Virus record (IMG/VR): IMGVR_UViG_3300033997_000478 | Location: 62,001 to 126,000 of that record | Strand: one strand, 5' to 3' | Length of the DNA stretch: 64,000 bases | Shown here: piece by piece, positions 1 through 64,000 of the stretch | How the letters are laid out: each line of letters begins with the position of its first letter | How positions within the stretch are numbered: position 1 is the stretch's first letter | Position numbers and translations under genes: made by a program | The notes under the pieces: model-generated | What the model was told of the DNA's origin: nothing | The model's database searches: none | Seen by the model: the letters and a program-made list of their open reading frames with translations, nothing else

Positions 1-1
1 T

Positions 2-133
2 AATTCCCGCTTCCAGTCCAACACCGGCAGTGGCTGGGGTCGGGACAACGGCACCATCTCTCGGGGTGGTGGGCGAGTCTTCGGTGGTGGCGGTAGCAGC
101 CGTGGCGGTTGGGGTGGCGGTTCTTCCCTGTAA
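2..133 (+). CDS. 3' end of a gene truncated by the window edge; Gly/Arg/Ser-rich tail (by synteny possibly the phiKZ gp69/PicA position)
   Basis: Open frame NSRFQSNTGSGWGRDNGTISRGGGRVFGGGGSSRGGWGGGSSL* ending at TAA 131-133, followed by a terminator hairpin; identity inferred from gene order only. Confidence 0.6.
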   Translation, partial: NSRFQSNTGSGWGRDNGTISRGGGRVFGGGGSSRGGWGGGSSL

Positions 134-145
134 GGCGGCATAAGC

Positions 146-169
146 GCCAGGCCCCTCCGGGGGCCTGGC
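146..169. terminator. Bidirectional intrinsic terminator hairpin
   Basis: GCCAGGCCCC-TCC-GGGGGCCTGGC between convergent genes, preceded by GGCATAAG. Confidence 0.7.
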
Positions 170-183
170 AACTCAGGACATTT

Positions 184-522
184 TCATTTTGCCAAGGACC
201 GATACACTTGGTACAGGCGATTGAGGGTTTCGGTCGTAGGAATCATGACCGTACCTCGACTGCCATCAAACTCGGTGGGGTTGGTCATGCCATTGACCCG
301 CAGTGCTACCCAGTGACGCTCAGGTGGGACTCCCAGTTCCAGCAGGGCTCCATCAAAGTCGCCGCGGTACTTGTAACCCAAGTGGTCGTCAATGATCACC
401 ACGTCCATCTCCGCACTGCTTCGCAGCCATTGGAGATGGTCTTCCACCAGCTTCCTCCATTCGGGGGTGTAGTAAACAGCACCACCGGAAGGGGTAAGCA
501 GGCCCAAAACCGACATGGTCAT
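184..522 (-). CDS. Conserved phiKZ-like hypothetical protein (gp70 position)
   Basis: 112-aa ORF with typical codon usage, divergent from the nvRNAP beta gene as in phiKZ-like synteny. Confidence 0.75.
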   Translation of the reverse strand: MTMSVLGLLTPSGGAVYYTPEWRKLVEDHLQWLRSSAEMDVVIIDDHLGYKYRGDFDGALLELGVPPERHWVALRVNGMTNPTEFDGSRGTVMIPTTETLNRLYQVYRSLAK

Positions 523-586
523 CGCGACCTCCTAAAAAATCTTAGACACATACTATCATGGGGAGAGTACTCCTGGTAGAATTGTA

Positions 587-1168
587 ATGCACAAAACCAA
601 ATCGCCGAATTACCAGCGTTGGGTCATGATGGTGCGCAGATGCACCAATCCCCAAGACCCCTCATACGGAAACTACGGTGCACGTGGTATTCGAGTTTGC
701 GAAAGGTGGATGTCTTTCGAGAACTTCGACGCCGACATGGGATTGCCACCAACGCCCGATCATTCGATCGAACGTCTTGACGTCAACGGCCATTATGAGC
801 CGAACAATTGTTGTTGGGCCACTCCCCAGGAACAAGCAAGAAATCGCAGAAGTAACGTTCTGCATGAGCATGACGGGGAGAAACACTTCCTCGATGATCT
901 GGCTGATAAGAACAACATCCCTAAGCGCACCGTGATCGATAGGATGCGTCGAAAGGGAATGAGTTTGTCCGAAGCACTGACAATGCCGAGGATGCGCGAA
1001 GACGTCTACATTGAAGTGGACGGCGTAAAGGTGAAAAGGGCTGATCTCTTGCGTAACGCCAAGATTTCCATACCCACTTTCAACAAACGACTCAGTCAAG
1101 GAATGTCGGTCGAAGAGGCACTGAAGGCGCCCGTCGTTAGGGGTCGCCCGCGTAAAACACCTAAGTAG
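587..1168 (+). CDS. Free-standing HNH homing endonuclease
   Basis: W..M..RC...Y..YGARGIRVCERW, SIERLDVNGHYEPNNCCWAT..EQ..N; C-terminal R...GMS.EEAL DNA-binding repeats; lower GC than flanking genes. Confidence 0.88.
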   Translation: MHKTKSPNYQRWVMMVRRCTNPQDPSYGNYGARGIRVCERWMSFENFDADMGLPPTPDHSIERLDVNGHYEPNNCCWATPQEQARNRRSNVLHEHDGEKHFLDDLADKNNIPKRTVIDRMRRKGMSLSEALTMPRMREDVYIEVDGVKVKRADLLRNAKISIPTFNKRLSQGMSVEEALKAPVVRGRPRKTPK

Positions 1169-1239
1169 GGTCGGTTAGAACTACTGTATCCGCTGCCGCC
1201 GCAGCACGTCGTAAAAGCTACTGGGGTAGAAATAAGACC

Positions 1240-3639
1240 ATGAAACAGGTCAACGAACACCGCGCCGAATTGGCGTCCTCAGCATCGTTCAACCCGTTCA
1301 TCGCCCATGATTCCTCTGCCCGCGTGCAGATGATGGGCTCGCATCTTTCGCAAGCACTCCCCGTCAAGGATTGCCAACCGCGCCGGATTCTTACCGGCAT
1401 GGAACGGGAATTTGGCCGGGCCACGTTCAATGTCGAGATTCCGGTGGATGCGGAAATCATCGACATCATTCACAAGTTCACCGATACAGCCGGTGCAGGT
1501 GGTATTCGCATCAACCCCACCACCGTGATCATCTACATGGATGCTCGCACCAACCAGTTCGATGCCGTGGAGTTCAACAGCTACCACAGCATGCACCAGT
1601 CGTTCGGCTTCAACTTCGTCCGCACCCAGGCCATGCGCAACCTGCGTCCTGAGCAGTCGATCCCGGCCGGCACCGTACTGGGTCGTTCGCCGACACTGGA
1701 TGATCAGGACAACTACCGGATCGGTCTGAACGTCAAGTCGGCGTTCATGTCCATTCCCGGCGTTACCGAGGACGGCTTCATCGTCTCCGAAAGCCTGTGC
1801 AAGCGCATGACCACCACGTGCATCAAGAAGACCAGCTTCAGCTGGGGCAAGACGTGGTATCCGCTGAACTTGTACGGCGATGAGAAGAACTACAAGCCGA
1901 TGCCCGACATCGGTGATCGCATCCGTGACGATGGCCTGATCTGCACCCTGCGCCGCATGGACCAGGATACGGACATCATGTACTATCCGCTGGAGATGTC
2001 CAACGAAGCCCTGCAACGGGTGGACTACTTCTTCGACCAGCGCGTGTACGGCAAGAAGGGCGCCAAGGTGATCAACATCACCTCCCGCCACGGTCAGCGT
2101 GCATGGCCACGTACACCTGATGGCATGGAAGTGCAGGCCAAGAAGTACTACGACGCCGAGTGTGAGTTCCACCAGGCCATTCTGGACAGCCACCGCAAGT
2201 TGGCTCGTCGCTACGGCGATCGTGTGGCACTGGGTGGTACGTTCTCGATGTTGTTGCGCGAGGCCCGGCTGTTCCTGCCGTGCGAGCAGCGCGCCAAGTC
2301 GACCCAGATGTACCAGCTGCAACCGCTGGACGACTGGCGCATCGACCTGACCTACGAGTACGACTTCGTTCCGACCATCGGCTCCAAGCTGACCGGTCTG
2401 CATGGCGACAAGGGCGTGATCTGCCAGATCTGGCCGGACGAAGACATGCCGGTGGATGAGTGGGGCAATCGCGTTGAAGCGATCTCGCCTGCGTACTCCT
2501 CCATCGACCGCATGAACGATGGCCGACCGATCGAGCATGAGATCAATGGCTCGATGGAAATGATGACCGAGGCGGTTCGTATGGGCATGGGCGCACCGCT
2601 CAAGTTCATCGACCCGGCAACGCATCAGGCCATGCTGGAAGTGCGCGCCGAGCGTGAACGTCGTGGACTGCCGGTGCCCGATGGGCAGGTGGCCGCCGAA
2701 CAGATCGCAGCACGGATCAACGGCGACTACAACAACGCCTTCCACGAGGTCAAGGAGTACTACAAGACCATGTCCCCGAAGTTCGGTGCGATCTTCGATC
2801 GTCCGGATTACCTCAATGCAGGCGGTGGTGCGAAGTACCACATCGACGACCTGCTCAAGGATGGGATGTACTTGTGGGCACCGCTGGATACCCCCAAGAT
2901 CTGGCCGGATGTCATCGACGACATCGATCCGGATACCAAGGCGCGCATGATTGCTGAAAGCATCGTTGCCTCGGATCAGACCTTGGGCATGGTGGTCGGG
3001 GACAAGCAGCTCTACCCGGCACGCCGTTCGATCCTGCGGTTCCGTGGTCGCTCCGGCAAGATCCGTTTTACCGAAGAGCCGATCATGGTGGCTGATCTGT
3101 ACCACATCCTGCTGGAGAAAACCGGCAGCGACTGGTCCGGTGTATCCACGGCCTACCACCAGCACTTCGGCCTGCCAGCCAAGCAATCCAAGCAAGACCG
3201 TGATAGCAGTCCGGGTCGTGCCAATCCGGTGCGCATCTTCGGTGAGGCAGAAGTTCGCCTGACCAGTGCCGTGCTCGATAGCAAGATCGTGGCTGAGACC
3301 ATGGAAATGTCCACCAATCCTGCTGTGCACAAGAACGTGGTGTACAACATCCTCAAGGCACCCCAGCCGTCCAACATCGAAGAGGTGGTGGATCGCAGCA
3401 AGGTCCCGATCGGCAACAGCCGCTCGCAGTCGTTCGTGGCACACGGCCTGCAGTGCGCAGGTATCGAGCTGCGGTACGTCGACCATACCACCGAAGGCGA
3501 GGTCTATCCGGCCGATCCGGGTGGTGCTGCATCGGATCTGGGTCTACTCACTGGGGATGAGGAGGATGACGATGATGATGTCAATGAAAACGAGGACGGC
3601 GACGACAGTGCCGATGATGGCGATGACAGCGACGATTGA
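1240..3639 (+). CDS. Non-virion RNA polymerase beta subunit, C-terminal part (phiKZ gp71-73-like)
   Basis: SSARVQMMGSHLSQA (beta NRALMGSNMQRQA equivalent), GSKLTGLHGDKGVI (beta GDKxxGRHGNKG equivalent), RIFGEAE; acidic C-tail. Confidence 0.92.
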   Translation: MKQVNEHRAELASSASFNPFIAHDSSARVQMMGSHLSQALPVKDCQPRRILTGMEREFGRATFNVEIPVDAEIIDIIHKFTDTAGAGGIRINPTTVIIYMDARTNQFDAVEFNSYHSMHQSFGFNFVRTQAMRNLRPEQSIPAGTVLGRSPTLDDQDNYRIGLNVKSAFMSIPGVTEDGFIVSESLCKRMTTTCIKKTSFSWGKTWYPLNLYGDEKNYKPMPDIGDRIRDDGLICTLRRMDQDTDIMYYPLEMSNEALQRVDYFFDQRVYGKKGAKVINITSRHGQRAWPRTPDGMEVQAKKYYDAECEFHQAILDSHRKLARRYGDRVALGGTFSMLLREARLFLPCEQRAKSTQMYQLQPLDDWRIDLTYEYDFVPTIGSKLTGLHGDKGVICQIWPDEDMPVDEWGNRVEAISPAYSSIDRMNDGRPIEHEINGSMEMMTEAVRMGMGAPLKFIDPATHQAMLEVRAERERRGLPVPDGQVAAEQIAARINGDYNNAFHEVKEYYKTMSPKFGAIFDRPDYLNAGGGAKYHIDDLLKDGMYLWAPLDTPKIWPDVIDDIDPDTKARMIAESIVASDQTLGMVVGDKQLYPARRSILRFRGRSGKIRFTEEPIMVADLYHILLEKTGSDWSGVSTAYHQHFGLPAKQSKQDRDSSPGRANPVRIFGEAEVRLTSAVLDSKIVAETMEMSTNPAVHKNVVYNILKAPQPSNIEEVVDRSKVPIGNSRSQSFVAHGLQCAGIELRYVDHTTEGEVYPADPGGAASDLGLLTGDEEDDDDDVNENEDGDDSADDGDDSDD

Positions 3640-3651
3640 GGGAGATAAGTA

Positions 3652-5643
3652 ATGCGTCGTTTCCATGCTCGTGAACTGGCTGCCATGCCCAAGGCCGAGC
3701 TCTGGGAGATCCCTCAGGAAAGGATCATCGTTGTCTTCGACGACGGTGAGGTGGAATGCTGGACCAGTGAGGCGCTGTACTCGGCCTACATGTGGGGGTT
3801 CTACGTGGACTTCCCCGAAACGCCGGCACTGAAGAAACATCACCTGGGCAAGCGCAAGATTGGAACCAGCACGCATCTGAACATGATCAACGAAGTTCGT
3901 TGGGATTGCCATGATGCCTACGATGGCCAGATTCGTTCGGACATCTTGAACAAGAAAGCGCTGGAATACATCAACATTGCCTACAATGACCTGAGCGAAG
4001 GAAGCGAAGCGTGGGCCACCACGCTGAGCCAGCTGGACATCAACGCGGTGATGCATCACCCGGAGATCAAGGCTGCCAACGAACAGGTCACCATCGCCGA
4101 CAAGACCATCGTGCATGCACATCGCACGATCGAACGGGTCTTGAAGGACGCCAAAGAGCTGGTGGGTAACTCCCTGGCTCTGGCGGTACAGTGCGGGCTG
4201 GTGAAGCTGGGGCAGGTGTTGCAGGTGATTGGTCCGCGAGGATCGGTGACCGACAACGACTCCAACATCTTCCCCTACCCGGTGCAGGTGGGTTTCGCAC
4301 AAGGCCTCTACCGGTTCTACGACAGCTTCATCGAGTCGCGGACGGCCTCCAAGTCGCTGACCTTCACCGAAAAGCCGCTGCAGGATACGGAGTACTTCAA
4401 CCGTAAGTTGCAGCTGCTGGCAGCGACCCTGCGTGATCTGTACGATGGCGACTGCGGTACTGAGCAATACCTGCTGTGGCAGATGGGGCCGGGCGATCTG
4501 GAAGCCTTCAAGGGTAAGTACTACCTGAAGGACGACGGGACGCTGGGCATGATTCAGAACAACGATGAATGCCGTAAGGAACTGGTAGGTAAATCGGTGC
4601 GCATCCGCTCGCCGCTGTACTGCGCCACCCCTGACTCCACGATGGTCTGTACGACCTGCTACGGTGAGATGGAGAAATCCATCCCCCACGGCACCAACAT
4701 CGGCCACGTGGCTGCCACTGCGTTGTGTAAGCAGGCCTCCCAGCGCGTGCTCTCCACCAAGCACTTGGATACCTCCGCTTCCAGCTCGGGTCTGCGCCTG
4801 TCTGAATTCGAACAGCGTTACGTTCGTCTGGGCAATGATCCGAACCTGCTGTTCCTGGCACACCGCCTGGCAGAAGGAGCGAAGATCAAGTTGTACATCT
4901 CCGCCGATGAAGCCGAGCGCATTGCAGAGGTCAAGTCGGCAGAGAACGTGGAGATCCTGCTTCCCAGCCACATCAGTGCGCTGACGCAGGTGACCTTCGT
5001 GGTGACCAAGAACGGCAAGGAAGAAGCCGAAGTCGTGCAGGTGTCCAATGGTAGTCGTACCAGCTCGCTCTCGCGCGAAATGCTGGTGCACCTGCGCACC
5101 CATGGCTGGAAGCTGCTCACCTCCGATCGTGGTGGTAGCAATGACATCGAGATCGACCTGACCGAGTGGGATCCGGATCAGCCGCTGTTTGCAACACCGC
5201 GGCGTCAGGAGAACATGCTCGATTACATGGCGACCATCGAGAAGTTCCTGAAGGCGGCGAAGAAGGGCTCTGCCCATAAGTCGCTGAAGGACTTCATGAC
5301 GGTCGATGGTGCAGCACGGGGTCTTTACGATCTGGTCAGTTCTCGCCTGTTCGTGAACTTCGTGCATCTGGAGATCCTGGTGAAGGTCTGTCAGGTCCGC
5401 TCCACGCATCACCGTGATTCGCGCATCCCGTTGATTGGCAACAAGGTGGAATTCGGTCGTTTCGACTTCACCATCTTCAGCCGCTCGGCCGGTGCGAGCA
5501 TGGCGTATCAGAATCATCGTCAGCAGTGGAATTCGCCGACGACGTATCTGACGCACCTGCGTCCGCCCCATCCGCTGGATCCCATCCTGATGCCGTTGCC
5601 GCAAACGCCATCGGTCCACTGGAAGGCGGGTAATTCGTTGTGA
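3652..5643 (+). CDS. Non-virion RNA polymerase beta' subunit, C-terminal part (phiKZ gp74-like)
   Basis: DGDCGT, IRSPLYC, CTTCYG, GTNIGHVAATALCKQASQRVLSTKH (trigger-loop region), VHLEILV. Confidence 0.92.
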   Translation: MRRFHARELAAMPKAELWEIPQERIIVVFDDGEVECWTSEALYSAYMWGFYVDFPETPALKKHHLGKRKIGTSTHLNMINEVRWDCHDAYDGQIRSDILNKKALEYINIAYNDLSEGSEAWATTLSQLDINAVMHHPEIKAANEQVTIADKTIVHAHRTIERVLKDAKELVGNSLALAVQCGLVKLGQVLQVIGPRGSVTDNDSNIFPYPVQVGFAQGLYRFYDSFIESRTASKSLTFTEKPLQDTEYFNRKLQLLAATLRDLYDGDCGTEQYLLWQMGPGDLEAFKGKYYLKDDGTLGMIQNNDECRKELVGKSVRIRSPLYCATPDSTMVCTTCYGEMEKSIPHGTNIGHVAATALCKQASQRVLSTKHLDTSASSSGLRLSEFEQRYVRLGNDPNLLFLAHRLAEGAKIKLYISADEAERIAEVKSAENVEILLPSHISALTQVTFVVTKNGKEEAEVVQVSNGSRTSSLSREMLVHLRTHGWKLLTSDRGGSNDIEIDLTEWDPDQPLFATPRRQENMLDYMATIEKFLKAAKKGSAHKSLKDFMTVDGAARGLYDLVSSRLFVNFVHLEILVKVCQVRSTHHRDSRIPLIGNKVEFGRFDFTIFSRSAGASMAYQNHRQQWNSPTTYLTHLRPPHPLDPILMPLPQTPSVHWKAGNSL

Positions 5644-5654
5644 TGTTATGACAA

Positions 5655-5680
5655 CGGCGGCGGGGTAACACCCGCCGCCT
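5655..5680 (+). terminator. Intrinsic terminator
   Basis: GGCGGCGGGG-TAACA-CCCGCCGCC hairpin followed by T-rich tract. Confidence 0.6.
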
Positions 5681-5715
5681 GAGTCGTTTCTTCTTATTTT
5701 GATTTGGAGGTTTGC

Positions 5716-7335
5716 ATGTCGGCTCCTTCTGCGGAGGGCGCAAGCAGCACGTCGAGCTTCACCCCAGCCGACATCATCAAGGCTGTCACCGTTCCCCGCG
5801 TCCGCTTGGACGTGTACAGCCATGGCATTAAGGTCAGTCGGTTCGGCGGAGAAATCCGCGCATTGCTGATTGACATGTGCCGTACCGAATGGGCCGAGTA
5901 CGGGGTGATGCAAAATCGCCACACCGGCCGTCGTGAATCGAAGATCAAGCGGGTGTTCGTTGGCACCAACCGAGCCCGTGACGTCTTCCACATCCATCGC
6001 AATCAGCTGGACCTGCTGATCCTAAGGCTGCGTCGAGCTGGGATCTCCGATCAACGTATCGAGATCATCAAGCACGAGATGTACGAACCGGTCAAGTGCG
6101 AACACAAGCGCGTGGACACCCGTCCCCCGCGAGACGTGCAGGTACCGGTGATCGAATACGTCCTAGCACCGCCTGATGCGCGCTATGCGCCGTCCAAGGT
6201 GGTTACCCTACAGACGGGTAAGGGCAAGACCTTCTTGGGCCTGTACTGCATGCGAGAGCTCGGCTCGCGCATCTGTATCGTCCTACCGGCCCGCTACATG
6301 AAGAAGTGGGTGGGCGACATCGAAGACGCCTACGGAAAGGAGAAGGGTAGCATCCTGACCATCTCCGGTCTGAAGGATCTGCGCAACGCTTTCCAGATGG
6401 TCAAAGACGGTGAGTTCAAGGCCCGCGTGGTACTGATCTCCACCACGACCATGTTCATGTATTTCAAGTACATCGAGCAGTTTGGCGTGGACGACATTGT
6501 CAAGGTCGACCCGTATGACTTCTACAAGTACTTCGGCTTTGGCGTTCGCCTGATCGACGAAGTACACGAGGAGTTCCACTGCAATTACCGCATGGACTGC
6601 TACGGCCATGTACCGTTGACGATCTCTCTGTCAGCTACCCTAGAGGCTGACCAGGAGTTCACCAACAAGATGTACCACATCGTCTGGCCGGTGGGTACGT
6701 GGGCGCCGAAGATCGAGCACCACAAGTACATCGAGATCCAGTCGCTGCAATACCGCTTCAAAGACGAGCATCTACCTAAGATCCGCTACCTGAACTTCAT
6801 GCGCCAGTACAGCCATACCGAGCTGGAAAAGTCGATCATGAAGCACAAGCCGATCTTGCGCAACTACGTGGAGATGATCCACGACATCGTCGATAAGAAG
6901 TTCATCCAAGTCCACCAGCCGGGCCAACGCTGCTTGGTGTTCGTGGCCACCAAGGACATGGCTACGATCGTGTCTGACCACCTCAAGAGTTCCTATCGGG
7001 ACAAGCTGGTTAACCGGTATATCTCTGAGGATGACTACGACCGCTTGACCGAAGCAGACATTGCGGTGTCTACGCTGAAGTCGGCCGGTACCGCAGTTGA
7101 CATCCCAGATCTTCGCGTTACCTTGATGACGACGGCCCTGAGTACCAAGCAGGGCAACGAGCAAGCGTTGGGGCGTACCCGTCCGTTGGTTAGCTATCCG
7201 GACGTTAACCCTGAGTTCCTCTTCCTCACGGCGATGAATATCGACAAGCACGTGATCTACGAGCGTGAGAAAAAAGAGAAACTGTATGGGAAGGCTTTGT
7301 CCTTTACGCCCGTCCGTACGCATTTCGTTATCTAA
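5716..7335 (+). CDS. SF2 (UvsW-like) DNA helicase (phiKZ gp75-like)
   Basis: Walker A LQTGKGKT, DEVH motif II, SAT motif III, QALGR motif VI; start moved to ATG 5716 after GGAGG. Confidence 0.92.
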   Translation: MSAPSAEGASSTSSFTPADIIKAVTVPRVRLDVYSHGIKVSRFGGEIRALLIDMCRTEWAEYGVMQNRHTGRRESKIKRVFVGTNRARDVFHIHRNQLDLLILRLRRAGISDQRIEIIKHEMYEPVKCEHKRVDTRPPRDVQVPVIEYVLAPPDARYAPSKVVTLQTGKGKTFLGLYCMRELGSRICIVLPARYMKKWVGDIEDAYGKEKGSILTISGLKDLRNAFQMVKDGEFKARVVLISTTTMFMYFKYIEQFGVDDIVKVDPYDFYKYFGFGVRLIDEVHEEFHCNYRMDCYGHVPLTISLSATLEADQEFTNKMYHIVWPVGTWAPKIEHHKYIEIQSLQYRFKDEHLPKIRYLNFMRQYSHTELEKSIMKHKPILRNYVEMIHDIVDKKFIQVHQPGQRCLVFVATKDMATIVSDHLKSSYRDKLVNRYISEDDYDRLTEADIAVSTLKSAGTAVDIPDLRVTLMTTALSTKQGNEQALGRTRPLVSYPDVNPEFLFLTAMNIDKHVIYEREKKEKLYGKALSFTPVRTHFVI

Positions 7336-7346
7336 GGGGAAGGTCG

Positions 7347-7940
7347 ATGGAGACCGCAGAACAGATCGTCAACGAAAACTTCGAAGCGGCCGCTCAAGTT
7401 GCCCCCGCCCTGCGGGAGTACCCGGACGCTTTGATTGAGCGCTACCATGCTGAAGGGGTCGACATCGACCCCGTCGCTGTCCGAGAGAACGTCATCGGCG
7501 GCATCAGCGTGCTGTGGTTGCTGATGGAAGAAAACATCACCTTCCTGATGGAGGCGTTCCCCAAGGACATGCCCGCTTCGATTGAACACTTCGGCGAGCG
7601 CTACTCGCTGGGGCATTCGCTGCTGGATGTGCCCGAAATGGAAGAAGGCTTCTCCATGTTGGCGCACTTTGTGGTCTGTTTGGCCATGAACACCTACACC
7701 ACCGAACTGTTTGACATCTACCAGGAAACTGGCGAAGGTGAGGACGATGAGTTCGATGAGTTCAGTGGTTGGCCGGTCAAGGCCGATCCCCTGATGGTCA
7801 TGGGTCACATTGAAGTGGCCCTGGCCACCATTCCCTTCGACGCCCGCTCCTTGACGGGTGTGCGAGCCTACACCAACCGCTGGTTGGGTGAGGTGTTGAT
7901 GTATCACACCAAGCCGCCGGCGAAAAGTAAGTACCACTGA
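7347..7940 (+). CDS. Hypothetical protein, acidic
   Basis: 197-aa ORF, GGAAGG RBS, host-type codon usage. Confidence 0.8.
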   Translation: METAEQIVNENFEAAAQVAPALREYPDALIERYHAEGVDIDPVAVRENVIGGISVLWLLMEENITFLMEAFPKDMPASIEHFGERYSLGHSLLDVPEMEEGFSMLAHFVVCLAMNTYTTELFDIYQETGEGEDDEFDEFSGWPVKADPLMVMGHIEVALATIPFDARSLTGVRAYTNRWLGEVLMYHTKPPAKSKYH

Positions 7941-7952
7941 AAGAGAGTCGAC

Positions 7953-8492
7953 ATGGATAGAACGTCGCAAACCCCCGATTCCGAGCGTTTGCTGGCCTAC
8001 CTGCGTGCTGACCCCAGCACGATCAGTGACGTCTACGCCCACAACCCGCATCTGCGTCAAGTGGCCACCCACGCCATCTCCCATCGTCTGCGCATGCAGC
8101 ACACCTATGGCGAGAAGGTCAGCGATCAGATCCTGGATGAGGCGGCCTCTGAAGCCTTTACGGCCACGATGCTGCTGACCACGTTGTACAACAACCGTGA
8201 GCGGGTTCTGCTGGTCAAGAACATGGGCGATGTCTTGGTATCTGAGGCGGCAACAACGTTCGTTCCTTTGGCTCGCTCCTTGCCCAGTCGCGTGTCCGAT
8301 CGAGCCCTTCCGTCGTTCGTGCGCGCGCAGATGGATGTTCATCTGTTGTGCTACTATGCCAACCAGATGCGCGAACCACGCGAGTACGTCCGTGAACTGG
8401 CCAGCGAGTTGATCATCGACAAGCAGTACATCGACAGGGCAGTGACTGAGGTCATGCAGCATCACCGCTACGTCGGCCAAACCTTCCATTGA
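7953..8492 (+). CDS. Hypothetical protein
   Basis: 179-aa ORF in operon, GAGAG RBS. Confidence 0.8.
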   Translation: MDRTSQTPDSERLLAYLRADPSTISDVYAHNPHLRQVATHAISHRLRMQHTYGEKVSDQILDEAASEAFTATMLLTTLYNNRERVLLVKNMGDVLVSEAATTFVPLARSLPSRVSDRALPSFVRAQMDVHLLCYYANQMREPREYVRELASELIIDKQYIDRAVTEVMQHHRYVGQTFH

Positions 8493-8555
8493 TTGCCCCA
8501 CCTGCGTCCTCGGGCGTAGGTGGGTTTTATTCACTACAGCAGGAGAGCAGTGCGT

Positions 8556-9107
8556 ATGAGCTTCTTTGAAACAGTTGAACTTTACTCCGAACATTACCCA
8601 GTCAAGCACCATCTGACCTTGGACCACTTCATGATGGGGCGCCTTGTCGATGCTGACACGGTAGAGGTCGAGCTCCTGTTCGGCAGTGACGGGGACAAGC
8701 CGAAGCAGGTGCTGTACAAGGACGGCCTGCTGGCCGATAGTTTTGGGGATACGATCTCCAAGGGACGGGTGACCCATCGCGCGCAGTCGATCATGACGGT
8801 GGTCCAAGGTCGGCATGGTGCGCCGTTCTATACCCCAATGGATGTGGGCGGGCTGGTTGCCTCACTGTTCTTCCAGTGGGACCAGAATCGCGAACACTAC
8901 CTCACCCATTCGCTGCAAGCCAAGGTCATCCGCGATCTGATGGGCGACCCCAATGCCGGTACCTGGACGTTGGATCGAATCCTGCAGATGGTACACAACG
9001 CCCACCGAGAGACCATCGTCCACATCAGCAACGACTATCCGGTCTCGGTACTGCTGCTTGGCTTCAACCAGAACAGCGACGACATCGCACCACCCATCAC
9101 CCGCTAA
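8556..9107 (+). CDS. Hypothetical protein
   Basis: ORF with AGGAGA upstream; start placed at ATG 8556 (MSFFETVELY). Confidence 0.75.
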   Translation: MSFFETVELYSEHYPVKHHLTLDHFMMGRLVDADTVEVELLFGSDGDKPKQVLYKDGLLADSFGDTISKGRVTHRAQSIMTVVQGRHGAPFYTPMDVGGLVASLFFQWDQNREHYLTHSLQAKVIRDLMGDPNAGTWTLDRILQMVHNAHRETIVHISNDYPVSVLLLGFNQNSDDIAPPITR

Positions 9108-9117
9108 GGAGAGTTGT

Positions 9118-9507
9118 ATGCCCACTCGTTTGTTGCTCCATACGGCTGTGGAAGGTCTGCCCGCCTCCCATCGTAGCTTGGCACTCCAACGCGGCTGCAT
9201 CCTCCACCTGCGGTTGATCAATGCCAAGAAGGCCATCGCCACATGGTACTCCCCGCTCGGAGATGGTGAACTGCTGTCGTATGCGAAAGACTCTTTCTAC
9301 CGCAACGAGAAAGAAGACGAAGAGATCTACGAGGTCTGGGACAATCCCTTGACGGTGCTGTTGCCTGACGGCTTGCTCAGGCACCTACCCTTCCCCTACG
9401 TTGGCGATGGCACCTACCTGCGCCGTGTACGGCATCGATTGGAGCACACCCCGATCCTGCGGCGTTACCTGAAGGAATACCATCGCTGCGAGATCTACCG
9501 CAGTTGA
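9118..9507 (+). CDS. Hypothetical protein
   Basis: AAGGAG RBS then ATG 9118 (MPTRLLLHT...), ends before a terminator. Confidence 0.75.
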   Translation: MPTRLLLHTAVEGLPASHRSLALQRGCILHLRLINAKKAIATWYSPLGDGELLSYAKDSFYRNEKEDEEIYEVWDNPLTVLLPDGLLRHLPFPYVGDGTYLRRVRHRLEHTPILRRYLKEYHRCEIYRS

Positions 9508-9515
9508 CGGCATAA

Positions 9516-9540
9516 GCCCCCTCCCAGACGGGAGGGGGCG
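9516..9540. terminator. Bidirectional intrinsic terminator
   Basis: GCCCCCTCCC-AGAC-GGGAGGGGGC between convergent genes. Confidence 0.75.
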
Positions 9541-9563
9541 TTGTGCTGCCTTTTCTTTTTGGT

Positions 9564-9821
9564 TTACGCAGCCACCGGGATATTCGGCGCCTTGTCCATC
9601 AGGTGCTTGCGGAACTCGGTCAAGACATCTTCCATCGACGGGGCCGAATGGATCTGCTGACAGATTTCCACCGCATTGACGAAACCACCCGACAGATTGA
9701 CACCTGCGGCACGCCGATAGATCTCCGGGATGTCGCGGATCATGCACAGTTCCTGAGCCGTGGTGGCCTTGGAGATGTTCATGATGATCTCAACGTTGGG
9801 ATATGTACCTTCTACGTCAAG
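9564..9821 (-). CDS. Family B DNA polymerase (exonuclease/motif-A half, phiKZ gp82-like), exon 3
   Basis: Begins LDVEGTYPN; joined to exon 2 (...HVAD) it rebuilds PolB motif A D-L-D-V-E-G-T-Y-P-N; preceded by intron terminal G at 9822. Confidence 0.88.
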   Translation of the reverse strand, partial: LDVEGTYPNVEIIMNISKATTAQELCMIRDIPEIYRRAAGVNLSGGFVNAVEICQQIHSAPSMEDVLTEFRKHLMDKAPNIPVAA

Positions 9822-11520
9822 CGAAATCTTCACATAGATTCGCTAGATCTATGTCGACGACATTTATTTTGTCGTCTGCTCCAGCTTTCACTGGATGCCG
9901 AGACTATATCTTCTACCTCTTGGGTAGGTCACTATTTCGGGACCGCTTGGTCCCTACTCCCCGCTACGGGATAGTCGTTGAACGTTCACCCTCGCAGCGT
10001 CTCACGACGGGGCGAGGTAGCTTCGCTGCTGATTGCCCATTGTAGCATCCGTCGACTTTTCAACCTTTCACGCTCGTCCTTACGGACCACGTTGTAGGGC
10101 GACGACTTTAGGGGGTTCCAGCAATTAAATGACATTCACGCTATCGATTGCTCGATAGGTGGACCTAGTTCTTCTTTCAGTTTGAAGAGGTTGAAACGAT
10201 ACTTGGATTGGTAGGTCTTCTCACCTTGAGCAAGATTGAAGACGTACACGGGCGACAAGTCGAAGTGGTGAGCTGCGGCTTGCCTGGAGGTGAAGAACTG
10301 TTCCTCATTGGTGGTGAGGTCAGTGACGACGATCCCGTCTGGTGATTTGATAGGATGGTCTTTGTAAACTGCAAGATGTCTGGCGCTGTGGTTGGGGAAT
10401 GGATCTCCACCTATCACATAGCGGAAATTGTACCCGTATGCCGGTAGGACGAGATTATCCCGAGCATGCTGGAGGATAGTGCCTGACTTTACACCGAGTA
10501 AGTCTTCCAGATGTTGGGCGCTGGTTCCGATGACGAGATCGCCAGTGAATACATTGCGGGCGACGATACCTCCGCCCGACCCATGACGACTCACCGAACC
10601 TGCATCGACTTCCGACCAGTTTGAACCGTCGTCGTATTTGAACAACAGGCGGTCGGAGAACACCTTGTTGGGACATTTACTCAACCGATACTGGATGATG
10701 TTGGGAGTCAACTTACCAGTTTGCCGATGGCATTCTGCAATACTCGGGAAGAGGTGTTCCTCGCCGGTGTTGAGGTCACGCATCCAGACAGATTGGAGAC
10801 TGGCCCTCAGGCCTGTGTCGTAGGCGTGTTGGTTATTGGTCGCATGCGTCGCCCACTCCAGGTTGTCGAGACGATCATCGCCCTTTTGACCGTTTTTATG
10901 GTTGACGACGATCTGGTTGACAGAGGCATTATATCGCTTGAACGTTAGCGACAATGCGCGATGTCTAAAAATAGTTCGACTAAAACCGCTCTCGTTGCTA
11001 ACTCTGGCGGCGCGATAACCCCCGCTGCGAACATCTTTCTCCTTCGTGACGTACCAACTCAAGACCTGCCCAGTTTCAATGTTTCTCAACTCGCCATCAC
11101 GATTGATCGCGTAGCGCGTGAAGAATGGAACGTAAAAGAATGCAGGCATTCCCTCTACTTCCAGAGGACCATGTCGAAAGCGATACGTCAGGTTTACCAC
11201 GTTGAGGTTCTTGGGGTCGCCGTCCTTAAAGAGCGGTTCGATCTCCTCCCACAGGTGCTCTTCCAGAGCAATCTGCCTATACGCTACCAGAACCACCATT
11301 CCGGCAGAGTATTTCTTTGTTCCGCCGACCCACGTCAGCTCGACCCAATGTTCACCATTTTCAAAGACAAGTGGTAGGGTTCGACCAGCACTGTCTTTGA
11401 TTTCACCGTATTGTGTCACCAAGTATCGCCGGGCTGAACCCGGCAGGTATTTCGTTTCTTCAAACATGAGATTCTCACCAAGATATGTTCACCATAACAT
11501 AGGTGAGTTAAGAACTATTA
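9822..11520 (-). mobile_element. Group I intron (IA2-like) no. 2 of the DNA polymerase gene, with HNH ORF
   Basis: Minus-strand core: P AATTGCTGGAA, Q GGCAATCAGCAGC, R GTTCAACGACTA, S AAGATATAGTCT; 5' exon ends in U (GAT), intron ends in G; splicing restores frame. Confidence 0.9.
10136..11467 (-). CDS. Intron-encoded HNH homing endonuclease
   Basis: RHRAL..TF, VNHKNGQKGDDRLDNLEWAT...N.QHA; C-terminal NUMOD1-like repeats; lower GC. Confidence 0.9.
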   Translation of the reverse strand: MFEETKYLPGSARRYLVTQYGEIKDSAGRTLPLVFENGEHWVELTWVGGTKKYSAGMVVLVAYRQIALEEHLWEEIEPLFKDGDPKNLNVVNLTYRFRHGPLEVEGMPAFFYVPFFTRYAINRDGELRNIETGQVLSWYVTKEKDVRSGGYRAARVSNESGFSRTIFRHRALSLTFKRYNASVNQIVVNHKNGQKGDDRLDNLEWATHATNNQHAYDTGLRASLQSVWMRDLNTGEEHLFPSIAECHRQTGKLTPNIIQYRLSKCPNKVFSDRLLFKYDDGSNWSEVDAGSVSRHGSGGGIVARNVFTGDLVIGTSAQHLEDLLGVKSGTILQHARDNLVLPAYGYNFRYVIGGDPFPNHSARHLAVYKDHPIKSPDGIVVTDLTTNEEQFFTSRQAAAHHFDLSPVYVFNLAQGEKTYQSKYRFNLFKLKEELGPPIEQSIA

Positions 11521-11617
11521 ATCGGCCACGTGCGCACGGCCAAAGCTCTTGATGTTAGGCAGACCCTTCAGAAGGACCAGACCGTCATCAGAGACCAGAT
11601 GGGACGGCAAGGTGACA
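11521..11617 (-). CDS. Family B DNA polymerase exon 2 (97-nt micro-exon)
   Basis: T+GTC ACC TTG CCG TCC CAT... = (I)VTLPSHLVSDDGLVLLKGLPNIKSFGRAHVAD; host-type codons between two intron cores; absent from the ORF track. Confidence 0.88.
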
Positions 11618-13102
11618 CGTTATCTTCGACCGGGGGCGTAACGCCCGGCCCGCGCCGTTACGCGCAGCTGTAGGTCTCCCTACAGACGAGACTATATCTT
11701 CCTCTCCGAGAGAGGGACACCATTTCGAGTCACTTGACTCTACAGGCTGACTAGGCCTTAGTCGTTGAACCTTCTCCTGGGTACGGAGCTTGGCTGCTGA
11801 TTGCCCAATCCTGTTCGTTGTCAAACCGTCAATACGTGCTTTCGCCGTACTTGTGGTGAACAGGCTCTAAGGGGGTTCCAGCAATTAAATGTCTTATCAC
11901 TCAGCCGTTACCGGCTGAGGGGACTTCTTTTGTATGGTAAGTTGTCTATAGCGCAATCCTTGACGGACGGCGCCTTGCCTTGCCAAGGTCGCCACGCGGA
12001 TAGGAGAGATCCCCACCTGCGTTGCTACCTCAAACTTATCACCGAAGTAGACTTCTTCATTCGTGACCGCGTCCTCTACGATAATCGCATCGGATTGTAC
12101 GTTCACTCTGCCCTTGAAGAATTCTAAATGTTTCTCTGTAAACTCAGGCCACCCTTCAAAGCCCTCAAAGTGACGAAACAACCAGCCCTTATATGGGGTT
12201 ACTGTTTTTCGACTACACTGTTGGCTAATGGTGGACTGCTGGACACCGCTGATTTCAACGGCCATGGCCATCGTCGGAACAACCACTGTCTTTTTCTCAA
12301 AGACATTGTAGATGATCAGCTCTGTATTCCGAACGGACTTATTGGCATGACTGTCCAATTCCAACCAGTCCTGATCGGCGTACTTGAACCGCCAGCCATC
12401 GTGGTAACGTTTCTGATTACCCGTGCGGGTCCGGTAAGACACCACGGTGTGACTCAAGCCCAACCGATCCACTGCTTCTTGCATGGTGTTAAAGTGCAGT
12501 TGCGAGCCAGTGCGCCAGTTCCATGCATCCACCGGTACGACCTTTTCCGAATGGAGCCCTTGGTCGTAGGCGTGCTTAACGTTCTCAGAGGGCGTGACCC
12601 ACTCTAGGTTATCCAGACGATCATCCCCTGGAATGCCATTGCGGTGGTTCACCCAACGTTCTGCCGGATGGAAGTTGTAGTCGGTGAAGGTCATTAGGAG
12701 AAGGCGATGACGTCTACCCGGTCTCTTATTACCCACGTCGTCCAATAAATTCGCCACCGCATAGCCGCCAGTGATGCGTTTTTCAGGAATAGGTTTGGTC
12801 TTTCCCCACTTCAACTCTTTAGCGGTTGAGTTACTTCTCAATCGCCCGTCACGTGAGATCAGGTAGTTGCTGAAGCCTGGAATGAAGTAGAAGCCCTTAA
12901 ACAGCCAGTGCTCTACCGGAGCTTTGAATTTGTATGTGGTGGGGCGTTCCTCGTGCTCGAGGAGGGCGATTTGATCCCAGAGTTCGGCGGGCAGGCCGAT
13001 GCTAGGGAAAAGCGCTTTGATTCTTTCTTCGGTGTTCATGTGACGCACTCGTTGTCGGTGTCACATTATAAGGCGACTTAAATACCTTTTTACTATACTG
13101 AA
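11618..13102 (-). mobile_element. Group I intron (IA2-like) no. 1 of the DNA polymerase gene, with HNH ORF
   Basis: Core: AATTGCTGGAA, GGCAATCAGCAGC, GTTCAACGACTA, AGAGTCAAGTGACTCGAAA (P7.2-like), AAGATATAGTCT; exon ends TGGAT, intron ends ...GATAACG. Confidence 0.9.
11897..13039 (-). CDS. Intron-encoded HNH homing endonuclease
   Basis: RRHRLLLMTF, VNHRNGIPGDDRLDNLEWVT.SEN..HAY; paralog of the 10136-11467 ORF; start ATG 13039 or GTG 13048. Confidence 0.9.
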   Translation of the reverse strand: MNTEERIKALFPSIGLPAELWDQIALLEHEERPTTYKFKAPVEHWLFKGFYFIPGFSNYLISRDGRLRSNSTAKELKWGKTKPIPEKRITGGYAVANLLDDVGNKRPGRRHRLLLMTFTDYNFHPAERWVNHRNGIPGDDRLDNLEWVTPSENVKHAYDQGLHSEKVVPVDAWNWRTGSQLHFNTMQEAVDRLGLSHTVVSYRTRTGNQKRYHDGWRFKYADQDWLELDSHANKSVRNTELIIYNVFEKKTVVVPTMAMAVEISGVQQSTISQQCSRKTVTPYKGWLFRHFEGFEGWPEFTEKHLEFFKGRVNVQSDAIIVEDAVTNEEVYFGDKFEVATQVGISPIRVATLARQGAVRQGLRYRQLTIQKKSPQPVTAE

Positions 13103-14535
13103 ATCCAGTCAGTGATGTCAATCACGTACTGATCGTTCTCATCGACCATCTTGTTGGACGTAGACGCTGCCACCAGACCATGCTTTTGCACCATGAAGTG
13201 CAAGTCGTCACAGGTACGACGCGGCTGGCTGGGGAAGCGCTTGTACTCGGAGAAGGTGGTCATCAGCGAGATCATCGACCGCAGGTCGGTAATCTGCTCG
13301 TCCAGAATTTCCACCGAGACGCAGTCGAAGATGTTGTAAACGCAGTATTCGATCTTGTAGTTCTTCTGCATGAACCGGTGCCACGGGCCCCTACCCGAGG
13401 TCAAGTGATCTGCTTCCTTGAACTTCAGCTTTCGAATACCCAACTCCTTCTCAAGGATGGCATCCAGACTGTAGGACGGATCCTTACCGCCGGCAATACG
13501 CAGCTTCAGGTAGACGCACATTGCATCCAGTGCGTACCACTTGGCCGGACAGATCACTTCATGCCAACGCTCTGCCGGAGCCAACGCCATGGTCTTGCCG
13601 GAGGCGGTGACCTTCTGTGCCGGACCTTCCTTGTATTCGAAGTAACGGAACTCGCGCGGGATCGAGGGATCGGAGAACACATCGGGTAGGTTGTACCCAT
13701 AGCGCTCCAGCGCCTCGATCATCTTCTTCATATCGAAGTTGATGTTCCAGAAGCTGACAAAGTCCGGACCCCATTCATGGGCGGTTTCGATGATGCGTGC
13801 CGAGCACTGGCCGGCGTTGTCGACGAACTCGATCTCCAAGTTCAGTCCACGCTGCTCGATCAGATTGACCGCCACGGTCCGTGGCTGGCTGGGGTCTTTC
13901 TTGTGCTTGGGGTTGGGTGCTTCGATGTCGCCCAGGTAGTAGTTGAACTTCTGGTAGATCTGCCGAGTGGCCTCTTCGTCGGACATGCCTTCCAAGAAGC
14001 TACGCACCACCACCAGTCGTGCCCGATCACGCATGGTGATCGAGAGCATGATGATCTCGCCGGTCTCCTCATCGAACATGTCGGTTTCCGAGTCGATCAC
14101 GGCCACCAGATTGTCCGAGACCCGATTGGGCCAACGGTTGAGGTAGTGATGCTTGATCAGTACCGGCGCTGGCACGTCCGTGCCGTAGACGTACGGACTC
14201 TGGGCAATCTGACGCAGGTCATTGCGTCCGGTCGGAATGCGACCCAAGGCACGGGTGATGGCCTGGGGCATGTTGATGTCCGAGGACTTCCATTCCTGAA
14301 GTCGCTCGATCTTTTCCCACTCCTTCTTGTCCTTATGGTTGCGATAAGGCTCTTTGGTGATGTAGAAGGGGCGCTGGTAATTGTAGATCTGCCGCAGGCG
14401 CGATTCGCGCGTACCGTCGGGCTTGTATTCGTATTCCTTGACCACCACCAGGTCATTGGGCGAGCCATCGTTGGCGGTAAAGTACAACGCGTGCTTGCAC
14501 TCAAACTCGCTCTTGGGAGGCTGCTGGTCACTCAT
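13103..14535 (-). CDS. Family B DNA polymerase (phiKZ gp82-like), exon 1: 3'-5' exonuclease domain
   Basis: ExoI IDSETD, ExoII WNINFD, YSLDAIL, ExoIII YCVYNIFD; spliced product 595 aa (13103-14535 + 11521-11617 + 9564-9821). Confidence 0.9.
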
Positions 14536-14628
14536 CTGCCTGTTACCTGTCTCTTATTGTGTCCCGGTATAGTATTGATATGAAGCGTATCTTTTCATTC
14601 TCCCTTCTCCCTCTCAGGGTCTATACCC

Positions 14629-15978
14629 ATGAAAATTCATCGTCTCCCTCCGCACCGGAGGGTCTCCATGGAGGCCCTTCAGTACCAGGGCAAGTCGATG
14701 TTCTTCTTCGATCTCATTCAGGCTGTGAACCTGGTCCGTGAAACCCACGACCTGGAAAAATTCGCAGTGGATCTGGGGAACATCATCAACCGCCACACCA
14801 AGATCTTGGTGCGCATTGTGGTGGACGAGGAGTTCGGCGCCTGCTTTGCAGAGCCGGCCTTGTTTGACGCCAGCAACCCCTACGTCAAGCTGCTCACCGC
14901 CAGCAACATCTTCGACACCAAGCTGGACCCGATCGAGCGCAATGCGCGTGCCCTGAACTTCGCAGCTGAGCTGGACGGTTGGGTGGACCTGAAGAACAAC
15001 CAGGTCGGAGGTATCTTCTCCAAGATGCTCAACACCATCCACATCAGCCGTGATGTGATCCTGCCCAATGAAGGCTATCAGCTGGCCAGCGAAGAAGCTG
15101 CCGCGGTCATCGGTCACGAGGTCGGTCACCTGTGGAGCTTCTTTGAGAAGGCGGCCAGTACGGTGGCCACCAACGTGGTGGTGGAAACGGCCACGGCCGC
15201 ACTGGCGACCACGCAGAACCCGGTCCTGCGCATGCAGATCCTGACCAAGAGCGCGGCCCGACTGGGCGCGCCTGCCAACAGCGAAACCATCAAGGCAGCT
15301 GCAGAGTCCAACGACTCGGCCGTGGTCGGCCCGCTGTTGATTCGACTGGGCGAGGAAGGTCGTCTGGAACGTCTGGGACTCAAGCCCAATACGGCCCAGG
15401 AAGCTTACCACGCTCGTTCGATCGAATACCTGGCCGATCAGTACGTGGTGCGCTTGGGTGGCGCTGTGCCGCTGGCCTCGGCCTTGCACACGCTCTCGCG
15501 CTGGCACGTGGCCGACTACGGCAAGAGCAACGCGGCCTTCCTGGCTACCCAGCTCAGCCGCTACACCCTGGTCGGCCTGATCGGTGCAGGTGCCACGCTT
15601 GTGGGCGGGCCGGCGGCGATCACCTTCTACGGTCTGATGGGACTGGTGACGCTGGTGGCCGCTGCCACGGCGCATGAAGATGACTACGACATGGACCCGA
15701 CCGAACGTTTGGGCCGTATCAAGCAGGACCTGGTACAGCTGCTCAAGATCCGCACGCTGACCACCCAGCAGCGCAAGGCCATCCTGCAAGACGTGGATGC
15801 CGTGGATGCCCTGCGCGCTGAATCCAAGTCCCACGGCGGTGTGGTGCGGTTCATCTACCGCAACATGATGCCTGCCGGTCGTCGCGCCGCCAAGGTGCGC
15901 GAATATCAGAAGGGTCTGGAAGACCTGGTCAACAACGATCTTTTCGTCATCGGTCACCGCCTCGGCGGCAGCCGCTAA
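14629..15978 (+). CDS. Virion head protein with zincin (M48-like) motifs and hydrophobic hairpin
   Basis: N-terminal RVSME processing site, HEVGH, EYLADQY, Gly-rich hydrophobic segment. Confidence 0.7.
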   Translation: MKIHRLPPHRRVSMEALQYQGKSMFFFDLIQAVNLVRETHDLEKFAVDLGNIINRHTKILVRIVVDEEFGACFAEPALFDASNPYVKLLTASNIFDTKLDPIERNARALNFAAELDGWVDLKNNQVGGIFSKMLNTIHISRDVILPNEGYQLASEEAAAVIGHEVGHLWSFFEKAASTVATNVVVETATAALATTQNPVLRMQILTKSAARLGAPANSETIKAAAESNDSAVVGPLLIRLGEEGRLERLGLKPNTAQEAYHARSIEYLADQYVVRLGGAVPLASALHTLSRWHVADYGKSNAAFLATQLSRYTLVGLIGAGATLVGGPAAITFYGLMGLVTLVAAATAHEDDYDMDPTERLGRIKQDLVQLLKIRTLTTQQRKAILQDVDAVDALRAESKSHGGVVRFIYRNMMPAGRRAAKVREYQKGLEDLVNNDLFVIGHRLGGSR

Positions 15979-15997
15979 TCTCTAGGAAACCCTCGCA

Positions 15998-16390
15998 ATG
16001 CGAAACATCGACATCATCACCCGCCTGACCGGTCTGGGCATCGCCCCGGAAGTGCAGGCTCAGTACGTCACCGCCGCTGTGGCCCGCGTGATTGCCTATC
16101 GCGCCAAGCTGCCGGCCGAACCGGACGAAGGGTTCTTCGCCAGCCAAGTCGCTCCGACCATCGCCGCTGAGCTGGACTTCTTCAACGAGTCCATCCCGCT
16201 GGACTACCAGGCCGTCACCGAACTGGTGCAGCGCCTGTGGGAAGTGCGTTACCGCATGGTGCATCCGGGCGACAACATGCGTGACTGGGCCGCGCTGGAT
16301 TTCGTGGCCAACGAAAGCGGCATCGACTTCGGCGTGCTGCGTACCGATCCGGCCCTGACGATCCTCACCAACGAACTGGCCGGCGGTTAA
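15998..16390 (+). CDS. Hypothetical (probable virion) protein
   Basis: 130-aa ORF in structural operon. Confidence 0.75.
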   Translation: MRNIDIITRLTGLGIAPEVQAQYVTAAVARVIAYRAKLPAEPDEGFFASQVAPTIAAELDFFNESIPLDYQAVTELVQRLWEVRYRMVHPGDNMRDWAALDFVANESGIDFGVLRTDPALTILTNELAGG

Positions 16391-16393
16391 GTC

Positions 16394-17503
16394 ATGACCG
16401 CTGCGGTCTCCATTGACGCAGGTTTGGCTGAGCTTGCAGGTCTGGAGTCCACCGCCAGTGTTCTACTGCGCATGCGTGACCAGTGGCAGACCCGGCAACG
16501 GGTCGGCCGTCACGAAGTGCAGATCAGCATGGAACAATTCGGCGTTGACTACGGGCCTTATAAGCTCGGTGCATTCACTGCCGAGCCCAGCGCTGCGGGC
16601 CTGACCGTGGCCATGGAGAGCATGGGCAATCGGATCCGGGAGGTCTTCCGGACGATCTTGGCCAAGCTCAAGGAACTGATCAAGCGGGTGGTTGTCGAGA
16701 TCCGCAACTACTACGACTCGATCCGTAGTAGCAAAGACGCCGAGAAGGTCAAGGACATGCCAGAGTCTGTGCGCAATGCACAGGAGCTGATCGATGCGGT
16801 GGAAGAGTACCAAGACGCTCAGCTCTCGGCACTGGCCCATCGCGTCAAGCATCGTCTGGAGGTCTACGAGACCTGGTCGGTGCTCGACTTTGACCTGCTT
16901 CAAGACGGCAAGTACACCCAGGCCATGCGTTCGCTGGCTGACCCGATCAAGGAACTGCTGCGCCGCCTGAGCGTAACTGCCGATGATCTTGACCGTGTGG
17001 AAGATGCGCAGGAGATGCGCGGTCGTCCTGAGATTTACCGTGACGTGGTCTCCCTCCCCATTCCCGCTGAAGTCAGCCGCCTGGTCAAAGGCGAAGGCTT
17101 CATGGATACGATCGTCCGTCTGGTTCATCTGTTGGACATGGAATCGGAAACCGAATCCACCGATCGCCCGGTCTTGCACAACATGCCAGCCCAGCTGCGC
17201 AAGAACCCCAACCTCACCAAACCTCTCAACCCGCACATGGACAAGATCCGTGGGCAGCTGTTGGATATGGAGCGGTTGGTGGAAAAGGCGTCGCTACTGG
17301 ATACGCGTAGTGAGTTCAGCGAAGCCCATGCCAAGGAAACCCAAGAAGGCCTGCGCCTGATCTTGGATGCAGCCACTTCGGTGCGCCTGTATGTGACTTG
17401 GTGCGGCCGTCTGCAGCACTACCGCTCCCAGCGTATCGACTTCTTGCATCGCTACGTGACCGACATCATCAAGCTGACCAGCGGCATCAACGCTCGCCAG
17501 TAA
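16394..17503 (+). CDS. Putative internal head protein (SME-processed family)
   Basis: QISMEQ/VAMES sites followed by the amphipathic helix NRIREVFRTILAKLKELIKRVV seen in the other head proteins here. Confidence 0.7.
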   Translation: MTAAVSIDAGLAELAGLESTASVLLRMRDQWQTRQRVGRHEVQISMEQFGVDYGPYKLGAFTAEPSAAGLTVAMESMGNRIREVFRTILAKLKELIKRVVVEIRNYYDSIRSSKDAEKVKDMPESVRNAQELIDAVEEYQDAQLSALAHRVKHRLEVYETWSVLDFDLLQDGKYTQAMRSLADPIKELLRRLSVTADDLDRVEDAQEMRGRPEIYRDVVSLPIPAEVSRLVKGEGFMDTIVRLVHLLDMESETESTDRPVLHNMPAQLRKNPNLTKPLNPHMDKIRGQLLDMERLVEKASLLDTRSEFSEAHAKETQEGLRLILDAATSVRLYVTWCGRLQHYRSQRIDFLHRYVTDIIKLTSGINARQ

Positions 17504-17513
17504 GCGGCATAAA

Positions 17514-17533
17514 GCCGGGCCTTCGGGCCCGGC
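17514..17533. terminator. Bidirectional terminator, C(UUCG)G hairpin
   Basis: GCCGGGCC-TTCG-GGCCCGGC between convergent genes. Confidence 0.75.
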
Positions 17534-17542
17534 CTTGTGCTG

Positions 17543-18109
17543 TCAACCCATCGACCCCATGCGGGTCATGCCGCGTGGGGTGAAGGTGTCCATCGACGTT
17601 CCACCGGAGATCGAACCACTGCGCTGCAGCGTCTTCAGCAGACCCGTACTGACGGTCAGCTTGAACTGGGTGAGCGCATGCTTCATGAGCATGCCCTCCA
17701 CCTCGCGGACAAACCGCGCGTCCATGTCCAACGCTTCGCGCCGATCCTTCGGCTCACCGTAGGAGACCGGCAAGACGTACGTCTCCACGCGCAGGGGATT
17801 GCGTTGGGAATAGGCCTGGGTGAGGCGGCGGTGGGAATTCCGACTGTAGTAGTAGTCCTGCAGCGGAATGTCGGCCACACCTGCCTGCTTGAGCTGGTGT
17901 CCGTAGGCGCCCAGCGCTGCATTGTAGGTCGAGGGCAGGGATTGACCACGGCGAAGGAACTGCACATCCACCGGTCCGTAGAAGGTGAGCGTCCAGACCT
18001 GACTCGGGTGGCCCTTGGCCCACTTCTCCGTCACACGCTGACCGGAGTGACAGCTGTAGTAGGCCGTACGAGTCAGGCCCTTGGTTTCTTCCTTCTTTTT
18101 CTTCGCCAT
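17543..18109 (-). CDS. Hypothetical protein
   Basis: Start placed at ATG 18109 (MAKKKKEETKG); host-type codon usage. Confidence 0.75.
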   Translation of the reverse strand: MAKKKKEETKGLTRTAYYSCHSGQRVTEKWAKGHPSQVWTLTFYGPVDVQFLRRGQSLPSTYNAALGAYGHQLKQAGVADIPLQDYYYSRNSHRRLTQAYSQRNPLRVETYVLPVSYGEPKDRREALDMDARFVREVEGMLMKHALTQFKLTVSTGLLKTLQRSGSISGGTSMDTFTPRGMTRMGSMG

Positions 18110-18203
18110 GATCTTGAGTTCAAAGGGATACACAACCACAAGCTGAACGTGTAAGAAATAACAACCCGCCGTTAATATTTGAAACATTACTCCTTGGTGC
18201 AAG

Positions 18204-18677
18204 ATGAGCGACAAAACCTATATCCCCGATCCGCTGCTGCCGGTCGAAGACCAGATTGCCCTGCAGACCCTCGATGACCGACTGGTGAACTACATCACCA
18301 AGATGGCACCGGGCAAAGCCAACTCCGATGCGGATCTGGCTCTGCAGCAGAAGCTGCTGATGAACAACGTGTTTGAGTACGCGCTGAACCTGCCGGCCCA
18401 CCTGTTCCACAAGGCATGGGCACAGATCCTCAACCGCGTACACCAGAACATCACCGGCTGCTTCTCGTTGGCTTACTCGGCACGCGGTCTGGCCTACATG
18501 CAGGTCGATCAGAAGACCCGCCGCAACTTCGAGCGCCTGCTGACGCTGACCTACACCACTGCCGATCCGAAGGCGCGCCAGTACTCGATCAAGCAGGTTC
18601 ATCTCGACCTGATCCTGGCCGGCCTGCCCAGCGAAGTGCAGCGGCAGAAGCTGCAAGACTTCTACACCTTCCAGTGA
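18204..18677 (+). CDS. Conserved phiKZ-like hypothetical protein
   Basis: 157-aa ORF, strong codon bias, followed by hairpins. Confidence 0.8.
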   Translation: MSDKTYIPDPLLPVEDQIALQTLDDRLVNYITKMAPGKANSDADLALQQKLLMNNVFEYALNLPAHLFHKAWAQILNRVHQNITGCFSLAYSARGLAYMQVDQKTRRNFERLLTLTYTTADPKARQYSIKQVHLDLILAGLPSEVQRQKLQDFYTFQ

Positions 18678-18684
18678 ACCATGG

Positions 18685-18743
18685 CCTCCTGCTTTCGGGC
18701 AGGAGGCTTTATGCAGCATAGACCCCCACCCGAAGGTGGGGGC
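18685..18743. terminator. Tandem terminator hairpins
   Basis: GCCTCCTGC-TTTCGG-GCAGGAGGC TTTATGC, then CCCCCACC-GAA-GGTGGGGG. Confidence 0.7.
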
Positions 18744-18914
18744 TTAGCTGTTGAATCAAGCTCTGGACCAGAGTTTAACACCACACGAGTGGTGCGTAAA
18801 ATGCTTCGGCTTACTAGCCACCCCCGCTATGAGGTGGGAGTAGGTTTACGAAGCTGCTCGGGTTTGGAAAGACTTTCGAGGGGTCTTCCAAATGATTACC
18901 AGCCGAGTAAAGAT

Positions 18915-18971
18915 TTACGAGAAGACCTCGTCAAGATCCATATCGGCCGTGGTCAGGCTCTTACCGTGCAT
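18915..18971 (-). pseudogene. Displaced original 3' end of the virion RNAP beta' gene
   Basis: Encodes MHGKSLTTADMDLDEVFS*, 47/57 nt identical to 19806-19862, with GC3-rich codons. Confidence 0.85.
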
Positions 18972-19765
18972 CATTCCAGGTAGCGGTAGTCGTCACGTCG
19001 TGGATCGCGGACGCGGTTCCAAACAGTCTTTGGGTCGATACCGAGCTCACGTGCCGCGCCAGCCACACTATCGAACTGACGATTCTCAGCGATGACTTTC
19101 TTGGCAAACGGATTGTTCCCACCAGACCAAGCCTCTTTACTTCCCTCTTTACCCCAGCGGGTACTCTGACCCTCACGGATTTTCCTCGAGCGTTCAGCGA
19201 GCTGCTCAGGGGTCATTTCCTTCAGGGCCCGACGTCGCGCAACTGCCATCTTTTCTTTCATCCCCTCACGCCCCATCACGTGGGAGATAGGAGAACGAAC
19301 ATCGGTGACAGCATTTAACAGAAGCGACTTGTCAGCGTTGTCAATGCGCCGCTTCTCGTCTTCGTAGGCCTCCTCTCGGGTGCCAAAGACGAACACGGTC
19401 AGGGTCCATTTGTCCTCGCCAGGATCTTGATCCCACAGGGCCTGCATGGCTTTGTTGTTGTGCTTTCCTTTGCGCAGACTCCAGAAGTGCGAAGCTCTGC
19501 GGTTTTGGATGTTCTGCGTGCTACCCACATAGAAACGTCCTGTCGCTTTGTGGGTGAGCCAGTACGTATACCCGATCGGAATCTTCGCTTCCTCTGCGAC
19601 CTCCGGGTACACGCCATCGTCGAAGAGCCGCCATTGCGACCACTTCGGGTCTTCACTGTAGACGCGGGCAAGGATGTAAGTCTTACTCACACCCAGTGCC
19701 CGCGCAGCTTCAGCTACTGATTTATAGATCTTGTCGTCAATGGTGACGTTGAAATAGTTCCGCAT
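18971..19765 (-). CDS. Free-standing GIY-YIG homing endonuclease
   Basis: GYTYWL...FYVGSTQN...R..SH; NUMOD1-like motifs (YKSVAEAARALG, FDSVAGAARELG) at both ends. Confidence 0.9.
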   Translation of the reverse strand: MRNYFNVTIDDKIYKSVAEAARALGVSKTYILARVYSEDPKWSQWRLFDDGVYPEVAEEAKIPIGYTYWLTHKATGRFYVGSTQNIQNRRASHFWSLRKGKHNNKAMQALWDQDPGEDKWTLTVFVFGTREEAYEDEKRRIDNADKSLLLNAVTDVRSPISHVMGREGMKEKMAVARRRALKEMTPEQLAERSRKIREGQSTRWGKEGSKEAWSGGNNPFAKKVIAENRQFDSVAGAARELGIDPKTVWNRVRDPRRDDYRYLE

Positions 19766-19805
19766 GCCAACCGCCAGTATGATTGCTCATACTATTTCCC
19801 TAGCA

Positions 19806-21089
19806 CTAAGAAAATACTTCCTCAAGATCCATATCGGCTGTAGTTAAGCTCTTACCGTGCATCAATTTCATGAAGACATCCATGAGCAGCGAACCGATGG
19901 CTGCGGCGTACGTGCCCAGTGCCTGCGGGGTCGAAGCGATGCCCTCACCCATACAGCAGCGGCAGTAGTTGTTGGTGCCGGACGTACCTGCACCGGTCAG
20001 GCAGTAGGCCGGAGAACGCACGACGATCATCTCGCCGAACTTCTTCTGCACCGTCTGCTCATCGATCAGGATCGACTTACCGTTGATCAGCTCGTAATGG
20101 CCGATCAGGTACGGCTGGTTGATCTTGTCAATGCGCATGCGCAGGCCACGCTGACTGCCGCAGTCTTCCTTGTAGACCACCGAGTTCTGGTACATGCGGT
20201 TGTTGTTCTTCACCTCCACGCCGCCCAGTGCAGTCTGCGCACCACGACCATAGGAGCCGTCGCGCAGCTGGTTGATCATGGCCGGCAACTTCTTGATGTC
20301 CCAACCTTCGGCCAGCGAGGTGGTGATCAGATCCGGGTCCAGACCAAAGCCGGTGGAGAAGCCTTGCATGATGTACAGCTTGGCGCGCACCACGTCGTAG
20401 GCCTTGCCCTTGATGTAGAAGCGGGCACCTGGGTCGTTCTTCATCCAAGCCCGATCCATCGCGGTCAGTTCCTTCATGATCCCTGCCACGACCACCGGGT
20501 CGTGCAGTTCGTCCTTGTGCAGAGCCAGAAGCTCGTCACGACGCTTGATCATGTTCGGATCACAGGTCATCGTCTTGGGCGTGGCCGACGGCACGCACAG
20601 CTGGGAGAAGCCCGGCAACTGACCTGCAGCCATCTGGTAGCGCAGGAACTCGCTGGTGCGAATGGCGGTGGGATCATTAGAGCTATCGTCCCAGTGCTTT
20701 TCGATGATCTTCTCGATTGCACCGATACTGATCTCGCCATTCATGTAACCGATCTTGCTGCCGAAGGGCCAGACCAACAGAAGCTGGTTCACCAGCGCGG
20801 TGCCATAGGAGGTCACCACTGCTTCGGGCTGGTTCTTCAACGAACCGGCCGGCAGTTCCAGCTTACCCAGCGCCTTGAACACCGGTTGTTCCGGATCGGC
20901 ATCATCGATCAGTTCAAAACCACCTTCAGGCTTGTAGAACGCCCAGCGGTTGTCTTCGGTCTTGAACAGGCCGTACGGGTAAGGGTGGGGTTTGCCCGGA
21001 CGGAAGATGCTGAAGGCTTCCAACACCCAGCGCTTCCACAGGTAGTTCTCAGCCTGCAGGCAGAGCAGGAAATATTCGCGCTTGTTCAC
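19806..21089 (-). CDS. Virion RNA polymerase beta' fragment (phiKZ gp80-like)
   Basis: GRGAQTALGG, EDCGS, VRSPAYC, CRCCMG zinc motif, LMDVFMKLMH. Confidence 0.85.
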   Translation of the reverse strand: MNKREYFLLCLQAENYLWKRWVLEAFSIFRPGKPHPYPYGLFKTEDNRWAFYKPEGGFELIDDADPEQPVFKALGKLELPAGSLKNQPEAVVTSYGTALVNQLLLVWPFGSKIGYMNGEISIGAIEKIIEKHWDDSSNDPTAIRTSEFLRYQMAAGQLPGFSQLCVPSATPKTMTCDPNMIKRRDELLALHKDELHDPVVVAGIMKELTAMDRAWMKNDPGARFYIKGKAYDVVRAKLYIMQGFSTGFGLDPDLITTSLAEGWDIKKLPAMINQLRDGSYGRGAQTALGGVEVKNNNRMYQNSVVYKEDCGSQRGLRMRIDKINQPYLIGHYELINGKSILIDEQTVQKKFGEMIVVRSPAYCLTGAGTSGTNNYCRCCMGEGIASTPQALGTYAAAIGSLLMDVFMKLMHGKSLTTADMDLEEVFS

Positions 21090-21922
21090 GCCTTGGCCTC
21101 GTCTACGTACTGCTTGATTTGCCGGGAGATCTTAGCCGAGTCGATCATGGGAATGTCGAACAGCTCCTTGGTCTTGTTGGAGACTTCCTCCAGCTTATCC
21201 AAGGGCAACGCCGAAGCGGCGGCAAAGACCACCAGCTCACCAGCCAGTTGGTTGGGTTTGAGCTGCATCAATGCATCGATGTGTGGTGCGATGGTTGCGT
21301 TGTAGGACATACCCAGCCGCAGGCCGTCGTCCAGAGCCTTCAGGAAGACGCTGGTCTCCGAGACCAAGCCTACCTTGGGGATCAACACGCGCAGGCGCTG
21401 ACGCGCCGCTGCGGCGTTCTGAGCGTCTGGTTGCGGTTCATTGCCTTCGGCGCTGGTGGCTTCTCGGATGCGGGTGAGCAGATCCACCGAAACATCGTTG
21501 ACGTGTTCAAGGATCTCTGCCGACGGAACGTTGCTGACATACTCGATCACATCGGCAAAGGCTTCAGTTGCGCCTTCGTCGTAATCGGCCAGCGCGTAGA
21601 TGGCTTCGTTGTCGCCCCAGTCATCGATCTGGTTGAGCGACTCCATCGTCACGTTGAGCATCTTCAGCGGTGTCTCTTGATCCATGTACACGCCGAACTC
21701 AGCCAATGCCTGACGCATCAGCGGAGACAAGATCAGGTTGATCTGCTTGTAGACAACATCAAACTCCAGACCCTCGGCGGTGTCCAATTGCTGCTGCAGC
21801 AAGAACTCGTGGTCGCTTACCCCGCTCTCCGCAAGGACGCGGCAACTGGTCAGGATGATCGTTCCCAGCTCCGATGTCGTTGCTTGATCGAGGTAGGCCT
21901 CAAGATCTGCAATCATGTCCAC
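21086..21922 (-). CDS. Conserved hypothetical (probable virion) protein
   Basis: 278-aa ORF; AAGGAG RBS; stop overlaps the vRNAP gene start. Confidence 0.8.
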   Translation of the reverse strand: MDMIADLEAYLDQATTSELGTIILTSCRVLAESGVSDHEFLLQQQLDTAEGLEFDVVYKQINLILSPLMRQALAEFGVYMDQETPLKMLNVTMESLNQIDDWGDNEAIYALADYDEGATEAFADVIEYVSNVPSAEILEHVNDVSVDLLTRIREATSAEGNEPQPDAQNAAAARQRLRVLIPKVGLVSETSVFLKALDDGLRLGMSYNATIAPHIDALMQLKPNQLAGELVVFAAASALPLDKLEEVSNKTKELFDIPMIDSAKISRQIKQYVDEAKA

Positions 21923-22011
21923 TCCTTCTTACGTATGTTAAAAGTTAATACCAAACTGTTCTCATATGAGAAGCCACGTCTTCTACGTTTTTACACATCC
22001 GAGCCCCGCGC

Positions 22012-22446
22012 ATGAAAAGCGACAATCGTCAGGGTCACCGACCCGAACAGACGCCAGCGTGGGATACGCTGGCTGGTCTCTCAGCGGCAGCCGGCCAATT
22101 GCTCCATCTACCGAGTATTCTGATCCCTCTCTTGCGTGATGAGAAGGCGATGGAAGCGGTGGAAGACAAGGGTCGTCTTCAGTCACTGATGAAACTGATC
22201 CAACAGGACGTTCACCAATTCTCCCACACCTACAGCCAACTGCGGCAACGCCACAGTCATCGTAGCGGTGAGGAGACTGACTCCAACGACTTGATGGACT
22301 CCATCCAAGTTTACCAGGATTACGTTGAGTGGTCTGCCAGCTTTGAAGAGCTGGTGATGCCCAACGTGACCGACCTCCTCGAGCTGCTGCGCCGCGCTGG
22401 TGCCGACACCTCCCACATCCACCTGCCCCGCCTCGACTTCACCTGA
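22012..22446 (+). CDS. Hypothetical protein
   Basis: 144-aa helical ORF heading the chaperone operon. Confidence 0.75.
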   Translation: MKSDNRQGHRPEQTPAWDTLAGLSAAAGQLLHLPSILIPLLRDEKAMEAVEDKGRLQSLMKLIQQDVHQFSHTYSQLRQRHSHRSGEETDSNDLMDSIQVYQDYVEWSASFEELVMPNVTDLLELLRRAGADTSHIHLPRLDFT

Positions 22447-22465
22447 GCACCACCAAGGAACCACA

Positions 22466-24190
22466 ATGAGTGACGAAAACCAGACCCCCGAAACCCCCTC
22501 GCAGGGTTTCCTGGGTGAGACCAACCTCGACCAGAGTCCTGTACAGACTGAGACTCCGGTAGTGGAGGCCAAGCCGAGCGGTGCGATCATCGGCCTGGAA
22601 GCGGAGCCGGAATTCATCGACGTCGAAGAAGCCGTCGAACAGCCGGCTACCGAAGAAGCTGCCGAGCAGCCGACGCAGACCACCAAGGACGAGGTCGTGG
22701 CCATCCTGGTGCGCCGTGGCGTCAACCCCAATGCCGAATGCAACAAGGGCAGCCCGTCCAGCCCGCTGGACAAGAAGGACGCCTACCGCTTCCGTCCGGG
22801 CGAAGCCCTGGCTGTTCTGCCGGTGACCAACCAGGAACTGGAAGGTCTGCTGACCCACTACGAGAACATCGATCCGTCCAAGTCGGCACCGGGCCGCAAC
22901 TGGGTCAATACCGTCAGCGCCGGCCGTGACACCATTCCGCGTGGCGACACCGGCCTGGACGCACTGCTGCGCCCGGACAGCCTGTGGCGCCAGAGCGTGA
23001 CCTTCGACCCCAGCGACAAGGGTTCGATGGAACTGGGCGCGGGCGTGCCGCCGATCGGCGAGCGTGAAGGCAAGGGTACCCTGACCGGCGATACCGCCAT
23101 GCGCTACCTGAACCAGGTCCTGCACCGCGGTCAGTACGTGCGTGTGCCGCTGTGGCACTCGGGCATCTGGACCACCTTCCGTACCCCGGCCGAGCAGGAA
23201 CTGCTGGAGCTGGAACGTCGCGTGGCCAACGAGAAGATCACCCTGGGCCGCGTCACCAATGGTCTGGCGTACTCCAACGTCTCGATCTACCTCAATAGCT
23301 TCCTGTTCAACTTCGCGCTGGCACTGGTCACCGACGCCACCCTGCCGAACACGGACCTGAACACCCTCAAGGCCAACATCAAGGTCACTGACCTGCCGAT
23401 CCTGCTGTGGGCCATGCTGTGCACGATGTACCCCAAGGGCTACCGTCACCTGCGTCCGTGCGTGAACAACCCGGCCGCGTGCATGCACATCGTCGATGAA
23501 CTGCTGGACCTGTCCAAGCTCTGCTGGACCGACAACAGCTCCATCACCGAAGGTCAGCGCAAGCACATGCTCAAGCGCAACTCGAAGTTCACCGACATCG
23601 AGCTGACCAACTACCTCAGCAGCCATCGCAACAACCGCTACTCCACGATCAAGCTCGATGAGAGCGAGACCCACCTGACCGTGGTGGAACTGCGCGTACC
23701 GTCGCTGGCCGACTGGGAACGTTCGGGCACCTCGTGGGTGGACGGCATCGTGGCCAAGACCGACGCCGCCTTCGGCTCGCAGCTCAACGGCGAATCGCGC
23801 AACCAGTACATCATGGATGCGGCCGCTACCACCAGCCTGCGCCAGTACGGCCACTGGATCGAGCGTATCGTGATCACCGACAAGCGCAACAAGCGCCAGG
23901 AAGTGATCGATGACCGCGAGACCCTGGAGGAGACCATCGGTCATCTGTCGGGCAGCTCGCACATCCACGATGCGTTCTTCGAGGGTCTGAAGAACTACAT
24001 GAACGATGCGACGATCTCCCAGATCGCCATCCCACGCTACGCCTGTCCGGTCTGCGGCGCTGACCAGGGTGAAATCGATACGCCGGAGACGCTGATGCAT
24101 CCGCATCTGATTCCCCTCGACGTGGCGACGATTTTTTTTACCCTTCTCGACCAACGAGTGAGCCTGTTGTTGGATCAGGCCCGACTCTAA
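22466..24190 (+). CDS. Tail/baseplate assembly chaperone-like protein (T4 gp26 / lambda gpG analog)
   Basis: AAGGA RBS, ATG 22466; C-terminal CPVC motif and P.D...FF ending containing a T8 slippery run. Confidence 0.65.
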   Translation: MSDENQTPETPSQGFLGETNLDQSPVQTETPVVEAKPSGAIIGLEAEPEFIDVEEAVEQPATEEAAEQPTQTTKDEVVAILVRRGVNPNAECNKGSPSSPLDKKDAYRFRPGEALAVLPVTNQELEGLLTHYENIDPSKSAPGRNWVNTVSAGRDTIPRGDTGLDALLRPDSLWRQSVTFDPSDKGSMELGAGVPPIGEREGKGTLTGDTAMRYLNQVLHRGQYVRVPLWHSGIWTTFRTPAEQELLELERRVANEKITLGRVTNGLAYSNVSIYLNSFLFNFALALVTDATLPNTDLNTLKANIKVTDLPILLWAMLCTMYPKGYRHLRPCVNNPAACMHIVDELLDLSKLCWTDNSSITEGQRKHMLKRNSKFTDIELTNYLSSHRNNRYSTIKLDESETHLTVVELRVPSLADWERSGTSWVDGIVAKTDAAFGSQLNGESRNQYIMDAAATTSLRQYGHWIERIVITDKRNKRQEVIDDRETLEETIGHLSGSSHIHDAFFEGLKNYMNDATISQIAIPRYACPVCGADQGEIDTPETLMHPHLIPLDVATIFFTLLDQRVSLLLDQARL

Positions 24191-24675
24191 GCGATGACGA
24201 TCCGGAGGGGCACGTTCTGTACCCCTCCTTCGGTCAAGAGGAAACGCTCAACCTGACACCAGTGAAAAACCTGATGGCAGCGCTGCGTACCTTTGACCGA
24301 AAAGACCTCGACAGTATCAACACGCAGATCCTGCTGCGCGAACAGTACGACGAGGTCTTCCAGATCGCCAAGCATGGTGATCCCATGCGCCCGCTCTCCT
24401 TGGTGGCCAAACACCCCAAGGAGGATCTGTCCAATCGGGACTCGACCGCGCGAATGATGCGACGCTTTGGCGCGCTGAAGATCCGCGATCTGTTTGGGAT
24501 CTCATGGCCTGAGTTCATCAGGCAGTCACGGGCTGAAGTCGAGCAAATGTTCGAAGTGGCCGAGCATCTGGTGCTGGCCGAGAACAGTCGCCATGACGCC
24601 CTTCTCAACGCTCAGAAGAACGCTCAGCGTGAGAATGAGAGGGACATCCAGAACCTGCATAATCCCCCGACGTAA
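24139..24675 (+). CDS. Predicted -1 frameshift extension of the upstream chaperone (gpT / T4 gp51-like domain)
   Basis: The -1 frame is stop-free from the slippery site 24133-24139 to TAA 24675 (41 codons upstream of the GTG 24262 start in the track); FGISWPEFIRQSRAEVEQMFE motif. Confidence 0.7.
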   Translation, partial: YPSRPTSEPVVGSGPTLSDDDPEGHVLYPSFGQEETLNLTPVKNLMAALRTFDRKDLDSINTQILLREQYDEVFQIAKHGDPMRPLSLVAKHPKEDLSNRDSTARMMRRFGALKIRDLFGISWPEFIRQSRAEVEQMFEVAEHLVLAENSRHDALLNAQKNAQRENERDIQNLHNPPT

Positions 24676-24710
24676 GTCGGGGCTTTATGCTGCCAAAAAC
24701 GTTTGCAATG

Positions 24711-24734
24711 AAAAAAGTTTCATCGCTATAATAC
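24711..24734 (+). promoter_or_regulatory. Putative early (virion RNAP) promoter
   Basis: AAAAAAGTTTCATCGCTATAATAC; same motif at 42522 and 43867; resembles phiKZ early TATATTAC. Confidence 0.7.
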
Positions 24735-24791
24735 TCCCGTGAACCCTAGCAATAGAGTTCACTAACCTAACCCTTAAATGGAGAGCAACAC

Positions 24792-25196
24792 ATGAACCTG
24801 TCCCCTGAATTCAACGCCCTGATGACCATCCTCGAAATCGCCATCGCTGAAGGCCACAGCAACGTCCTGGAGCTGCGCGAGCGCGCCACGCGTGACCTCG
24901 CCATGCACATGTCAATGAAGCTGGTCGAAACGGAGATGCAGCGCAACACCCGTCGTTTCCAGTTGGAAGAACACGCGGAGATGGTCGCCAAGATCGTCGT
25001 CGAGATGCGCGGGCGCATCGATGATTCCATGACCAAATTCAAGCAGTTGGTGAGCTGGGGTGAGTCGGTGGAACTGGGTGAGCAGTTGGACGAAGCTCGC
25101 AACGCGATCCGCAAGCTGCGTGAAGTCAGTGCCGAATACGACTTCGTCGAACTTGGCTTGGTCGAAGTGCAGGCCAAGATCCAAGCCATGGTCTGA
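24792..25196 (+). CDS. Hypothetical early protein, helical/coiled-coil
   Basis: GGAGAG RBS, downstream of early-promoter motif. Confidence 0.8.
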   Translation: MNLSPEFNALMTILEIAIAEGHSNVLELRERATRDLAMHMSMKLVETEMQRNTRRFQLEEHAEMVAKIVVEMRGRIDDSMTKFKQLVSWGESVELGEQLDEARNAIRKLREVSAEYDFVELGLVEVQAKIQAMV

Positions 25197-25202
25197 CCTA
25201 CC

Positions 25203-25226
25203 CGGAGCCCCCTCGCAGGGGGCTCC
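25203..25226 (+). terminator. Intrinsic terminator
   Basis: GGAGCCCCC-TCGCA-GGGGGCTCC followed by TCTTTT. Confidence 0.7.
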
Positions 25227-25253
25227 TCTTTTATACCCTTCAAGGAGAGTAAC

Positions 25254-25727
25254 ATGAGTAACGACACCGACCGACAGCTGGAAGAAAGCACCCAATTCGC
25301 TATCGCCAAGCTGGAGCGCTTGCGCGAACAGATGGTGGAGACCATGAATGCGGTACAGAGCGCTGCACGTGTCGTGCGGGATTCCTACCACAGCAACACG
25401 AACCCGGACAAGGTGGGTCGTGCTGATACCTTCCGGACGCGCTTTGCATTGGAACACTCGGTGGAGGGCCTGCGAGATGAACTGACCAGGACTCGCAAGT
25501 ACCGGACTGAGCATATCGCGTTGCTGGAGGAAACAATCAGCAGCGGACGTGCGGGTCTTGCAGACATGATAGCAGACGATCCGACCGATCCGAAAATCGC
25601 AGTGCACCGCCATCACCTTGCAATACTGGAAGAACTGCTGGCCAGGAATGCGGCGATCTTGAAGATGTGCGATGACGCTGACGCGGTGGTTGTCGAAGCT
25701 GACGAGATCATCGTGACAATCCAGTAA
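25254..25727 (+). CDS. Hypothetical protein, coiled-coil
   Basis: AAGGAG RBS; 157 aa. Confidence 0.8.
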   Translation: MSNDTDRQLEESTQFAIAKLERLREQMVETMNAVQSAARVVRDSYHSNTNPDKVGRADTFRTRFALEHSVEGLRDELTRTRKYRTEHIALLEETISSGRAGLADMIADDPTDPKIAVHRHHLAILEELLARNAAILKMCDDADAVVVEADEIIVTIQ

Positions 25728-25735
25728 GGCATAAG

Positions 25736-25762
25736 CCCTCCTCCCCAATTGGGGAGGAGGGA
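25736..25762. terminator. Bidirectional terminator
   Basis: CCCTCCTCCCC-AATT-GGGGAGGAGGG between convergent genes. Confidence 0.75.
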
Positions 25763-25786
25763 CTCATGGGGTCTTTTCTTTTTTCC

Positions 25787-28705
25787 TTAGCTGGCCGTGT
25801 GTTGCAGCCAGACGAAGGCCACGTCATCTTCCACCGCCAGCGTGCCGTCAGCGCGAGCCACGGCCTTCTTGCGGATGGACAGACGCGCCGAGTCATCGAT
25901 GAGGGTGATGACATCGTACGGGGTGTTACCACCCAGACCAGTGATCGACACACCCACCGTATCGCCCTGCACACGTTCACGCAGTTCGCGGGTGATGTCA
26001 GACATGGACACCACAGCGTTCTGCAGCATGTCGTGGATGACCTCCAATGCGGTGGCCTCCAGTGTTGCACGCAGTTCCAGATCGCGGAAGGCCGCGCCGG
26101 AGAGGTGGAAGGTCACGTTGAAGCTCTGCGCCGAGTTCAGCGCCACGGTCTTGTTCTCCAGCACCTTGACGTTGATGTTACCCAGCGTCGATTTCGGATA
26201 GAAGAACAGGGTGGTCTGCTCGAGCAGTTCAGACTGCACTTGAGCGATGTCGTTCTTGAGCCAGCTATCGATCAGCGTCGGCAGGCGATCGCGGTATTCG
26301 CTGGAGTTGAACTCGGTGGCGAACCAGTAGATGCCATCGATCAGGAACATGTCCATCTGCCGCAGCAGACGACGTGAACCGATGATGATCGGGTTGCCTT
26401 CGATGTCGTGCTCGATGTCACCGGCGTAGTGGGCGATCACCTGGTTACCTTGGTCATCCAGCACCGGGTCACCCTTCTCGTGGAGAACCACGAAGGTGGG
26501 ATTGCCGTTGACGAAGACGACCTCGATCTCACCGTTGGCATCGCGCTTGTACACGGTCTGCTCCCACACCGCCGGTACGTCAGCGACGTAGCGCTTGTAG
26601 TCCTGCGCCGAGGCCACAGAGCGACTAGAGGACCACAGACCCTTGAGGGAGGAGCCCAGGGTGATTTCCAGACGATCCTGCGAGATGGCCTTGACATCGT
26701 TGGGCAGCAGGGCCCGACCCAGTGCGTCATCAACGGCCGCCTTCTGGTAGCCTTCGATTTCGATCTGGTTGACCGCAAAGTGCACATCGAAGCTGTTGGT
26801 CAGCGGGCACGGGTACTTGTGCACCGGATCTTCCAGCATCTGGAAGGAGTTGACGATCAGGTTGTCCTTGGCGTCCACGTCGAAGTCGGTGGCGATCAGG
26901 AAGGTGTAGACACGCTCCTCCGCGCCATCGGCGCCCACGTAACCCACCAGCGTACCGTTCTGATACGCACGCACGGTTTCACCGGCCGGCAGGAAACTCA
27001 TCTGGACAAAGATCTGATCATCGTCCAGATCCTTGAAGCTCTGGCCGGAGGTGAGCACGCAGGTCACCACGTAGCCTTCCGGCACGCGGTCCACCTTGTG
27101 GCTCTTGACCGAGACCGAGAAGGGCATGGTCACGTTCTCACCGACAAAGCTCTTGGCGTTGACGCTGGGGTTCTCGAAGTAGTACGGGCGATGCTCGAAC
27201 ACCGAGCCGGTCATGTCCAGCACGTAGTGGAACGGGCTGTACAGATAGGTGGCATCGTTCAGACGACGCGCACGCACGTCCACCTGCGTGGCCAGCAGCG
27301 AGTCGACCACCGCCTTGGGGACGATGGAGAGAATGCCGTTGGTGGACTGGTAGACCGTGTCCGGGGTGATCGTGATGCGATCGCCGTTGTCCTTGACCGT
27401 ATCCAGCTTGGCCAGGTTCTCCATGGACTCCGTCAGCGTCAGCATCGTTGAGCCCGCACCGGAGATGGTGGTGCCATCACCCGGATTGGGCAACAGGCGC
27501 GTGGCCAGCATCTGACGGTTGGTGACGTGGTCAACGTCGGTCACCATGTCAAAGCCCATGTCCGCCAGACGCGAGCCGATGTTGATGTTGGTGATCGGCA
27601 CGTTGGCCTTGCCCAGCGAGTTGGAGATCACTCGAGCGCGCAGCGTCTCGAAGGTCATCGCATTCTCACCGCCCGACACGGTCTGATCGTTGAAGATCGT
27701 CAGCGTGGACAGTTCGCGCAGCGGCTTGGAGTACGGCAGCTGACTGGTGTCAGCGTAGCTGGAATCCTTGAACTTGGCCTGGAACTGATTGATGGCGTAG
27801 TCGGACATGATCATCTGCATCGGACCGTGGGTCGTGTAGATGTCAATGCGCAGCTCGTTGGTCAGCTGTCGAGTGGTCTGGTAGATGGTCGGCACCGTCA
27901 CCGTCAGGATCTGGTCCACCACCTTCAGCTGCACCGTCGGCACACTCACGTCGTAGGTCTGATCGGAGTGGGTGGTCTTGATCTCCTTCCAGCTGCCGTT
28001 GGCATCGGTGTGATACGCACGGGCATAGTGGAACTGATCGCTGAAGGTGAACTGCTTGACCGAACGCTGGGACAGGTTCAGCGCGTAGCTGTGCGAGGTG
28101 ATCTCAAACTGGTACATCGGCACGCGCAGACGCAGCCACAGCACGCCTTGCCAGTTGACCCACTCCGGCTCGATCATGTTACTCTGCAAGGCTTGCAGCG
28201 GCGAAGGCTCGCTGGTGTCGTAGACCACGTTGATGGCGCCATGGGCTGCCACACGGATCTCGATGGGGTATTGCAAGGTGAAGGTCACCCCACCCACCGT
28301 CACCGCGGTATGACGCGGGATGACCAGCTTGTAGGTGCCCGTACTGCCCACCGGCACGGCCGCACGCAACACCTCATCACGATCGAACATGAAGGTGAAG
28401 GTGGACATGGCCGGCTGCGCAAAGCGGCCGGCGTAGTCAGCATCGGACATGTGCAGGTACAGGTCTTCTTGGGTCTGAGCCAGACTCGGATACTGCTTGG
28501 CCAACGTCACGCCCATCTCCTTGAAGAAGGCGGCGCAGTGGACGATGTTGGCTTCCTTCAGATGCATGAAGGGCGTATTGGGCGTGGACAGATCGTACTG
28601 TCCATCCAACATCTTCTCCAGACGGTTCAGGTCATCGACCAGCACTGCCTGGGGGTTGGCGAGCAACAGTTGAGCCTGGGCAACCCAGGCGGCTTGATCA
28701 CTCAT
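25787..28705 (-). CDS. Baseplate wedge-like virion protein (phiKZ gp87-like)
   Basis: 972 aa; GGENAMTFETLRARV motif typical of baseplate-J/gp6-like proteins; synteny. Confidence 0.75.
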   Translation of the reverse strand: MSDQAAWVAQAQLLLANPQAVLVDDLNRLEKMLDGQYDLSTPNTPFMHLKEANIVHCAAFFKEMGVTLAKQYPSLAQTQEDLYLHMSDADYAGRFAQPAMSTFTFMFDRDEVLRAAVPVGSTGTYKLVIPRHTAVTVGGVTFTLQYPIEIRVAAHGAINVVYDTSEPSPLQALQSNMIEPEWVNWQGVLWLRLRVPMYQFEITSHSYALNLSQRSVKQFTFSDQFHYARAYHTDANGSWKEIKTTHSDQTYDVSVPTVQLKVVDQILTVTVPTIYQTTRQLTNELRIDIYTTHGPMQMIMSDYAINQFQAKFKDSSYADTSQLPYSKPLRELSTLTIFNDQTVSGGENAMTFETLRARVISNSLGKANVPITNINIGSRLADMGFDMVTDVDHVTNRQMLATRLLPNPGDGTTISGAGSTMLTLTESMENLAKLDTVKDNGDRITITPDTVYQSTNGILSIVPKAVVDSLLATQVDVRARRLNDATYLYSPFHYVLDMTGSVFEHRPYYFENPSVNAKSFVGENVTMPFSVSVKSHKVDRVPEGYVVTCVLTSGQSFKDLDDDQIFVQMSFLPAGETVRAYQNGTLVGYVGADGAEERVYTFLIATDFDVDAKDNLIVNSFQMLEDPVHKYPCPLTNSFDVHFAVNQIEIEGYQKAAVDDALGRALLPNDVKAISQDRLEITLGSSLKGLWSSSRSVASAQDYKRYVADVPAVWEQTVYKRDANGEIEVVFVNGNPTFVVLHEKGDPVLDDQGNQVIAHYAGDIEHDIEGNPIIIGSRRLLRQMDMFLIDGIYWFATEFNSSEYRDRLPTLIDSWLKNDIAQVQSELLEQTTLFFYPKSTLGNINVKVLENKTVALNSAQSFNVTFHLSGAAFRDLELRATLEATALEVIHDMLQNAVVSMSDITRELRERVQGDTVGVSITGLGGNTPYDVITLIDDSARLSIRKKAVARADGTLAVEDDVAFVWLQHTAS

Positions 28706-28713
28706 GAAAGGTC

Positions 28714-29856
28714 CTACGGCGAGAAGAAGGGAATGATGGTGCGCGGGGGCATCGGCTCACCACTGGTGTTGGTCACCGGCTGATTGATCGGCTGCTGGGT
28801 CGTGGCTTGACTGCCGCCCTTGACCGCAGCGTAGTCTTCCTTGGACATCCACCACTGCAACTCGTTCTGCTGATCCATGTCAATGCGCGGATAGCCGTGG
28901 TAGTTCAGTGCCACCAGTTCGGTGCGCGGGATCTTGACCATGGCCTGTTCGCGACGACCATCGGCCATGTCCGGGTTGAAGATCTCAACCACGTCATTGA
29001 ATTCCTGCATGATGATCGGATCTTGGTACATCGCACCGATGGCTTGGAACGGCACCGAGATCTGGCTGGCACGATCCTGCATGAACGGAGTATCCGAGGC
29101 GAAGTCAAACGCCTGACCCAGCGCGCTGGACATGGGCCAAGCCACACCGCACGCTGCGATCTTCTGCACGTAGGAGCGGGTGGGGTCCAAGATCAATCGG
29201 TAGATGCGCGTTTGGTAATCGATCTCACGCAGCATCTCACTGTCCGGGTACGGCAGCATCTTGCCTTGATACACCAGCGACATGTAGATGCGCCAGGCCT
29301 CAAGGAGTAAAGATATGGGGTCACCGGAAATATTGCGGAAGCTGGCGTTGAGCGTGTACTCGTGGTAGATGGTGTCAATGCCATCGACCATACCCCACGT
29401 CTCCTTGGCCAGACCTGCATCAGCGATGTAGTTCTCAGTGACCGGATCGGGCCAGCCGTTGAGGCTGATCAGATTGTTGGTCAACCACGGGATGAAAGCG
29501 CACTTCGGATCGACCAGTGGGAAACGGGTGTTGTGACCGTCAGCGACGATCTTGGCCACCTCAGGATCCAACCACTGACGCACCGCCTCATGGTAGTGCG
29601 TACGCGCTCGACCTTTACCTGCACCCAGCAGCGACATGCGGCGGTCGGCGGTGAGGTTATTGTATGACAAATTTAGGCGCGGCCGAGTGAAAAAAGTCAG
29701 GCCCTGATTGTCTTGGTTATACGGTACGGGGTTGCCCACACCGCGATGGTTAATGCCAACTGTGATGTTGGCAAAGGCTTCGCTCAGGCTACCAAGACCG
29801 CTGCCTCGCGACAGGTAGTCGATGGATTCGCCCAGCACATTGTCGTTATCACTCAT
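28714..29856 (-). CDS. Virion structural protein, tail-tube-like fold candidate (phiKZ gp88-like)
   Basis: GLTFFTRP.LNL, YQTRIYRLILD, ACGVAWP.S; synteny. Confidence 0.7.
   Translation of the reverse strand: MSDNDNVLGESIDYLSRGSGLGSLSEAFANITVGINHRGVGNPVPYNQDNQGLTFFTRPRLNLSYNNLTADRRMSLLGAGKGRARTHYHEAVRQWLDPEVAKIVADGHNTRFPLVDPKCAFIPWLTNNLISLNGWPDPVTENYIADAGLAKETWGMVDGIDTIYHEYTLNASFRNISGDPISLLLEAWRIYMSLVYQGKMLPYPDSEMLREIDYQTRIYRLILDPTRSYVQKIAACGVAWPMSSALGQAFDFASDTPFMQDRASQISVPFQAIGAMYQDPIIMQEFNDVVEIFNPDMADGRREQAMVKIPRTELVALNYHGYPRIDMDQQNELQWWMSKEDYAAVKGGSQATTQQPINQPVTNTSGEPMPPRTIIPFFSP
29663..29666 (+). promoter_or_regulatory. Possible late (nvRNAP) promoter TATG for the gp89/gp90-like operon
   Basis: AT-rich TTGTATG patch embedded in an antisense gene, as at 35153 (AATTGTATG); phiKZ late promoters are TATG. 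Confidence 0.35.
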
Positions 29857-29885
29857 GTGTGCATCTCAGCTAGGAACTACGAAAA

Positions 29886-31100
29886 ATGATTACCACCGTT
29901 GCAACCAAAGCGGGCATTGCGGGAGCCTTGACGGTTATCGCAACAGTCGCAAAGAAGCTGCTCAACATGCAGAAGAACGATTCGTTGGTGAGCTTCACCA
30001 AGGTTCTTCGCGTGGAGCCGGTCACGATGATCGACGAGCGGCTGAAGAACTACGACAACCTGCCGGACATCCTGCAGACGCTGCTGACCCTGTTCTGCGG
30101 CTACTACCTGCAAGCGGTGGCCTGCATGACCAATGTCGGCCAGATCAATGTCGTGCGCATGCTCGACACGCTGAACCCGAACCGCGACGGTGGCATGGCA
30201 GCTTCATCGTTGGTGGATGCCATCAACGGCAAGGCATCGCCCTCGATGCTGTCCATGGAATCGTTCGGCACCCATCTACCTGATCCAGTCGTGAGCATGG
30301 AATCCCCGCAAGACGTGGGCCGTGCTGTGGACTCGGCAATGTCCGGCGTTCGCGCCGCTGTGTCTGCGCATCGTCCGGCCATGGACAAGAACATGTACGG
30401 CTCGCTGTCCACCGGCGGGGTTGATCTGAGTCGCGGCATCAAGGCCGCTTCGGAAGCCGTCAACCTGGCCGTGGGCAAGCTGCTGGAAGTGCCGATCATC
30501 GGCGAGAACGGCCAGAAGGCTACCTTCCCGATCTCGGTCCGTCTGGCAACCATGACGGTCAATCCGGACGTCCTCACTCATATCCTTGGGACTTCGGGTA
30601 GCGACAATTCCTACCGCGAGCGCATCCATCGCTGGCGTGCTGGTGAGCTGTCGCTCGTGCAAGATCTGATCCTGTGCCGGGACATGATCCTGGCAGACAA
30701 GCGCCTGATGGCCAAGGACACTTCCGGCGCCATGAGCGAGATCGCTCGCCGCCGCGCAGCCAACACTGCGTCGGCCTTCACCACCGGCACCCCGTCGGTC
30801 GGTTCGGCCAGTGGTCTGGTGGTCCTGTCCAAGGACACCGCCGTCCAGCTCGAACGTTCGCGTCTGGGCCGCCTGGACGACCCGCAGTTCCGTGATGCGG
30901 TCTTCGCCGACTCGCTGAACATGATCATGGTCGTTGTCGACCAAGACCGTGATCTGGTCACCATCTACACCCGTGACATCGCACTGCCGGTCAAGCTGTC
31001 GGTGCGTGAGATCAAGTCGGGTAACTCCGGCAAGGGCGGTGGCTTTGACATCAACGAGATCATGAAAGCCTACCGCCTGGGCAACAGCGCGGTCTTCTAA
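29886..31100 (+). CDS. Inner-body/internal head protein (phiKZ gp89-like)
   Basis: SL..FT...RVEP..MID motif; internal LSME/VSME processing sites; synteny. Confidence 0.75.
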   Translation: MITTVATKAGIAGALTVIATVAKKLLNMQKNDSLVSFTKVLRVEPVTMIDERLKNYDNLPDILQTLLTLFCGYYLQAVACMTNVGQINVVRMLDTLNPNRDGGMAASSLVDAINGKASPSMLSMESFGTHLPDPVVSMESPQDVGRAVDSAMSGVRAAVSAHRPAMDKNMYGSLSTGGVDLSRGIKAASEAVNLAVGKLLEVPIIGENGQKATFPISVRLATMTVNPDVLTHILGTSGSDNSYRERIHRWRAGELSLVQDLILCRDMILADKRLMAKDTSGAMSEIARRRAANTASAFTTGTPSVGSASGLVVLSKDTAVQLERSRLGRLDDPQFRDAVFADSLNMIMVVVDQDRDLVTIYTRDIALPVKLSVREIKSGNSGKGGGFDINEIMKAYRLGNSAVF

Positions 31101-31120
31101 GCCCTGAGGTCCAAAAAGAA

Positions 31121-32026
31121 ATGAACAGCCTGAAAACCTTCTTCCAGAAGCTGCTGCCCTCGTTCGATCGCTCGCGCGTGATCGAGGACATCGACAGCAT
31201 GGCCACCAACATCGAAAGCAACCTTGCTCCGAACTACAAGGCCGCTGCCCAGCTGCTGCGTGGTAAGCAGCCGGCCTCCAAGTGGGGTCGGGTTGTGGAC
31301 GTGGCCTTCCACTACCGCAACAAGAACAACCGCGGTCAGAACTACGTCGGCTACTTCAACGAAGTGCTGCCGCGGATCGCCGAAACCCTGAAGATGCTCG
31401 AGCGTCTGGTCCCGGAGATCTTCGCTCGTGACGTCACCAAGGAATCGCTGACCTACAAGCGCGCTGCTGTGCTGCAGTTCCTGGGCCTGACCCGCTTCGT
31501 GCTGGACTACGCCGGTGTCAACCTGCGTGTGCTGCTGGCCGATGAAGCGGCCTTTGCGCTCAACGGCGCCGAGGCGGCTGAAGACGTGGCCAAGGCTGAT
31601 CGCGCCTACCTGAGCGACAACCTGGAAACCTTCATGCACGCGCTGAGCATCGTCGGTCAGCAGACCGTCGCGATCGCTGAGAACCTCGGCACGATGCAGG
31701 ACCTGCAGCTGATCGTTGACAAGATCAACGTGATCGCCCAGACCGCCGGTCCGGAAAACGTCGATCCGCTGCGCATGAACTTCCTGGGCTGGCAGGCCAC
31801 CTCCTCGCCGGTGTACATCCTGATGTCGGCTTGGGCCGGCTACCAGGACAAGAACCACAAGCGCCAGATCGAGGAGAGCAAGGCGCTCCAGCTGCGCCTG
31901 ATGGCGCTCAAGGAAGCCTACGCCCAGAAGCAGAGCCCGGCCATGCAGTCGCGCATCCAGTACACCGAAGATCGCCTGCAGCGGGTCATGGGTGAGCTGG
32001 ACGAATACCGCGCCAGCATCGCCTGA
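31121..32026 (+). CDS. Inner-body/internal head protein (phiKZ gp90-like)
   Basis: 301 aa, DPL.MNF and C-terminal coiled coil; synteny. Confidence 0.7.
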   Translation: MNSLKTFFQKLLPSFDRSRVIEDIDSMATNIESNLAPNYKAAAQLLRGKQPASKWGRVVDVAFHYRNKNNRGQNYVGYFNEVLPRIAETLKMLERLVPEIFARDVTKESLTYKRAAVLQFLGLTRFVLDYAGVNLRVLLADEAAFALNGAEAAEDVAKADRAYLSDNLETFMHALSIVGQQTVAIAENLGTMQDLQLIVDKINVIAQTAGPENVDPLRMNFLGWQATSSPVYILMSAWAGYQDKNHKRQIEESKALQLRLMALKEAYAQKQSPAMQSRIQYTEDRLQRVMGELDEYRASIA

Positions 32027-32046
32027 TCCCCACAAGGAGATAGATC

Positions 32047-32547
32047 ATGTCCTTCTACGTCTATCCCCGACATTACACCTCTCGCCGTTTCGACGGCGAT
32101 GAGGTTGTTGTGTCCAGTGGGGATGAATCGGTCGAGATGCTGTTTGCCTCGTATCTGGATCGCACCGTCAACATCGCCAGCTGGGACTTCCGTCGCGGCA
32201 TCTTGCTGCACGCCAAGCGCCTGTTCGGCGATCTGCATGAGTGGTTCCGCCTGCAGATGACCAACCCGAACGTGATCGGCTACAATCGCACGTTCATCCT
32301 CGACACGATCGAGTACCTCAACACCGGCACCCGGCAGATGTCGGTCACCACTTGGTTCGACCTGATCCAAGAAGGCGGCAAGGGCCATTCCGCCAATGCT
32401 GTCCCCACCGCCCTTCAGGGCCATAAGGGCGAAACCCTCTCCGCCAGTTCTGATGAACTGCTGCAAAAGTGGGTTTCGATGCCTAATGGTTTTGAGGATC
32501 TGCTCAACACCTTGCAACTGCTGTTCGGCCGCGCCCGAGCAGCGTAA
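32047..32547 (+). CDS. Conserved phiKZ-like hypothetical protein
   Basis: 166 aa, AAGGAG RBS. Confidence 0.75.
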   Translation: MSFYVYPRHYTSRRFDGDEVVVSSGDESVEMLFASYLDRTVNIASWDFRRGILLHAKRLFGDLHEWFRLQMTNPNVIGYNRTFILDTIEYLNTGTRQMSVTTWFDLIQEGGKGHSANAVPTALQGHKGETLSASSDELLQKWVSMPNGFEDLLNTLQLLFGRARAA

Positions 32548-32575
32548 GACCAACTAAAGTTCGGAGCCACTTTCA

Positions 32576-35098
32576 ATGAAGAACAACTCTGTTGCCCAGC
32601 GCCTGCGCGCGATCTCCCAAGGCGCCAAGCCGTCGATGGAAGACAACGGCGAAGGCCGTGTCAGCGCCACCCTGCAGTCGCCGGAAGAAACCGTCGCCAC
32701 CGGCGAAGCGCCGGGTGAGGACAAGGACCTGACCACCAAGATCGTCGAGGTCAAGGAAGGTCACGATGTCGAAGTCGCTGAAGTCGAGCGCACCGACAAC
32801 GCCCCGATGGTCGGCGCCGAAGTCGCCGACGGCGAAGCCACTCCGGTGGAAGGCGCCGACATCAACCCGAAGGAAGCCGCTCCGGTCGTCTCGACCGAAG
32901 ATGCCGGCGACGTCAGTGCCACCCTGAAGCCGGTTGACGAAACCCCGGCCGACGGCGAGCGCGCTCCGGGCGAAGACCAGGACCTGTCGACCAACATCGT
33001 CGAAGTCAAGGAAAACCAGCCGGTCGAATCGGCCGAAACCGAAGTCAGCGGTGACGTCGAAGAAGCCTCGACCGAAGTGTCGCAGGAAACCTACAACGAA
33101 GCCATCTCGATGGAAGGCTGGAAGGGCGCCCTGGGCGGCTTCCTGGCTGGCACCACCTCCGTCTGGGCTGGCGCAGCCGTCGGCGGTCTTGCCGGTCCGA
33201 TCGGTGCCACGGGCGGTGCCATCGGCGCCAACGTTGGTATCAGTGTCGCCGCCAAGGAACGCCGCGAGCGTCTGAAGGACGACATCCTGAAGATCTCCAA
33301 GGCGCTGGAAAGCCTGCGTCAGGGTGACCTCGAGCGGGCCAAGAAGGAAGGCAAGGTCGTCCCGCCCGAACAGCGCCGTCGCCTCACCCCGGCGCAGGTT
33401 GCGCTGACCGCCATCAAGGGCTTCGTGCCGTTCCACACCACCTACCAGGGCCACAAGATCGAAGAACTGCAGGATGAACTGCAGGACAAGCTGCGTGAGC
33501 TGAAGCGCGAATTCCGCAAGGCCGGCATCGACGTCTCCAACGAGTCCTACGACGCCGCCGAAGCTGCTGCCCTCTTCGCCGAAGGCGCCATGGCTGCTGC
33601 TGAAGCAGCTGCAGGTGCTGAAGCTGGTGACTCGGCTGCGGCCGAAGTCCAGGAAGGCGCTGCCGTGACCGACGTGGTCGCTGATGCGGTGCAGGAAGCT
33701 GGCGTGGCCGAAGTGGCCGGCGATGAAGCCGCCGCTGAAGTGGCTGATGCCTCGGCCGATCCGGCTGAGCCGATCAGCTCGGACGACGACTCCGACGCCT
33801 TGGACGGCCCGAACGAAGAAGACGCGGCCCTGGACGAGGAAATCGCCGGCGCCGAAGATCAGATCGAGGAAGAGGAACAGAACCTCGAAACCTTCGAAGA
33901 CGCCGAAGTCTCGGTGGAAAGCCTGATCGACACCCTGGAAGCTGCTCAGCAGACCGGTGGTCTGACTCCGTCGGGCGCGAAGATGTTCAACGTCGCGCTG
34001 AACACCGTCAGCCGTTCGCTGACCGGCGAAGGTCTCCCGGTGGGCCTGGTCCCGTCGCTGGAATCCTACGGCGGCACCGATACCCGTCGCAACGCCACCG
34101 CCATCTCGATGGAAGCGGCCGGCGACTGGTGGCAGAAGATCCTCGAAGCCATCCGTCAGACCTTCCAGGTCCTGAAGCAGTGGGCCCAGAAGTTCGTCAA
34201 GATGCTGTTCGACAAGTCCGAGCGCGTGCTGCGCCGTGCCAAGGGCGTTCGCGCCAAGGCTGGCCAGGCCAAGGGCGGTCAGATCAAGGCCGGCGGCTGG
34301 GCCAGTGCCATTGCCCACGAAGGCAAGGTGGACCTGAACGGTCTGCAGGTGCTGCCGGGTATCGTCGATGACATCGCCAAGCGCGGTGCCGACGGCGTGG
34401 CCGGTTACAACGCCTTGGCTGAGGCCATCAAGAGCCTGGCCGCCAGTGGCGATGCGGGTGAACGCGGCGATGCCATCTTCTCGATGCCGGACCTGCGCAA
34501 GGTCGTTGCCAACGCCCGCGGCCCGCTGTTCAAGGTCGAATCCTCGGCTGACACCAAGACCACGGACGGTACGGTCTACAGCACCGACGTGCTGCCGGGC
34601 AATGTGCGTTTCGAACTGGAAGTCCACGAGCTCAATCACGGCAAGCTGGCCTCCAGCGACGCCAGCTTCACGGAAGGCTTCAAGGGCGGGTTCAAGTCGA
34701 ACCAGTGGCCGAAGGTCACCAAGCACTCGGTGGAAGCCGAACGCCCGACCGAAGTTCGCGGCCTGACCTCGGCTGAAGTCAACACCGTCGCCACCCGCGT
34801 CATCACCGTGGTTGAGCAGGTGCGTCGTGTGCGTAACCAGATCGCTGAAGCCGAGAAGGCCGATGCGGCGATGCTGCAGGTCCAAGCGCCGGAAGGTGCC
34901 GAGCGCGCGCAGCGTCTGAGTCTGTGGATGTTCGTCAAGTCGGCCGAAAGCCTGCGCAAGATGATCGCCAACAACCAGGCGGTGATGCTGAAGTACGTGA
35001 TCGGTGTGGCCGAAGGCTACGTCAGCTACGCCGAAGCCTCCGTGGGCGGCGCTGCTGCTGAAGCCCCGGCTGCCAGCGAAGCTGCTGCGGCTGCGTAA
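32576..35098 (+). CDS. Internal head protein, paralog family (phiKZ gp93-97/162/163-like), multi-module precursor
   Basis: Acidic propeptides, several SME/SLE sites, mature-domain helix GDWWQKILEAIRQTFQVLKQW. Confidence 0.75.
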   Translation: MKNNSVAQRLRAISQGAKPSMEDNGEGRVSATLQSPEETVATGEAPGEDKDLTTKIVEVKEGHDVEVAEVERTDNAPMVGAEVADGEATPVEGADINPKEAAPVVSTEDAGDVSATLKPVDETPADGERAPGEDQDLSTNIVEVKENQPVESAETEVSGDVEEASTEVSQETYNEAISMEGWKGALGGFLAGTTSVWAGAAVGGLAGPIGATGGAIGANVGISVAAKERRERLKDDILKISKALESLRQGDLERAKKEGKVVPPEQRRRLTPAQVALTAIKGFVPFHTTYQGHKIEELQDELQDKLRELKREFRKAGIDVSNESYDAAEAAALFAEGAMAAAEAAAGAEAGDSAAAEVQEGAAVTDVVADAVQEAGVAEVAGDEAAAEVADASADPAEPISSDDDSDALDGPNEEDAALDEEIAGAEDQIEEEEQNLETFEDAEVSVESLIDTLEAAQQTGGLTPSGAKMFNVALNTVSRSLTGEGLPVGLVPSLESYGGTDTRRNATAISMEAAGDWWQKILEAIRQTFQVLKQWAQKFVKMLFDKSERVLRRAKGVRAKAGQAKGGQIKAGGWASAIAHEGKVDLNGLQVLPGIVDDIAKRGADGVAGYNALAEAIKSLAASGDAGERGDAIFSMPDLRKVVANARGPLFKVESSADTKTTDGTVYSTDVLPGNVRFELEVHELNHGKLASSDASFTEGFKGGFKSNQWPKVTKHSVEAERPTEVRGLTSAEVNTVATRVITVVEQVRRVRNQIAEAEKADAAMLQVQAPEGAERAQRLSLWMFVKSAESLRKMIANNQAVMLKYVIGVAEGYVSYAEASVGGAAAEAPAASEAAAAA
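32660..33013 (+). repeat. Degenerate intragenic duplication (units 32660-32758 and 32912-33013, period 252 nt)
   Basis: VSATLQSPEETVATGEAPGEDKDLTTKIVEVKE vs VSATLKPVDETPADGERAPGEDQDLSTNIVEVKE. Confidence 0.8.
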
Positions 35099-35113
35099 CT
35101 GAAGTAAGTGTGG

Positions 35114-35145
35114 AGCAGGGGCCTGAAAGGGCCCCTGCTTTATGC
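35114..35145 (+). terminator. Intrinsic terminator
   Basis: AGCAGGGGCC-TGAAAG-GGCCCCTGCT TTATGC. Confidence 0.75.
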
Positions 35146-35192
35146 TGCCAATTGTATGTACTGTCTACCCCTTTCCCTTTTAGGAGACTGCC

Positions 35193-36518
35193 GTGTCCAA
35201 GACCAATGCGCAGCGCGCATTTTTGAGGGCCTGTGAGTCACTCAAGCCTCAAACCCCAGTCGATGAGACCTCGGCGATCTTCGTGGACACCCTCAGTATG
35301 GAAATGCTGGAGGAACTGGACAACGCCGAAGTTTCGCTGGAGTCGATGCTGGAACTGATGGCCGCTATGGATCGCCCCGAAGGTGGCCGGTCTGTCACTC
35401 GTGAGCAGCTCATGGAGTTTGCTCAACGTGCTGAGGAGTGCCCGTTGTTTGAAGCACCGGTCATTCCTTCGCAGGAGTCTTTTGACAACTTCCCCGACAA
35501 CGCAGTGGCGGTATCGATGGAAGGACTGCGCGATTCGGTGAAGAAAGCCATCCGTTCGATCATCACCTACATGGTCGAAGTGTGGAAGCGCATGATGGCG
35601 TGGTTTGAAGAGATGGCTCGCTCCACTGCGCTGATCAAGATGCGCTCCACGCTGGCTCGCACCCGCATCAATGACGTGCAAGGCCGCTTCCCGCAGACCA
35701 AGACGTTGGATGTGGCTGCCTTCGTACCGCTGATCACCACCGACCGTATGCCAGTCATCGACTACCGTCGAGTGTCTGAGCACATGCTGAACATGAACCG
35801 TCAGCTTGAGCGCGTGCGACAGCAGTACCTGCCGATGGTCACTGGCGTAGCTCAGACCTTCATCACGCTCTACGATCGCGGTGCGGTGGGTAGCAGTGAA
35901 TGGCTGGCCGGTTTGAATGATGCTGCTCAACGGTACAACCCGGAAGCGGCGATCAATCTGAGTGAGGCGTTCACCAATACCGCCAACACCCTGTTCCCGA
36001 TCGGGGCCAAGATGGGTCGTCCTCTGCCGGGTCGTCGCTCGATCGTCTGCGTCAAGCCGGATGCTGAGCGTTTGAACGCTGCCACTTCCCCGGTGGAACT
36101 GGCTCGTGCGTTGCAGACCTCGCAGGTCCAGCTGGCAGAGCTGCGTGACGACACTGGTCGCGATGAAATCGAGATGGAGATGGAAGTGCTGGGTGTGACC
36201 CACCTGTACGCCATCTTGGACTCGGTGGACAACGTGATCCGGGAGATCGATCGTTCTGCCAATGACAATTCGCGCCGCACCATCCGTGCGCTGACCGTCC
36301 GCCTGGACACGATCACCCGTGGTATGGCCGACATGGACGACGGCACGGTCGAAGCCTTCCGTGCGGGCATGGCCTATGCGCGCTCTCTGGTGCGCTGGTG
36401 CCGCGAACCGTATTTCTCGCTGATCAATCACGCTGGTAATGTCTGCAACAACGTCATCCGGCTGTGCAACCTCAACACCAAGGCCTACTGGCCGGAATCT
36501 GAAGGATCCAACCCATGA
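35193..36518 (+). CDS. Internal head protein, paralog family
   Basis: LSME, VSLE, VSME sites, then GLRDSVKKAIRSIITYMVEVW helix. Confidence 0.75.
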   Translation: MSKTNAQRAFLRACESLKPQTPVDETSAIFVDTLSMEMLEELDNAEVSLESMLELMAAMDRPEGGRSVTREQLMEFAQRAEECPLFEAPVIPSQESFDNFPDNAVAVSMEGLRDSVKKAIRSIITYMVEVWKRMMAWFEEMARSTALIKMRSTLARTRINDVQGRFPQTKTLDVAAFVPLITTDRMPVIDYRRVSEHMLNMNRQLERVRQQYLPMVTGVAQTFITLYDRGAVGSSEWLAGLNDAAQRYNPEAAINLSEAFTNTANTLFPIGAKMGRPLPGRRSIVCVKPDAERLNAATSPVELARALQTSQVQLAELRDDTGRDEIEMEMEVLGVTHLYAILDSVDNVIREIDRSANDNSRRTIRALTVRLDTITRGMADMDDGTVEAFRAGMAYARSLVRWCREPYFSLINHAGNVCNNVIRLCNLNTKAYWPESEGSNP

Positions 36519-37936
36519 GTCACCTCGCCCTGATGGTGCGACGCGCCTCGACCAACGTGGCCCAACGCGTGTCGATGGAGCAGCTGCTGGAAGCAGCCGA
36601 GACCGACAACCTGAGCATGGAGCAACTGTTCGACGAACACGAACAGCTCAGCGCCCTGCATGAAGGTCTGTCGGCCACGGTCGTGTCTTTCGAGAACCTG
36701 AGCGATCCCACCGATCGCGACTACCAGAACGCACGCACCCAGATCGGCTCACAGCTGCGTCTGGTGGGCATGAGTGCTGGTGATGTGGCAGACATCGTCC
36801 CGTCGATGGAAAACCGCAGCAGTGCCTGGGAAAACTTCAAGGCGTTCCTGGAGCGCCTGTGGAAGATGATCACCGAACTGGCCAAGAAGGTCTGGACGTT
36901 CATCGCCACTGCCCTCAAGCGCTCCACCGAAGGTGAGAAGCTGGCCATGGCTCGCCTGAACTTCCTGGTCAAGCACGGCCTGAGTCTGGCCCGTGACGGT
37001 ATGACCGTCAACCCGACCATCCCGCTGACGATGGCTCACGCCTACCTGTTCTCTCCGCCGACCATGGAGATTGCACCGGGTCAGCATCAAGGTGGCGATG
37101 AGATCTCCACCACTTGGCGCCGCGGTCCGGTGCTGTCCGATCCGGAACATCTGGTGGCCAACGTGGCAGCCTTCGTCAAGGCACGCGATGCCTTCGAGGT
37201 GGGTTACGTCAACCACATCCACGCTCAAGTGGACAAGGTGATCGCCGCGCTCAAGCAAGGCACCGGCATGAGCTCCTCGGACCTGACCGGTGCGGTGGCA
37301 ATCCAGTCGGCCATTGCCGATGCGGTGCGCGAGCTTTCCCCGGACGCCATGCTGCGCGCCATGGGTGGGATGAAGAACCCGATCCCACTGGTCTTTGACC
37401 GCGCCCTGTTCGTGGAAGGCACGCCGGCCATGGCGGTGCGCTGGGATGACCCGGTTGCTGTCAACGAGTACATGAACAGCCTGGGCGTGGATGTGGTACA
37501 GGTTCCGGTCAAGCTGGATCCGGAAAACCTCGGCTCGTTCCCAGCCATGCGTTGGCGCGAACTGACCCGTACTGTGGAACGTGCGATCAACCTGATCGAT
37601 ACTGGCCATAGTGCAGATCAGCGCAAGCGTTGGAACCAGTTGCAAGATCGCATCGAAATGCTGGAGAGCCATACCAGCGCCATGCGTAACCTGACCAAGC
37701 GTCTGGACAACGTGGACCCCAACATCGCCGTCATCTTCGAGATGGCCTACCGCTTCTACCAGAACGCGCTCAAGTGGGCCACGGCTCCTTATCGCAAGAT
37801 GGGTGCGGTGAACATCATGGTGGTCAACTCGCTCATTGCCATGGTGCAGTCGCAGTTGAACAACTACCAAGATGCGCACAACTTCCAAAAGGCCGACGGT
37901 TCGGTCGGGGGAGCTGGTACGGCTGGCTGGCGTTAA
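36515..37936 (+). CDS. Internal head protein, paralog family
   Basis: VSME, LSME, PSME sites, then WENFKAFLERLWKMI helix. Confidence 0.75.
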   Translation: MSHLALMVRRASTNVAQRVSMEQLLEAAETDNLSMEQLFDEHEQLSALHEGLSATVVSFENLSDPTDRDYQNARTQIGSQLRLVGMSAGDVADIVPSMENRSSAWENFKAFLERLWKMITELAKKVWTFIATALKRSTEGEKLAMARLNFLVKHGLSLARDGMTVNPTIPLTMAHAYLFSPPTMEIAPGQHQGGDEISTTWRRGPVLSDPEHLVANVAAFVKARDAFEVGYVNHIHAQVDKVIAALKQGTGMSSSDLTGAVAIQSAIADAVRELSPDAMLRAMGGMKNPIPLVFDRALFVEGTPAMAVRWDDPVAVNEYMNSLGVDVVQVPVKLDPENLGSFPAMRWRELTRTVERAINLIDTGHSADQRKRWNQLQDRIEMLESHTSAMRNLTKRLDNVDPNIAVIFEMAYRFYQNALKWATAPYRKMGAVNIMVVNSLIAMVQSQLNNYQDAHNFQKADGSVGGAGTAGWR

Positions 37937-37945
37937 GTCGCATAA

Positions 37946-37972
37946 GCCCCGCCTTCGGGCGGGGTTTTATGC
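37946..37972. terminator. Intrinsic terminator, UUCG hairpin
   Basis: GCATAA GCCCCGCC-TTCG-GGCGGGGT TTTATGC. Confidence 0.75.
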
Positions 37973-38039
37973 TGTCTTTTCACTCATTCTATGGCATTTA
38001 CGCGCCGGTTGCCCATAAGGGCCGCCTAACACAGGAACC

Positions 38040-40343
38040 ATGATCATGGCAAACAACAAGATTGCAACTTCCCTTGCACGCGCGATGGCTGCTACCCATC
38101 GCGTGTCGATGGAAGCCAGCACCGATGCCGAGCAGGGCAAAGATGCTGAAATCACCGACAAGGAGCTGGACCAGGTCAACGCCGAAGCCAGCGCCGAAGT
38201 CACCGATCCGGCGACCGATGAAACCGCCGGTGCTACCAACGACGATGGCGAGCTGCCGCCGAGCGATCCGGCTGCTGAGCCGACCGCTGAAGAAGGTGCT
38301 GCGACCGATGTGGCCGCTGACACCACGCTGCCGCCGGCTGAAGACGCTGGGAGCGACACCGAAGAGGTGCCGGTCGATCAGATCCAGACCCCGGCTGAAG
38401 AAGAAGCCGCCGCACTGAGCGAAGAAGATCCGACCGCAGGCGCTGAAGCCAATGCCGAGATCGAAGCAGCCGACCTGGGTTCGGACCCGGCCGCTGCGCC
38501 GGCAGCGACTGCTGATGCTCCGGTGGAGGGTGATGTGACTGCTCCGGCCGCCGATGGTGCCGATGCGATCGCCGTGGATGCAGGTGCCGAAGCTGCGGTG
38601 GAACCGGCTGCGGATGTGGCTGCCCCTGCGCCGGCAGAAGGCGTGGAAAGCACCGGTACCCCGGAAGCTGCCGAGGGTGGCGACGTCCCCGCTGTCGTGA
38701 GCGAAAGCGCTCCGGACAACAGCGAGCAGACCACCAGCGAACCGGCTGAAGGTGCGCAGAAGGAAGCCAGCGAACCCTCGCAGGCCGCTGACGCCTCCGA
38801 AGCTGTGGCAGAAGTGGTTGAGGTCGTCGAAGCGGCTGCTGAAGCCCAGTCGGCCGAAGACGTGCTCAAGCAGGTTGCAGGCATCAACGAAGGTCTGAAG
38901 GATCTGCAGGGCACCGCCGAGTTCATCAACGAACAGGGCGGTGTGACCATGGAATCGATGGCCATGCTGACGCTGGCTGCCAACGCCTTCACCCATCACC
39001 TGGGCCGTGAGCCGATCAGCTTCGGTGTGACCATGGAGTCCTTCGAGGACGCCACCACCCGCAAGCGCGTGTCGCTGGAAGAGCTGCAGGACCTGATCAA
39101 CGAGCTGGACCTGAGCGAGCCGGAGCTGGAGCGCCAGGCGCTGCAGTCGATCGACCGCATGGTCGAAGGCCTGAAGGCGGCCATCCCGAGTACCCGTCAG
39201 CGCCTGCTGGACGTGCTCTCCATCGCCTCGGCCACCGACGACAGCCGTGAAGGTGCGCAGGTCAAGATCGGCGACGGCATCGAAGGTGCCCTCTGCATCG
39301 ACGGTGCATTCCCGCAGGACGTGTCCAACGAGCTGCAGCAATACGCCGCGCTCGGTGAGACCATCCTGACCACCTACCAGGAAGCCGCTGTGCGCGCCGC
39401 CAAGGGCGCCTCGATGATCCTGAACAACCTGGACTTCACCAGCCTGACCTCCTTCTGGGAAAAGATCGGTAAGGTCGTGGACAGCGTCACCGATCCGCGC
39501 ACCAACATCAGCCGTACCCAGATCGAGCGCCAGCTGCCGGGTGGCGTCTGCCTGTTCGGCGAAGCCAACATGACCCCGGAAGTCCCCAACCCGGTCCTGG
39601 CCACGCTGTTCACCTACAACAGCAACTATCCGCCGCTGGAAACCGCGGTGGCGTCCAAGGGCGCGGCCAACGCTGAAGCCACCGGTCCGGCGCTGAGCGC
39701 TTCGAAGATCCAGCTGATCGGCAAGGCCTTCAACGAGCTGATGTGCTCCGAGCGCATCGATGCCCTGCTGGAGGAAGGCTCCAAGCTGTGGCCGGAAGCG
39801 GCCGACGCTGTGCGTCATCTCCAAGAGAACCTGGAGAACGCTCCGCAGGAGATCGCCCAGACCGCAGGCATCGACTTCAGCCAGCTGACCAAGTTCGTCA
39901 AGACCAACTACGCTCTGGCCACCTGGCCGCTGCTGAACTACCTGAGCAACCTGGTGATCACCGCCAATGCGTTCGTGCTCTACGCCGATCGCTCGCTCAA
40001 GGCAGAAGCACCGAGCGAAGTGGCTGACGTGAGCGAAGTCCTGCCGGCCGAGTCGGCCATCGCTGCACCGGCTGCCGATCCGGTCGTTGACGGCATTCCG
40101 CCGGCCGACCCGGCTGCCGATGCCGCTGTCGACCCGGCGGGTGCCGGCGACCTGCCGTTGCCGGAAGGTGGTGAGGAAGCTGCGACGGCCGATGCTTCGG
40201 CTGAAGGTGGTGAGCTGCCCGATGCCCCGGCTACCGATGCGGAGGCAGGCGCTGAGCCGCCGGTCGCTGACAGTGGTGATGGCGCCGAGCCGAAGAAGGA
40301 CGAGACCAAGCCGGAAGATGAAATTCCGGACCCGACCGTCTGA
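38040..40343 (+). CDS. Internal head protein with long Ala/Glu/Asp/Pro-rich propeptide and tail
   Basis: RVSME, VTME, VSLE sites; low-complexity acidic N- and C-regions. Confidence 0.75.
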   Translation: MIMANNKIATSLARAMAATHRVSMEASTDAEQGKDAEITDKELDQVNAEASAEVTDPATDETAGATNDDGELPPSDPAAEPTAEEGAATDVAADTTLPPAEDAGSDTEEVPVDQIQTPAEEEAAALSEEDPTAGAEANAEIEAADLGSDPAAAPAATADAPVEGDVTAPAADGADAIAVDAGAEAAVEPAADVAAPAPAEGVESTGTPEAAEGGDVPAVVSESAPDNSEQTTSEPAEGAQKEASEPSQAADASEAVAEVVEVVEAAAEAQSAEDVLKQVAGINEGLKDLQGTAEFINEQGGVTMESMAMLTLAANAFTHHLGREPISFGVTMESFEDATTRKRVSLEELQDLINELDLSEPELERQALQSIDRMVEGLKAAIPSTRQRLLDVLSIASATDDSREGAQVKIGDGIEGALCIDGAFPQDVSNELQQYAALGETILTTYQEAAVRAAKGASMILNNLDFTSLTSFWEKIGKVVDSVTDPRTNISRTQIERQLPGGVCLFGEANMTPEVPNPVLATLFTYNSNYPPLETAVASKGAANAEATGPALSASKIQLIGKAFNELMCSERIDALLEEGSKLWPEAADAVRHLQENLENAPQEIAQTAGIDFSQLTKFVKTNYALATWPLLNYLSNLVITANAFVLYADRSLKAEAPSEVADVSEVLPAESAIAAPAADPVVDGIPPADPAADAAVDPAGAGDLPLPEGGEEAATADASAEGGELPDAPATDAEAGAEPPVADSGDGAEPKKDETKPEDEIPDPTV

Positions 40344-40394
40344 TCAATGAGCATAGGCGGGGCCTTCGGGTCCCGCTTTGACAAGGAAACGAAA

Positions 40395-41804
40395 ATGTCA
40401 TTGCTCAAGATCACGCTGGAAAACATGGCTGCCGAACGGGCAGTCCAGACCATCCTCGATGAATCGCAGGGTGAGCCCGGCAGTGTCCTGGAAGATGTGG
40501 TTCATGCCGGTGAGATCGCCCGTATTGAAATCGCTGCTGACGACTACGACAACGCCGCTGAAGATGGCAACAACCTGGATGAAAGTCTGGGTGGTGTGAT
40601 TGCCGAAATCGAACGACAGAACAGCTTGGGCGGTTTGAGCATGGAGTCGATGGCACTAGCCCATCTGGCCCTGCGCGCCCATGGCGTCAAGCTTTCGATG
40701 GAAACCGATCATGTACTGCCGTCCATGGAATCGCTGACGGAAGAACGCACCTACGTCGACACCGACTACTTGCAGGGTCTACACGTCAGTATGGAAGGTG
40801 TCTTCACCGACATCGGTCAGCGTGCTGCTGCCGAGTTCATCCGTGCATTTAACCTGGCCTGGGTTCGTGTGTTGCGTCATCGTGCGCGACAGGCTAATCT
40901 GGCCAAGGATGCAGCAGCAGCTGGCGGTAACACCTCCAGCCCGGAGATGATCACCGCCGGTATGAAGGGTCTGCACCGTGACGGTCAGGCGCCCAGGGAC
41001 ATGCGCGAGTACATGTTCCAGTATCTGCGGATCATCAACTACATGGCAGGTAGGTTTGGCTCGGACGGGGAGAAGGCGGCAGAGGCCAACTTCAATGCAA
41101 TCCATCGCATGGGGGTGACCACTGAAACCAACCCGGCTCAGTTTGACAGCGCTTGCCAGAACCTGCTGAGCAGTTGGCGCGATCCGCGTTCGGCTCTGCC
41201 GGCCAACTTCTTCTACTTCAACGCGCCCGGTGGTAAGCGGCTGTTTGAGGATACCACACCCAACTACAAGGGCCGTGATAAACTCACTGTTGCTTTTGAC
41301 GACATCGCCACCAAGAACCTGCCGACTCGCATCGGCAGTCAAGGTACGGGTGTGAAGTGGGACGGTAGTGCAGCGCCGTGCATGTCCAACCGTGACATCG
41401 TGGTGGTGTGTAACGAGTTCCTGAAGGTGCTTCAGCGCATCTCTGCGCCCAGCGCAGCAGCTGCCTCGATTCGCTCCTTCGGTAGTATCGCGCTGCCGGT
41501 GGTGAGCCTGCTGGCGCCCTTCCTGAGCCATCGTGATGCTCGTGCCAAGTTTGCCATGGTAGGTGCAGTTGCCGTGGCACAAGGCGTGCGTCGTGCTAAC
41601 AACACCGCACCGGTCATCGATGCGGCCAGTCAGCGCGCTGCAGCTCGTTCGCGTATCAACGCGATCAGCCGAGCCGTCAACACCGTCTATGGGTTCCGCC
41701 TGCGGACCCAGATCGATGCGATCAGCAACCTGTTGTCGGTCAGTGGGGCATTCATGTCCTACGCCCAAGCCTGCTTGGCAGCCAATGCCCGTGCGGCAAA
41801 ATAA
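40395..41804 (+). CDS. Internal head protein, paralog family
   Basis: AAGGA RBS, ATG 40395; four SME sites; hydrophobic segment near the C-terminus. Confidence 0.75.
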   Translation: MSLLKITLENMAAERAVQTILDESQGEPGSVLEDVVHAGEIARIEIAADDYDNAAEDGNNLDESLGGVIAEIERQNSLGGLSMESMALAHLALRAHGVKLSMETDHVLPSMESLTEERTYVDTDYLQGLHVSMEGVFTDIGQRAAAEFIRAFNLAWVRVLRHRARQANLAKDAAAAGGNTSSPEMITAGMKGLHRDGQAPRDMREYMFQYLRIINYMAGRFGSDGEKAAEANFNAIHRMGVTTETNPAQFDSACQNLLSSWRDPRSALPANFFYFNAPGGKRLFEDTTPNYKGRDKLTVAFDDIATKNLPTRIGSQGTGVKWDGSAAPCMSNRDIVVVCNEFLKVLQRISAPSAAAASIRSFGSIALPVVSLLAPFLSHRDARAKFAMVGAVAVAQGVRRANNTAPVIDAASQRAAARSRINAISRAVNTVYGFRLRTQIDAISNLLSVSGAFMSYAQACLAANARAAK

Positions 41805-41809
41805 GACCA

Positions 41810-41847
41810 AGAATAGAAGGGGGCCGTGAAGGCCCTCTTCTTATTCT
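41810..41847. terminator. Intrinsic terminator
   Basis: AGAATAGAAGGGGGCC-GTGAA-GGCCCTCTTCTTATTCT extended stem. Confidence 0.7.
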
Positions 41848-42018
41848 GTCAACTTGGTGTTCACATCTACATAAAACCACATAACGGCGCAGGATCGTCT
41901 GGAGAAACCGACTGATCATCGGGGGATCCAGTCCATCTTGAGGAAACGCAACGACTTAAGATGGTTTGGGGGAACAGTTGGGGCTATCACACCAAACAAG
42001 TTCCGAGAGGCGAACACC

Positions 42019-42456
42019 ATGCGTAACATTGAACTTTTGACCAACCACGGTAACGATGCCCTGCGTGTCTCGGCCGATTACCCGTCCCGTCGCGGGATGC
42101 CTTCCCATCGCTATGTGATCTCGGGGTTCGATACCTCGGACAATGGCGCTGCGCGAAGCGGTGGTTTCATTCCTCGGTTCCAAGATGTTTCGATCATCTT
42201 GCAATCTGAGGGCGCTGCCAACGACCTGCGGCCGGATGGCGTCTCCAGTGACGCACTTCTGGCTATCGTCGAAGATCATCTCAGTGGTCTGCAAGGTGGC
42301 CCGGATGCATCGTTGAACAAGCAACTGGCGATCGAATACATCAGCCATGCTCGTCAACTGCTGGCAGAAGAAGCGGCGGCCCAGTCCTCGCACTATTCCA
42401 ACAGCACCCGCTGGGGTGGTTCCGAACGTCGAGTCGGTAGCCATCACAGCCTGTAA
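42019..42456 (+). CDS. Tad1-like (anti-Thoeris/CBASS nucleotide sponge fold) protein, divergent
   Basis: H.YVI ... IILQ ... DGVSSDALLAIVEDHLSGLQGGP matches the Tad1 pattern GV...LL.IV.DRL..FQ.GPF; GAGAGG RBS before ATG 42019. Confidence 0.65.
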   Translation: MRNIELLTNHGNDALRVSADYPSRRGMPSHRYVISGFDTSDNGAARSGGFIPRFQDVSIILQSEGAANDLRPDGVSSDALLAIVEDHLSGLQGGPDASLNKQLAIEYISHARQLLAEEAAAQSSHYSNSTRWGGSERRVGSHHSL

Positions 42457-42471
42457 CCAAACGTCATAAAC

Positions 42472-42498
42472 GCCCCACCGACGGGTGGGGCTTTATGC
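42472..42498 (+). terminator. Intrinsic terminator
   Basis: GCCCCACC-GACG-GGTGGGGC TTTATGC. Confidence 0.75.
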
Positions 42499-42521
42499 TG
42501 CCTCGTAAATGAGCAACAATG

Positions 42522-42545
42522 AAAAGAATTTCAAACCTATATTAC
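42522..42545 (+). promoter_or_regulatory. Putative early promoter
   Basis: AAAAGAATTTCAAACCTATATTAC, contains the exact phiKZ early motif TATATTAC. Confidence 0.75.
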
Positions 42546-42600
42546 TCTCCTGAACACTGGCAGTAAAAACCAGTCCACCAACCCTTGCAAGGAGAGTTAC

Positions 42601-43836
42601 ATGAGTACGCCCCATTCCACCTTCGCCGATGCCACCGAGCTCTTCGCCACCCAGGCCTTCATCTCCCATCTGGCCGATGCGGTCGAGGAGAATGTTCGCA
42701 AGGGCGATCTGCCCAAGGACATCATCGTCGCCGTTGACGGTGACAACTTGGTCAAGTTCTCCGGTGATAACTTCACCGTCAGCTGCACCAAGGTGATCGA
42801 CGATGTGCCGATCTTCGTCGTCCAGATCGCCTGCAGTCCGTCGCTGCGCGCCAAGCTCAAGGAATACCACACGCTGGAGTTCATCCACAAGCGTCTGCCG
42901 GAGTTCTTCAGCACCAGTGCTGAACAGCCCGACAGTGAGCACAACGTGCACGACATGCTCAAGGCCGCAGCGCTGATTCAGGGACGTACCATCCTCACTT
43001 CCACCTACCGCGAACCGATCGCGCTGCTGGCGGCGAACGAGCAGGATCATCATCGCGCGGTGCGTCGACTGAAGCTGGTCGAGGCAGAGTTCGAGGACAA
43101 GACCATCGTACTGGTCGGCGAGGATTTCCTGAGCACGCTCAAGTCAGCGCTGCGTGGTAGCGAAATCGAAGGTATCACCATCTCTGTCGATGACTTGGGT
43201 AACAACTACATCAAGTGGGAAACAGGTGAGGTGCATTTCCTCAAGGACGATCCGGGTATCTACACGGTCGACTTCTACACCAAGGCCGAACTGGCTTCGC
43301 TGACTCGCACCATCCTGCGCTCGCAGTACATTCAAGATACGCTCGCCCCGTACCTGCGCAATCTGCTGGATGACAACGCCGCCACCCAAGAGGTCTTGGA
43401 AGGACTGCGCAAGATCGCCCTGGCTGTCCCCACCGATCCGGAGTCCATCTCCGAACCCTTCTTCTTCCTGTACGCCAACCCGGCCGATGAGGCCACCATC
43501 CTGGAGCACCACATGAACAGCCATCACAAGAGCGAAGCCAACAACAACAACAACAACGACAAGCCGACCGCCGATGCCATCCGCGAAGCGGCAGGCGATG
43601 CGGTGGACACCGCCAAGAGCGGCATCGATCGCGCAGCTGAAGCCATCGGCAGTGCCGCCGAGAAGGTCAACGATGCAGTGCACGATGCACGTGAGCACGT
43701 GGCCGAAGCCCTGCTGAAGGAACCGACCTTCTTCGATCGCGCCACGCAGTTCACCAAGGACCACGCACGCGACATGGTCTTCGGCGCCATCGGCTTTGCC
43801 GTGGGCGTGGTTGCCACCACCATCATCAAGCGCTAA
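42601..43836 (+). CDS. Early protein with C-terminal membrane anchor (ElaB/YqjD-like tail)
   Basis: (AAC)6 poly-Asn linker, Ala-rich amphipathic repeats, terminal TM MVFGAIGFAVGVVATTII-KR. Confidence 0.75.
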   Translation: MSTPHSTFADATELFATQAFISHLADAVEENVRKGDLPKDIIVAVDGDNLVKFSGDNFTVSCTKVIDDVPIFVVQIACSPSLRAKLKEYHTLEFIHKRLPEFFSTSAEQPDSEHNVHDMLKAAALIQGRTILTSTYREPIALLAANEQDHHRAVRRLKLVEAEFEDKTIVLVGEDFLSTLKSALRGSEIEGITISVDDLGNNYIKWETGEVHFLKDDPGIYTVDFYTKAELASLTRTILRSQYIQDTLAPYLRNLLDDNAATQEVLEGLRKIALAVPTDPESISEPFFFLYANPADEATILEHHMNSHHKSEANNNNNNDKPTADAIREAAGDAVDTAKSGIDRAAEAIGSAAEKVNDAVHDAREHVAEALLKEPTFFDRATQFTKDHARDMVFGAIGFAVGVVATTIIKR

Positions 43837-43866
43837 TCGCGCCCGGCCGGTAAAAGTGGTGGAAGC

Positions 43867-43890
43867 AAAAAACTTTCACCACTATACTAC
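43867..43890 (+). promoter_or_regulatory. Putative early promoter
   Basis: AAAAAACTTTCACCACTATACTAC, third copy of the motif. Confidence 0.7.
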
Positions 43891-43955
43891 CACCGTGATA
43901 ACCCCTAGTGAAGATTCTTCGCTAGGTCCCTCAGCACCACAGAAAGGAGTGTGTC

Positions 43956-44108
43956 ATGCAAGACAACGTACAGTTCATCGATCGCAACGCCGAAGTCAAG
44001 GCGTACTGCAAGGCGCTGTTCGTCACCGCCCTGTGGGTTGGTGGGATCATCGCCATCCGCACGGCGATCACCAGCGGCTTCGACAAAGTCCTGGACAGCA
44101 CCAAGTAA
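43956..44108 (+). CDS. Small membrane protein (50 aa)
   Basis: AAGGAG RBS; MQDNVQFIDRNAEVKAYCKALFVTALWVGGIIAIRTAITSGFDKVLDSTK*; below the ORF-track cutoff. Confidence 0.7.
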   Translation: MQDNVQFIDRNAEVKAYCKALFVTALWVGGIIAIRTAITSGFDKVLDSTK

Positions 44109-44139
44109 TACCTCCCTCCGTCATACAAGGACCGCAGTC

Positions 44140-44295
44140 ATGTTCAACAAGAAGAAGACCGTCACCCTCGACGACCTGCTGCCGAAGAATAAAAACATGC
44201 GCTACTTCATCGGCACCTTCGGTTTCCTCTGCGCCATGGGTGCGGTGATCGAGATCACCAGCCGCACCACTGCCGCTGTCATCGAAGCGCTGTAA
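44140..44295 (+). CDS. Small membrane protein (51 aa)
   Basis: AAGGA RBS; MFNKKKTVTLDDLL...YFIGTFGFLCAMGAVIEI. Confidence 0.7.
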   Translation: MFNKKKTVTLDDLLPKNKNMRYFIGTFGFLCAMGAVIEITSRTTAAVIEAL

Positions 44296-44391
44296 ACCAT
44301 GGCCGCCAGCATACGCGCAGAGCAGCTGCTGGCGGCTGCTCTGCGTCACCAAGATGTACCACCAGCCCATTCCAACGAGAACGAGAACATC

Positions 44392-44781
44392 ATGAACAAT
44401 TCCGCCAACAAGAACGCCTCCGCCACTGCCGATGCCCTGGACGCTGCTGCCGACAACCTGCGTGCCACCGAAGCCGACCTGCAGCGTGCCCGCCAGGAAG
44501 AGCTGGATCGCCTGACCTCACTGCGTGACAGCACCAACGCCCGCATCCAGGAACTGCAGGGCGAGAACAAGAACGCTGCCAACCTGCTGGCCGGCGCGGC
44601 CGAGCCGAGCATGGGCCGTACCGTCCTGAAGTACATGACCGTCACCGCCGCCGCCGTCGGCGTGGGCGCCCTGGGCCTGTGGGCCTACGGTCGCTTCAGC
44701 GGTCGTGGCGTCGAAGAAGTGGTGCAGTCGGCCGGCGAAGCCGTCGCCAGTGCCGGTGACGCCATCGCCAACGCCGCCTAA
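44392..44781 (+). CDS. Coiled-coil plus transmembrane protein
   Basis: Start placed at ATG 44392; TM YMTVTAAAVGVGALGLWAY; very strong codon bias. Confidence 0.75.
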   Translation: MNNSANKNASATADALDAAADNLRATEADLQRARQEELDRLTSLRDSTNARIQELQGENKNAANLLAGAAEPSMGRTVLKYMTVTAAAVGVGALGLWAYGRFSGRGVEEVVQSAGEAVASAGDAIANAA

Positions 44782-44804
44782 GGCGAGCGCTGAGCAGTAA
44801 CAAC

Positions 44805-44830
44805 GCCCTCCACCCTTCGGGGTGGAGGGC
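44805..44830 (+). terminator. Intrinsic terminator, UUCG hairpin
   Basis: GCCCTCCACCC-TTCG-GGGTGGAGGGC. Confidence 0.75.
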
Positions 44831-44913
44831 TTACGCCGGTGGTCTTTTCTTTTTCTCTCCAGCGACCAGAGCGATGATATGACTGACATTTAGAACCCAT
44901 CCTAGGAGCACGT

Positions 44914-46575
44914 ATGCCCCGGAACGTCATCGACGTCCAGCAGACGTTTGACAACATCACCCGTCCGGTGGCTCTGCAAATCGCAGAGCGTCTGGGTCGG
45001 GTAATGAACCTGCCACCCAACACCAAACTGCTGTTGCCTGATGCAGCTGAAGCTGCGTTGTTCCCCAACAGCGAACTGGGTGCCAAGGACCCTGCTAACC
45101 CTGCCACCTTTGGCCACACCGATCAGCTGCAGATCGAGATCCAAGAAAACCCAGTGGAAGGTTTCATCCTCTCCACGGCGGTCCATCAGGTAGACCAGCG
45201 TGCTATCTTCTTGGACCCGGAACTGAAGATCCGGATCTGGCCGGTGAAGATGCCAAAGGAGTTGGCCTTCAACTTCGTGGCTCGTTTTCAGAACCGCACG
45301 CGCGCACGTCAGTTCCGCGATGAGATCCTCAACCGCACCTCTGCGTTGCGCGAAGGGATCATGCATGAGCTGGACTACTACTACCACGTCCCCAAGATCA
45401 TGCAGGAGCTGTTGGTACACCTGCACACGCTGCGTGAGAAGACTGCTGGCTACGGTGAGGACTACCCCACCTGGCTCACCAAACACATCACTCCCACTGC
45501 CACGGAGCTGACCGATCAGATCGGTTGGATCGGTGCACTGGCCGTGGCGGAAAAGCAGGTCTACGATCTGGGCCACTTCGACTTCACCGGCACCACCGAC
45601 CCGGAAGAAGTCGACAAGCGTTCCGGTACGTGGACGGTGAGCTTCGGCTACAAGCTGGTCTATGACCAAGTCACCCAGCTGGTGATGGAGTATCCGCTGC
45701 AAGTCCATCAGTCGCTGGTCGACTCGTTGTGGTACGGCCGCCGCTATGCTTCCGGTGAACTGGTCGATCCGGATCGCCGCAAGCGCACCCAGACGCACTC
45801 ACGTGAGGCGATGGACTTCTTTACCAACAGCTTTATCAATCGCTGCCTGGAGACCTACCACAGCGGTCTGACACTGCCGGAGTTTGATGAGTGGAAGCCC
45901 AAGTTCGCTGTCCCCAACACCTCCACGCTGTACACCGCCATGCTTGGTCTGGACCCCACGGCCCCGCGTTCGCTGTACAACCTGTTTGACGATGATCTGT
46001 ACGGCTACAGCCTCAGCCCCAGCCTACGTGAGTTCATGGAAGGGGAGGCGCCGTATGTGTGCCGCAAGGGCGCTTCGATCTTCGACCTGCGCCTGTACCT
46101 GAACGACGACCCGATGGACGACGGTTGCCTGCTGCTCGATGCCGATGGCAACGTCACCTTGAACGTAGTGCCCGACTTCCGTCAGCGCTACCATGTTCGA
46201 CTGGCCTTGGTCAATAATCTGTTCACCTTGAACTCTGAGGCACAGATGCGCTTGCGTTCGGCCGGGCAGGTGGGCATTGACATCCTGAACACGCTGCAGT
46301 GGAAGTTGCTGGGTAAGGCTTTCACCCCACGCCTGCTCGGTGGTCGGGTCATCTCTCGCGAAGACTTCGAGACGATCGCGCAGCGGATCAACGATCTGAA
46401 GGTGCCACACCGCGGGCCATTCGAATTCAACATCTTGACCGTCAACGAAGCGGTCATCATCGCCCATCGGAGTAACAATGTCGGCAATCATCAAACCCAA
46501 CCCAACGGCTCCGGCTCCGCTGGATCCGGTGCAGGTTCAGATCCATTCACCGATCCAGCGCCATGCTGTAGTTGA
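44914..46575 (+). CDS. Virion structural protein (phiKZ gp99-region, neck/tail-terminator-like)
   Basis: 553 aa; YP..VHQ, LPEFDEW motifs; synteny. Confidence 0.65.
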   Translation: MPRNVIDVQQTFDNITRPVALQIAERLGRVMNLPPNTKLLLPDAAEAALFPNSELGAKDPANPATFGHTDQLQIEIQENPVEGFILSTAVHQVDQRAIFLDPELKIRIWPVKMPKELAFNFVARFQNRTRARQFRDEILNRTSALREGIMHELDYYYHVPKIMQELLVHLHTLREKTAGYGEDYPTWLTKHITPTATELTDQIGWIGALAVAEKQVYDLGHFDFTGTTDPEEVDKRSGTWTVSFGYKLVYDQVTQLVMEYPLQVHQSLVDSLWYGRRYASGELVDPDRRKRTQTHSREAMDFFTNSFINRCLETYHSGLTLPEFDEWKPKFAVPNTSTLYTAMLGLDPTAPRSLYNLFDDDLYGYSLSPSLREFMEGEAPYVCRKGASIFDLRLYLNDDPMDDGCLLLDADGNVTLNVVPDFRQRYHVRLALVNNLFTLNSEAQMRLRSAGQVGIDILNTLQWKLLGKAFTPRLLGGRVISREDFETIAQRINDLKVPHRGPFEFNILTVNEAVIIAHRSNNVGNHQTQPNGSGSAGSGAGSDPFTDPAPCCS

Positions 46576-47908
46576 TACCCGCTACACCCCACGCGCCTCG
46601 TTGATGCAGCACGTCGACGGCAGTTCGTGGGAAGTGGTGTATTACTCCCAGCTGCTGGGTGCCAGCAGTCAACCAGGTCCGCTGGACATCAACCGTTCGG
46701 CCACTGACCAGCAGTACTGCCGCATCCGTAACATGGAGATCAAGGTCACCACGCCCTTGACCCCTACTGAGGCAACTCCGGATCGCAGCCATACGCTGGA
46801 AGGTGTGGCTACGGTCTATCCGCACGTCAAGCCCAACTTCGGCGATATGTTCGTCGCTGACGTCGGTGACGGTCGTGCCGGTCTGTTTGCGGTGACCGCA
46901 GTGCGTCGCTTGACGCACCTGATGGAAACCTACAGCGAGATCGAATACAGCCTGGTCGATCTGATCGACACTCGTCCGGACATGAAGGCCAACCTCGAGA
47001 TCAAGACCAAGAAGAAGATGGTCTGGTACGAGGAGTTCCTCAAGTACGGTGAGAACCCGCAGATTCTGGAAAGCTTCTACGACGACATCATGTCGTTGAA
47101 TGCAGCCTACCAAGACCTGGCGCATTTCTACATGCGTGACTTCTTCTCCTCGCGTCTGAGTACGTTGCTGGTACCCGGTCAAAAGGGACCGACCTACGAT
47201 CCCTACCTGACCAAGGAACTGGTGCAGTGGTTGGTTGATGACATCCCGGAACTGCGCAAGGTCAAGATGCCCAGCATCACGGCCAACATCTACCACAACA
47301 ACTACACCCTCTGGGCGGCGTTGTCGGTGATGAAGCAGTCATACCTGACCAACTCGACCCAGCAGGCGCGCTTGATGTCCACCACTGCTTTCCGTGGCGT
47401 ACCGGACGTCAGCAGCATCTACTACACCGGTATCCAGTACGTGGTCTGCCCCAGTGACGCACCGGACAACGTGGACAGCGAGTACGACATCGATTCGTAT
47501 TGCTGCTGCAACACCGGCATGGGCAAGGGTTTTGACTTCACCAAGGGCGGTACGCTCTTGCAAGCCACTGGCCTGAAGTGGAAAGACCTGCTGCGCTATA
47601 TCCCCTCGGGCAATCTGGATGGTTTCACGGATGCCCCGAAGGATTCCCAAAAGCTCGAGAGCCTGCCCGACATCGTGCCTGTAACCTTCGATGAGTACTA
47701 CGTGCTCAGCGAGCCGATGTATCGGGGCGGTAAACTCAACTCCAAGTTGGAAGTGCTGGTCAAGCAAGCCTTGAACCAAGAACCCATCGACACGGTGACG
47801 TTGGTGGATCTGGTGCGTGGCGCCAGTAACTGGCCGAACTTGGAACGCTACTACTACCACCCGATTCTGTTTGCACTGATTAAGGTGGTGGTGCGGAGAA
47901 ATGCATGA
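46478..47908 (+). CDS. Virion structural protein (head-tail joining-like)
   Basis: SLMQHVDGSSW.V.YYSQ, PN.GDMF.AD.GDG motifs typical of phiKZ-like structural proteins. Confidence 0.65.
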   Translation: MSAIIKPNPTAPAPLDPVQVQIHSPIQRHAVVDTRYTPRASLMQHVDGSSWEVVYYSQLLGASSQPGPLDINRSATDQQYCRIRNMEIKVTTPLTPTEATPDRSHTLEGVATVYPHVKPNFGDMFVADVGDGRAGLFAVTAVRRLTHLMETYSEIEYSLVDLIDTRPDMKANLEIKTKKKMVWYEEFLKYGENPQILESFYDDIMSLNAAYQDLAHFYMRDFFSSRLSTLLVPGQKGPTYDPYLTKELVQWLVDDIPELRKVKMPSITANIYHNNYTLWAALSVMKQSYLTNSTQQARLMSTTAFRGVPDVSSIYYTGIQYVVCPSDAPDNVDSEYDIDSYCCCNTGMGKGFDFTKGGTLLQATGLKWKDLLRYIPSGNLDGFTDAPKDSQKLESLPDIVPVTFDEYYVLSEPMYRGGKLNSKLEVLVKQALNQEPIDTVTLVDLVRGASNWPNLERYYYHPILFALIKVVVRRNA

Positions 47909-48546
47909 CGGCTCGTACCGCTGTTGAGACCCGCTTTGTCAGGCGCGAGCGGGATCGTAGGAAGCACAGTCCGGCGTACAAGATCTTCTACTACATGTTC
48001 GACGTGTCGGTACCCTACGCGTACCACTTCACTGAGAACTACACCCGCTACTTGGGTGTGCCGGTCAGTGACGATCCAGAGTACAACAAGCGCCTGCCGT
48101 CGCAGATGGTGGGCGGTCGTTACACCGTGGCACAGATGGCCGAACTGTTTGACGAAGGCGCGCAGATCCTGCTGAGCAACCCCGAAGATGCGCTGACCAT
48201 CTATGAGATGATCTTCCAGCATCTGGAGGTGTGGTCCAGCAAGATCCGTTCCAAGGATCCACTGGATCTGGCCCAAGTCCCCGACCGTGATCTACTGGCC
48301 CTGTCGCGTCTGGGCGATGAACTGTATCGCCACGCCAAGCGCTTTGTGAAGATGCCGGTGCGTCGTGCCGGTGGTCTGATCTCTAAGCTGCAAGGCATGC
48401 GCGGTGGTCAGGTCAACGGCGGTCGTCACCGTGTGGTCGTACCGGTGGATGAAAAGGGTGTGCCCGAGCGTCCGCAGCTCAAGGACCACGCCGAGTTCAC
48501 CAAGGACATCATGTACGGTGGTAATGGGAGGACTCCGTGGAGCTGA
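47905..48546 (+). CDS. Conserved phiKZ-like hypothetical protein
   Basis: 213 aa, ATGA overlap with the previous gene. Confidence 0.75.
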   Translation: MTARTAVETRFVRRERDRRKHSPAYKIFYYMFDVSVPYAYHFTENYTRYLGVPVSDDPEYNKRLPSQMVGGRYTVAQMAELFDEGAQILLSNPEDALTIYEMIFQHLEVWSSKIRSKDPLDLAQVPDRDLLALSRLGDELYRHAKRFVKMPVRRAGGLISKLQGMRGGQVNGGRHRVVVPVDEKGVPERPQLKDHAEFTKDIMYGGNGRTPWS

Positions 48547-49922
48547 GGGATTCGGCACTGTGGGAAGAAATCAAAGCCATCGCCCTTCAGGGCGGTGGCG
48601 CTCCACTGATCTTTGGTTGGCGAGTTGAGTTCAAGGTCAAGGACAAGACCTACAAGCCGCTGAAGATGATCAGCATGGAGATCCTGCGCAACTACGCCAA
48701 TGCCATGGGCGATGAGATCGTCCTTGACGTGATGATGGGACAGGGTGATTTCCTCTACGACATCTACCCCAATCGCCAGAACCTGGTGGCCAACCTGTTC
48801 TGCGAACAGCGCGCTTACGATGAGAGCGTGGTCAAGCTGTCCTCGGACATCGAGACCCAGACGTTGCGCGCAACACTGATGGACGACCATTCGGCAGCTG
48901 TGGAGGCCAACACGTCCGCTGCTGCCAGTCGCGAAGACCTCAACCGTCTGGACCCGATCACGGTACGCTTCCAGTTGATCGATCAAGCGCTGGAGTATTC
49001 GCGCCTGCAATCGGTCCAAGTGTTGTTCCGCAACACCACCGTTGGTGACTGCTTGACCTACATCCTCACGGCAGCCAGCAAGGATGCCAACTTGGATGAG
49101 AACAACAAGGTCCTCGGTGTGGAGATGGTCGATCCGGCCAACACCGATGAGTACAAGCACATCGTCTTCCCCGGCGGCACCAAGCTCTCGCAGCTGCGTA
49201 ACTTCTTGCAGAAGAAAGTCGGTGGTCTGTATCCCACCGGCACCGGCCTGTACCTGCAAAAGCGAACGTGGTTCGTCTTCCCGCTGTTTGACCTGACGCG
49301 GTTTGACAAGAGCTTTGAAACGTTGACGGTGATCAATATCCCGCCCAACCAGTTGCCGAGCATCGAACGTTCATACCGCAAGACCAGCAACCAAACGCTG
49401 ATCGTGGCGACCGGACAAACCAAGCACATCGACCGTAGTGAGTCCAAGATCGCCAATGCCGGTAACGGTGTGCGTTACGCCGATGCGCGTAAGGTGATGG
49501 AGAACCAGCCCGCTGCCGGCGACAACAAGGCAGTGCTGAAACGATCTGAGACCAACAACGAGTTCATCACGGAAGAACGCCCCTCGGGGCTGAATAATGT
49601 GGTGACGTCTACCCGTCGCATCACGTCCAACAAGTTTGAAGAACTCTCCCAGATGTCTTCGCGCTACGGTGCGTTGGTGGAGACGTTGTGGGAAAACTCG
49701 GACCCCGGCTCCATTTGGCCTGGGATGCCGTTGAAGTTCCTCTACCTCAAAGGAAACGAGGTGAAGGAATTGAAGGGCGTTGTTCTGGGGGCACACCACT
49801 TCATTCAGACCTACGGACAGTCTGTGACGGATGGGCGACACATTTGCAATACTGCTCTGCAGCTTTTCGTTGAACGAGAAGACGTAGGTCCAGTAACCCC
49901 TCCCAGAGAAAGGAAACGCTAG
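48537..49922 (+). CDS. Baseplate hub-like virion protein (phiKZ gp101-like)
   Basis: Q...GG.Y.TG.G.Y, WENSD...I.PGMP motifs; synteny. Confidence 0.65.
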   Translation: MELRDSALWEEIKAIALQGGGAPLIFGWRVEFKVKDKTYKPLKMISMEILRNYANAMGDEIVLDVMMGQGDFLYDIYPNRQNLVANLFCEQRAYDESVVKLSSDIETQTLRATLMDDHSAAVEANTSAAASREDLNRLDPITVRFQLIDQALEYSRLQSVQVLFRNTTVGDCLTYILTAASKDANLDENNKVLGVEMVDPANTDEYKHIVFPGGTKLSQLRNFLQKKVGGLYPTGTGLYLQKRTWFVFPLFDLTRFDKSFETLTVINIPPNQLPSIERSYRKTSNQTLIVATGQTKHIDRSESKIANAGNGVRYADARKVMENQPAAGDNKAVLKRSETNNEFITEERPSGLNNVVTSTRRITSNKFEELSQMSSRYGALVETLWENSDPGSIWPGMPLKFLYLKGNEVKELKGVVLGAHHFIQTYGQSVTDGRHICNTALQLFVEREDVGPVTPPRERKR

Positions 49923-49925
49923 GTC

Positions 49926-50435
49926 ATGTCCAATCCCCTTACCTCCGAGAAGGTCATCCTGAACCTGATCAACGAGAAGGCCACCCGCCAGTTCGTTGCC
50001 GGTCAGCTCACCTTCGCCGCCCCGACCGTCATCAGCGACGGCGCGTTCAACACCAGCCTGGTGGTCTCCCCGGCCGCCGGTCAGCCGTACACCGGCACCC
50101 AGACCATCAAGTACACCCGTCTGGCTCTGGCCGACGCCCCGCAGGGCGCCAGCACCGAGTTCACCCTGGGCTCGCAGGCATCCACCTCGGACGTCCTGGC
50201 TGATCTGGTGGACCGCTACGGCGTGCTGCTGACCACCGAAGACATCATCGTCGAAGCCCTGCCGGCCGCTGACGAGTTCGGTGCCGTCAGCTTCAACCTG
50301 CGCGCCAACGGCGCTTCCAAGCTGTGGATCGGCCAGCTGGCCCTGGTCCTCAAGCCGGTTGAAGTGGCGCTCAACAGCGTCATCCCGACCGACATGGATG
50401 GCCTGACCATCACCGACGTGTCCACCGCCCCGTAA
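49926..50435 (+). CDS. Small beta-rich virion/tail-associated protein
   Basis: 169 aa; N-terminal LINEK, YTG...I.Y.RL.L, WIG.L motifs common in jumbo-phage tail accessory proteins. Confidence 0.6.
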   Translation: MSNPLTSEKVILNLINEKATRQFVAGQLTFAAPTVISDGAFNTSLVVSPAAGQPYTGTQTIKYTRLALADAPQGASTEFTLGSQASTSDVLADLVDRYGVLLTTEDIIVEALPAADEFGAVSFNLRANGASKLWIGQLALVLKPVEVALNSVIPTDMDGLTITDVSTAP

Positions 50436-50459
50436 GGGTCGACGGCATAAAAGCAGCAT

Positions 50460-50493
50460 AGCAGGAGGGCCGTGAGGCCCTCCTGCCTTATGC
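50460..50493. terminator. Bidirectional terminator
   Basis: GCAGGAGGGCC-GTGA-GGCCCTCCTGC CTTATGC, with GGCATAA upstream. Confidence 0.75.
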
Positions 50494-50497
50494 CGCC

Positions 50498-50938
50498 TTA
50501 GGCGTGCGCAGCGCGCTGCCACGGCCGGGTTTCACCGGCCTGGGGATTCCACGGACTGACTGAAACGATCTTGTACTTGGCGATGTCGGCGCTGGCAGCC
50601 AGACGCACGAAACGGTTGTCCAAGTAGTACGCTTCCTTGAAGTCGGACGAAGCCACTTCGCACAGGCAGTGACCTTCACCGTTCTCGGTGTAGCAGGTCA
50701 CCAGTCGTGCGTTGAACCCCAACCGCATGGCATTGTCCATTGCCACCATGGCGAACTCTTCACAGTCGCCAGTGAACTTGGTGACGCCCGAACTGCGCAG
50801 GTTACGCAGCGTGGAGCTGTCTTCCCAATGTTCCACCAGCCCCCACTTATCCTTGTCGGAGCGATAGGTGAACTTCTCGCGGATGTCGCGATGCAGAGAG
50901 GTGAGAGCGCCGTAGGCGCCGTGGTCGAAGCCGCTCAT
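50498..50938 (-). CDS. Transglutaminase-like cysteine peptidase (BTLCP/LapG-like)
   Basis: GDCEEFA (Cys), GEGHC (His), YYLDN (Asp) triad; Y.SD..KWG..EHW. Confidence 0.85.
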   Translation of the reverse strand: MSGFDHGAYGALTSLHRDIREKFTYRSDKDKWGLVEHWEDSSTLRNLRSSGVTKFTGDCEEFAMVAMDNAMRLGFNARLVTCYTENGEGHCLCEVASSDFKEAYYLDNRFVRLAASADIAKYKIVSVSPWNPQAGETRPWQRAAHA

Positions 50939-51102
50939 TAGCACTTCCCCCAACGACGACGCAGATCCAGACAGCCTGCCGGAGTCGGTGCCGGGCCGTC
51001 GGTTTGGATGGGTGCGCCGGTAGGACGCTTGGGTGCGGACTCACACCCGGCTACGAGTGCTACCCCAGCACACATGAGCGCATAAAGGACAAGACGTTTC
51101 AT
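50938..51102 (-). CDS. Small lipoprotein (54 aa)
   Basis: Signal peptide with lipobox VAG-C, Pro-rich, ends P.GC..LR.R..KC; TAATG coupling to the peptidase gene. Confidence 0.75.
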   Translation of the reverse strand: MKRLVLYALMCAGVALVAGCESAPKRPTGAPIQTDGPAPTPAGCLDLRRRWGKC

Positions 51103-51191
51103 TCCCCAGACTCCAGTTGAGATCACTATACAATTGGTGTAATTGATTACAGAGCTAAGAAATGCTGTGTCTATAACCTGTCAATAAGCTC

Positions 51192-51872
51192 ATGAACAAT
51201 CAAGGGAAGTTCCTCTGCGTAGAGGGTCCGGATGGCGCTGGCAAGACCACCCAGATGGAAATGCTGCGCGACTATCTGGTTGCTCGCGGCGTGGAAGTGG
51301 TGACCGTTCGTGAGCCGGGCGGGACGTTTATCGGTGAAGGCATCCGTTCGCTGTTCAAGCAGAACTTCGGACAGACCAACCCGATGGCCGAGGTCTACAT
51401 GATGCTCGCCGCCAAGACCCAGCTGTGGCACGAAGTCATCCAGCCGGCGCTGCGCCGTGGTGCCTGGGTGATCACCGATCGTTACACCCCGTCGCTGTAC
51501 GCCTACCAAGGCGGCGGCCATCGCGTCAGCCGCAACGTGCTCGACGGTCTGGTGCAGCGCGGTTACGCCGGTGGTGCGTTCGACGCCCCGCACGCTACGG
51601 TGCTGCTGCAAGTCTCCCGTGAAGAACAGGCTCGACGTCTGATGGGCCGTGCAGATAGCGAGGAGCTGGACAAGATCGATACCGCTGCTGCCGACTTCCG
51701 TGAGCGTGTGTACGCCACGTACGTCTCCATGGGGCAGCGTCAGGAAGGTTATCCGGTTGGCGTGGTGCATTTCCCCATCGACGCCGACCGCTCGCCGGAG
51801 GAAGTCCACCAGCTCGTCCTGACCGCCTTCAGCTGCGACCTACCGGAGTTCGATAGTGTCGAAGTCAACTGA
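51192..51872 (+). CDS. tmk: Thymidylate kinase
   Basis: FLCVEGPDGAGKTT, REPGGT..GE.IR, DRY..S..AYQG. Confidence 0.95.
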   Translation: MNNQGKFLCVEGPDGAGKTTQMEMLRDYLVARGVEVVTVREPGGTFIGEGIRSLFKQNFGQTNPMAEVYMMLAAKTQLWHEVIQPALRRGAWVITDRYTPSLYAYQGGGHRVSRNVLDGLVQRGYAGGAFDAPHATVLLQVSREEQARRLMGRADSEELDKIDTAAADFRERVYATYVSMGQRQEGYPVGVVHFPIDADRSPEEVHQLVLTAFSCDLPEFDSVEVN

Positions 51873-52365
51873 CATCCTGGAAGAGATCGAAACCCAACTG
51901 CGCAAGCCGGAAACGGACAAGCAGATGCTGTTGATGCAGTTGAAAGACTGCGTCAACGTGGCGGTTCTGGAGATGGACAAAGAAGACGGCCTGACCCGCG
52001 GTGCATTGGGCGGTGTGTTCTACTGTCTGGAGCGGTTGCGCAAGCACTGGAACCAAGACGGGCAAGCACCGTCCATGGAAGCGCTGACTGAGATCTACGC
52101 GCAGGTTGAACTGCAGCGTTTTGACTTCGACCAAGACCAGATCAAGCGCACTCAGCAGCACTACCGAGACGCCAACCTCTTGGCTCAGTTGCACCGAGTG
52201 GAACTGAAAGACGGGCGCAGCTGTTTTGTCCTGTCTTCGATACACAACCAAACCACGCTGGACGGTCGTTTGATCGCCAGGGGTGAGATGCTGCAATCGT
52301 CCCGCGCTCCTGTGCCGACCTTCGGTGAGATCGTGGACAAAGCCACTAACCGAGGGGGTAAGTGA
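51856..52365 (+). CDS. Hypothetical protein
   Basis: 169-aa ORF overlapping tmk and the next gene. Confidence 0.7.
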   Translation: MSKSTDILEEIETQLRKPETDKQMLLMQLKDCVNVAVLEMDKEDGLTRGALGGVFYCLERLRKHWNQDGQAPSMEALTEIYAQVELQRFDFDQDQIKRTQQHYRDANLLAQLHRVELKDGRSCFVLSSIHNQTTLDGRLIARGEMLQSSRAPVPTFGEIVDKATNRGGK

Positions 52366-53258
52366 TGGAAGACGTGGTGTGTCTTTTTCATGGGGACTGC
52401 TTTGATGGCATGGGTGCGGCGTGGACGGTCAGGCGCAAGTACCCCAACGCCAAGTTCATTCCGGTAGAATACCAGAAGGTTCCGCCGGTAGAAGAACTGC
52501 TGGGCAAGAACGTCCTGATCGTCGACTTCAGCTACAGCATCCATTGGTTGACTTACATCGCTGTGGCGGCCAAGTCGCTGGTGATCTACGATCACCACAA
52601 GAGTGCAGAGAACGACCTGCGCATGTACAACGACTGGGTCAAGACCGAGCGCCCAGACCTGACCGAACGCTTCCATGCCGTCTACGACGTCAAGCGCAGT
52701 GGTGCGCTGATCACCTGGGAGGAGCTCTTCCCGACGATCACCCCACCTCGACTGATCCAGCACATCAGCGATCGTGATTTGTGGACCAATGTCCTGCCGT
52801 CCACCCGAGAGATCATGGCCGGTGTGGGCGCATATCCGCTGGATCTGGACGTGTGGAATGCGGTGTTCCCTTATTACTACCCCGGTCACTTCGACATCGA
52901 ACAAGATGACCTGATGTGTGAACTGGCAATAGCGGGCACGCACATCCTGCGCAAACAGCAGACAGACATTGACCGATTGATCGCACTAACCAAGCGCGAG
53001 ATTACGATCGGCGAACACACAGTGCAGATGATCAACGTTCCTCGCCATCTGGTGAGTGAGGCAGTTGGTCAGCTCGCCAAAGGCGCACCCTTTGCGGTGG
53101 GCTACTTTGACACGGCCGAAGGCCGCGAGTTCAGCTTCCGCTCAACCAAGGGCGAGGGGTTGGACGTTTCCAAAGTCGCTGCCATCATCGGCGGCGGCGG
53201 TCACATGAATGCTGCCGGAGCTCGCGTACCGCGCGACCATCCGCTGGCTCAAATCTGA
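52362..53258 (+). CDS. DHH/DHHA1 family phosphoesterase
   Basis: FHG.C.DG, VDFS, YDHH, SGA..TW, D.DLW, FS.RS, GGGH..AAG. Confidence 0.92.
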   Translation: MMEDVVCLFHGDCFDGMGAAWTVRRKYPNAKFIPVEYQKVPPVEELLGKNVLIVDFSYSIHWLTYIAVAAKSLVIYDHHKSAENDLRMYNDWVKTERPDLTERFHAVYDVKRSGALITWEELFPTITPPRLIQHISDRDLWTNVLPSTREIMAGVGAYPLDLDVWNAVFPYYYPGHFDIEQDDLMCELAIAGTHILRKQQTDIDRLIALTKREITIGEHTVQMINVPRHLVSEAVGQLAKGAPFAVGYFDTAEGREFSFRSTKGEGLDVSKVAAIIGGGGHMNAAGARVPRDHPLAQI

Positions 53259-53266
53259 GAACTCCA

Positions 53267-54166
53267 ATGAACAACTTCTTCGTCAACCTCCATGCGTGGC
53301 TGAAGTCACAGCTGGTGTTCGTTGCCATGGCCGTCGTCTTCGGCCTGGTCGCGGGCTTTCTGCACTTCAACCACTCCCCGGTCACCTTCGTGGCCATCGC
53401 CACCCTCGTCGTCCTGACCCTCTACCTCACCTACGCCAACTACCGGCAGTACGAGCAGTTGGTGGGCGACCACGATGAGCAACTGGTGAGTCTCCATCGG
53501 GAACACAATGCCAAGGTAACCTCGATGGCTGATACCATCGAAGATCTGCGGGTCAAGCTGCACGGGGCCAACATCAACAACGCCACCCTGCGCAACCAGC
53601 TCGAATCCAAGGAGCTCGGCTACAGCCAAGCCCAGGCCGACCTGGCCGCAGGGGAGTTGAAACTGGCTGAGAAGCTCGCCCGCATCGAAGATCTGGAAGT
53701 GCAGCTCCAGACCGCGAAGGAGAATGCGCTCTTCAGTGACAATCGCCACAGCGTCGCCAAGATGGAAAGCGACTACCTGCGCCAGCACTCGCGTGAGCTG
53801 ATGATCTTCCTGGCCTCGGTCTACGAGTCCGGCACGCGCCAGGAGAACTACCTCGACGGCCTGCACTGGTTCCTGTACGTGGACGCCCCCGGTTCGCAGG
53901 TTCGCTTCCTGGTGCCGGAGCTGAGCGCCGAGATCTCCGCCTACGACAAGGACGCCAAGACCTTCGTGAACTTCCTCAAGGCCCTGCCGGCCTACGAGAA
54001 GGCCTGGGACGGCCACCTGCCGAACATGGTCTACGACCGACTGGTCGCACTGGCCGGCAAGCTGCACGACACCCGCCTGTCCCCGCCGATCGCTCTGGCC
54101 AGCACCGGCAAGGCGCCGACCAAGGCCCGCGTGGCCAAGAAGCGCGCTCGTGGCCCGAAGGCCTAA
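53267..54166 (+). CDS. Membrane protein with two N-terminal TM helices and a long coiled coil
   Basis: Hydrophobic residues ~16-55 followed by heptad-rich region. Confidence 0.75.
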   Translation: MNNFFVNLHAWLKSQLVFVAMAVVFGLVAGFLHFNHSPVTFVAIATLVVLTLYLTYANYRQYEQLVGDHDEQLVSLHREHNAKVTSMADTIEDLRVKLHGANINNATLRNQLESKELGYSQAQADLAAGELKLAEKLARIEDLEVQLQTAKENALFSDNRHSVAKMESDYLRQHSRELMIFLASVYESGTRQENYLDGLHWFLYVDAPGSQVRFLVPELSAEISAYDKDAKTFVNFLKALPAYEKAWDGHLPNMVYDRLVALAGKLHDTRLSPPIALASTGKAPTKARVAKKRARGPKA

Positions 54167-54410
54167 GCGCTACGGTAAGTGGGTACTGATCACCTGGGCA
54201 CTGGCGACCTTTGCCTACTTGGTGTCCTTCGTGTTCTGGATGATCGGTAACCAACCGCTTTACCGTGTCACTCAGCTGATTGCGGCCGGCCTCAGTTTCG
54301 CCTTGATCTACTTTGCCATCCAGTACAGCCATCAAATCAAGATGGAAGAGATTCAGGAGACGCTGGCGAACGTGCGGGCCCGCAAGAAGGTCGTCCCGAC
54401 CGAGGAATGA
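54150..54410 (+). CDS. Two-TM membrane protein, holin candidate
   Basis: Two hydrophobic helices and charged C-tail, directly upstream of the endolysin; function inferred. Confidence 0.55.
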   Translation: MARRPKRYGKWVLITWALATFAYLVSFVFWMIGNQPLYRVTQLIAAGLSFALIYFAIQYSHQIKMEEIQETLANVRARKKVVPTEE

Positions 54411-54413
54411 GAG

Positions 54414-54440
54414 AGCCCCCACCTTCGGGTGGGGGTTTTA
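54414..54440 (+). terminator. Intrinsic terminator, UUCG hairpin
   Basis: CCCCCACC-TTCG-GGTGGGGG TTTTA. Confidence 0.75.
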
Positions 54441-54477
54441 TTACGCAATCGTATGGTTAATACATCGGAGAACAACC

Positions 54478-55329
54478 ATGCTGTTGCGTCTGAATGACAA
54501 GAACTGCGCGGTCAAGGAGATGCAGCTGAAGCTGGGTCTGACCGCCGATGGGGCCTTTGGCCCTGCCACGCAGAAGGCCGTGATTGCCTTCCAGAAATCC
54601 AAGGGACTGGTCGCTGACGGCATCGCTGGTCCGGCCACCTTGGCCGCACTGGGCTTGACGGGTCTGGAGATCTGCTCGGCACCGGTGGGCGTGGGTACCA
54701 AGCTGGTCGAGCAGGATTACATCGACGCTGCCAAGCTGCTGTCCAAGCCAGGGCAAGCCTGTGAGGTGGCAGCCATCAAGGCGGTGGCGCTAGTGGAAGC
54801 CAAGGGTGTGGCTTTCCTGCCCAGCGGCAAGCCTAAGACCCTGTGGGAGCGCCACTGGTTCTGGAAGCTGATGACCGACACCAAGCTGCGCGACCGTCTG
54901 GCGCTGAGCGAACGCGACATCTGCTTCAAGTCGGCCAAGACCAACAAGAAGGTCGACGACGCCGGCAAGCCGATCCTGGAGATCGACCGCTACCAAGGCG
55001 GCGACAAGGAGTGGGAGTTCATCGATCGGGCCATGAAGTACGATGCCAATGCTGCCATGCAGTCGGCCTCGTTCGGCATGTTCCAGATCATGGGCTTCAA
55101 CTACCAGCGTGCCGGCTTCACCACCCCCAAGGCGTACTACGACTCCACCTTCCGTGGTGAGCGTGAGCACCTGATGGCCTTCGTCAACTTCATCAAGTCC
55201 GACGCCACCCTGTGGAACGCACTGCTGACGAAGAACTGGGCAGTCTTCGCCTTCAACTACAACGGTCCTGGCTACAAGGTCTACAGCTACGACACCAAGA
55301 TGGCCAACGCTTACAAGCAGTACAAATGA
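54478..55329 (+). CDS. Modular endolysin: PG_binding_1 plus N-acetylmuramidase (DUF3380-type)
   Basis: DG.FGP.T..AV..FQ...GL..DGIAGP.T; A.KAVA.VE..G, .ERH.F, S.SFG.FQIMGFN, W..FA..YNGP.Y. Confidence 0.93.
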   Translation: MLLRLNDKNCAVKEMQLKLGLTADGAFGPATQKAVIAFQKSKGLVADGIAGPATLAALGLTGLEICSAPVGVGTKLVEQDYIDAAKLLSKPGQACEVAAIKAVALVEAKGVAFLPSGKPKTLWERHWFWKLMTDTKLRDRLALSERDICFKSAKTNKKVDDAGKPILEIDRYQGGDKEWEFIDRAMKYDANAAMQSASFGMFQIMGFNYQRAGFTTPKAYYDSTFRGEREHLMAFVNFIKSDATLWNALLTKNWAVFAFNYNGPGYKVYSYDTKMANAYKQYK

Positions 55330-55342
55330 TCGACAGTATAGA

Positions 55343-55369
55343 GGCGGGCCTTCGGGCCCGCTTTTATGC
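55343..55369 (+). terminator. Intrinsic terminator, UUCG hairpin
   Basis: GGCGGGCC-TTCG-GGCCCGC TTTTATGC. Confidence 0.75.
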
Positions 55370-55477
55370 CATTGAAAAATTTCCGACGCCCTTACTATCC
55401 CTAAGAGAGCCCCTACTTCCGTAAAATCAAATTGTGGGCATCCATCATCTGAAACCTCTACCCGGCACACGAACCAC

Positions 55478-55801
55478 ATGAACGATACCGCAAAGCGCAA
55501 AGGCAAGTACCTGTACCAAGCTAACCGGGCAGCCCATGTTGCCGTCCTCTGGGCGGTCAATCAAGAACTTACCAGTGATGAAACCCTGCGCCTGCAGCGA
55601 ATGGAAGATACCCTGCGCAGTCATCCTGCGTTCGGACATCTGACCTTCGCACCGAAGGACGGCTACTGCGGAGTAGTCGAAGAATTTGATGTGCACCTGT
55701 ACAAGGGTAAGGAAATCTTCTACCCCCGCGGTGCCCACGTCCTGCCGTTGCCCCACTACATGCAGGTGGTTGGCAAGGGCTACTTCCAGTACGAGAAGTG
55801 A
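55478..55801 (+). CDS. Hypothetical protein
   Basis: 107-aa ORF. Confidence 0.75.
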   Translation: MNDTAKRKGKYLYQANRAAHVAVLWAVNQELTSDETLRLQRMEDTLRSHPAFGHLTFAPKDGYCGVVEEFDVHLYKGKEIFYPRGAHVLPLPHYMQVVGKGYFQYEK

Positions 55802-55802
55802 T

Positions 55803-56402
55803 ATGCCCCAAGGCCGTGATCTGATCGTTCGACAGGTTGCTGGAGTCGGCAGCCGGGAAACACCCGAAGAGATCAAGCCGCTGTTTTTGGACATCTTTGA
55901 ATGTCTGACCGATGACAACTACCAACTCACCAGTGGCGATGCACAAGGGCCCGACGAATGGGCCCACGAAGGAGCCATGCGTTCGTCTAACTATGGCTTG
56001 ATCGGTGCGAACATCTTCCTTCCGTGGAATGGCGTTCGTCGCCACGATGGTACCTACCGTTATGAGGACGGCAAGGTTTTCTTTGACGCCTCCAAGTTTG
56101 AGAACTGGGAACGTGCCGGCGAGATCTCTCTTGCTGCGCGCGGTTCATGGGAGGGTTTGGGTCGTGGTGGGATTGCCTTGCACACTCGCAATGCCTACCA
56201 AGTCCTCTCGCGCTCACTGGAGAAGCCTGTCAAACAGATCGTTTGCTGGGCCTTGCCGGTAGGTAAGAAAGGCCGGGTTAGGGGTGGTACCAACACTGCT
56301 CATCAGATTGGTTTGGACTACAATGTCCCAATCATCAACCTTGCCACCGAAGAAGGCATGCAGCGGGCGATGGACTATTTGCGACGTAAGGGAAGGCGCT
56401 GA
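55803..56402 (+). CDS. DprA/Smf-like Rossmann (SLOG superfamily) protein
   Basis: AGVGSR.TP, .SG.A.G.D.....GA, I.LPW.G, ..RN..Q.L, GGT..A...A...N.P..NL. Confidence 0.75.
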   Translation: MPQGRDLIVRQVAGVGSRETPEEIKPLFLDIFECLTDDNYQLTSGDAQGPDEWAHEGAMRSSNYGLIGANIFLPWNGVRRHDGTYRYEDGKVFFDASKFENWERAGEISLAARGSWEGLGRGGIALHTRNAYQVLSRSLEKPVKQIVCWALPVGKKGRVRGGTNTAHQIGLDYNVPIINLATEEGMQRAMDYLRRKGRR

Positions 56403-56581
56403 TGATTGCCTGGATAGATCGGGTCATCAATGAGACTCATGGCAGGCATTGGGCCGTGCTCTTTATCACCGGCCATGGCTTTCCCTTGTATTGGCTGATA
56501 CGTCATCCGCTCATTGCCTTCAGTGTTTATCAGCTGGCAATGTTTCGAATGAAGGAGTACCAAGGACGTGAACCTGACTGA
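56402..56581 (+). CDS. Small hydrophobic protein (59 aa)
   Basis: TGATG-coupled ATG; MIAWIDRVINETHGRHWAVLFITGHGFPLYWLIRHPLIAFSVYQLAMF...; below the track cutoff. Confidence 0.55.
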   Translation: MIAWIDRVINETHGRHWAVLFITGHGFPLYWLIRHPLIAFSVYQLAMFRMKEYQGREPD

Positions 56582-56918
56582 GAAGAGCCTCAAAGAAGCC
56601 TACTACCAGCGACTGCTGTCGCGGTTCTGGCTGTCGGTGCTGTTGGTGACCCTACTGGGGGTAGGGATTATCTCGAGCGTCTATACCGCCTTTACCCATC
56701 CGGAGTTCTTCATCCGACCCGGCGGGATTGCAATCGTTCTGGCGTGGACGCTACTCACCGGAATCGTTGCACTGTTCCACGGCAACAATAACCGATCTAT
56801 CCACGCGCTGGAGAACTACTTCGGTTATCAAGGGGATCGTGCCAAAGCACGACACGAGCACTTCTGCACCAACCTCCTGCACTGCGCCATGGTGCATAAC
56901 AGGATTGACGAGGAGTAA
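56568..56918 (+). CDS. Two-TM membrane protein
   Basis: Hydrophobic FWLSVLLVTLLGVGIISSVY and GGIAIVLAWTLLTGIVALF. Confidence 0.7.
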   Translation: MNLTEKSLKEAYYQRLLSRFWLSVLLVTLLGVGIISSVYTAFTHPEFFIRPGGIAIVLAWTLLTGIVALFHGNNNRSIHALENYFGYQGDRAKARHEHFCTNLLHCAMVHNRIDEE

Positions 56919-56925
56919 ATAGGGG

Positions 56926-57189
56926 ATGGGGATGGAAAAGATTGAAGAATCTGAGTACAAATATCGCACGGCCTATCTGATAGCGTTTGTCTTTGTACTA
57001 GCCATGACGCTGATTGATCTGGCCCTGTTGATCTGTGGTCTCAGGGGATGGGTGGAGATCTCTCTACTCACGGCGGGTAAGTTGTTTGTCTGCCTGCTCG
57101 TACTGGTGGTGGTCACTCGCCTGGTGTGGGAGTTCTACGATGCTCAGCGTGAAGCCTACCAACAGTTCAGGAGCCAGACCGATGCTTAA
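56926..57189 (+). CDS. Two-TM membrane protein
   Basis: AYLIAFVFVLAMTLIDLALLICGL and LFVCLLVLVVV. Confidence 0.7.
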   Translation: MGMEKIEESEYKYRTAYLIAFVFVLAMTLIDLALLICGLRGWVEISLLTAGKLFVCLLVLVVVTRLVWEFYDAQREAYQQFRSQTDA

Positions 57190-57421
57190 GCGTATCGCCG
57201 CCAGTGCTGCCCAAATCATCATCTGGGCCATGATGCTCGCCGTTTCAATTGCCATGGTCTGGGTGGCGTGTTGGGTCCGCCAAGCTGCACCGGAACTCAA
57301 GGACCAAGCCTACCTGACGGCAATCACCGCCGTGGCGATCGCCTTTGTCTGGATCATCGGACTGAGCACGATCAAGCGGCTCCGGTTCTACGACAGCCTC
57401 AAGGCTAAGGGAAGCGCATGA
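57182..57421 (+). CDS. Two-TM membrane protein
   Basis: ATG 57182 (MLKRIAASAAQIIIWAMMLAVSIAMVWVACW...). Confidence 0.7.
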   Translation: MLKRIAASAAQIIIWAMMLAVSIAMVWVACWVRQAAPELKDQAYLTAITAVAIAFVWIIGLSTIKRLRFYDSLKAKGSA

Positions 57422-57723
57422 AGGGCATGGGCAACTACACGCACCAGTCGCTGGTGTATGCAAGCGTCCACCGGGCGTGTGCGAGCGCTCGCACTGCCTG
57501 GCGCACCACGCTGCTGATAGCTTTGGTCTACGCAGGGATTACGATCCCGATGATCATCGCCAAGCCCGAGCGCACGCTGTGGACCTTCGTGGTCCCAACC
57601 CTGATCGCCCTCGTGTTCGGCGTTCTGGCATACGTCTTCTATCGACGTATGGTGCGTGCCCAACAGCAGCTGGACCATCTCACCGAGTCCTCCGGCATCG
57701 GACGACTGTGGGACGATCTGTAA
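57418..57723 (+). CDS. Two-TM membrane protein
   Basis: LLIALVYAGITIPMII and LWTFVVPTLIALVFGVLAYVF. Confidence 0.7.
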   Translation: MKGMGNYTHQSLVYASVHRACASARTAWRTTLLIALVYAGITIPMIIAKPERTLWTFVVPTLIALVFGVLAYVFYRRMVRAQQQLDHLTESSGIGRLWDDL

Positions 57724-57782
57724 CCGCATAGGGACGGCTGCGGCCGTCTCTTATGCCCTCAAAACACAACAGGAATGAAATC

Positions 57783-58544
57783 ATGGCACGCTACAAGAAA
57801 CGCACCTACGAAATCCACAGCAACGGAACGGTGGAGACGTTCACCGACGAGGACAAAGTGTTGTCCTTCCTGCTCAACAGGGCACGCGACGTCACGGCTC
57901 TGTACGTCATCACTGGTGGTGGGCGACGTGTCTTGAGTCCTCTGACTAAGGAACTCAACAAGCCGCTGGACCTGTACAAGTTCCGCCACTGGATGTGGAT
58001 GTATCAGGACCGGATCAAGGGTATCTCTCCAGACACGGCCCGTCGCATGGGTATTCAACAGTACCTGCGCGGTCGTGCGGCACCGCTGGATCACAGCGTG
58101 CGTGCTACCCGCGATGAACTCAAGTTCAAACGCGAACTGGCCGATCTCAAGTACGCCCACAAGAAGTTGGCCGAGGACAACGACCGCCTGCGCGCTGAAA
58201 ACAAGCAGACTCAGAGTCTGCTGAACGAAGCAATGAAACTGCACATCAAGCACTGGATGGTTGAGCAGAACGGCGGCCCTATCGCCAGTGACCAGTACCG
58301 TTTTGCCACGCTCTGGTTGCCACAGCCTGCCGTATTCAAGAGCGTAGCTGACGTACTGGCCTCCATGCACTATTTTGGTACGTCCGGTAAAGATGCTGTG
58401 CGTGATGTGTGGGATCGCAAATATAAGAAAGAGCCCAACTCCACCAGCCTCTATATCGCCGAGCTCAACGGTGACAAACTCACTCTGTGGTGGCAGGGCA
58501 ACTACGACGCACTGCGCTACCGCATCTCCAAATTTACCAGGTGA
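57783..58544 (+). CDS. Hypothetical protein with central coiled coil
   Basis: AGGA RBS, ATG 57783 (MARYKKRTYE). Confidence 0.8.
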   Translation: MARYKKRTYEIHSNGTVETFTDEDKVLSFLLNRARDVTALYVITGGGRRVLSPLTKELNKPLDLYKFRHWMWMYQDRIKGISPDTARRMGIQQYLRGRAAPLDHSVRATRDELKFKRELADLKYAHKKLAEDNDRLRAENKQTQSLLNEAMKLHIKHWMVEQNGGPIASDQYRFATLWLPQPAVFKSVADVLASMHYFGTSGKDAVRDVWDRKYKKEPNSTSLYIAELNGDKLTLWWQGNYDALRYRISKFTR

Positions 58545-58548
58545 AGAA

Positions 58549-59226
58549 ATGAAGAACAAAGACCTTACCGGTCGGCAGTTCGGTAAGCTTACGGTTCTTC
58601 GTGCAGATGGAGCTCGAGCGCGCCGGGACTACCGAGAGGTTTTGTGGCTGTGCCGCTGTGACTGCGGCGTGGAAAAGACCATCGGTAGTCGAGCCCTCCT
58701 TCACAAGGTCCACGGCAGTAAGTCGTGCGGTTGCGTGAGGAGCCAGAAGCTCGTCGCTGCCGCCTACAGTACCAAACACGGGCTCAAACAACACCGACTA
58801 TACCCGATCTGGAAAACGATGCGTATGCGGTGCAACAACCCGAATAACCATAAGTACGCCAACTATGGCGGTCGGGGAATTCGGGTCTGTGAACGCTGGT
58901 CAGACTTTAAGACCTTCTTGGATGACATGGGCCCATCATTTACAGAGGGTTTGAGTCTGGATCGCATTGACGTCAACGGGCATTACGAACCGGGTAATTG
59001 CCGCTGGGCGACTTACAAGGTCCAAGCCAATAATCGTGAAAGGTCGGGACGCCTCCAAGTTGTCGTCAAGGTTCCGGACACCTTGGACGATTCAGACCTC
59101 TCGAATTGGATGGATGTGGCTGAGGTGGTCAAAGTTCTCCAACCCATCCAGAAGCAACACGACAGCCCTTTCAAGTTTTATCGCCGCATCACATCAACCG
59201 ACGTTATCTACAGCCTGGAGCTTTAA
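58549..59226 (+). CDS. Free-standing HNH homing endonuclease
   Basis: DLTGRQFGKLTV, WLCRCDCG, SCGC, LYPIWKTMRMRC, YGGRGIRVCERW, SLDRIDVNGHYEPGNCRWAT. Confidence 0.9.
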   Translation: MKNKDLTGRQFGKLTVLRADGARARRDYREVLWLCRCDCGVEKTIGSRALLHKVHGSKSCGCVRSQKLVAAAYSTKHGLKQHRLYPIWKTMRMRCNNPNNHKYANYGGRGIRVCERWSDFKTFLDDMGPSFTEGLSLDRIDVNGHYEPGNCRWATYKVQANNRERSGRLQVVVKVPDTLDDSDLSNWMDVAEVVKVLQPIQKQHDSPFKFYRRITSTDVIYSLEL

Positions 59227-60696
59227 GTGAAGCAATATCTCGATCTTCTGCGTGACGTTCGCGAGAATGCACGTTACAAGCTGGACCGCACCAAGGTCGG
59301 CTGCTACTCAGTCTTCGGTCGACAGGTGAGGTTCAATCTTGCCGATGGTTTTCCGATGTGCACCACCAAGAAGCTGCACCTGCGTTCGATCATCCACGAG
59401 CTGCTGTGGTTCCTCAAGGGTGACACCAACATCGGTTACCTCAAGAGCCTGGGCGTGCGCATCTGGGACGAATGGGCCTCAGCGTCGGGAGATTTGGGGC
59501 CGATCTATGGGTTCGGCTGGCGGTACGCGCCCGTCGAAAATCCCAAGCATCTGGTCCAAGTTGCGATTCGCTCCGACCAAGATGCCGACTACGTGGAACA
59601 GATCCCCGCGTTCCAACCGCCCATCAAGTGCGATCTCAACAATGAACGCATGTGGGCCATCGAAGACCTGGGTGCAGACGGCGGGAACACCCGCTACAAG
59701 GTCCAGTTCGCCTCTGGTTTCATTGGTGAGATCTCGCGTCCGAACTGGCGTGCATTGACCGACTACGATGTGGTCGATGGTTACGCACGTACAGTGTGCG
59801 GTGTCGGCTATCTCGGTAATCCGGTCCTCAAGCACGACCGCCTGTACGCTCTTTGGCGTAACATGTTGGCCCGCTGCTACGACCCCGCACACCCCAGCTA
59901 TCCGTCGTATGGCGGTGCGGGCATCACTGTCTCGCCGATCTGGCATAGCTACGAGCAGTTCGTTCGCACGACAACGCGGCTACCGCTGTACGCACTGTGG
60001 AATATCCATCCGGGTAACTACGACCTGGACAAGGATTACTACGGAAGCGGCGTGTACTCGCCTAGCACCTGTGTGTTCATCCCACAGGAACTCAATGCCG
60101 CTCTCCCGAAGGACGGTATCGCGCTGGCCGTCAAGGGGCAGCTCTTTGCGAACTGGGAGGCCTTCGCGCGCCACAACCGTATTCGCCCGGATTACATCAA
60201 GGCTCGAATCTCTGAGGGGCATAAGTGCGGCGAATTCCACCCGGACGATTTTGAAGAAGTTCGTCCGAAGGAAGGGTTCTTGTATCGACAGAAGTTCTAC
60301 GTCGACCAGATCGCTGATGCCATCCATACGCTGCGAACGTCCCCGGCTTCCCGTCGGATCATCGTCAACGCCTGGCTACCGTCACTGATCGCAGACCAAG
60401 CACTTACCCCGTGTCATGCCATGTTCCAGTTCTACGCTGAAGAGCTGACCCTGCAAGAGCGCGCCACCCTGTACATCGCCAAGCAGTACCCGGAAGGCAT
60501 CAGTGCGGCGCAGTACAACGCTGACCACCTGCTGGGTCTGGTCAAGATCTACGAGGAAGAATCCAAGCTCACCTTCCATGGCGAGTACGGTGCTGCTGGC
60601 CAGCCGGAATTGGAACAGCGACTGGAAATGATCGAAGTGATCCTCGAAGAGCACAAGATCCCGAAGCATCGCCTGTCCTGCCAGCTCTACCAGCGT
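59227..60696 (+). CDS. thyA: Thymidylate synthase exon 1, with in-frame HNH-like insertion
   Basis: DRT.VG, TTKKL, ELLWFL.G, IWDEW, LGPIYG, SRRII, PCH, YQR; ends CGT at the intron 5' splice site. Confidence 0.93.
59527..60300 (+). mobile_element. HNH-type endonuclease domain (~258 aa) inserted in frame in ThyA
   Basis: [12 protein letters not shown]...[10 protein letters not shown]...W, LDKD....[14 protein letters not shown] between [10 protein letters not shown] and VDQI. Confidence 0.8.
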
Positions 60697-60799
60697 AAAC
60701 AACACTGCGCCATTGCAGCGTGAGCTGCATTGAAACACATTCCTTAAAGCAATACATGTCCAGGAAGTAGTGTTCCGGGGCAATGACAGGAGAATTAAT

Positions 60800-61387
60800 T
60801 TGAGCGAACCACCGTCTGAACCAGAGGAATTCTGGAAAAGAGTCGAGAAATTCAAAAGACTAGAAGTCTCCAATCTGGGTGGTGCGCGAACGGTGTGGCC
60901 GCACAAGGTTAAGGTTCTTCAGCCGATGAAGGCACCTTCCAGTAAGGATCATTACCTGAAAATTTCAGTTAGTCCTTCGGAAGGAGGTAAACAAAAACAG
61001 GTCATGATCCACACCCTCGTTGCTGAAGCTTTCATTGATCGACCATCGGGTATTGTCGATATGGAAGTCAACCACAAGGATGGGGTAAAGACGAACAATG
61101 TTGCGACGAATCTCGAATGGACAACCCACCAAGGGAATATCCAACATTCGTTCGAAAGCGGATTGAGGGCGGCGTGTGTCGGTGAACTTCATCCACAGGC
61201 GAAATCCGTCCGGGCTATAAATGTGATGGACGGCGAAATTATCGCTGCCGGGACCGTTGACGAGTTGGCTCAGAAACTGGGCGTCGAAAGATCCTTCATT
61301 CGAAGGAGATTAAATGGAACCGTCACATCCATAAATCCTAAATTGCCTTACCGAATCGAAGGTCTGGGAAAGGGCAACACTACCTGA
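60800..61387 (+). CDS. Intron-encoded NUMOD4-HNH homing endonuclease (P2 loop)
   Basis: EVSNLG..R, IHTLVAEAFI, VNHKDGVKTNNVATNLEWTT...N..H; AGGAGA RBS before TTG 60800 (GTG 60770 alternative). Confidence 0.9.
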   Translation: MSEPPSEPEEFWKRVEKFKRLEVSNLGGARTVWPHKVKVLQPMKAPSSKDHYLKISVSPSEGGKQKQVMIHTLVAEAFIDRPSGIVDMEVNHKDGVKTNNVATNLEWTTHQGNIQHSFESGLRAACVGELHPQAKSVRAINVMDGEIIAAGTVDELAQKLGVERSFIRRRLNGTVTSINPKLPYRIEGLGKGNTT

Positions 61388-61530
61388 GCTAAATCAGTGT
61401 CCTCACCCAAAGGAATGTGTAAACCTCTCTAAAACGGGAAACTCTCGACTGAGACAATCCGTTGCTAAATCGAAACAACCTGAATAAAGACCTACACTAT
61501 CCTCAGGCTAGTAATCAGAGGAGAATTGTG

Positions 61531-62307
61531 ATGACAATTGCCGCCTATATCCTGACTGACCCCATCTCTGGGTTCGAGTACTACGGCAGCAGTGAAAATG
61601 TGGAAGTACGTCTTGATCGACACTTCCGCGACCTTCAAGCCAACCAACACCACAACAGTAGACTGCAGGAGCTGTACAACGCAGGTCGTGTGTTGGACAA
61701 GATCATCTTTGAAAGTAGTACAATCGAAGATGCCCGTGAAACCGAACTGGCGTTTATCAATTCCCACCAAGGTAGCTGGAGAATGATGAACATTGGTCTT
61801 GGCGTTAACGGGGGCGATAATCTCTCGAACCATCCAGAGCGGGAACGCATCATTTCGAAGATTTCTGAGTCCGTCCGAACGAGAATGGCTCAAATGTCAC
61901 CGGAAGATCGCAAGGAAAAGTGGGGACGCCCAGGCGCCAGCAACCCCATGTTCGGTAGGACCCACTCTGAAGAGGTCCGCCTTGCAAGTTCCAAGCTTCA
62001 TCGGGGGAACACCCACGCTCTGGGAAACGAATGGTCCCCTGAAGCTAGGGCAAAGTTGTCGAAAATAGCTTCCGAACGGACAGGAGACAAAAATCCTTTC
62101 TTCGGTAAGACGCATTCGGCAGAGAGTCGCGAAAAAATAAGGCAGGCCAAACTCGGCGGGGGACCGCCGACGAATGCCATGAAGGTAATGGTCAAGGGTA
62201 TCGTTTACAATTCTGTCAAAGATGCTTGCGATGGTGTCGGGATCTCGTATCCGACCATGGCTAAGCGTCTGAAAAGTGACGACCCCGATTATTCATTTGT
62301 CTCGTAA
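61531..62307 (+). CDS. Intron-encoded GIY-YIG homing endonuclease with NUMOD3 repeats (P6 region)
   Basis: AAYIL...YYGSS....R...H, GGD, NPMFGRTHSEE, NPFFGKTHSAESREKI; GAGGAG RBS. Confidence 0.9.
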   Translation: MTIAAYILTDPISGFEYYGSSENVEVRLDRHFRDLQANQHHNSRLQELYNAGRVLDKIIFESSTIEDARETELAFINSHQGSWRMMNIGLGVNGGDNLSNHPERERIISKISESVRTRMAQMSPEDRKEKWGRPGASNPMFGRTHSEEVRLASSKLHRGNTHALGNEWSPEARAKLSKIASERTGDKNPFFGKTHSAESREKIRQAKLGGGPPTNAMKVMVKGIVYNSVKDACDGVGISYPTMAKRLKSDDPDYSFVS

Positions 62308-62501
62308 AGGCCTAACGACTATCCAAAGTACCCTAGGACTAAAAGGGTAACGAGTAGAGTAGACTCCAAGTGGAGTCGAAAAGAGAGGGGTCTCCAAGGA
62401 AGGAGATCGTGATATAGTCTAAACTGCATGGTGACATGTAGCTGTCAAGCTTGAAGAACTTGACGGGTTAGGAGTAACGATCCTAACTGAAGGTCGGCAT
62501 G

Positions 62502-62798
62502 AGCGCCGACATCTTCCTTGGCGTACCGTTCAACATCGCCAGCTACGCGCTGCTGACGCACATGGTGGCCCACGTGGTGGGCATGGCGCCGGGCGACTTC
62601 GTCCACACCTTCGGTGACCTGCACGTCTACTCCAACCACATCGACCAGATCGAGTTGCAGATGACCCGTGACCCGCTGCCGCTGCCCAAGCTGCTGCTCA
62701 ACCCGGACGTGAAGAACATTGACGACTTCACCTTCGATGACATCCGTGTGGTCGGCTACGAGTCGCATCCGGCCATCAAGGGCGACGTGGCGGTCTGA
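62502..62798 (+). CDS. thyA: Thymidylate synthase exon 2
   Basis: [29 protein letters not shown]...IDDF, Y.SHPAIK..VAV; spliced product 588 aa. Confidence 0.95.
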
Positions 62799-62800
62799 TC

Positions 62801-62908
62801 ATGTCTCACACTGGATTCTTCATCCTCTGCGGGTTTGTCATCCTCTGCCACGTTGGACTGTGCTTGGCACTCCACTTGGAGTACCGGAAGTACTACCGGA
62901 AGTGGTGA
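62801..62908 (+). CDS. Small single-TM peptide (35 aa)
   Basis: MSHTGFFILCGFVILCHVGLCLALHLEYRKYYRKW*; 2 nt after the thyA stop. Confidence 0.5.
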   Translation: MSHTGFFILCGFVILCHVGLCLALHLEYRKYYRKW

Positions 62909-62921
62909 AGTACAGACATAA

Positions 62922-62942
62922 TCCCCTCCCGATTGGGAGGGG
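62922..62942 (+). terminator. Intrinsic terminator hairpin
   Basis: CCCCTCCC-GATT-GGGAGGGG. Confidence 0.6.
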
Positions 62943-62954
62943 ACAGGAGGGCAC

Positions 62955-63149
62955 ATGCAACATGTCTTGGCAACACGAGCGAGCGGATCGCAGTTCCCCG
63001 TTCGTATCTACGACCAGCAGGTTACCGACCACGGCGTCAAGGTGACCCTACCTGCCTCTACGATGGAAACGCTGAAGCGTGAGAACGCAACCATCACACT
63101 GCGCATCCATGCCGTGGAGCAAACCACACACCGACTCATTGGGGGCTGA
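62955..63149 (+). CDS. Hypothetical protein (64 aa)
   Basis: AGGAGG RBS. Confidence 0.6.
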   Translation: MQHVLATRASGSQFPVRIYDQQVTDHGVKVTLPASTMETLKRENATITLRIHAVEQTTHRLIGG

Positions 63150-63200
63150 CATGGCCGAGCTCGAAAAGCGCCTACCCTCCACCGCAACTGGAACCGAACA

Positions 63201-63794
63201 ATGACCTGTCCCGAACACACGATCGCTCTCAAGCAGAGCTACCTCGCCTGGCTCAAGGATGCCAACATCGATCGGCAGCTGAACCAGGATCCGCACACCG
63301 TCAACACGCTCCAGCACATGTTGCCGGTACTGGAATGGATCCACACCAACCTGAAGCGCCAGGACATGGCCGCCAGCTTCTCCGGTGAGACGCACGATGT
63401 CGCCCTCGAGCACTACCGGACGTTCGTGCTGGACATGGGTCGTCAGGGTGGTAACGCCATGCTGGCGCAGCTGCTCTGCAACGAAGATACCCTGCTCTTC
63501 GACGCAACCGATTACAGCGACCTCGTCGGGTACCGCGTCCAAGGTATTCCGGCCATCGATGAAAGCATCTACGCCCACCTGAAGAAAGCCAAGGTCGTCA
63601 AGAACGACGCCGCCGCCTTCATGGCCGAGCTGGACACCAACAAGTACGTGACTGTGGTCATCTACGGAACTCGTTCGCTGTCGCGATTCATTGGCGAAGG
63701 TACGGCGAAAGAGTACACCACGCGCAGCTTCCGCGACACGCTGTTCTATTCGCCCAATCGCGAGAACCTCAAGCACGTCCTGATCATCGGGTAA
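63201..63794 (+). CDS. Hypothetical protein
   Basis: 197 aa, host-type codon usage. Confidence 0.8.
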   Translation: MTCPEHTIALKQSYLAWLKDANIDRQLNQDPHTVNTLQHMLPVLEWIHTNLKRQDMAASFSGETHDVALEHYRTFVLDMGRQGGNAMLAQLLCNEDTLLFDATDYSDLVGYRVQGIPAIDESIYAHLKKAKVVKNDAAAFMAELDTNKYVTVVIYGTRSLSRFIGEGTAKEYTTRSFRDTLFYSPNRENLKHVLIIG

Positions 63795-63800
63795 CCGGCG

Positions 63801-63980
63801 ATGTTCGGCCATTTCAACAACATGTCCCACTTCGAGTACGAGTTCTGGAAGTTCCAGATGACTGCGTTGGCGATGGGGTTCATCCTCCTCGTCCTCTTGA
63901 TTGTCTGGATCATCGACTCGTGCACGAAATGGTGTCGCAAGCGCGGCGCACGCTGGCGTCGTAAACAACCACGGAGATAA
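63801..63980 (+). CDS. Small single-TM protein with basic tail (59 aa)
   Basis: MFGHF...ALAMGFILLVLLIVWII...RKRGARWRRKQPRR*. Confidence 0.6.
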   Translation: MFGHFNNMSHFEYEFWKFQMTALAMGFILLVLLIVWIIDSCTKWCRKRGARWRRKQPRR

Positions 63981-64000
63981 TCATGGCTGACTTTTGGGCT

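What the first reader, a model, noticed from the sequence alone, without database searches (positions are those of the whole stretch)
9564..14535. DNA polymerase half-gene split into three exons with a 97-nt micro-exon; second intron sits inside motif A
Seen: splicing 13103^11617 and 11521^9821 gives ...TDWI|VTLPSHLVSDDGLVLLKGLPNIKSFGRAHVAD|LDVEGTYPN..., a 595-aa protein. Both junctions obey the U|...G| rule and restore frame. The track calls exon 1 and exon 3 separate genes and misses exon 2. Established: phiKZ-type PolB is already split between two genes. Inference: active polymerase needs two self-splicing events plus a partner subunit encoded elsewhere, making splicing a potential control point for replication.
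Basis: partly seen in the sequence, partly recalled or inferred. Interest (0 to 1): 0.7.

Follow-up and report, generated by a model that had tools for sequence, protein, structure and literature searches.

The report
Two self-splicing introns in polymerase gene

Summary
On the minus strand, 14535..13103 + 11617..11521 + 9821..9564 join to 1788 nt, encoding 595 aa. An uninterrupted allele in a close relative (L007/L008) aligns to this without gaps: 1788/1788 nt, 89.9% nt and 95% aa identity. Homology breaks exactly at the two proposed junctions.

Both insertions score above Rfam's group I intron threshold (71.8 and 63.2 bits). They share a core fold backed by covariation in nine related introns. 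Each follows an exon U and ends in G. Each carries an intact I-HmuI-like HNH endonuclease gene between the 5' splice site and the guide sequence.

The host gene is the orthologue of phiKZ gp82 (DNAP-N). Intron 1 splits codon 478. Intron 2 lies between codons 510 and 511, two codons before the motif A catalytic Asp. The partner half (DNAP-C, 739 aa) and a chimallin homologue lie elsewhere in the 324-kb genome.

Intron 2 is 98.6% identical in a phage whose exons are only 60-71% identical, so it moved recently.

No RNA evidence of splicing was obtainable, and "control point" remains speculation. The site-2 intron is already noted for phage Goslar. Multi-intron polymerase genes with small exons are known in other phages.

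The parts
13103..14535 (-). Exon 1 of DNAP-N (codons 1-477 plus 2 bases of codon 478): N-terminal domain and 3'-5' exonuclease domain
   Evidence: 480-aa ORF. phrog_3011 DNA polymerase, E 3.7e-173. Exonuclease residues D148/E150/D268/D404 align with phiKZ-type D151/E153/D251/D452. Nucleotide homology to RTH11 and L007 stops at 13103/13102.
11618..13102 (-). Intron 1, group I, 1485 nt, inserted in codon 478 (phase 2) within the conserved DWI|VTLPS
   Evidence: Absent from the intron-less alleles L007/L008 and from RTH11. It follows an exon U and ends in G. An in-frame stop lies 3 codons into the intron.
11897..13048 (-). Homing endonuclease gene 1 (383 aa, HNH), lying in the P1 loop of intron 1; its last ~55 nt overlap the guide sequence and P2
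   Evidence: Pfam HNH_3, E 5e-6. phrog_59, E 1.5e-35. Motif NHRNG..DDRLDNLEWVT..N intact. 33% identical to HEG 2.
11668..11951 (-). Ribozyme core of intron 1 (P2-P9); the internal guide sequence GAAGUCC is at 11927..11921
   Evidence: RF00028 71.8 bits (threshold 50), E 2.8e-17. Covariation in alignment A1. GGAU|UUC (13106..13100) pairs with GAAGUCC, placing U13103 opposite G11924.
11521..11617 (-). Exon 2, a 97-nt micro-exon (last base of codon 478 through codon 510: (I)VTLPSHLV...RAHVAD)
   Evidence: 89.6% nt identity to L007 4434-4529. The same micro-exon is present in L011 and L014. A 103-nt version is present in L094.
9822..11520 (-). Intron 2, group I, 1699 nt, inserted between codons 510 and 511 (HVAD|LDVEGTYPN), two codons before the motif A Asp
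   Evidence: Absent from L007/L008/RTH11. It follows an exon U and ends in G. TAA TAG stops come immediately after the 5' splice site. 98.6% identical (1675/1699, no gaps) to intron 2 of L011.
10136..11467 (-). Homing endonuclease gene 2 (443 aa, I-HmuI-like HNH), lying in the P1 loop of intron 2
   Evidence: Pfam HNH_3, E 3e-8. I-HmuI (1U3E), E 8e-4. 36-38% identical to Goslar gp069 and to the HPP-Temi HNH, both of which sit in DNAP-N introns. HNH motif intact.
9879..10180 (-). Ribozyme core of intron 2; guide sequence GGUC(C) at 10165..10161 and P1 extension AAGAACUA at 10173..10166
   Evidence: RF00028 63.2 bits, E 1e-14. Covariation. GAU|U pairs with GGUC, and UAGUUCUU pairs with AAGAACUA.
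9564..9821 (-). Exon 3 (codons 511-595 plus stop): the motif A catalytic Asp D512, the YPN residues, and the C-terminal segment that in phiKZ gp82 folds into the palm-insertion domain together with DNAP-C
   Evidence: Alignment with PA7/phiKZ-type gp82. RB69 motif A alignment. PMC13648687, section 5.

Best explanation
The window carries the gene for DNAP-N, the N-terminal subunit (phiKZ gp82 type) of the two-subunit B-family DNA polymerase of an uncultured chimallivirus-like jumbo phage. The genome is 324 kb, and the nearest cultured relatives are Xanthomonas phages RTH11 and LucasX.

Two related mobile group I introns interrupt the gene. They look like subgroup IA, with two hairpins between P7 and P3'. 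The primary transcript (about 5 kb) must lose both introns by the usual guanosine-initiated two-step transesterification.

In each intron, a guide sequence containing GUCC lies just 5' of P2. It pairs with the exon end ..GAU so that the last exon U forms the U.G wobble, and the intron's terminal G marks the 3' splice site. Each endonuclease gene sits in the loop of a long P1 helix, so P1 closes over 1.1-1.3 kb.

Only the doubly spliced mRNA encodes the 595-aa subunit with the motif A Asp (D512) and the C-terminal segment that, in phiKZ, folds together with DNAP-C. That subunit then pairs with the intact 739-aa DNAP-C, encoded about 26 kb away.

The two HNH endonucleases most likely nick or cut intron-less alleles of co-infecting relatives at these conserved codons, and repair then copies the intron in (homing).

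Shown here: the anatomy, the exact junctions, conservation of the ribozyme fold, intact endonuclease motifs, and recent horizontal spread of intron 2. Inferred: self-splicing activity, endonuclease activity and specificity, and assembly with DNAP-C.
For: - **Ribozymes.** RF00028 hits score above threshold on both insertions.
- **Fold.** In nine homologous introns, 92.3% of cells pair, against 32-46% when the partner columns are slid. 42 of 64 pairs show compensatory changes, including in the P7 pseudoknot, and 0 of 500 shuffles reach the observed values.
- **Junctions.** The intron-less allele is colinear base for base, and homology breaks exactly at the junctions. RTH11 is colinear as well. 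At junction 2 this phage has GAT where the intron-less allele has the synonymous GAC, that is, the U that the splice site needs.
- **P1.** All nine DNAP-N introns examined have ..GAU| at the exon end and GUCC just 5' of P2. In the ORF-less relative L094, the same P1 forms as a short local hairpin.
- **Host gene.** The catalytic residues of DNAP-N are all aligned and invariant. RB69 motif A aligns. The phiKZ gp82+gp50 structure and D562 come from PMC13648687.
- **Genome context.** DNAP-C is intact, and a chimallin homologue is present.
- **Endonucleases.**
- **Mobility.** Intron 2 is 98.6% identical between this phage and L011, while exons are 60-71% and intron 1 is 71% identical. L014 has an endonuclease-less derivative of intron 2. 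Occupancy across 80 IMG/VR loci is patchy.
- **Same site in a cultured phage.** The same site, with a related endonuclease, is described as a self-splicing intron in Goslar.
Against: - No RNA evidence. The only RNA-labelled public runs holding this sequence are kept as assembled contigs. They cover intron and exon alike, show no spliced joints, and may be DNA.
- P1 of intron 2 has only three exon base pairs (GAU/GUC).
- P1 duplex energies are not significantly better than those of shuffled sequence (fractions 0.02-0.26). P1 therefore rests on positional conservation and on covariation seen by eye.
- A P1 closed over more than 1 kb might fold slowly.
- HEG 1 gave no hit to a solved structure.
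Confidence: 0.9

Rival explanations
1. Genes in pieces without RNA splicing. The endonuclease genes have fractured the polymerase gene, and the 480-aa, ~30-aa and ~85-aa fragments are translated separately and assemble non-covalently. From memory, this is how Aeromonas phage Aeh1 nrdA (split by mobE) and some T4-like gp43 genes are arranged.
For: The enzyme already tolerates one split, into DNAP-N and DNAP-C. Exon 3 is preceded by an in-frame GTG 12 nt inside intron 2, giving the ORF 9833..9564. No spliced RNA was seen.
Against: Complete, covarying group I ribozymes sit immediately upstream of each downstream exon. The junctions obey the U/G rules in nine introns. Junction 1 splits a codon, so exon 2 has no frame of its own that begins at the junction. 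No ribosome-binding site is evident before the micro-exon or exon 3. A ~30-aa strand just before the catalytic Asp would be an implausible free subunit.
Confidence: 0.04
2. Dead introns. The insertions are real but one ribozyme no longer splices, so this copy of the gene is a pseudogene in a defective or dying lineage.
For: The sequence comes from a metagenome, so viability is unproven. Intron 2 has a short exon pairing.
Against: The genome is complete, with terminal repeats. All exon codons are intact, and differences from the intron-less allele are mostly synonymous (180 nt but only 30 aa changes). Intron 1 has diverged about 29% from its L011 and L014 counterparts while keeping its pairs. 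Near-identical sequence is held by many unrelated samples.
Confidence: 0.03
3. Regulated splicing. Beyond being selfish DNA, the two introns (through splicing order, efficiency or exon skipping) gate the amount of full-length DNAP-N and so time replication. This is the reader's control-point idea, and it does not exclude the main explanation.
For: Only the doubly spliced RNA encodes motif A. The two guide sequences are similar: intron 2's GGUCC pairs with the end of exon 1 (GGAU) as readily as with its own exon, so exon skipping of the kind seen in Twort and SIOphi (PMC11878797) is chemically plausible. The endonuclease reading frames overlap the guide sequence and P2, so translating them would compete with ribozyme folding.
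Against: A 90%-identical relative does without both introns, as do 69 of 80 related loci. The introns are therefore dispensable. No regulatory element was found.
Confidence: 0.1
4. Metagenome assembly chimera. The intron sequences were joined into the polymerase gene by mis-assembly across conserved ribozyme cores.
For: Ribozyme cores are repeated four times in the genome and are very abundant in some samples.
Against: Three runs hold 97-100% of the sampled words of the 5.1-kb stretch. Contigs from other runs bridge exon-intron borders, for example X4 record 16 (11394-13114) and X5 records 20-22. Independent assemblies L011, L014 and L094 show the same layout.
Confidence: 0.01

Closest known systems
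Escherichia phage Goslar DNAP-N (gp068) intron carrying homing endonuclease gp069
   Same: Same phage family and same gene. Same insertion point (VAD|LD, my site 2). A group I core is present (RF00028 44.7 bits). The NUMOD/HNH endonuclease is 36% identical to HEG 2. Already described as a self-splicing intron in the Methods of bioRxiv 10.64898/2026.10.01.755736.
   Different: Goslar has this one intron only. The window has a second, older intron 97 nt upstream.
Pseudomonas phage HPP-Temi DNAP-N intron (annotated only as separate CDSs)
   Same: Group I intron (59.2 bits) with an HNH endonuclease 38% identical to HEG 2, in the same gene.
   Different: It is inserted two codons further on (ADLD|IV, site 2b), and it is a single intron.
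PhiPA3 gp210 and phiKZ gp56/gp72 introns in RNA polymerase subunit genes
   Same: Chimalliviruses; group I introns with HNH endonucleases of the same broad family, inserted in conserved sites of essential enzymes. The ribozyme core of intron 1 is 76% identical to a PhiPA3 intron core. gp210 was shown to act in phage-phage competition (PMC11620839).
   Different: The host gene differs (RNA polymerase, not DNA polymerase). This genome has two such RNA polymerase introns as well.
Multi-intron DNA polymerase genes of Herelleviridae (Bastillevirinae; Staphylococcus phage K from memory) and Twort orf142
   Same: Two or three group I introns in one phage gene, small internal exons, HNH endonucleases and exon skipping (PMC11878797).
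   Different: Those are phages of Bacillota, their polymerase genes are not homologous to DNAP-N at these sites, and the enzyme is not already split into two subunits.
SPO1 / Bastille DNA polymerase introns with I-HmuI / I-BasI
   Same: An I-HmuI-type HNH endonuclease carried by a group I intron in a polymerase gene. HEG 2 matches I-HmuI (1U3E), E 8e-4.
   Different: The similarity is distant, and whether the window's enzymes nick or cut both strands is unknown.

Membership tests
Group I intron (Rfam RF00028) | Covariance-model score at or above the curated threshold | tested here: met
   71.8 and 63.2 bits against a threshold of 50; the same result in the whole-genome scan.
Group I intron (Rfam RF00028) | Conserved core helices P3-P9, including the P3/P7 pseudoknot, supported by covariation | tested here: met
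   Alignment A1 of nine introns: 92.3% of cells paired against 32-46% when slid; 42 of 64 pairs with compensatory change. P7 changes from GACUA/UAGUC to GAUCA/UGAUC in L012.
Group I intron (Rfam RF00028) | 5' splice site after a U that forms a U.G wobble with the internal guide sequence in P1 | tested here: met
   U13103 pairs with G11924, and U11521 with G10164. The same ..GAU| / GUCC anchor occurs in all nine introns. Duplex energy alone is not significant against shuffles.
Group I intron (Rfam RF00028) | Intron ends in G (omega G) and exon ligation restores the reading frame precisely | tested here: met
   G11618 and G9822. The joined exons equal the intron-less allele in length, with no gaps.
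Group I intron (Rfam RF00028) | Self-splicing with guanosine, in vitro or in vivo | not testable with these tools
   The RNA-labelled runs are held only as contigs and show no joints. No cultured host is known.
Group I intron, subgroup IA (typical of phages) | Extra P7.1/P7.2 hairpins between P7 and P3' | tested here: inconclusive
   About 55 nt lie between GACUA and P3'. One hairpin there covaries (columns 331-347), and a second can be drawn by eye. No subgroup-specific model was available.
HNH homing endonuclease, I-HmuI type | HNH_3 domain with intact catalytic motif | tested here: met
   Pfam HNH_3 in both proteins. NH(K/R)NG..DDRLDNLEW.T...N present in both. phrog_59.
HNH homing endonuclease, I-HmuI type | Sequence similarity to I-HmuI itself | tested here: inconclusive
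   HEG 2 matches 1U3E at E 8e-4 over the N-terminal domain and the HNH motif. HEG 1 has no PDB hit but is 33% identical to HEG 2.
HNH homing endonuclease, I-HmuI type | Cleaves the intron-less allele near the insertion site and drives homing | not testable with these tools
   Indirect only: intron 2 is 98.6% identical across hosts whose exons are 60-71% identical, and site occupancy is patchy.
Chimallivirus split B-family DNA polymerase, N-terminal subunit (phiKZ gp82 / DNAP-N) | Colinear homology to gp82-type proteins, with exonuclease and motif A catalytic residues | tested here: met
   All five catalytic columns are invariant in the alignment with PA7 gp82-like and 10 others. phrog_3011. 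The profile hits RB69 polymerase at E 2.4e-3.
Chimallivirus split B-family DNA polymerase, N-terminal subunit (phiKZ gp82 / DNAP-N) | A separate DNAP-C gene (gp50 type) with motif C in the same genome | tested here: met
   G000:43423-45642, 739 aa, 36% identical over the full length to phiKZ gp50, with SDTDS conserved.
Chimallivirus split B-family DNA polymerase, N-terminal subunit (phiKZ gp82 / DNAP-N) | The genome encodes the nuclear-shell protein chimallin | tested here: met
   A homologue of phiKZ gp54 at G000:47604-49001, E 1.5e-33, in a 643-aa open frame.
Chimallivirus split B-family DNA polymerase, N-terminal subunit (phiKZ gp82 / DNAP-N) | Forms a 1:1 active complex with DNAP-C | not tested
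   Shown for phiKZ and Goslar in preprints; not modelled here.

The most novel reading that the evidence does not exclude
The two introns have near-identical guide sequences, and intron 2's guide fits the end of exon 1 as well as its own exon. They could therefore cross-react, so that splicing order or exon skipping sets the ratio of full-length DNAP-N to a 480-aa product that keeps only the exonuclease domain. In a nucleus-forming phage this would couple the onset of replication to RNA processing. In the same reading, the two endonucleases would act as weapons that cut the polymerase active-site codons of intron-less competitors.
Probability: 0.1. Interest if true: 0.6.

Novelty: new member of a known kind. 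Interest (0 to 1): 0.35.

Why it matters
- **Annotation.** Gene callers split this essential gene into two polymerase fragments plus two endonucleases and miss the 97-nt exon. The same error sits in the GenBank records of Goslar and HPP-Temi and in the gene calls of the metagenomic relatives L011 and L014. Correct exon joins are needed to model or express chimallivirus replicases.
- **Biology.** The survey defines a 35-codon hot spot around motif A of DNAP-N with three distinct insertion points. In 11 of 80 related IMG/VR loci, and in the Goslar and HPP-Temi records, these points hold large endonuclease-bearing or small ORF-less introns.
- **Stages of the homing cycle.** The relatives capture several stages. 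Intron 1 has diverged about as much as its host gene. Intron 2 is 98.6% identical across hosts whose exons are about 30-40% diverged. One derivative has lost its endonuclease. Close relatives are intron-free.
- **A natural test bed.** Together these allow tests of intron-endonuclease competition between nucleus-forming phages, as shown for PhiPA3 gp210.
- **Limits.** None of this changes what is known about how group I introns or split polymerases work.

Tried and rejected
- **RNA runs.** Reads or contigs of four RNA-labelled runs were laid on 9500-14600. Only Logan contigs were available. Introns were covered like exons, and there were no joints at the splice sites. The very high depth at 11723-11893 and 9842-10012 comes from conserved ribozyme cores of other organisms. 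This gives no information on splicing.
- **DNA runs.** Four DNA runs with partial word share were laid in the hope of finding intron-less DNA joints. None appeared; the low share was fragmentary coverage.
- **Pfam.** No family was found for the exon 1 or exon 3 products.
- **PDB by single sequence.** phmmer of the intron-less protein found nothing. Only a 19-sequence profile reached RB69 and T4 polymerase, weakly.
- **P1 energies.** RNAduplex energies of the P1 partners against shuffled guide regions were not significant, so I do not use energy as evidence.
- **Longer homologues.** The C-terminal tails of the longer homologues (650-936 aa) are neither endonuclease nor DNAP-C fusions.
- **Serratia phage 2050HW.** The related intron core there lies in an RNA polymerase gene, not in DNAP-N.
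- **Papers not held.** The Twort papers (PMC22036, PMC113830) are not in the library. Statements about Twort rest on PMC11878797 and on memory.
- **Complex prediction.** I did not run complex prediction, because gp82-gp50 binding is already shown experimentally for phiKZ.
Full report
**What is there**

On the minus strand of 9564-14535 the ORF list shows five frames:
- a 480-aa frame (14535..13093);
- a 383-aa frame (13048..11897);
- a 30-aa frame inside 11617..11518;
- a 443-aa frame (11467..10136);
- an 89-aa frame (9833..9564).

Joining 14535..13103, 11617..11521 and 9821..9564 gives 1433 + 97 + 258 = 1788 nt, in frame. Both upstream exons end in T and both insertions end in G. Intron 1 is 1485 nt (13102..11618) and intron 2 is 1699 nt (11520..9822).

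**Is it more than chance**

Yes, decisively.
- The uninterrupted 583-aa DNA polymerase of Xanthomonas phage RTH11 aligns with the joined product at 68% identity, with no gap at either junction.
- A protein search found P0017, a 595-aa protein that is 95% identical with no gaps.
- P0017 is encoded by an uninterrupted gene on two independent contigs, L007 and L008.
- At the nucleotide level, L007 matches window 14700-13102, then 11617-11522, then 9821-9451.
- The ungapped comparison of the two coding sequences is 1788 vs 1788 nt at 89.9% identity, with 180 nt but only 30 aa differences.
- The one-base ambiguity at junction 1 (T13102 or T11617) is resolved by the requirement for a terminal G.
- At junction 2 the window has GAT where the intron-less allele has the synonymous GAC. 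The intron-bearing allele thus carries the U that a group I 5' splice site requires.

**What the insertions are**

Rfam's group I intron model scores 71.8 bits (11951..11668) and 63.2 bits (10180..9879) against a threshold of 50.

I aligned these two cores with seven homologous introns: from the relatives L011, L014 and L012, from phage HPP-Temi, and from the two other introns of this genome. RNAalifold recovered P2, P3, P4, P5, P5a, P6, a P7.x hairpin, P8, P9 and P9.x. I then added the P7 pseudoknot.
- 92.3% of cells form standard pairs, against 32-46% when the 3' partners are slid by 1-3 columns.
- 42 of 64 pairs show changes on both sides, against 11-17 in the slid controls.
- None of 500 shuffles reaches the observed values.
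- P7 itself covaries (GACUA/UAGUC becomes GAUCA/UGAUC in L012).

Both ribozyme cores lie downstream of the endonuclease ORFs, so the guide sequence is more than 1.1 kb from the 5' splice site.
- In intron 1, GGAU|UUC (13106..13100) pairs with GAAGUCC (11927..11921), placing U13103 opposite G11924. The helix continues as GUAU-A-GUAA with UUAC-C-AUAC.
- In intron 2, GAU|U pairs with GGUC (10165..10162). After an AA bulge, UAGUUCUU pairs with AAGAACUA (10173..10166).
- The same anchor, exon ..GAU| opposite a GUCC just 5' of P2, is found in all nine DNAP-N introns examined. The P1 extensions differ in compensatory ways: window AGUUC/GAACU against L014 AGCUC/GAGCU.
- In the ORF-less relative L094, the same P1 is a short local hairpin, and the Rfam match starts right at the splice site.

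I therefore read the endonuclease genes as insertions in the P1 loop. Duplex energies alone were not better than shuffles, so this rests on position and covariation.

In-frame stops follow both 5' splice sites, three codons into intron 1 and immediately (TAA TAG) in intron 2. The last ~55 nt of each endonuclease frame overlap the guide sequence and P2.

**The endonucleases**

- Both ORFs carry Pfam HNH_3 and match phrog_59.
- Both keep the NH(K/R)NG..DDRLDNLEW.T...N motif.
- They are 33% identical to each other, E 4e-54.
- HEG 2 matches I-HmuI (1U3E) at E 8e-4; HEG 1 has no PDB hit.
- HEG 2's nearest cultured relatives are the HNH proteins of Pseudomonas phage HPP-Temi (38%) and Escherichia phage Goslar gp069 (36%). 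Both sit in introns of the same polymerase gene.

**The host gene**

A preprint shows that the phiKZ polymerase is a 1:1 complex of DNAP-N (gp82, 638 aa) and DNAP-C (gp50, 731 aa). The motif A Asp is gp82 D562, and the exonuclease residues are D151, E153, D251 and D452 (PMC13648687).

I aligned the joined product with the 638-aa gp82-type protein of the phikzvirus PA7 and ten other homologues. Those five residues fall on D512, D148, E150, D268 and D404, all in invariant columns. A 19-sequence profile reaches RB69 polymerase (E 2.4e-3) and aligns rahvaDlDvegtYPn with RB69 YKYVMSFDLTSLYPS.

- Intron 2 lies between codons 510 and 511, two codons before the catalytic Asp.
- Intron 1 splits codon 478 in the invariant DWI|VTLPS.
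- Unspliced RNA encodes 480 aa; RNA lacking only intron 1 encodes 510 aa ending HVAD; an exon-skipped RNA encodes 480 aa. All three lack D512 and the C-terminal segment that, in phiKZ, forms the palm-insertion domain together with DNAP-C.

**Genome context**

- The window is bases 62001-126000 of a 324,428-bp IMG/VR virus record with terminal repeats.
- DNAP-C is intact at 43423-45642: 739 aa, 36% identical over the full length to phiKZ gp50, with SDTDS conserved.
- A chimallin homologue lies at 47604-49001, E 1.5e-33.
- The genome's two other group I introns interrupt RNA polymerase beta-subunit genes, as in phiKZ and PhiPA3.

**Evolutionary picture**

- Contig L011 (exon 1 65% aa identical) has the same three-exon layout, with introns of 1496 and 1699 nt and a 97-nt micro-exon.
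- L014 has it too, but its intron 2 is only 738 nt and has no full endonuclease gene.
- Between the window and L011, the exons are 60-71% identical and intron 1 is 71% identical. Intron 2 is 98.6% identical (1675/1699, no gaps). Intron 2 therefore moved recently between diverged phages, while intron 1 has diverged in step with its host gene.
- The window's closest relative (L007) lacks both introns.
- In 80 IMG/VR loci encoding DNAP-N, 69 are uninterrupted and 11 are interrupted:
  - at site 1: L085, L091, L095;
  - at site 2, large introns: L065, L073, L088;
  - at site 2, small ORF-less introns: L066, L071, L076, L090;
  - at both sites: L094, with site 1 plus site 2b, ORF-less introns scoring 86.7 and 91.8 bits, and a 103-nt micro-exon.
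- Site 2b (ADLD|) is also used in L012 and HPP-Temi.
- Seven of the 120 closest database homologues are truncated at site 1.

**RNA evidence**

None. Public runs holding the sequence are mostly DNA metagenomes (subsurface, sediment, soil, biofilm, wastewater). Those labelled RNA are kept only as assembled contigs. They cover introns and exons alike and show no splice joints. Four DNA runs showed no intron-less joints.

**Comparison with what is known**

- The Goslar DNAP-N intron at this same site 2 is already stated to be a self-splicing intron carrying gp069, in the Methods of bioRxiv 10.64898/2026.10.01.755736.
- Introns with HNH endonucleases in chimallivirus RNA polymerase genes are established, and one (PhiPA3 gp210) acts in interference competition (PMC11620839).
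- DNA polymerase genes with two or three group I introns, a small exon between introns, exon skipping, and the idea of introns as "on-switches" are all described for Bastillevirinae (PMC11878797).
- In the papers and records I searched, I did not find a description of the site 1 intron, of the double-intron micro-exon arrangement in DNAP-N, or of the three-site hot spot.

**Verdict**

It is a new member of a known kind. The regulatory inference is untested, and it is weakened by the fact that close relatives do without both introns.

Noticed in passing
G000:C1:3875-4179 (+) = L002 1501-1805, and G000:C1:321925-322255 (+) = L005 1501-1831 (outside the window): The genome has two more group I introns (74.1 and 62.6 bits). 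Both interrupt RNA polymerase beta-subunit genes (phrog_3148, phrog_2986). The first carries a 307-aa I-HmuI-like HNH/NUMOD endonuclease.
   Followed up: partly
window 13092-13121 (-): A strong sigma-70-like promoter match (TTGACA, 18 nt, TATAGT; 11 of 12) straddles the exon 1/intron 1 junction, 44 nt upstream of the HEG 1 start codon. The -10 element is not conserved in L011, and the total number of such matches in the region is not above shuffles. It could be chance or an endonuclease promoter.
   Followed up: partly
window 11459-11520 and 13040-13102 (-): Hairpins lie just upstream of both endonuclease start codons. In intron 2, CUCACC...GGUGAG sequesters the purine-rich stretch 7 nt before the AUG. 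This might limit endonuclease translation from the precursor.
   Followed up: no
window 5704-7335 (+) compared with L011 13310-end, L012 10364-12949 and L014 12016-end: Several relatives have an 860-880-aa protein with a LAGLIDADG_3 domain (a probable intein) a few genes from the polymerase; RTH11 annotates an 879-aa helicase there. The window's ResIII helicase-like ORF is only 543 aa and has no such domain.
   Followed up: partly
window 9500-14600; runs X7 and X18: Two runs labelled with a single organism ('organism A'), not a metagenome, hold 51% and 14% of the words of this stretch, at 95-100% identity in pieces. That organism could be a host or a contaminated culture. Near-identical sequence also turns up in subsurface, marine sediment, soil, biofilm, indoor and wastewater samples.
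   Followed up: no
X4 record 16 and X7 record 26, mapping to window 11394-13114 and 11576-11831: Contigs from other samples match intron 1 and the micro-exon, then run on into unlike sequence where this window has the body of HEG 2 or HEG 1. Variants with different or missing endonuclease genes therefore circulate.
   Followed up: no
L010 (PA7) and other phikzviruses: The DNAP-N match comes in two pieces spanning about 200 extra bases. This fits the 'little finger' insertion (gp82 residues 350-415) reported only for Pseudomonas chimalliviruses in PMC13648687. It is not an intron.
   Followed up: partly
window 7332-8816 (-), 3544-5997 (-) and 14614-15957 (-): Long ORFs antisense to the real genes, in GC-rich stretches. 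Their translations look like compositional artefacts, not genes.
   Followed up: no

What the first reader, a model, noticed from the sequence alone, without database searches (positions are those of the whole stretch)
18915..19862. GIY-YIG gene invaded the virion RNAP gene by supplying a recoded replacement 3' end
Seen: the functional gene ends ATG CAC GGT AAG AGC TTA ACT ACA GCC GAT ATG GAT CTT GAG GAA GTA TTT TCT TAG (19862-19806). Immediately after the endonuclease stop lies ATG CAC GGT AAG AGC CTG ACC ACG GCC GAT ATG GAT CTT GAC GAG GTC TTC TCG TAA (18971-18915). Identity is 47/57 and almost all differences are synonymous. The stranded copy has host-like GC3 codons and the in-use copy is AT3-rich like the HEG. 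Inference: intron-less homing in which the element carries a cleavage-resistant substitute C-terminus; the breakpoint and probable target lie near 19862.
Basis: partly seen in the sequence, partly recalled or inferred. Interest (0 to 1): 0.65.

Follow-up and report, generated by a model that had tools for sequence, protein, structure and literature searches.

The report
Homing endonuclease carrying a replacement gene end
A selfish GIY-YIG nuclease gene in a giant phage sits just after the gene for a virion RNA polymerase subunit, brings its own re-coded copy of that gene's last 18 codons and leaves the original ending unused downstream; this layout is known from fungal mitochondria, and I found no report of it in phages.

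Summary
Window 19806-19862 (-) is the in-use end of a 427-aa phiKZ gp80-type virion RNA polymerase subunit gene. Window 18915-18971 (-) is a second copy: 47/57 identical, one amino-acid change, and all 8 synonymous changes run G/C to A/T.

A 264-aa GIY-YIG/NUMOD1 homing endonuclease gene (HEG, 18971-19765) lies between the copies.

- **Which copy is native.** Four HEG-less relatives (79-86% nt identity) have one GC3-rich end, 51-53/57 identical to the stranded copy and 42-44/57 to the in-use copy.
- **Evidence of mobility.** Variants 96-97% identical to the window share a 1037-nt mismatch-free tract spanning exactly the cassette.
- **A second HEG lineage.** It is 62% aa identical and sits at the same site in another phage clade. 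It shares a 62-nt re-coded left arm (60/62). There the replacement end encodes a foreign peptide and only about 10 nt of the native end survive.
- **A likely footprint.** Xanthomonas phage LucasX has a re-coded end directly followed by the stranded native end, with no HEG.

Cleavage and immunity are untested. This is a phage counterpart of the fungal mitochondrial mobile-ORF elements that carry an inserted C-terminus.

The parts
19806..21089 (-). Gene for a 427-aa phiKZ gp80-type subunit of the virion RNA polymerase (the invaded gene).
   Evidence: phrog_2962 E 2.3e-122, positions 1-426 of 433. tblastn to phiKZ PHIKZ080 gives 34% identity over 98%. gp80 is a vRNAP subunit (PMC10612078).
19837..19898 (-). 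Left arm of the cassette. This 62-nt re-coded stretch is shared with the second HEG lineage and extends 36 nt upstream of the duplicated segment.
   Evidence: 60/62 identical to L018, whose gene body is only about 50-70% identical. It is 51/62 identical to the much closer naive L008 (my count from the codon alignment). Synonymous difference pS is 0.16 here against 0.57 in the gene body (Fisher P 0.004) and 0.78 in the HEG (P 8e-6).
19806..19862 (-). In-use, re-coded last 18 codons plus stop (TAG) of the polymerase gene.
   Evidence: GC3 is 0.39 against 0.79 for the gene body; only 1% of 18-codon windows in the body are as low. It is 42-44/57 identical to the ends of naive relatives.
19766..19805 (-). 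40-nt spacer between the polymerase stop and the HEG start. It contains a hairpin (inner stem 19776-19793), and an outer stem covers the HEG start codon.
   Evidence: RNA fold -16.2 kcal/mol, z -2.6. The L015 variant keeps the fold with changed bases, z -2.8. The fold is not conserved in the L018 lineage (z 0.74).
18971..19765 (-). Free-standing GIY-YIG homing endonuclease gene, 264 aa. The domain order is N-terminal NUMOD1/HTH, GIY-YIG at residues 65-143, then a C-terminal HTH.
   Evidence: Pfam PF01541 37.8 bits and PF07453 29.8 bits; phrog_314 homing endonuclease E 1.7e-23. Residues Y68, Y79, R89, H93 and H102 align with I-TevI Y6, Y17, R27, H31 and H40. Against L015 there are 8 synonymous and 0 non-synonymous differences.
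18915..18971 (-). Stranded native last 18 codons plus stop (TAA) of the polymerase gene. Its ATG overlaps the HEG stop (TGATG).
   Evidence: GC3 0.78. It is 51-53/57 identical to the single end of HEG-less relatives L007-L010. The following ~238 nt to the convergent gene match the ~237-nt intergenic region of those relatives.
18946..19982 (.). Tract with no mismatch to variants L013 and L017. It comprises 120 nt of gene, the re-coded end, the spacer, the HEG and the first 26 nt of the stranded end.
   Evidence: This is the longest identical tract in 4.6 kb that otherwise shows 3.8-4.7% mismatches; P is about 1e-14 for a given tract of this length.
18723..18742 (.). GC-rich hairpin between the convergent genes, probably a shared terminator. 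It marks native sequence downstream of the stranded end.
   Evidence: Read directly from the sequence. The same position is annotated as a Rho-independent terminator in LucasX.
18204..18677 (+). Convergent 157-aa gene that bounds the locus in all relatives.
   Evidence: phrog_18957 E 3e-14. It is present in the same position in L007-L010 and LucasX.

Best explanation
The element is an 891-nt mobile cassette made of three parts: a re-coded copy of the last 18 codons of the gp80-type virion RNA polymerase gene, a 40-nt spacer, and a free-standing GIY-YIG homing endonuclease gene. It sits at the codon for M409, so the polymerase is completed by the cassette's own end and the native end is displaced downstream, unused.

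Inferred mechanism: in a mixed infection the endonuclease cuts the conserved native sequence around the M409 codon of a HEG-less phage. The break is repaired from the HEG+ genome, and the nearby re-coded flank is co-converted. The silent A/T substitutions on both sides of the insertion point (19837-19886) make the HEG+ allele uncuttable. The stranded native copy is safe because it has lost the left half of the site. The same substitutions also lower homology between the two copies, which reduces loss of the HEG by recombination.

Afterwards the stranded copy follows different courses in different lineages. It exchanges patches with the in-use copy (L015), is deleted (L018/L011), or outlives the HEG (LucasX).

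Shown: the architecture, which copy is native, presence/absence among relatives, recent exchange of the cassette, purifying selection on the HEG, and intact catalytic residues.

Inferred: cleavage, the position of the target, and immunity.
For: - **Native versus imported end.** The ends of naive relatives are 51-53/57 identical to the stranded copy and 42-44/57 to the in-use copy. The 891 nt are absent from them.
- **Direction of re-coding.** All 8 synonymous changes in the in-use copy are G/C to A/T. Its GC3 is 0.39 in a genome whose genes have 0.73-0.83.
- **Imported ends form a family.** The re-coded end of L018 is closer to the window's (43/57) and LucasX's (42/57) re-coded ends than to the native end of its own nearest HEG-less relative L019 (33/57). 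It also encodes a different peptide from that relative. A 62-nt arm is 60/62 identical between the two HEG lineages.
- **Mobility.** A 1037-nt identical tract covers the cassette in 96-97% identical variants. The cassette is found in two well-supported clades with naive sisters. The identical HEG protein lies on 17 contigs.
- **HEG functional.** Pfam GIY-YIG and NUMOD1 score above their cut-offs. I-TevI catalytic residues are conserved. Against L015 there are 8 synonymous and 0 non-synonymous differences, P 6e-6.
- **Not an intron.** There is no Rfam intron match at E up to 1, and the polymerase ORF is complete and aligns to its family end to end.
- **Precedent.** The same layout is documented in fungal mitochondria (PMC3630166). 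HEGs are known to target chimallivirus vRNAP genes (PMC11620839).
Against: - No biochemical or genetic test of cleavage or immunity exists.
- The window's re-coded end is closer to its own stranded copy (47/57) than to L018's re-coded end (43/57). Its middle 15 nt are identical in both copies. Part of it may therefore derive from local duplication or gene conversion rather than import.
- The two HEG lineages are saturated at synonymous sites (pS 0.78) while the arm is almost identical (pS 0.16). Simple co-inheritance does not predict this.
- The HEG is less AT3-shifted (0.63) than the end it carries (0.39).
- No sample laid with contigs showed HEG+ and HEG- forms side by side, although contigs drop rare variants.
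- LucasX has no relative closer than about 74% aa identity. Loss of the HEG there cannot be told apart from a pre-insertion state by comparison alone.
Confidence: 0.8

Rival explanations
1. Local origin. The last 57 nt of the gene were first duplicated in tandem in this lineage. A HEG then landed between the copies, and the upstream copy diverged in place. No gene end was imported.
For: LucasX shows a tandem pair of ends with no HEG, joined by the same TGATGC junction. In each phage the re-coded end encodes nearly the peptide of its own stranded end. The window's two copies share an identical 15-nt middle stretch that differs from naive relatives.
Against: The re-coded arm and the first re-coded codons are shared, 60/62, with a different clade whose native end is unlike it (33/57) and encodes another peptide. 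The re-coding extends 24-36 nt upstream of the duplicated segment. Eight of eight silent changes in one direction in only one copy is not neutral drift. Patchy gene conversion between the copies is directly visible in L015 and explains the shared middle stretch.
Confidence: 0.12
2. The downstream copy is not a relic. It is kept because it is used, for example as an 18-residue micro-ORF translationally coupled to the HEG through the TGATG overlap, or as part of the 3' untranslated or terminator context.
For: The copy keeps an intact ATG-to-stop frame in all window-type variants and in LucasX, always with the TGATG overlap.
Against: It has been reduced to about 10 nt in L018 and L011, where the HEG is intact. 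It accepts a D-to-E change in L013 and L017, and converted patches (differing from the window's copy at 4 bases) in L015. The intact frame is what one expects of a young relic only 57 nt long.
Confidence: 0.05
3. The arrangement is an artefact of assembly across a repeat, or the HEG lies in a self-splicing intron or intein.
For: One run's contigs break inside the repeated end at 18915-18944.
Against: The same arrangement is found in single contigs of up to 324 kb from several assemblers and studies. There is no Rfam intron match. A stop codon closes the polymerase ORF, and the protein aligns to its family over its full length.
Confidence: 0.01

Closest known systems
Mobile endonuclease ORFs (mORFs) of fungal mitochondria that carry an inserted C-terminal gene portion: Allomyces macrogynus atp6; Glomus sp. 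atp6, atp9, cox2 and nad3; Rhizopus atp9; Mortierella cox2 (PMC3630166)
   Same: The order of parts is the same: gene core, inserted C-terminus, endonuclease ORF (GIY-YIG in Glomus atp9), native C*-terminus. The native copy is the one most like ORF-less relatives, while the inserted copy diverges mostly at silent sites. The native end is retained wholly, partly or not at all in different cases.
   Different: The host is a giant phage, not a mitochondrion. The replaced segment is much shorter (18 codons). The inserted end has its own stop, so the HEG is a separate ORF behind a 40-nt spacer. Here a series of states can be seen: naive, occupied, occupied with the relic deleted, and HEG lost with the re-coded end kept. 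Patchy conversion between the copies is also visible.
Intronless homing by free-standing GIY-YIG and HNH endonucleases of T4-type phages (SegB, SegF, SegG, MobE; PMC2330249, PMC2790892, PMC2988022)
   Same: A free-standing HEG lies next to an essential gene, is polymorphic in presence among relatives, and co-converts flanking markers.
   Different: In the T4 cases the HEG lies between genes and the donor's whole flanking allele replaces the recipient's. As far as I know and could find (7 text searches), no duplicated, re-coded gene end with a stranded native end is described.
PhiPA3 gp210, an intron-encoded HNH endonuclease targeting the vRNAP subunit gene gp178 of phiKZ (PMC11620839)
   Same: A HEG aimed at a virion RNA polymerase gene of a phiKZ-like phage. 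Silent mutations near the site protect the target in that study.
   Different: That element has a different nuclease family, a different subunit gene, and lies within a self-splicing intron. Here there is no intron; the gene stays intact because a replacement end is supplied.
PhiPA3 gp078, a GIY-YIG endonuclease directly downstream of gp077 (the gp80 orthologue)
   Same: It has the same neighbour gene and the same side of that gene. It is the best phage-database match to the window's HEG (28% identity, E 1e-10).
   Different: It is 397 aa long and lies about 100 nt beyond the stop in intergenic DNA. I saw no duplicated or re-coded gene end on reading the sequence.
Aeromonas phage Aeh1 mobE insertion that splits nrdA into two genes (Friedrich et al. 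2007, cited in PMC2988022)
   Same: A free-standing HEG inserted inside the coding sequence of an essential phage gene without destroying its function.
   Different: In that case the gene works in two pieces. Here the gene is kept whole by a substitute end and the displaced piece is discarded.

Membership tests
GIY-YIG homing endonucleases (I-TevI / Seg type) | GIY-YIG catalytic domain with the conserved Tyr, Tyr, Arg, His and His residues | tested here: met
   PF01541 scores 37.8 bits against a cut-off of 22.6. Y68, Y79, R89, H93 and H102 align with I-TevI Y6, Y17, R27, H31 and H40. The Glu and Asn further on lie outside that alignment and were not mapped.
GIY-YIG homing endonucleases (I-TevI / Seg type) | Separate sequence-reading DNA-binding module(s) | tested here: met
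   NUMOD1 scores 29.8 bits against a cut-off of 22.8. I-TevI_DNA-bd scores 26.8 against 27, which is borderline. There is a C-terminal HTH at residues 233-254. The order is unusual, with one module before the catalytic domain.
GIY-YIG homing endonucleases (I-TevI / Seg type) | Site-specific cleavage of the HEG-less allele but not of the HEG-bearing allele | not testable with these tools
   This needs purified protein or phage crosses.
GIY-YIG homing endonucleases (I-TevI / Seg type) | Presence/absence polymorphism at one locus among close relatives, with signs of transfer together with flanking sequence | tested here: met
   HEG+ loci are L012-L018 and L011; HEG- loci are L007-L010 and L019-L020. 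A 1037-nt identical tract covers the cassette. Two clades with naive sisters carry it.
Intron- or intein-encoded homing endonucleases | The HEG lies inside a self-splicing group I intron or is fused in frame as an intein | tested here: not met
   No Rfam intron match at E up to 1 in 18000-21500. The polymerase ORF closes with TAG 40 nt before the HEG start.
Endonuclease mORF elements with an inserted gene C-terminus (Allomyces atp6 type) | Order of parts: gene core, inserted C-terminus, endonuclease ORF, native C-terminus | tested here: met
Endonuclease mORF elements with an inserted gene C-terminus (Allomyces atp6 type) | The native copy is closest to ORF-less relatives; the inserted copy diverges in DNA but little in protein | tested here: met
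   51-53/57 against 42-44/57 identical; one amino-acid difference.
Endonuclease mORF elements with an inserted gene C-terminus (Allomyces atp6 type) | The inserted C-terminus is of foreign origin | tested here: inconclusive
   This is clear for L018 and L011, where the peptide differs from the nearest naive relative and the end is only 33/57 identical to it. In the window the end is a mosaic: the arm and outer codons are shared with L018, and the middle is identical to its own stranded copy.
Endonuclease mORF elements with an inserted gene C-terminus (Allomyces atp6 type) | Resides in a mitochondrial genome | tested here: not met
   The record is a 324-kb virus genome with terminal repeats. 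I therefore file it as working like a mORF element, not as a member by descent.
phiKZ-type virion RNA polymerase, gp80 subunit (the invaded gene) | Full-length homology to gp80 orthologues | tested here: met
   phrog_2962 E 2e-122. 305 phage records were matched, including PHIKZ080.
phiKZ-type virion RNA polymerase, gp80 subunit (the invaded gene) | The protein is packaged in the virion as part of the early polymerase | not testable with these tools
   Inferred from orthology; phiKZ gp80 co-purifies with the vRNAP (PMC10612078).

The most novel reading that the evidence does not exclude
The re-coded arm and end act as a transferable immunity allele that is held in its A/T-third-position state by continuing attack from these endonucleases. 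On this reading the HEG works as a weapon against the essential virion polymerase gene of co-infecting relatives, as shown for PhiPA3 gp210. Genomes such as LucasX are 'vaccinated': they kept the resistant end after shedding the HEG. The near-identity of the 62-nt arm between two HEG lineages that are saturated at silent sites would then reflect selection on the DNA sequence itself, either for resistance to both nucleases or as an operator for the HEG.
Probability: 0.3. Interest if true: 0.7.

Novelty: new member of a known kind. Interest (0 to 1): 0.5.

Why it matters
- It shows that a phage homing endonuclease can invade the coding end of an essential gene without an intron or intein, by bringing a substitute end. 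I found this route described only for fungal mitochondria.
- It adds a second, different kind of HEG attack on virion RNA polymerase genes of phiKZ-like phages. Such nucleases have been shown to decide competition between co-infecting phages.
- The natural series found here runs from naive, to occupied, to relic deleted, to HEG lost with the resistant end kept. This gives a concrete system for testing how immunity to a HEG is encoded and whether it can outlive the HEG.
- Practically, the stranded end and the tandem ends of LucasX are unannotated. Such repeats break assemblies and mislead gene callers.

Tried and rejected
- IMG/VR scans found nothing: the protein, the re-coded junction pattern and a degenerate junction pattern. 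The window's own genome is left out of those scans.
- Group I intron or other RNA family in 18000-21500: none. There was one chance-level match to an unrelated viral element, far below its gathering score.
- Sigma-70 promoter and terminator scan of 18600-20000: no more sites than in shuffled sequence.
- Second GIY-YIG gene of the window (61462-62307): no flanking repeat of 24 nt or more.
- Genome-wide self-BLAST for other HEG-flanking repeats: the one other candidate (genome 265376/268137) lies inside two adjacent large ORFs and is a paralogous domain, not a displaced gene end.
- Laying contigs of four runs found no HEG-less joint and no deletion form. Contigs cannot show rare variants, so this says little.
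- PDB sequence search with the HEG gave only a weak I-TevI catalytic-domain match (E 0.22). I used it only to place residues.
[quoted passage not shown] 1999) is not held. I cite it only by title, from the reference list of PMC2790892.
- I did not use structure prediction, complex prediction or the large profile search. The family assignments were already clear.
Full report
**What is there.**
On the minus strand, an ORF at 19806-21089 encodes a 427-aa protein. It matches PHROG 2962 ('RNA polymerase beta subunit') from end to end (E 2e-122) and phiKZ gp80 over 98% of its length. gp80 is one of the four subunits of the phiKZ virion RNA polymerase (PMC10612078). The window is part of a 324,428-bp virus record with terminal repeats. 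Its nearest cultured relatives are the Xanthomonas jumbo phages RTH11 and LucasX, at about 57% aa identity.

Forty nucleotides after the polymerase stop begins a 264-aa ORF (18971-19765). It has a GIY-YIG domain (Pfam 37.8 bits, cut-off 22.6), an N-terminal NUMOD1 motif and a C-terminal helix-turn-helix. Residues aligned with I-TevI Y6, Y17, R27, H31 and H40 are conserved. Its TGA stop overlaps by one base the ATG of a second copy of the polymerase gene's last 18 codons and stop (18915-18971).

- The two 57-nt copies are 47/57 identical, with a chance probability of about 4e-18.
- Of the ten differences, eight are synonymous, one changes E to D and one changes the stop codon.
- All eight synonymous changes put A or T in the in-use copy where the downstream copy has G or C.
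- GC3 is 0.39 for the in-use copy, 0.78 for the downstream copy, 0.79 for the rest of the gene, 0.73-0.83 for neighbouring genes and 0.63 for the HEG.
- The arrangement recurs in independent assemblies and is the only repeat of this kind in the genome.
- No intron model matches.

**Which copy is native.**
A word-based protein search found metagenomic relatives with 85-90% aa identity. Their contigs (L007-L010) have no HEG. The polymerase gene is followed by about 237 nt and then the same convergent 157-aa gene. Their single gene end is GC3-rich (0.89-0.94). It is 51-53/57 identical to the window's downstream copy but only 42-44/57 to the in-use copy. BLAST shows that the 891 nt between the repeat starts are simply missing from them. 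RTH11 and Xoo-sp14 also have a single GC3-rich end. The downstream copy is therefore the original end, now stranded, and the in-use copy arrived with the HEG.

**Evidence that the cassette moves.**
- The identical HEG protein lies on 17 contigs.
- Three of them (L013, L015, L017) are from phages 96-97% identical to the window.
- Against L013 and L017, the longest mismatch-free tract is 1037 nt (window 18946-19982). It runs from 120 nt inside the gene, through the re-coded end, spacer and HEG, to 26 nt into the stranded copy.
- The rest of the 4.6 kb compared differs at 3.8-4.7% of positions.
- Against L015, the HEG differs at 8 synonymous and 0 non-synonymous sites (P 6e-6), so the gene is under purifying selection.

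**A second HEG lineage.**
A second HEG lineage (62% aa identity) occupies the same place in a different clade, L018 and L011. Their polymerase is about 60% identical to the window's, and the nearest HEG-less relative (L019/L020, 85% aa) has a plain GC3-rich end. A tree of the polymerase protein, with the last 32 residues removed, puts the two HEG-bearing groups in separate, well-supported clades, each with naive sisters.

**The imported part is larger than the duplicated part.**
Between the window and L018 the gene body is about 50-70% identical in 60-nt windows. Identity rises to 0.85-0.90 at window 19830-19920. A 62-nt stretch (19837-19898) is 60/62 identical in the two lineages. By my count from the codon alignment, the much closer naive relative L008 matches the window at only 51/62 there. 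The differences fall on silent positions on both sides of the M409 codon.

In L018 the end carried by the cassette encodes a different peptide from the native end of its nearest relative, and is 33/57 identical to it. It is 43/57 and 42/57 identical to the re-coded ends of the window and LucasX. The re-coded ends thus form a family that travels with the HEG.

The window's own re-coded end is a mosaic. Its outer codons are those of the family. Its middle 15 nt are identical to its own stranded copy and unlike the naive relatives. L015 shows how this can arise: its two copies have exchanged patches in both directions and are 53/57 identical.

**Fates of the stranded copy.**
| Lineage | HEG | State of the native end |
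|---|---|---|
| Window type (window, L012-L017) | present | complete 57-nt copy downstream |
| L018 and L011 | present | only about 10 nt remain between the HEG stop and native downstream sequence |
| LucasX | absent | strongly re-coded end (GC3 0.17) followed directly by an intact GC-richer copy |

In LucasX the two ends are joined by the same TGATGC junction found at the window's HEG stop. No homologue of this HEG was found in LucasX. In all three lineages the re-coded stop is followed by TGC. A deletion between that short repeat and the TGATGC at the HEG stop would give exactly the LucasX junction. I read LucasX as a genome that lost the HEG but kept the re-coded end. Because LucasX has no relative closer than about 74% aa identity, this direction is inferred, not shown.

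**Mechanism.**
What follows is inference from the anatomy and from what is established for free-standing phage HEGs, namely cleavage of the HEG-less allele, repair from the donor, and co-conversion that declines with distance (PMC2790892).
- The native sequence around the M409 codon is conserved across clades that are only about 60% identical in protein. That makes it a suitable target.
- The re-coded positions flank the insertion point on both sides.
- The intact stranded copy must escape cutting in its own genome. The recognition site therefore probably spans the junction at 19862/19863 and is split by the insertion, as an intron splits a homing site.
- The A/T bias could be kept because any drift back to the G/C codons favoured in this genome would rebuild the target. 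This would also explain why the arm is far more conserved at silent sites (pS 0.16) than the gene body (0.57) or the HEG (0.78). That contrast is otherwise unexplained.
- Lower homology between the copies should also reduce loss of the HEG by recombination.

**Comparison with what is known.**
- The layout is that of the endonuclease 'mORF' elements of fungal mitochondria. They carry an inserted C-terminal gene portion and leave the native one downstream: Allomyces atp6, and Glomus atp6, atp9, cox2 and nad3, one of them with a GIY-YIG enzyme (PMC3630166).
- Free-standing HEGs and intronless homing are classic in T4-type phages.
- A HEG attack on a vRNAP gene of a phiKZ-like phage is known for the intron-encoded HNH enzyme gp210 of PhiPA3 (PMC11620839).
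- PhiPA3 also has a GIY-YIG gene right after its gp80 orthologue, without a duplicated end that I could see.
- Seven text searches found no phage case of a HEG-borne replacement gene end. The library is incomplete, so this is not proof of absence.
- I file the element as a new member, in a new kind of host genome, of a known kind of element.

**Limits.**
Nothing here tests cleavage or immunity. The host is unknown. The runs that hold the sequence are environmental: subsurface, soil, marine sediment and freshwater.

Noticed in passing
window 59227-62307 (+): This is a cluster of homing-endonuclease genes. A 498-aa ORF matches thymidylate synthase at residues 1-119 and 361-410, with an HNH endonuclease segment in frame between them (intein-like, or an intron ORF read through). 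It is followed by a separate HNH gene (60770-61387) and a second GIY-YIG gene (61462-62307, 29% identical to the one studied). No flanking repeat of 24 nt or more was found.
   Followed up: partly
L002 (Xanthomonas phage LucasX, MW825358.1) 3724-3836: There are two tandem copies of the last 18 codons of LUCX_91. The first is AT3-rich and in use; the second is GC-richer and unannotated. They are joined by TGATG and there is no endonuclease gene between them. The LucasX paper does not mention this.
   Followed up: yes
L021 695-2077 (protein P0009); also P0015 and P0029: Three metagenomic orthologues are 460-463 aa long. A GC-rich in-frame extension of about 30 residues ends in a second copy of the tail motif (ELDLE.SLT). 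This may be an older fused duplication of the gene end, or an unrelated expansion.
   Followed up: partly
L015 2904-2960 and 3795-3851: In this variant the two copies of the gene end have exchanged patches in both directions and are 53/57 identical. This is direct evidence of gene conversion between the in-use and stranded copies.
   Followed up: yes
window 19760-19812 (-): The spacer RNA folds into a two-tier hairpin whose outer stem covers the HEG start codon (-16.2 kcal/mol, z -2.6). L015 keeps the fold with changed loop and stem bases. The L018 lineage does not (z 0.74). This may be translational control like that of T4 endonuclease genes.
   Followed up: partly
L004 (PhiPA3, HQ630627.1) 2425-3618: PhiPA3 gp078, a 397-aa GIY-YIG endonuclease, lies about 100 nt after gp077, the gp80 orthologue. 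The same gene boundary is therefore occupied by a HEG in a distant phiKZ-like phage. I saw no duplicated gene end there.
   Followed up: partly
window 18681-18983 (+): Gene callers placed a 90-aa gene on the opposite strand across the stranded copy in some assemblies (L012, L014, L016) but not in the variants L013, L015 and L017. It is probably a spurious call over the relic.
   Followed up: no
window 18723-18743: The GC-rich hairpin between the convergent genes recurs at several other places on long contigs of related phages. It looks like a shared terminator motif of this phage group (table 8).
   Followed up: no
window 18915-18944: In one marine-sediment run the contigs end and restart inside the repeated gene end. 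The repeat is long enough to break short-read assemblies (table 8).
   Followed up: no

Follow-up and report, generated by a model that had tools for sequence, protein, structure and literature searches.

The conserved -1 frameshift of tail assembly chaperone genes in long-tailed phages, exemplified by G and GT of phage lambda, is reportedly described by Xu, Hendrix and Duda (2004). In this system, two products share an N-terminal part, the upstream protein being of about 140 amino acids, and the longer form is made by a -1 shift on a slippery heptamer (G_GGA_AAG in lambda) located a few codons before the stop of the upstream ORF. The downstream ORF lacks its own start, no strong stimulatory structure is needed, the gene pair lies between the tail-tube and tape-measure genes, and the arrangement is conserved although the sequences diverge. 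In E. coli dnaX and in IS elements, a tandem-slippage heptamer of the type X_XXY_YYZ is read by one tRNA species in both ribosomal sites, giving a fixed ratio of two proteins from one gene; these sites depend on an upstream SD-like element and a downstream hairpin. A third system relevant here is T4 gp26 (Pfam PF12322), listed as 'Hub assembly chaperone' (PMC3004832, Table 2), which is not frameshifted and is followed by gene 25 with its own ATG.

Here we analyzed a stretch of 64,000 nucleotides (64 kb) of the IMG/VR virus record IMGVR_UViG_3300033997_000478, hereafter the window. It carries a gene of the phiKZ gp077 family (gene A) that has a run of eight T's near its end and is followed by a small ORF (B) in the -1 frame. 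The comparative data indicate that this run is probably a programmed -1 frameshift site, which is conserved in almost all of about 65 related phiKZ-like, nucleus-forming jumbo phages and would add a 178-residue extension (B') to a fraction of the protein. This extension is currently annotated as a separate small gene with an arbitrary start. The features of the locus are compiled in the table.

Table. Position and supporting data of the features at the gene A-B' locus (window coordinates).
Position	Strand	Feature	Supporting data
22466..24190	+	Gene A; ATG 22466, TAA 24188-90; 0-frame product of 574 aa; family of phiKZ gp077, PhiPA3 gp074, 201phi2-1 gp136 and RAY gp267, a core gene of phiKZ-like jumbo phages	phrog_4585, E 2.8e-106, residues 34-572; tblastn finds it in 217 phage records; AlphaFold model pLDDT 80.9, residues 1-79 disordered
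24044..24055	+	CPVC motif (Cys527 and Cys530); together with the conserved Cys332 and Cys339 probably a four-Cys zinc site (inferred)	C332, C339, C527 and C530 invariant in the rebuilt alignment of A (A2); analogous pair of Cys pairs in the T4 gp26 family (C82/C84 and C187/C190)
24133..24139	+	Slippery heptamer T_TTT_TTT in phase with gene A (codons 556-558, ATT TTT TTT), inside the T8 run 24132-24139	T_TTT_TTN in phase in 58 of 61 non-redundant orthologous loci; synonymous-site statistics (see text)
24139..24190	+	Dual-coding overlap; 0 frame: C-terminal helix of A (TLLDQRVSLLLDQARL, then stop); -1 frame: start of the extension (YPSRPTSEPVVGSGPTL)	0-frame tail conserved (A2 consensus FFTLLGQR); synonymous divergence in the -1 frame depressed, pS 0.24 against 0.64-0.69 elsewhere; C-terminal helix at residues 553-573 in the model
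24191..24261	+	Conserved part of the -1 frame without start codon (SDDDPEGHVLYPSFGQEETLNLTP), with the near-invariant Phe of the GHV..P.FG motif	No ATG, GTG or TTG; F31 conserved in more than 90% of 43 sequences; pN/pS 0.19 in the equivalent region of 14 pairs; phrog_12109 aligns from residue 18 of the -1 translation
24139..24675	+	-1 frame extension B', 178 codons plus TAA stop at 24673-75; the previously called ORF (GTG 24262..24675) is its C-terminal 137 aa	phrog_12109, E 3.8e-23; AlphaFold model pLDDT 87, an unstructured linker of about 30 residues followed by a helical domain ending in a long helix (131-174); family of 1588 clusters at 50% identity
24146..24180	+	Two small hairpins, 24146-58 and 24162-80; present but weak and not conserved	-2.3 and -6.1 kcal/mol; RNAalifold consensus energy -7.1 kcal/mol with an unfavourable covariation term of +0.38; z = +0.33 for the 80 nt after the site
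24665..24682	+	Terminator-like hairpin (CCCCGAC GTAA GTCGGGG followed by CTTTAT) over the stop codon of B'; probably marks the end of the transcription unit	Consensus scan only

The site had been proposed from the sequence alone, and the underlying observation proved to be real. The 0-frame codons ATT TTT TTT ACC lie at 24131-24142. The -1 frame is open from 24073 (TGA at 24070-72) and translates as had been stated (YPSRPTSEPVVGSGPTLSDDDPEGHVLYPSFGQ...), its first ATG, GTG or TTG being GTG 24262, at codon 42 after the site, without a Shine-Dalgarno sequence at a usable distance. The predicted products of 574 aa and 558+178 = 736 aa are likewise correct. However, gene A does not end at the T-run, as the sequence-only reading had it, but continues for 16 more sense codons (TLLDQRVSLLLDQARL). 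Gene A contains 2 TTT versus 12 TTC codons and 3 ATT versus 27 ATC codons, and both TTT codons and one ATT are at the site. The T8 is the only run of seven or more T or A in the window on either strand. As shuffled sequences give 2.7 T7 matches on average, the single sequence is not significant by itself; the significance comes from conservation across relatives.

Orthologous loci were compared. A near-identity DNA search in the phage collection gave no match, and a single-protein scan of IMG/VR returned only the contig of the window itself. A first family alignment was too divergent for locus finding and was rebuilt. Between 60 and 61 non-redundant orthologous loci (16 isolates plus metagenomes) were evaluated. 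ORF B lies in the -1 frame of A in 16 of 16 isolate loci, spanning Pseudomonas, Xanthomonas, Erwinia, Klebsiella, Serratia, Salmonella, Ralstonia, Proteus and Bacillus phages, and in 5 further isolates as well. Among the 61 loci the site reads TTTTTTT in 35, TTTTTTC in 20, TTTTTTA in 2 and TTTTTTG in 1, whereas 3 have a hexamer only. The T-run is kept even where the amino acids change, for example in V-F-L encoded as GTT TTT TTG or GTT TTT TTA. The first Phe codon is TTT in 60 of 60 loci, while usage in the rest of gene A predicts 23.9, and the preceding codon ends in T in 57 of 60 loci, across Val, Ile, Leu, Thr, Ala and Gly codons, with 16.1 expected. These loci are phylogenetically related, so that the counts are not independent events, and since the FF motif is itself conserved at the protein level, including in T4 gp26, part of the T-richness is forced by the amino acids.

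After the site, the 0 frame ends within 9-37 codons (median 16), the -1 frame runs for 138-182 codons (median 163.5), and the +1 frame has a median of 11.5. In 15 of 60 loci the nearest upstream stop in the -1 frame is within 15 nt of the heptamer. No ATG, GTG or TTG is present in the first 40 codons of the -1 frame in 26 of 60 loci; in phiKZ the first is at codon 85 of 165, in AgentSmith at 87 and in RAY at 68. GTG 24262 of the window is ATC or GTC in relatives about 83-86% identical in protein A, and the GTG that some relatives carry at the V of GHV is GTT in this clade. In the rest of B', pN/pS is 0.34, as compared to the lower value of the start-less segment, and the depressed synonymous divergence in the overlap is as expected for dual coding. 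Database proteins of the B family start at profile positions scattered from 1 to 64, the signature of arbitrary start calls. No in-frame A-B fusion, which would prove that the fusion is functional, was found among 56 A relatives or among the best 150 B representatives, so both the stop and the shift are kept.

Not all loci conform to this pattern. Three Pseudomonas phages of the PhiPA3 group have only a hexamer (G or A before TTT_TTY), and Vibrio phage pVa-21 has CTT_TTT_ACG. These do have start codons ahead of the conserved motif, so initiation may replace or add to shifting there. The deposited RTH11 genome has T7, which fits neither frame. Furthermore, no stimulatory element was found, although such elements are common but not obligatory at sites of this type. 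The sequence-only reading had proposed that the two small hairpins, through complementary loops, form a kissing or pseudoknot stimulator, but this is not supported. The 80 nt after the site fold no better than shuffles, downstream folding in the family is not above control windows (mean z -0.74 against -0.42; 45-nt MFE -9.0 against -7.8 kcal/mol), RNAalifold revealed no covariation, and an SD-like 4-mer upstream occurs at 0.10 against 0.07 in controls. In this respect the locus differs from dnaX and the IS elements, with which it would share a tandem-slippage heptamer read by one tRNA species in both ribosomal sites and a fixed ratio of two proteins from one gene, as neither of their stimulators is detectable or conserved here.

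As compared to lambda G/GT, the locus shares the predicted production of a short and a long form with a common N-terminal part by a -1 shift near the 3' end of the first ORF, a downstream ORF without its own start, the lack of a strong stimulatory structure, and an arrangement that is conserved although the sequences diverge. However, the upstream protein is four times larger, carries a four-Cys site, and the heptamer is U_UUU_UUY. Pfam and NCBIfam searches with A and B' gave no hit, and Foldseek matches of A to tail assembly chaperones have E-values of about 1-3 only. The gene pair does not lie between tail-tube and tape-measure genes; the neighbours are homologues of the phiKZ gp078 and gp079 genes, an RNA polymerase beta subunit gene and a gene for a 972-aa phrog_3248 protein, and no tape-measure gene is adjacent. 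Thus, the equivalence to lambda G/GT put forward in the sequence-only reading is an analogy of expression strategy, and membership is not shown.

The label "gp26-like" for A is only weakly supported. Foldseek matches the model of A to a protein annotated as a T4-like baseplate hub assembly protein (E 3.2e-5, TM 0.47 on the target), and hhalign lines up A residues 464-533 with gp26 residues 135-193 through the ..IAIP.CPxC motif, albeit with a probability of only 12.9% (E 0.0022). Both families have two conserved Cys pairs and a conserved FF close to the C-terminus (F557 and F558 in A, F204 and F205 in gp26). On the other hand, A is about 2.7 times longer, the window protein has no hit to PF12322, and this model matches 1 of 30 members at E 0.27. 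T4 encodes its FF as TTC TTT and has no extension, and a frameshift at the homologous FF of gene 26 was rejected. The label "gp51/gpT-like" for the extension fails: hhalign of alignment A4 against T4 gp51 gives a probability of 0.09%, Foldseek finds only orthologues, and in T4 the genes 26 and 51 are transcribed divergently. A Foldseek search of A against the PDB found nothing, and no solved-structure chain matches the sequence profile of either A or B', which is only an indirect hint that both forms may be absent from virions, as lambda-type tail assembly chaperones are.

Taken together, the interpretation given in the sequence-only reading is partly supported: its core claim of a programmed -1 shift at the T-run fusing gene A to the downstream ORF is strongly supported by comparative evidence that it did not have, whereas its stimulator and its gp51/gpT assignment are not. 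We consider it likely that gene A and the downstream ORF are one recoded gene. In this view, most ribosomes would read gene A in the 0 frame and terminate at 24188-90, giving a protein that ends in an amphipathic helix. A fraction would shift when the two Phe codons of U_UUU_UUU sit in the P and A sites, the two Phe-tRNAs slipping back one base and re-pairing with UUU UUU, and would continue in the -1 frame (Y-P-S-R-P...) to 24673-75. In the resulting 736-aa protein, the last 16 residues of A would be replaced by a linker of about 30 residues and a helical domain of about 130 residues. The downstream ORF, having no initiation site of its own in this phage, would be made only as the fusion, and the arrangement would be ancestral and almost universal in phiKZ-like (Chimalliviridae-type) jumbo phages. 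The analysis itself establishes the anatomy of the sequence, its conservation, and selection on the -1 frame upstream of any start codon; the existence of the trans-frame product, the ribosomal nature of the shift, its efficiency and the function of the proteins are inferred from these data, without experimental evidence. Tentatively, A may be a distant relative of the T4 gp26 baseplate-hub assembly chaperone, and a fixed ratio of short to long form would then serve assembly, as the G and GT forms do in lambda. A more far-reaching and rather doubtful possibility is that the gp077 family is the jumbo-phage counterpart of gp26 and its family-wide frameshift a second, independent case of the chaperone-plus-extended-chaperone logic of lambda G/GT. 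This would make it the missing frameshifted tail or baseplate assembly chaperone of phiKZ-like phages, with the helical extension acting as the adaptor to a structural partner.

Ribosomal frameshifting is the most likely mechanism, but transcriptional slippage, although unlikely, is not excluded. Stuttering on the T-run by the host RNA polymerase or by the phage's own multisubunit RNA polymerases, whose slippage behaviour is not known, would add one U in a fraction of the mRNAs and give the identical 736-aa fusion, so that none of the comparative evidence separates the two mechanisms. The window and many relatives have T8, a length at which bacterial RNA polymerases slip on U-runs, for example in Shigella mxiE, and the lack of a detectable ribosomal stimulator is also compatible with this view. 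However, the conserved minimal unit is exactly the in-phase heptamer, and the 20 of 61 loci with T_TTT_TTC have only T6-T7 in all, with some loci having T5-T6, which is short for efficient transcriptional slippage. If run length were the selected feature, longer runs or out-of-phase extensions would be expected, yet none exceeds T8.

That B is instead an ordinary gene started independently, at GTG 24262, ATG 24274 or a non-canonical codon such as CTG 24217, with the T-run merely encoding a conserved Phe-Phe, appears very unlikely. In favour of this, FF is conserved even in the T4 gp26 family, where no shift occurs, some relatives have a GTG at the V of the GHV motif, preceded in RTH11 by GAGGAGG, the PhiPA3-group phages have start codons ahead of the conserved motif, and an SD-like GGAGGGG lies 9 nt before CTG 24217. 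However, independent initiation explains neither the invariant TTT at the first Phe nor the T at the preceding wobble position. B is always in the -1 frame and that frame is always open back to the T-run, the start-less segment is under purifying selection, and a near-invariant Phe lies upstream of every possible start in the window. In addition, GTG 24262 is not conserved in the relatives mentioned above, and neither candidate start has an SD at a usable distance, whereas neighbouring genes do. Least probable is a sequencing or assembly artefact in which a true T9 would make A and B one ordinary 736-aa ORF. Homopolymers are error-prone, and the frame is broken in the deposited RTH11 genome. 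However, T8 is also present in many relatives, among them the independent assemblies L057 (98% identical) and L084 and L086 (about 83-86% identical in protein A). Moreover, the 0-frame tail and its stop are conserved across the family, with phrog_4585 aligning to residue 572 of 574, and no fused ORF occurs among the relatives examined.

In the library searched, we found no published description of the site and no functional data for the family, the one relevant item being that PHIKZ077 is detected in infected-cell proteomics; "gp77" in the Goslar and PCH45 papers refers to unrelated genes. If confirmed, the frameshift would change the annotation of a core gene pair in more than 200 sequenced phiKZ-like phages, including the model phages phiKZ, PhiPA3, 201phi2-1, RAY and SPN3US. 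The downstream small ORF, with starts that differ from genome to genome, would be the C-terminal domain of a longer form of the upstream protein. Knock-down, transposon and localisation experiments on either ORF would need to be reinterpreted, because disrupting A would also remove B. The site also gives a concrete handle on a conserved protein of unknown function, through mutants locked in the 0 frame and fusion-only mutants. At least within the literature that could be searched, it would be the first recoding event described for this family and would extend two-form expression by frameshift beyond the classical tail chaperone genes.

The feature that underlies this analysis was confirmed in the sequence. 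Gene A, encoded on the 324 kb long IMG/VR contig IMGVR_UViG_3300033997_000478, contains an in-phase T_TTT_TTT heptamer within a run of eight T residues (T8). In contrast to the sequence-only reading, gene A does not end there, as sixteen more sense codons follow (TLLDQRVSLLLDQARL), which in the AlphaFold model form most of a C-terminal helix spanning residues 553-573. Read from position 24139 the -1 frame gives 178 residues, exactly as had been proposed, and this frame contains no ATG, GTG or TTG before GTG 24262. Neither this GTG nor ATG 24274 has a Shine-Dalgarno (SD) sequence at a usable distance, although the neighbouring genes do. Gene A uses TTC 12 times and TTT twice, and ATC 27 times and ATT three times, with both TTT codons and one ATT located at the site. 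The T8 is the only run of seven or more T or A in the 64-kb window. However, shuffled sequences give 2.7 T7 matches on average, so that the single sequence is not significant alone.

Coordinates of the features described in the text (L numbers denote collected loci)
Sequence	Position	Strand	Feature
Window	18971-19765	-	Homing-endonuclease-like ORF (phrog_314, E 1.7e-23)
Window	19806-21089	-	RNA polymerase beta subunit gene (phrog_2962), directly next to the preceding ORF
Window	22466-24190		Gene A, 574 aa (ATG 22466, TAA 24188-90)
Window	24073-24675		Open -1 frame (TAA 24673-75)
Window	24131-24139		Codons 556-558 of gene A, ATT TTT TTT
Window	24133-24139		Heptamer T_TTT_TTT
Window	24141-24147		CCCUUCU, one base after the heptamer
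Window	24203-24209		SD-like GGAGGGG
Window	24262		GTG, first ATG, GTG or TTG of the -1 frame
Window	24274		ATG
Window	24665-24682		Terminator-like hairpin over the stop codon of the extension
Window	24703-24732		Near-consensus sigma-70-like promoter (TTGCAA, 18 nt, TATAAT)
Window	24792		ATG of the next gene
L001 (Xanthomonas phage RTH11, OQ790161)	2495-2501		T7 run
L006 (phiKZ)	2685-2927		PHIKZ076.4
L012 (Erwinia phage RAY)	2256-2804		gp266
L083 (T4)	2803-3429	-	gp26

Protein A matches phrog_4585 (E 2.8e-106) over residues 34-572, and the 0-frame product is therefore a full-length family member. A tblastn search found A in 217 phage records, including phiKZ (gp077), PhiPA3 (gp074), RAY (gp267), SPN3US, Eowyn, Ralstonia and Vibrio jumbo phages and Bacillus phage AgentSmith. 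The -1 translation matches phrog_12109 from its residue 18, which is upstream of the annotated start, and its tblastn alignments to relatives begin at residue 1 and span two annotated genes. The start-less ORF was dealt with in opposite ways by annotators, as RAY gp266 is started 135 nt inside gp267, whereas PHIKZ076.4 is cut down to the last 80 codons of a 165-codon open frame. In the window, the terminator-like hairpin over the stop codon of the extension (B') is followed by the sigma-70-like promoter ahead of the next gene.

To test the frameshift comparatively, the annotated regions of 16 usable isolate loci were collected, together with that of RTH11, whose deposited run breaks the frame. 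A metagenome scan added 65 loci, and five more isolates were included later. In 16 of 16 isolates the downstream ORF lies in the -1 frame of A, and that frame is open back to the T-run. In 58 complete non-redundant loci the 0 frame ends 9-37 codons after the site (median 16), while the -1 frame continues for 138-182 codons (median 163.5) and the +1 frame has a median of 11.5 codons. In 15 of 60 loci the -1 frame opens within 15 nt upstream of the heptamer. Among 61 non-redundant loci the heptamer is TTTTTTT in 35, TTTTTTC in 20, TTTTTTA in two and TTTTTTG in one, whereas three loci, those of PhiPA3, PS119XW and D6, have only a hexamer. The loci share ancestry and these and the following counts are not independent, but they do span protein identities down to about 20-25%.

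The synonymous positions of the site were analyzed next. The first Phe codon is TTT in 60 of 60 loci, while usage in the rest of gene A predicts 23.9. The preceding codon ends in T in 57 of 60 loci, against 16.1 expected from synonymous usage, and this holds across GTT, ATT, CTT, ACT, GCT and GGT. The run also survives amino acid changes, as in F-L encoded by TTT TTG or TTT TTA. Furthermore, 26 of 60 loci have no canonical start in the first 40 codons of the -1 frame, and in phiKZ the first one is found at codon 85 of 165. In metagenomic relatives about 83-86% identical in protein A, GTG 24262 of the window is replaced by ATC or GTC, whereas the T8 and the GTT at the V of the GHV motif are the same as in the window. 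Over 14 pairs at 50-91% identity, pN/pS in the -1 frame is 0.19 in the segment between the stop of A and the first start codon and 0.34 in the rest of B'. In the overlap, synonymous divergence is depressed (pS 0.24 against 0.64-0.69), as expected for dual coding. A Phe in the start-less segment is conserved in more than 90% of the sequences.

Fusions of the two ORFs were not found among the relatives examined. The lengths of 56 A relatives are 492-587 aa, with the 627-aa ORF of RTH11 as the one exception. The 150 best of 1588 representatives of the B family are 102-182 aa long, and their first residues align to profile positions scattered from 1 to 64, which is what arbitrary start calls produce.

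The simplest reading of these data is a tandem -1 slippage of two Phe-tRNAs on U_UUU_UUY, which would give A and, at some fixed lower frequency, the A-B' fusion. A stimulatory element was not found. The two hairpins proposed by the sequence-only reading have energies of -2.3 and -6.1 kcal/mol. The 80 nt after the site have a z-score of +0.33 in the window, and the family mean is -0.74 compared to -0.42 for control windows inside gene A. RNAalifold on nine close relatives gave -7.1 kcal/mol with an unfavourable covariation term, and SD-like 4-mers upstream are no more frequent than in controls. CCCUUCU is complementary to the SD-like GGAGGGG about 60 nt downstream, and this pairing is kept in most of the close clade, but without covariation. 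It starts too close to the slip site to act as a classical stimulator and might instead mask the SD-like sequence. Many phage G/GT-type sites also work without stimulators.

Transcriptional slippage on the U-run would give the same protein and cannot be excluded. However, the conserved unit is exactly the in-phase heptamer, and a third of the loci have only T6-T7, both arguing for the ribosome. In some lineages shifting may be partly or wholly replaced by independent initiation. PhiPA3, PS119XW and D6 (G or A before TTT_TTY) and pVa-21, one of the additional isolates (CTT_TTT_ACG), have degenerate sites and are also the phages with start codons ahead of the conserved GH..FG motif, suggesting a lineage-specific move from frameshifting towards independent initiation. 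The deposited RTH11 genome has T7 where its closest relatives have T8, which puts the tail of A out of frame, so that the annotated 627-aa ORF runs on in a third frame full of Arg, Ala and Gly. This is most likely a homopolymer sequencing error, or possibly a real length heterogeneity at the slippery run.

With regard to function, the model of A is confident (pLDDT 80.9) but gave no match in the PDB. In BFVD it matches its jumbo-phage orthologues and, more remotely, a protein annotated as a T4-like baseplate hub assembly protein (E 3.2e-5). A profile of the T4 gp26 family aligns weakly with residues 464-533 of A (probability 12.9%), and Pfam PF12322 is not matched. T4 gp26 is listed as a hub assembly chaperone (PMC3004832). 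Its family has two conserved Cys pairs and ends in a conserved KEFF, the same layout as the C-terminal part of gene A with its own two conserved Cys pairs and C-terminal FF. T4 itself encodes its FF as TTC TTT and has no extension, and T4 gene 25 starts in the -1 frame by a TAATG overlap four codons after the FF. B' is predicted to be a flexible linker followed by a helical domain (pLDDT 87). It matches only its orthologues and does not match T4 gp51, to which the sequence-only reading had likened it. Thus, a role as a two-form assembly chaperone is a reasonable hypothesis and no more, and gene A is not located in a tail module.

A full-text literature search on frameshifting, slippery sites and chaperones in Chimalliviridae, phiKZ and jumbo phages, including core-genome, essential-gene, proteomics and structure papers, found no description of the site, although the literature covered was incomplete and its novelty is therefore provisional. 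In the phiKZ co-fractionation proteomics table (PMC10449902, supplementary file 6) the same column, which we read as the number of elution peaks, gives 2 for both PHIKZ077 and PHIKZ078, and PHIKZ076.4 is not listed in the part of the file examined.

Overall, the T-run and the open -1 frame noted from the sequence alone are real. The interpretation attached to them is partly supported, as the comparative data support the -1 shift, whereas neither the stimulatory hairpins nor the gp51-like label of the extension is supported. While the arrangement of the reading frames, its conservation and the selection on the start-less part of the -1 frame are shown by the analysis, the production of the fusion, the ribosomal nature and frequency of the shift and the function of its products are inferred from sequence and predicted structures. 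It is highly likely that translation enters the -1 frame at the T-run and probable that the shift is ribosomal, whereas the assembly-chaperone function remains tentative. Frameshift sites of the G/GT type are already established in phages, and the results presented here suggest very strongly that an ancient and nearly universal recoding site is also present in this core gene of phiKZ-like jumbo phages.
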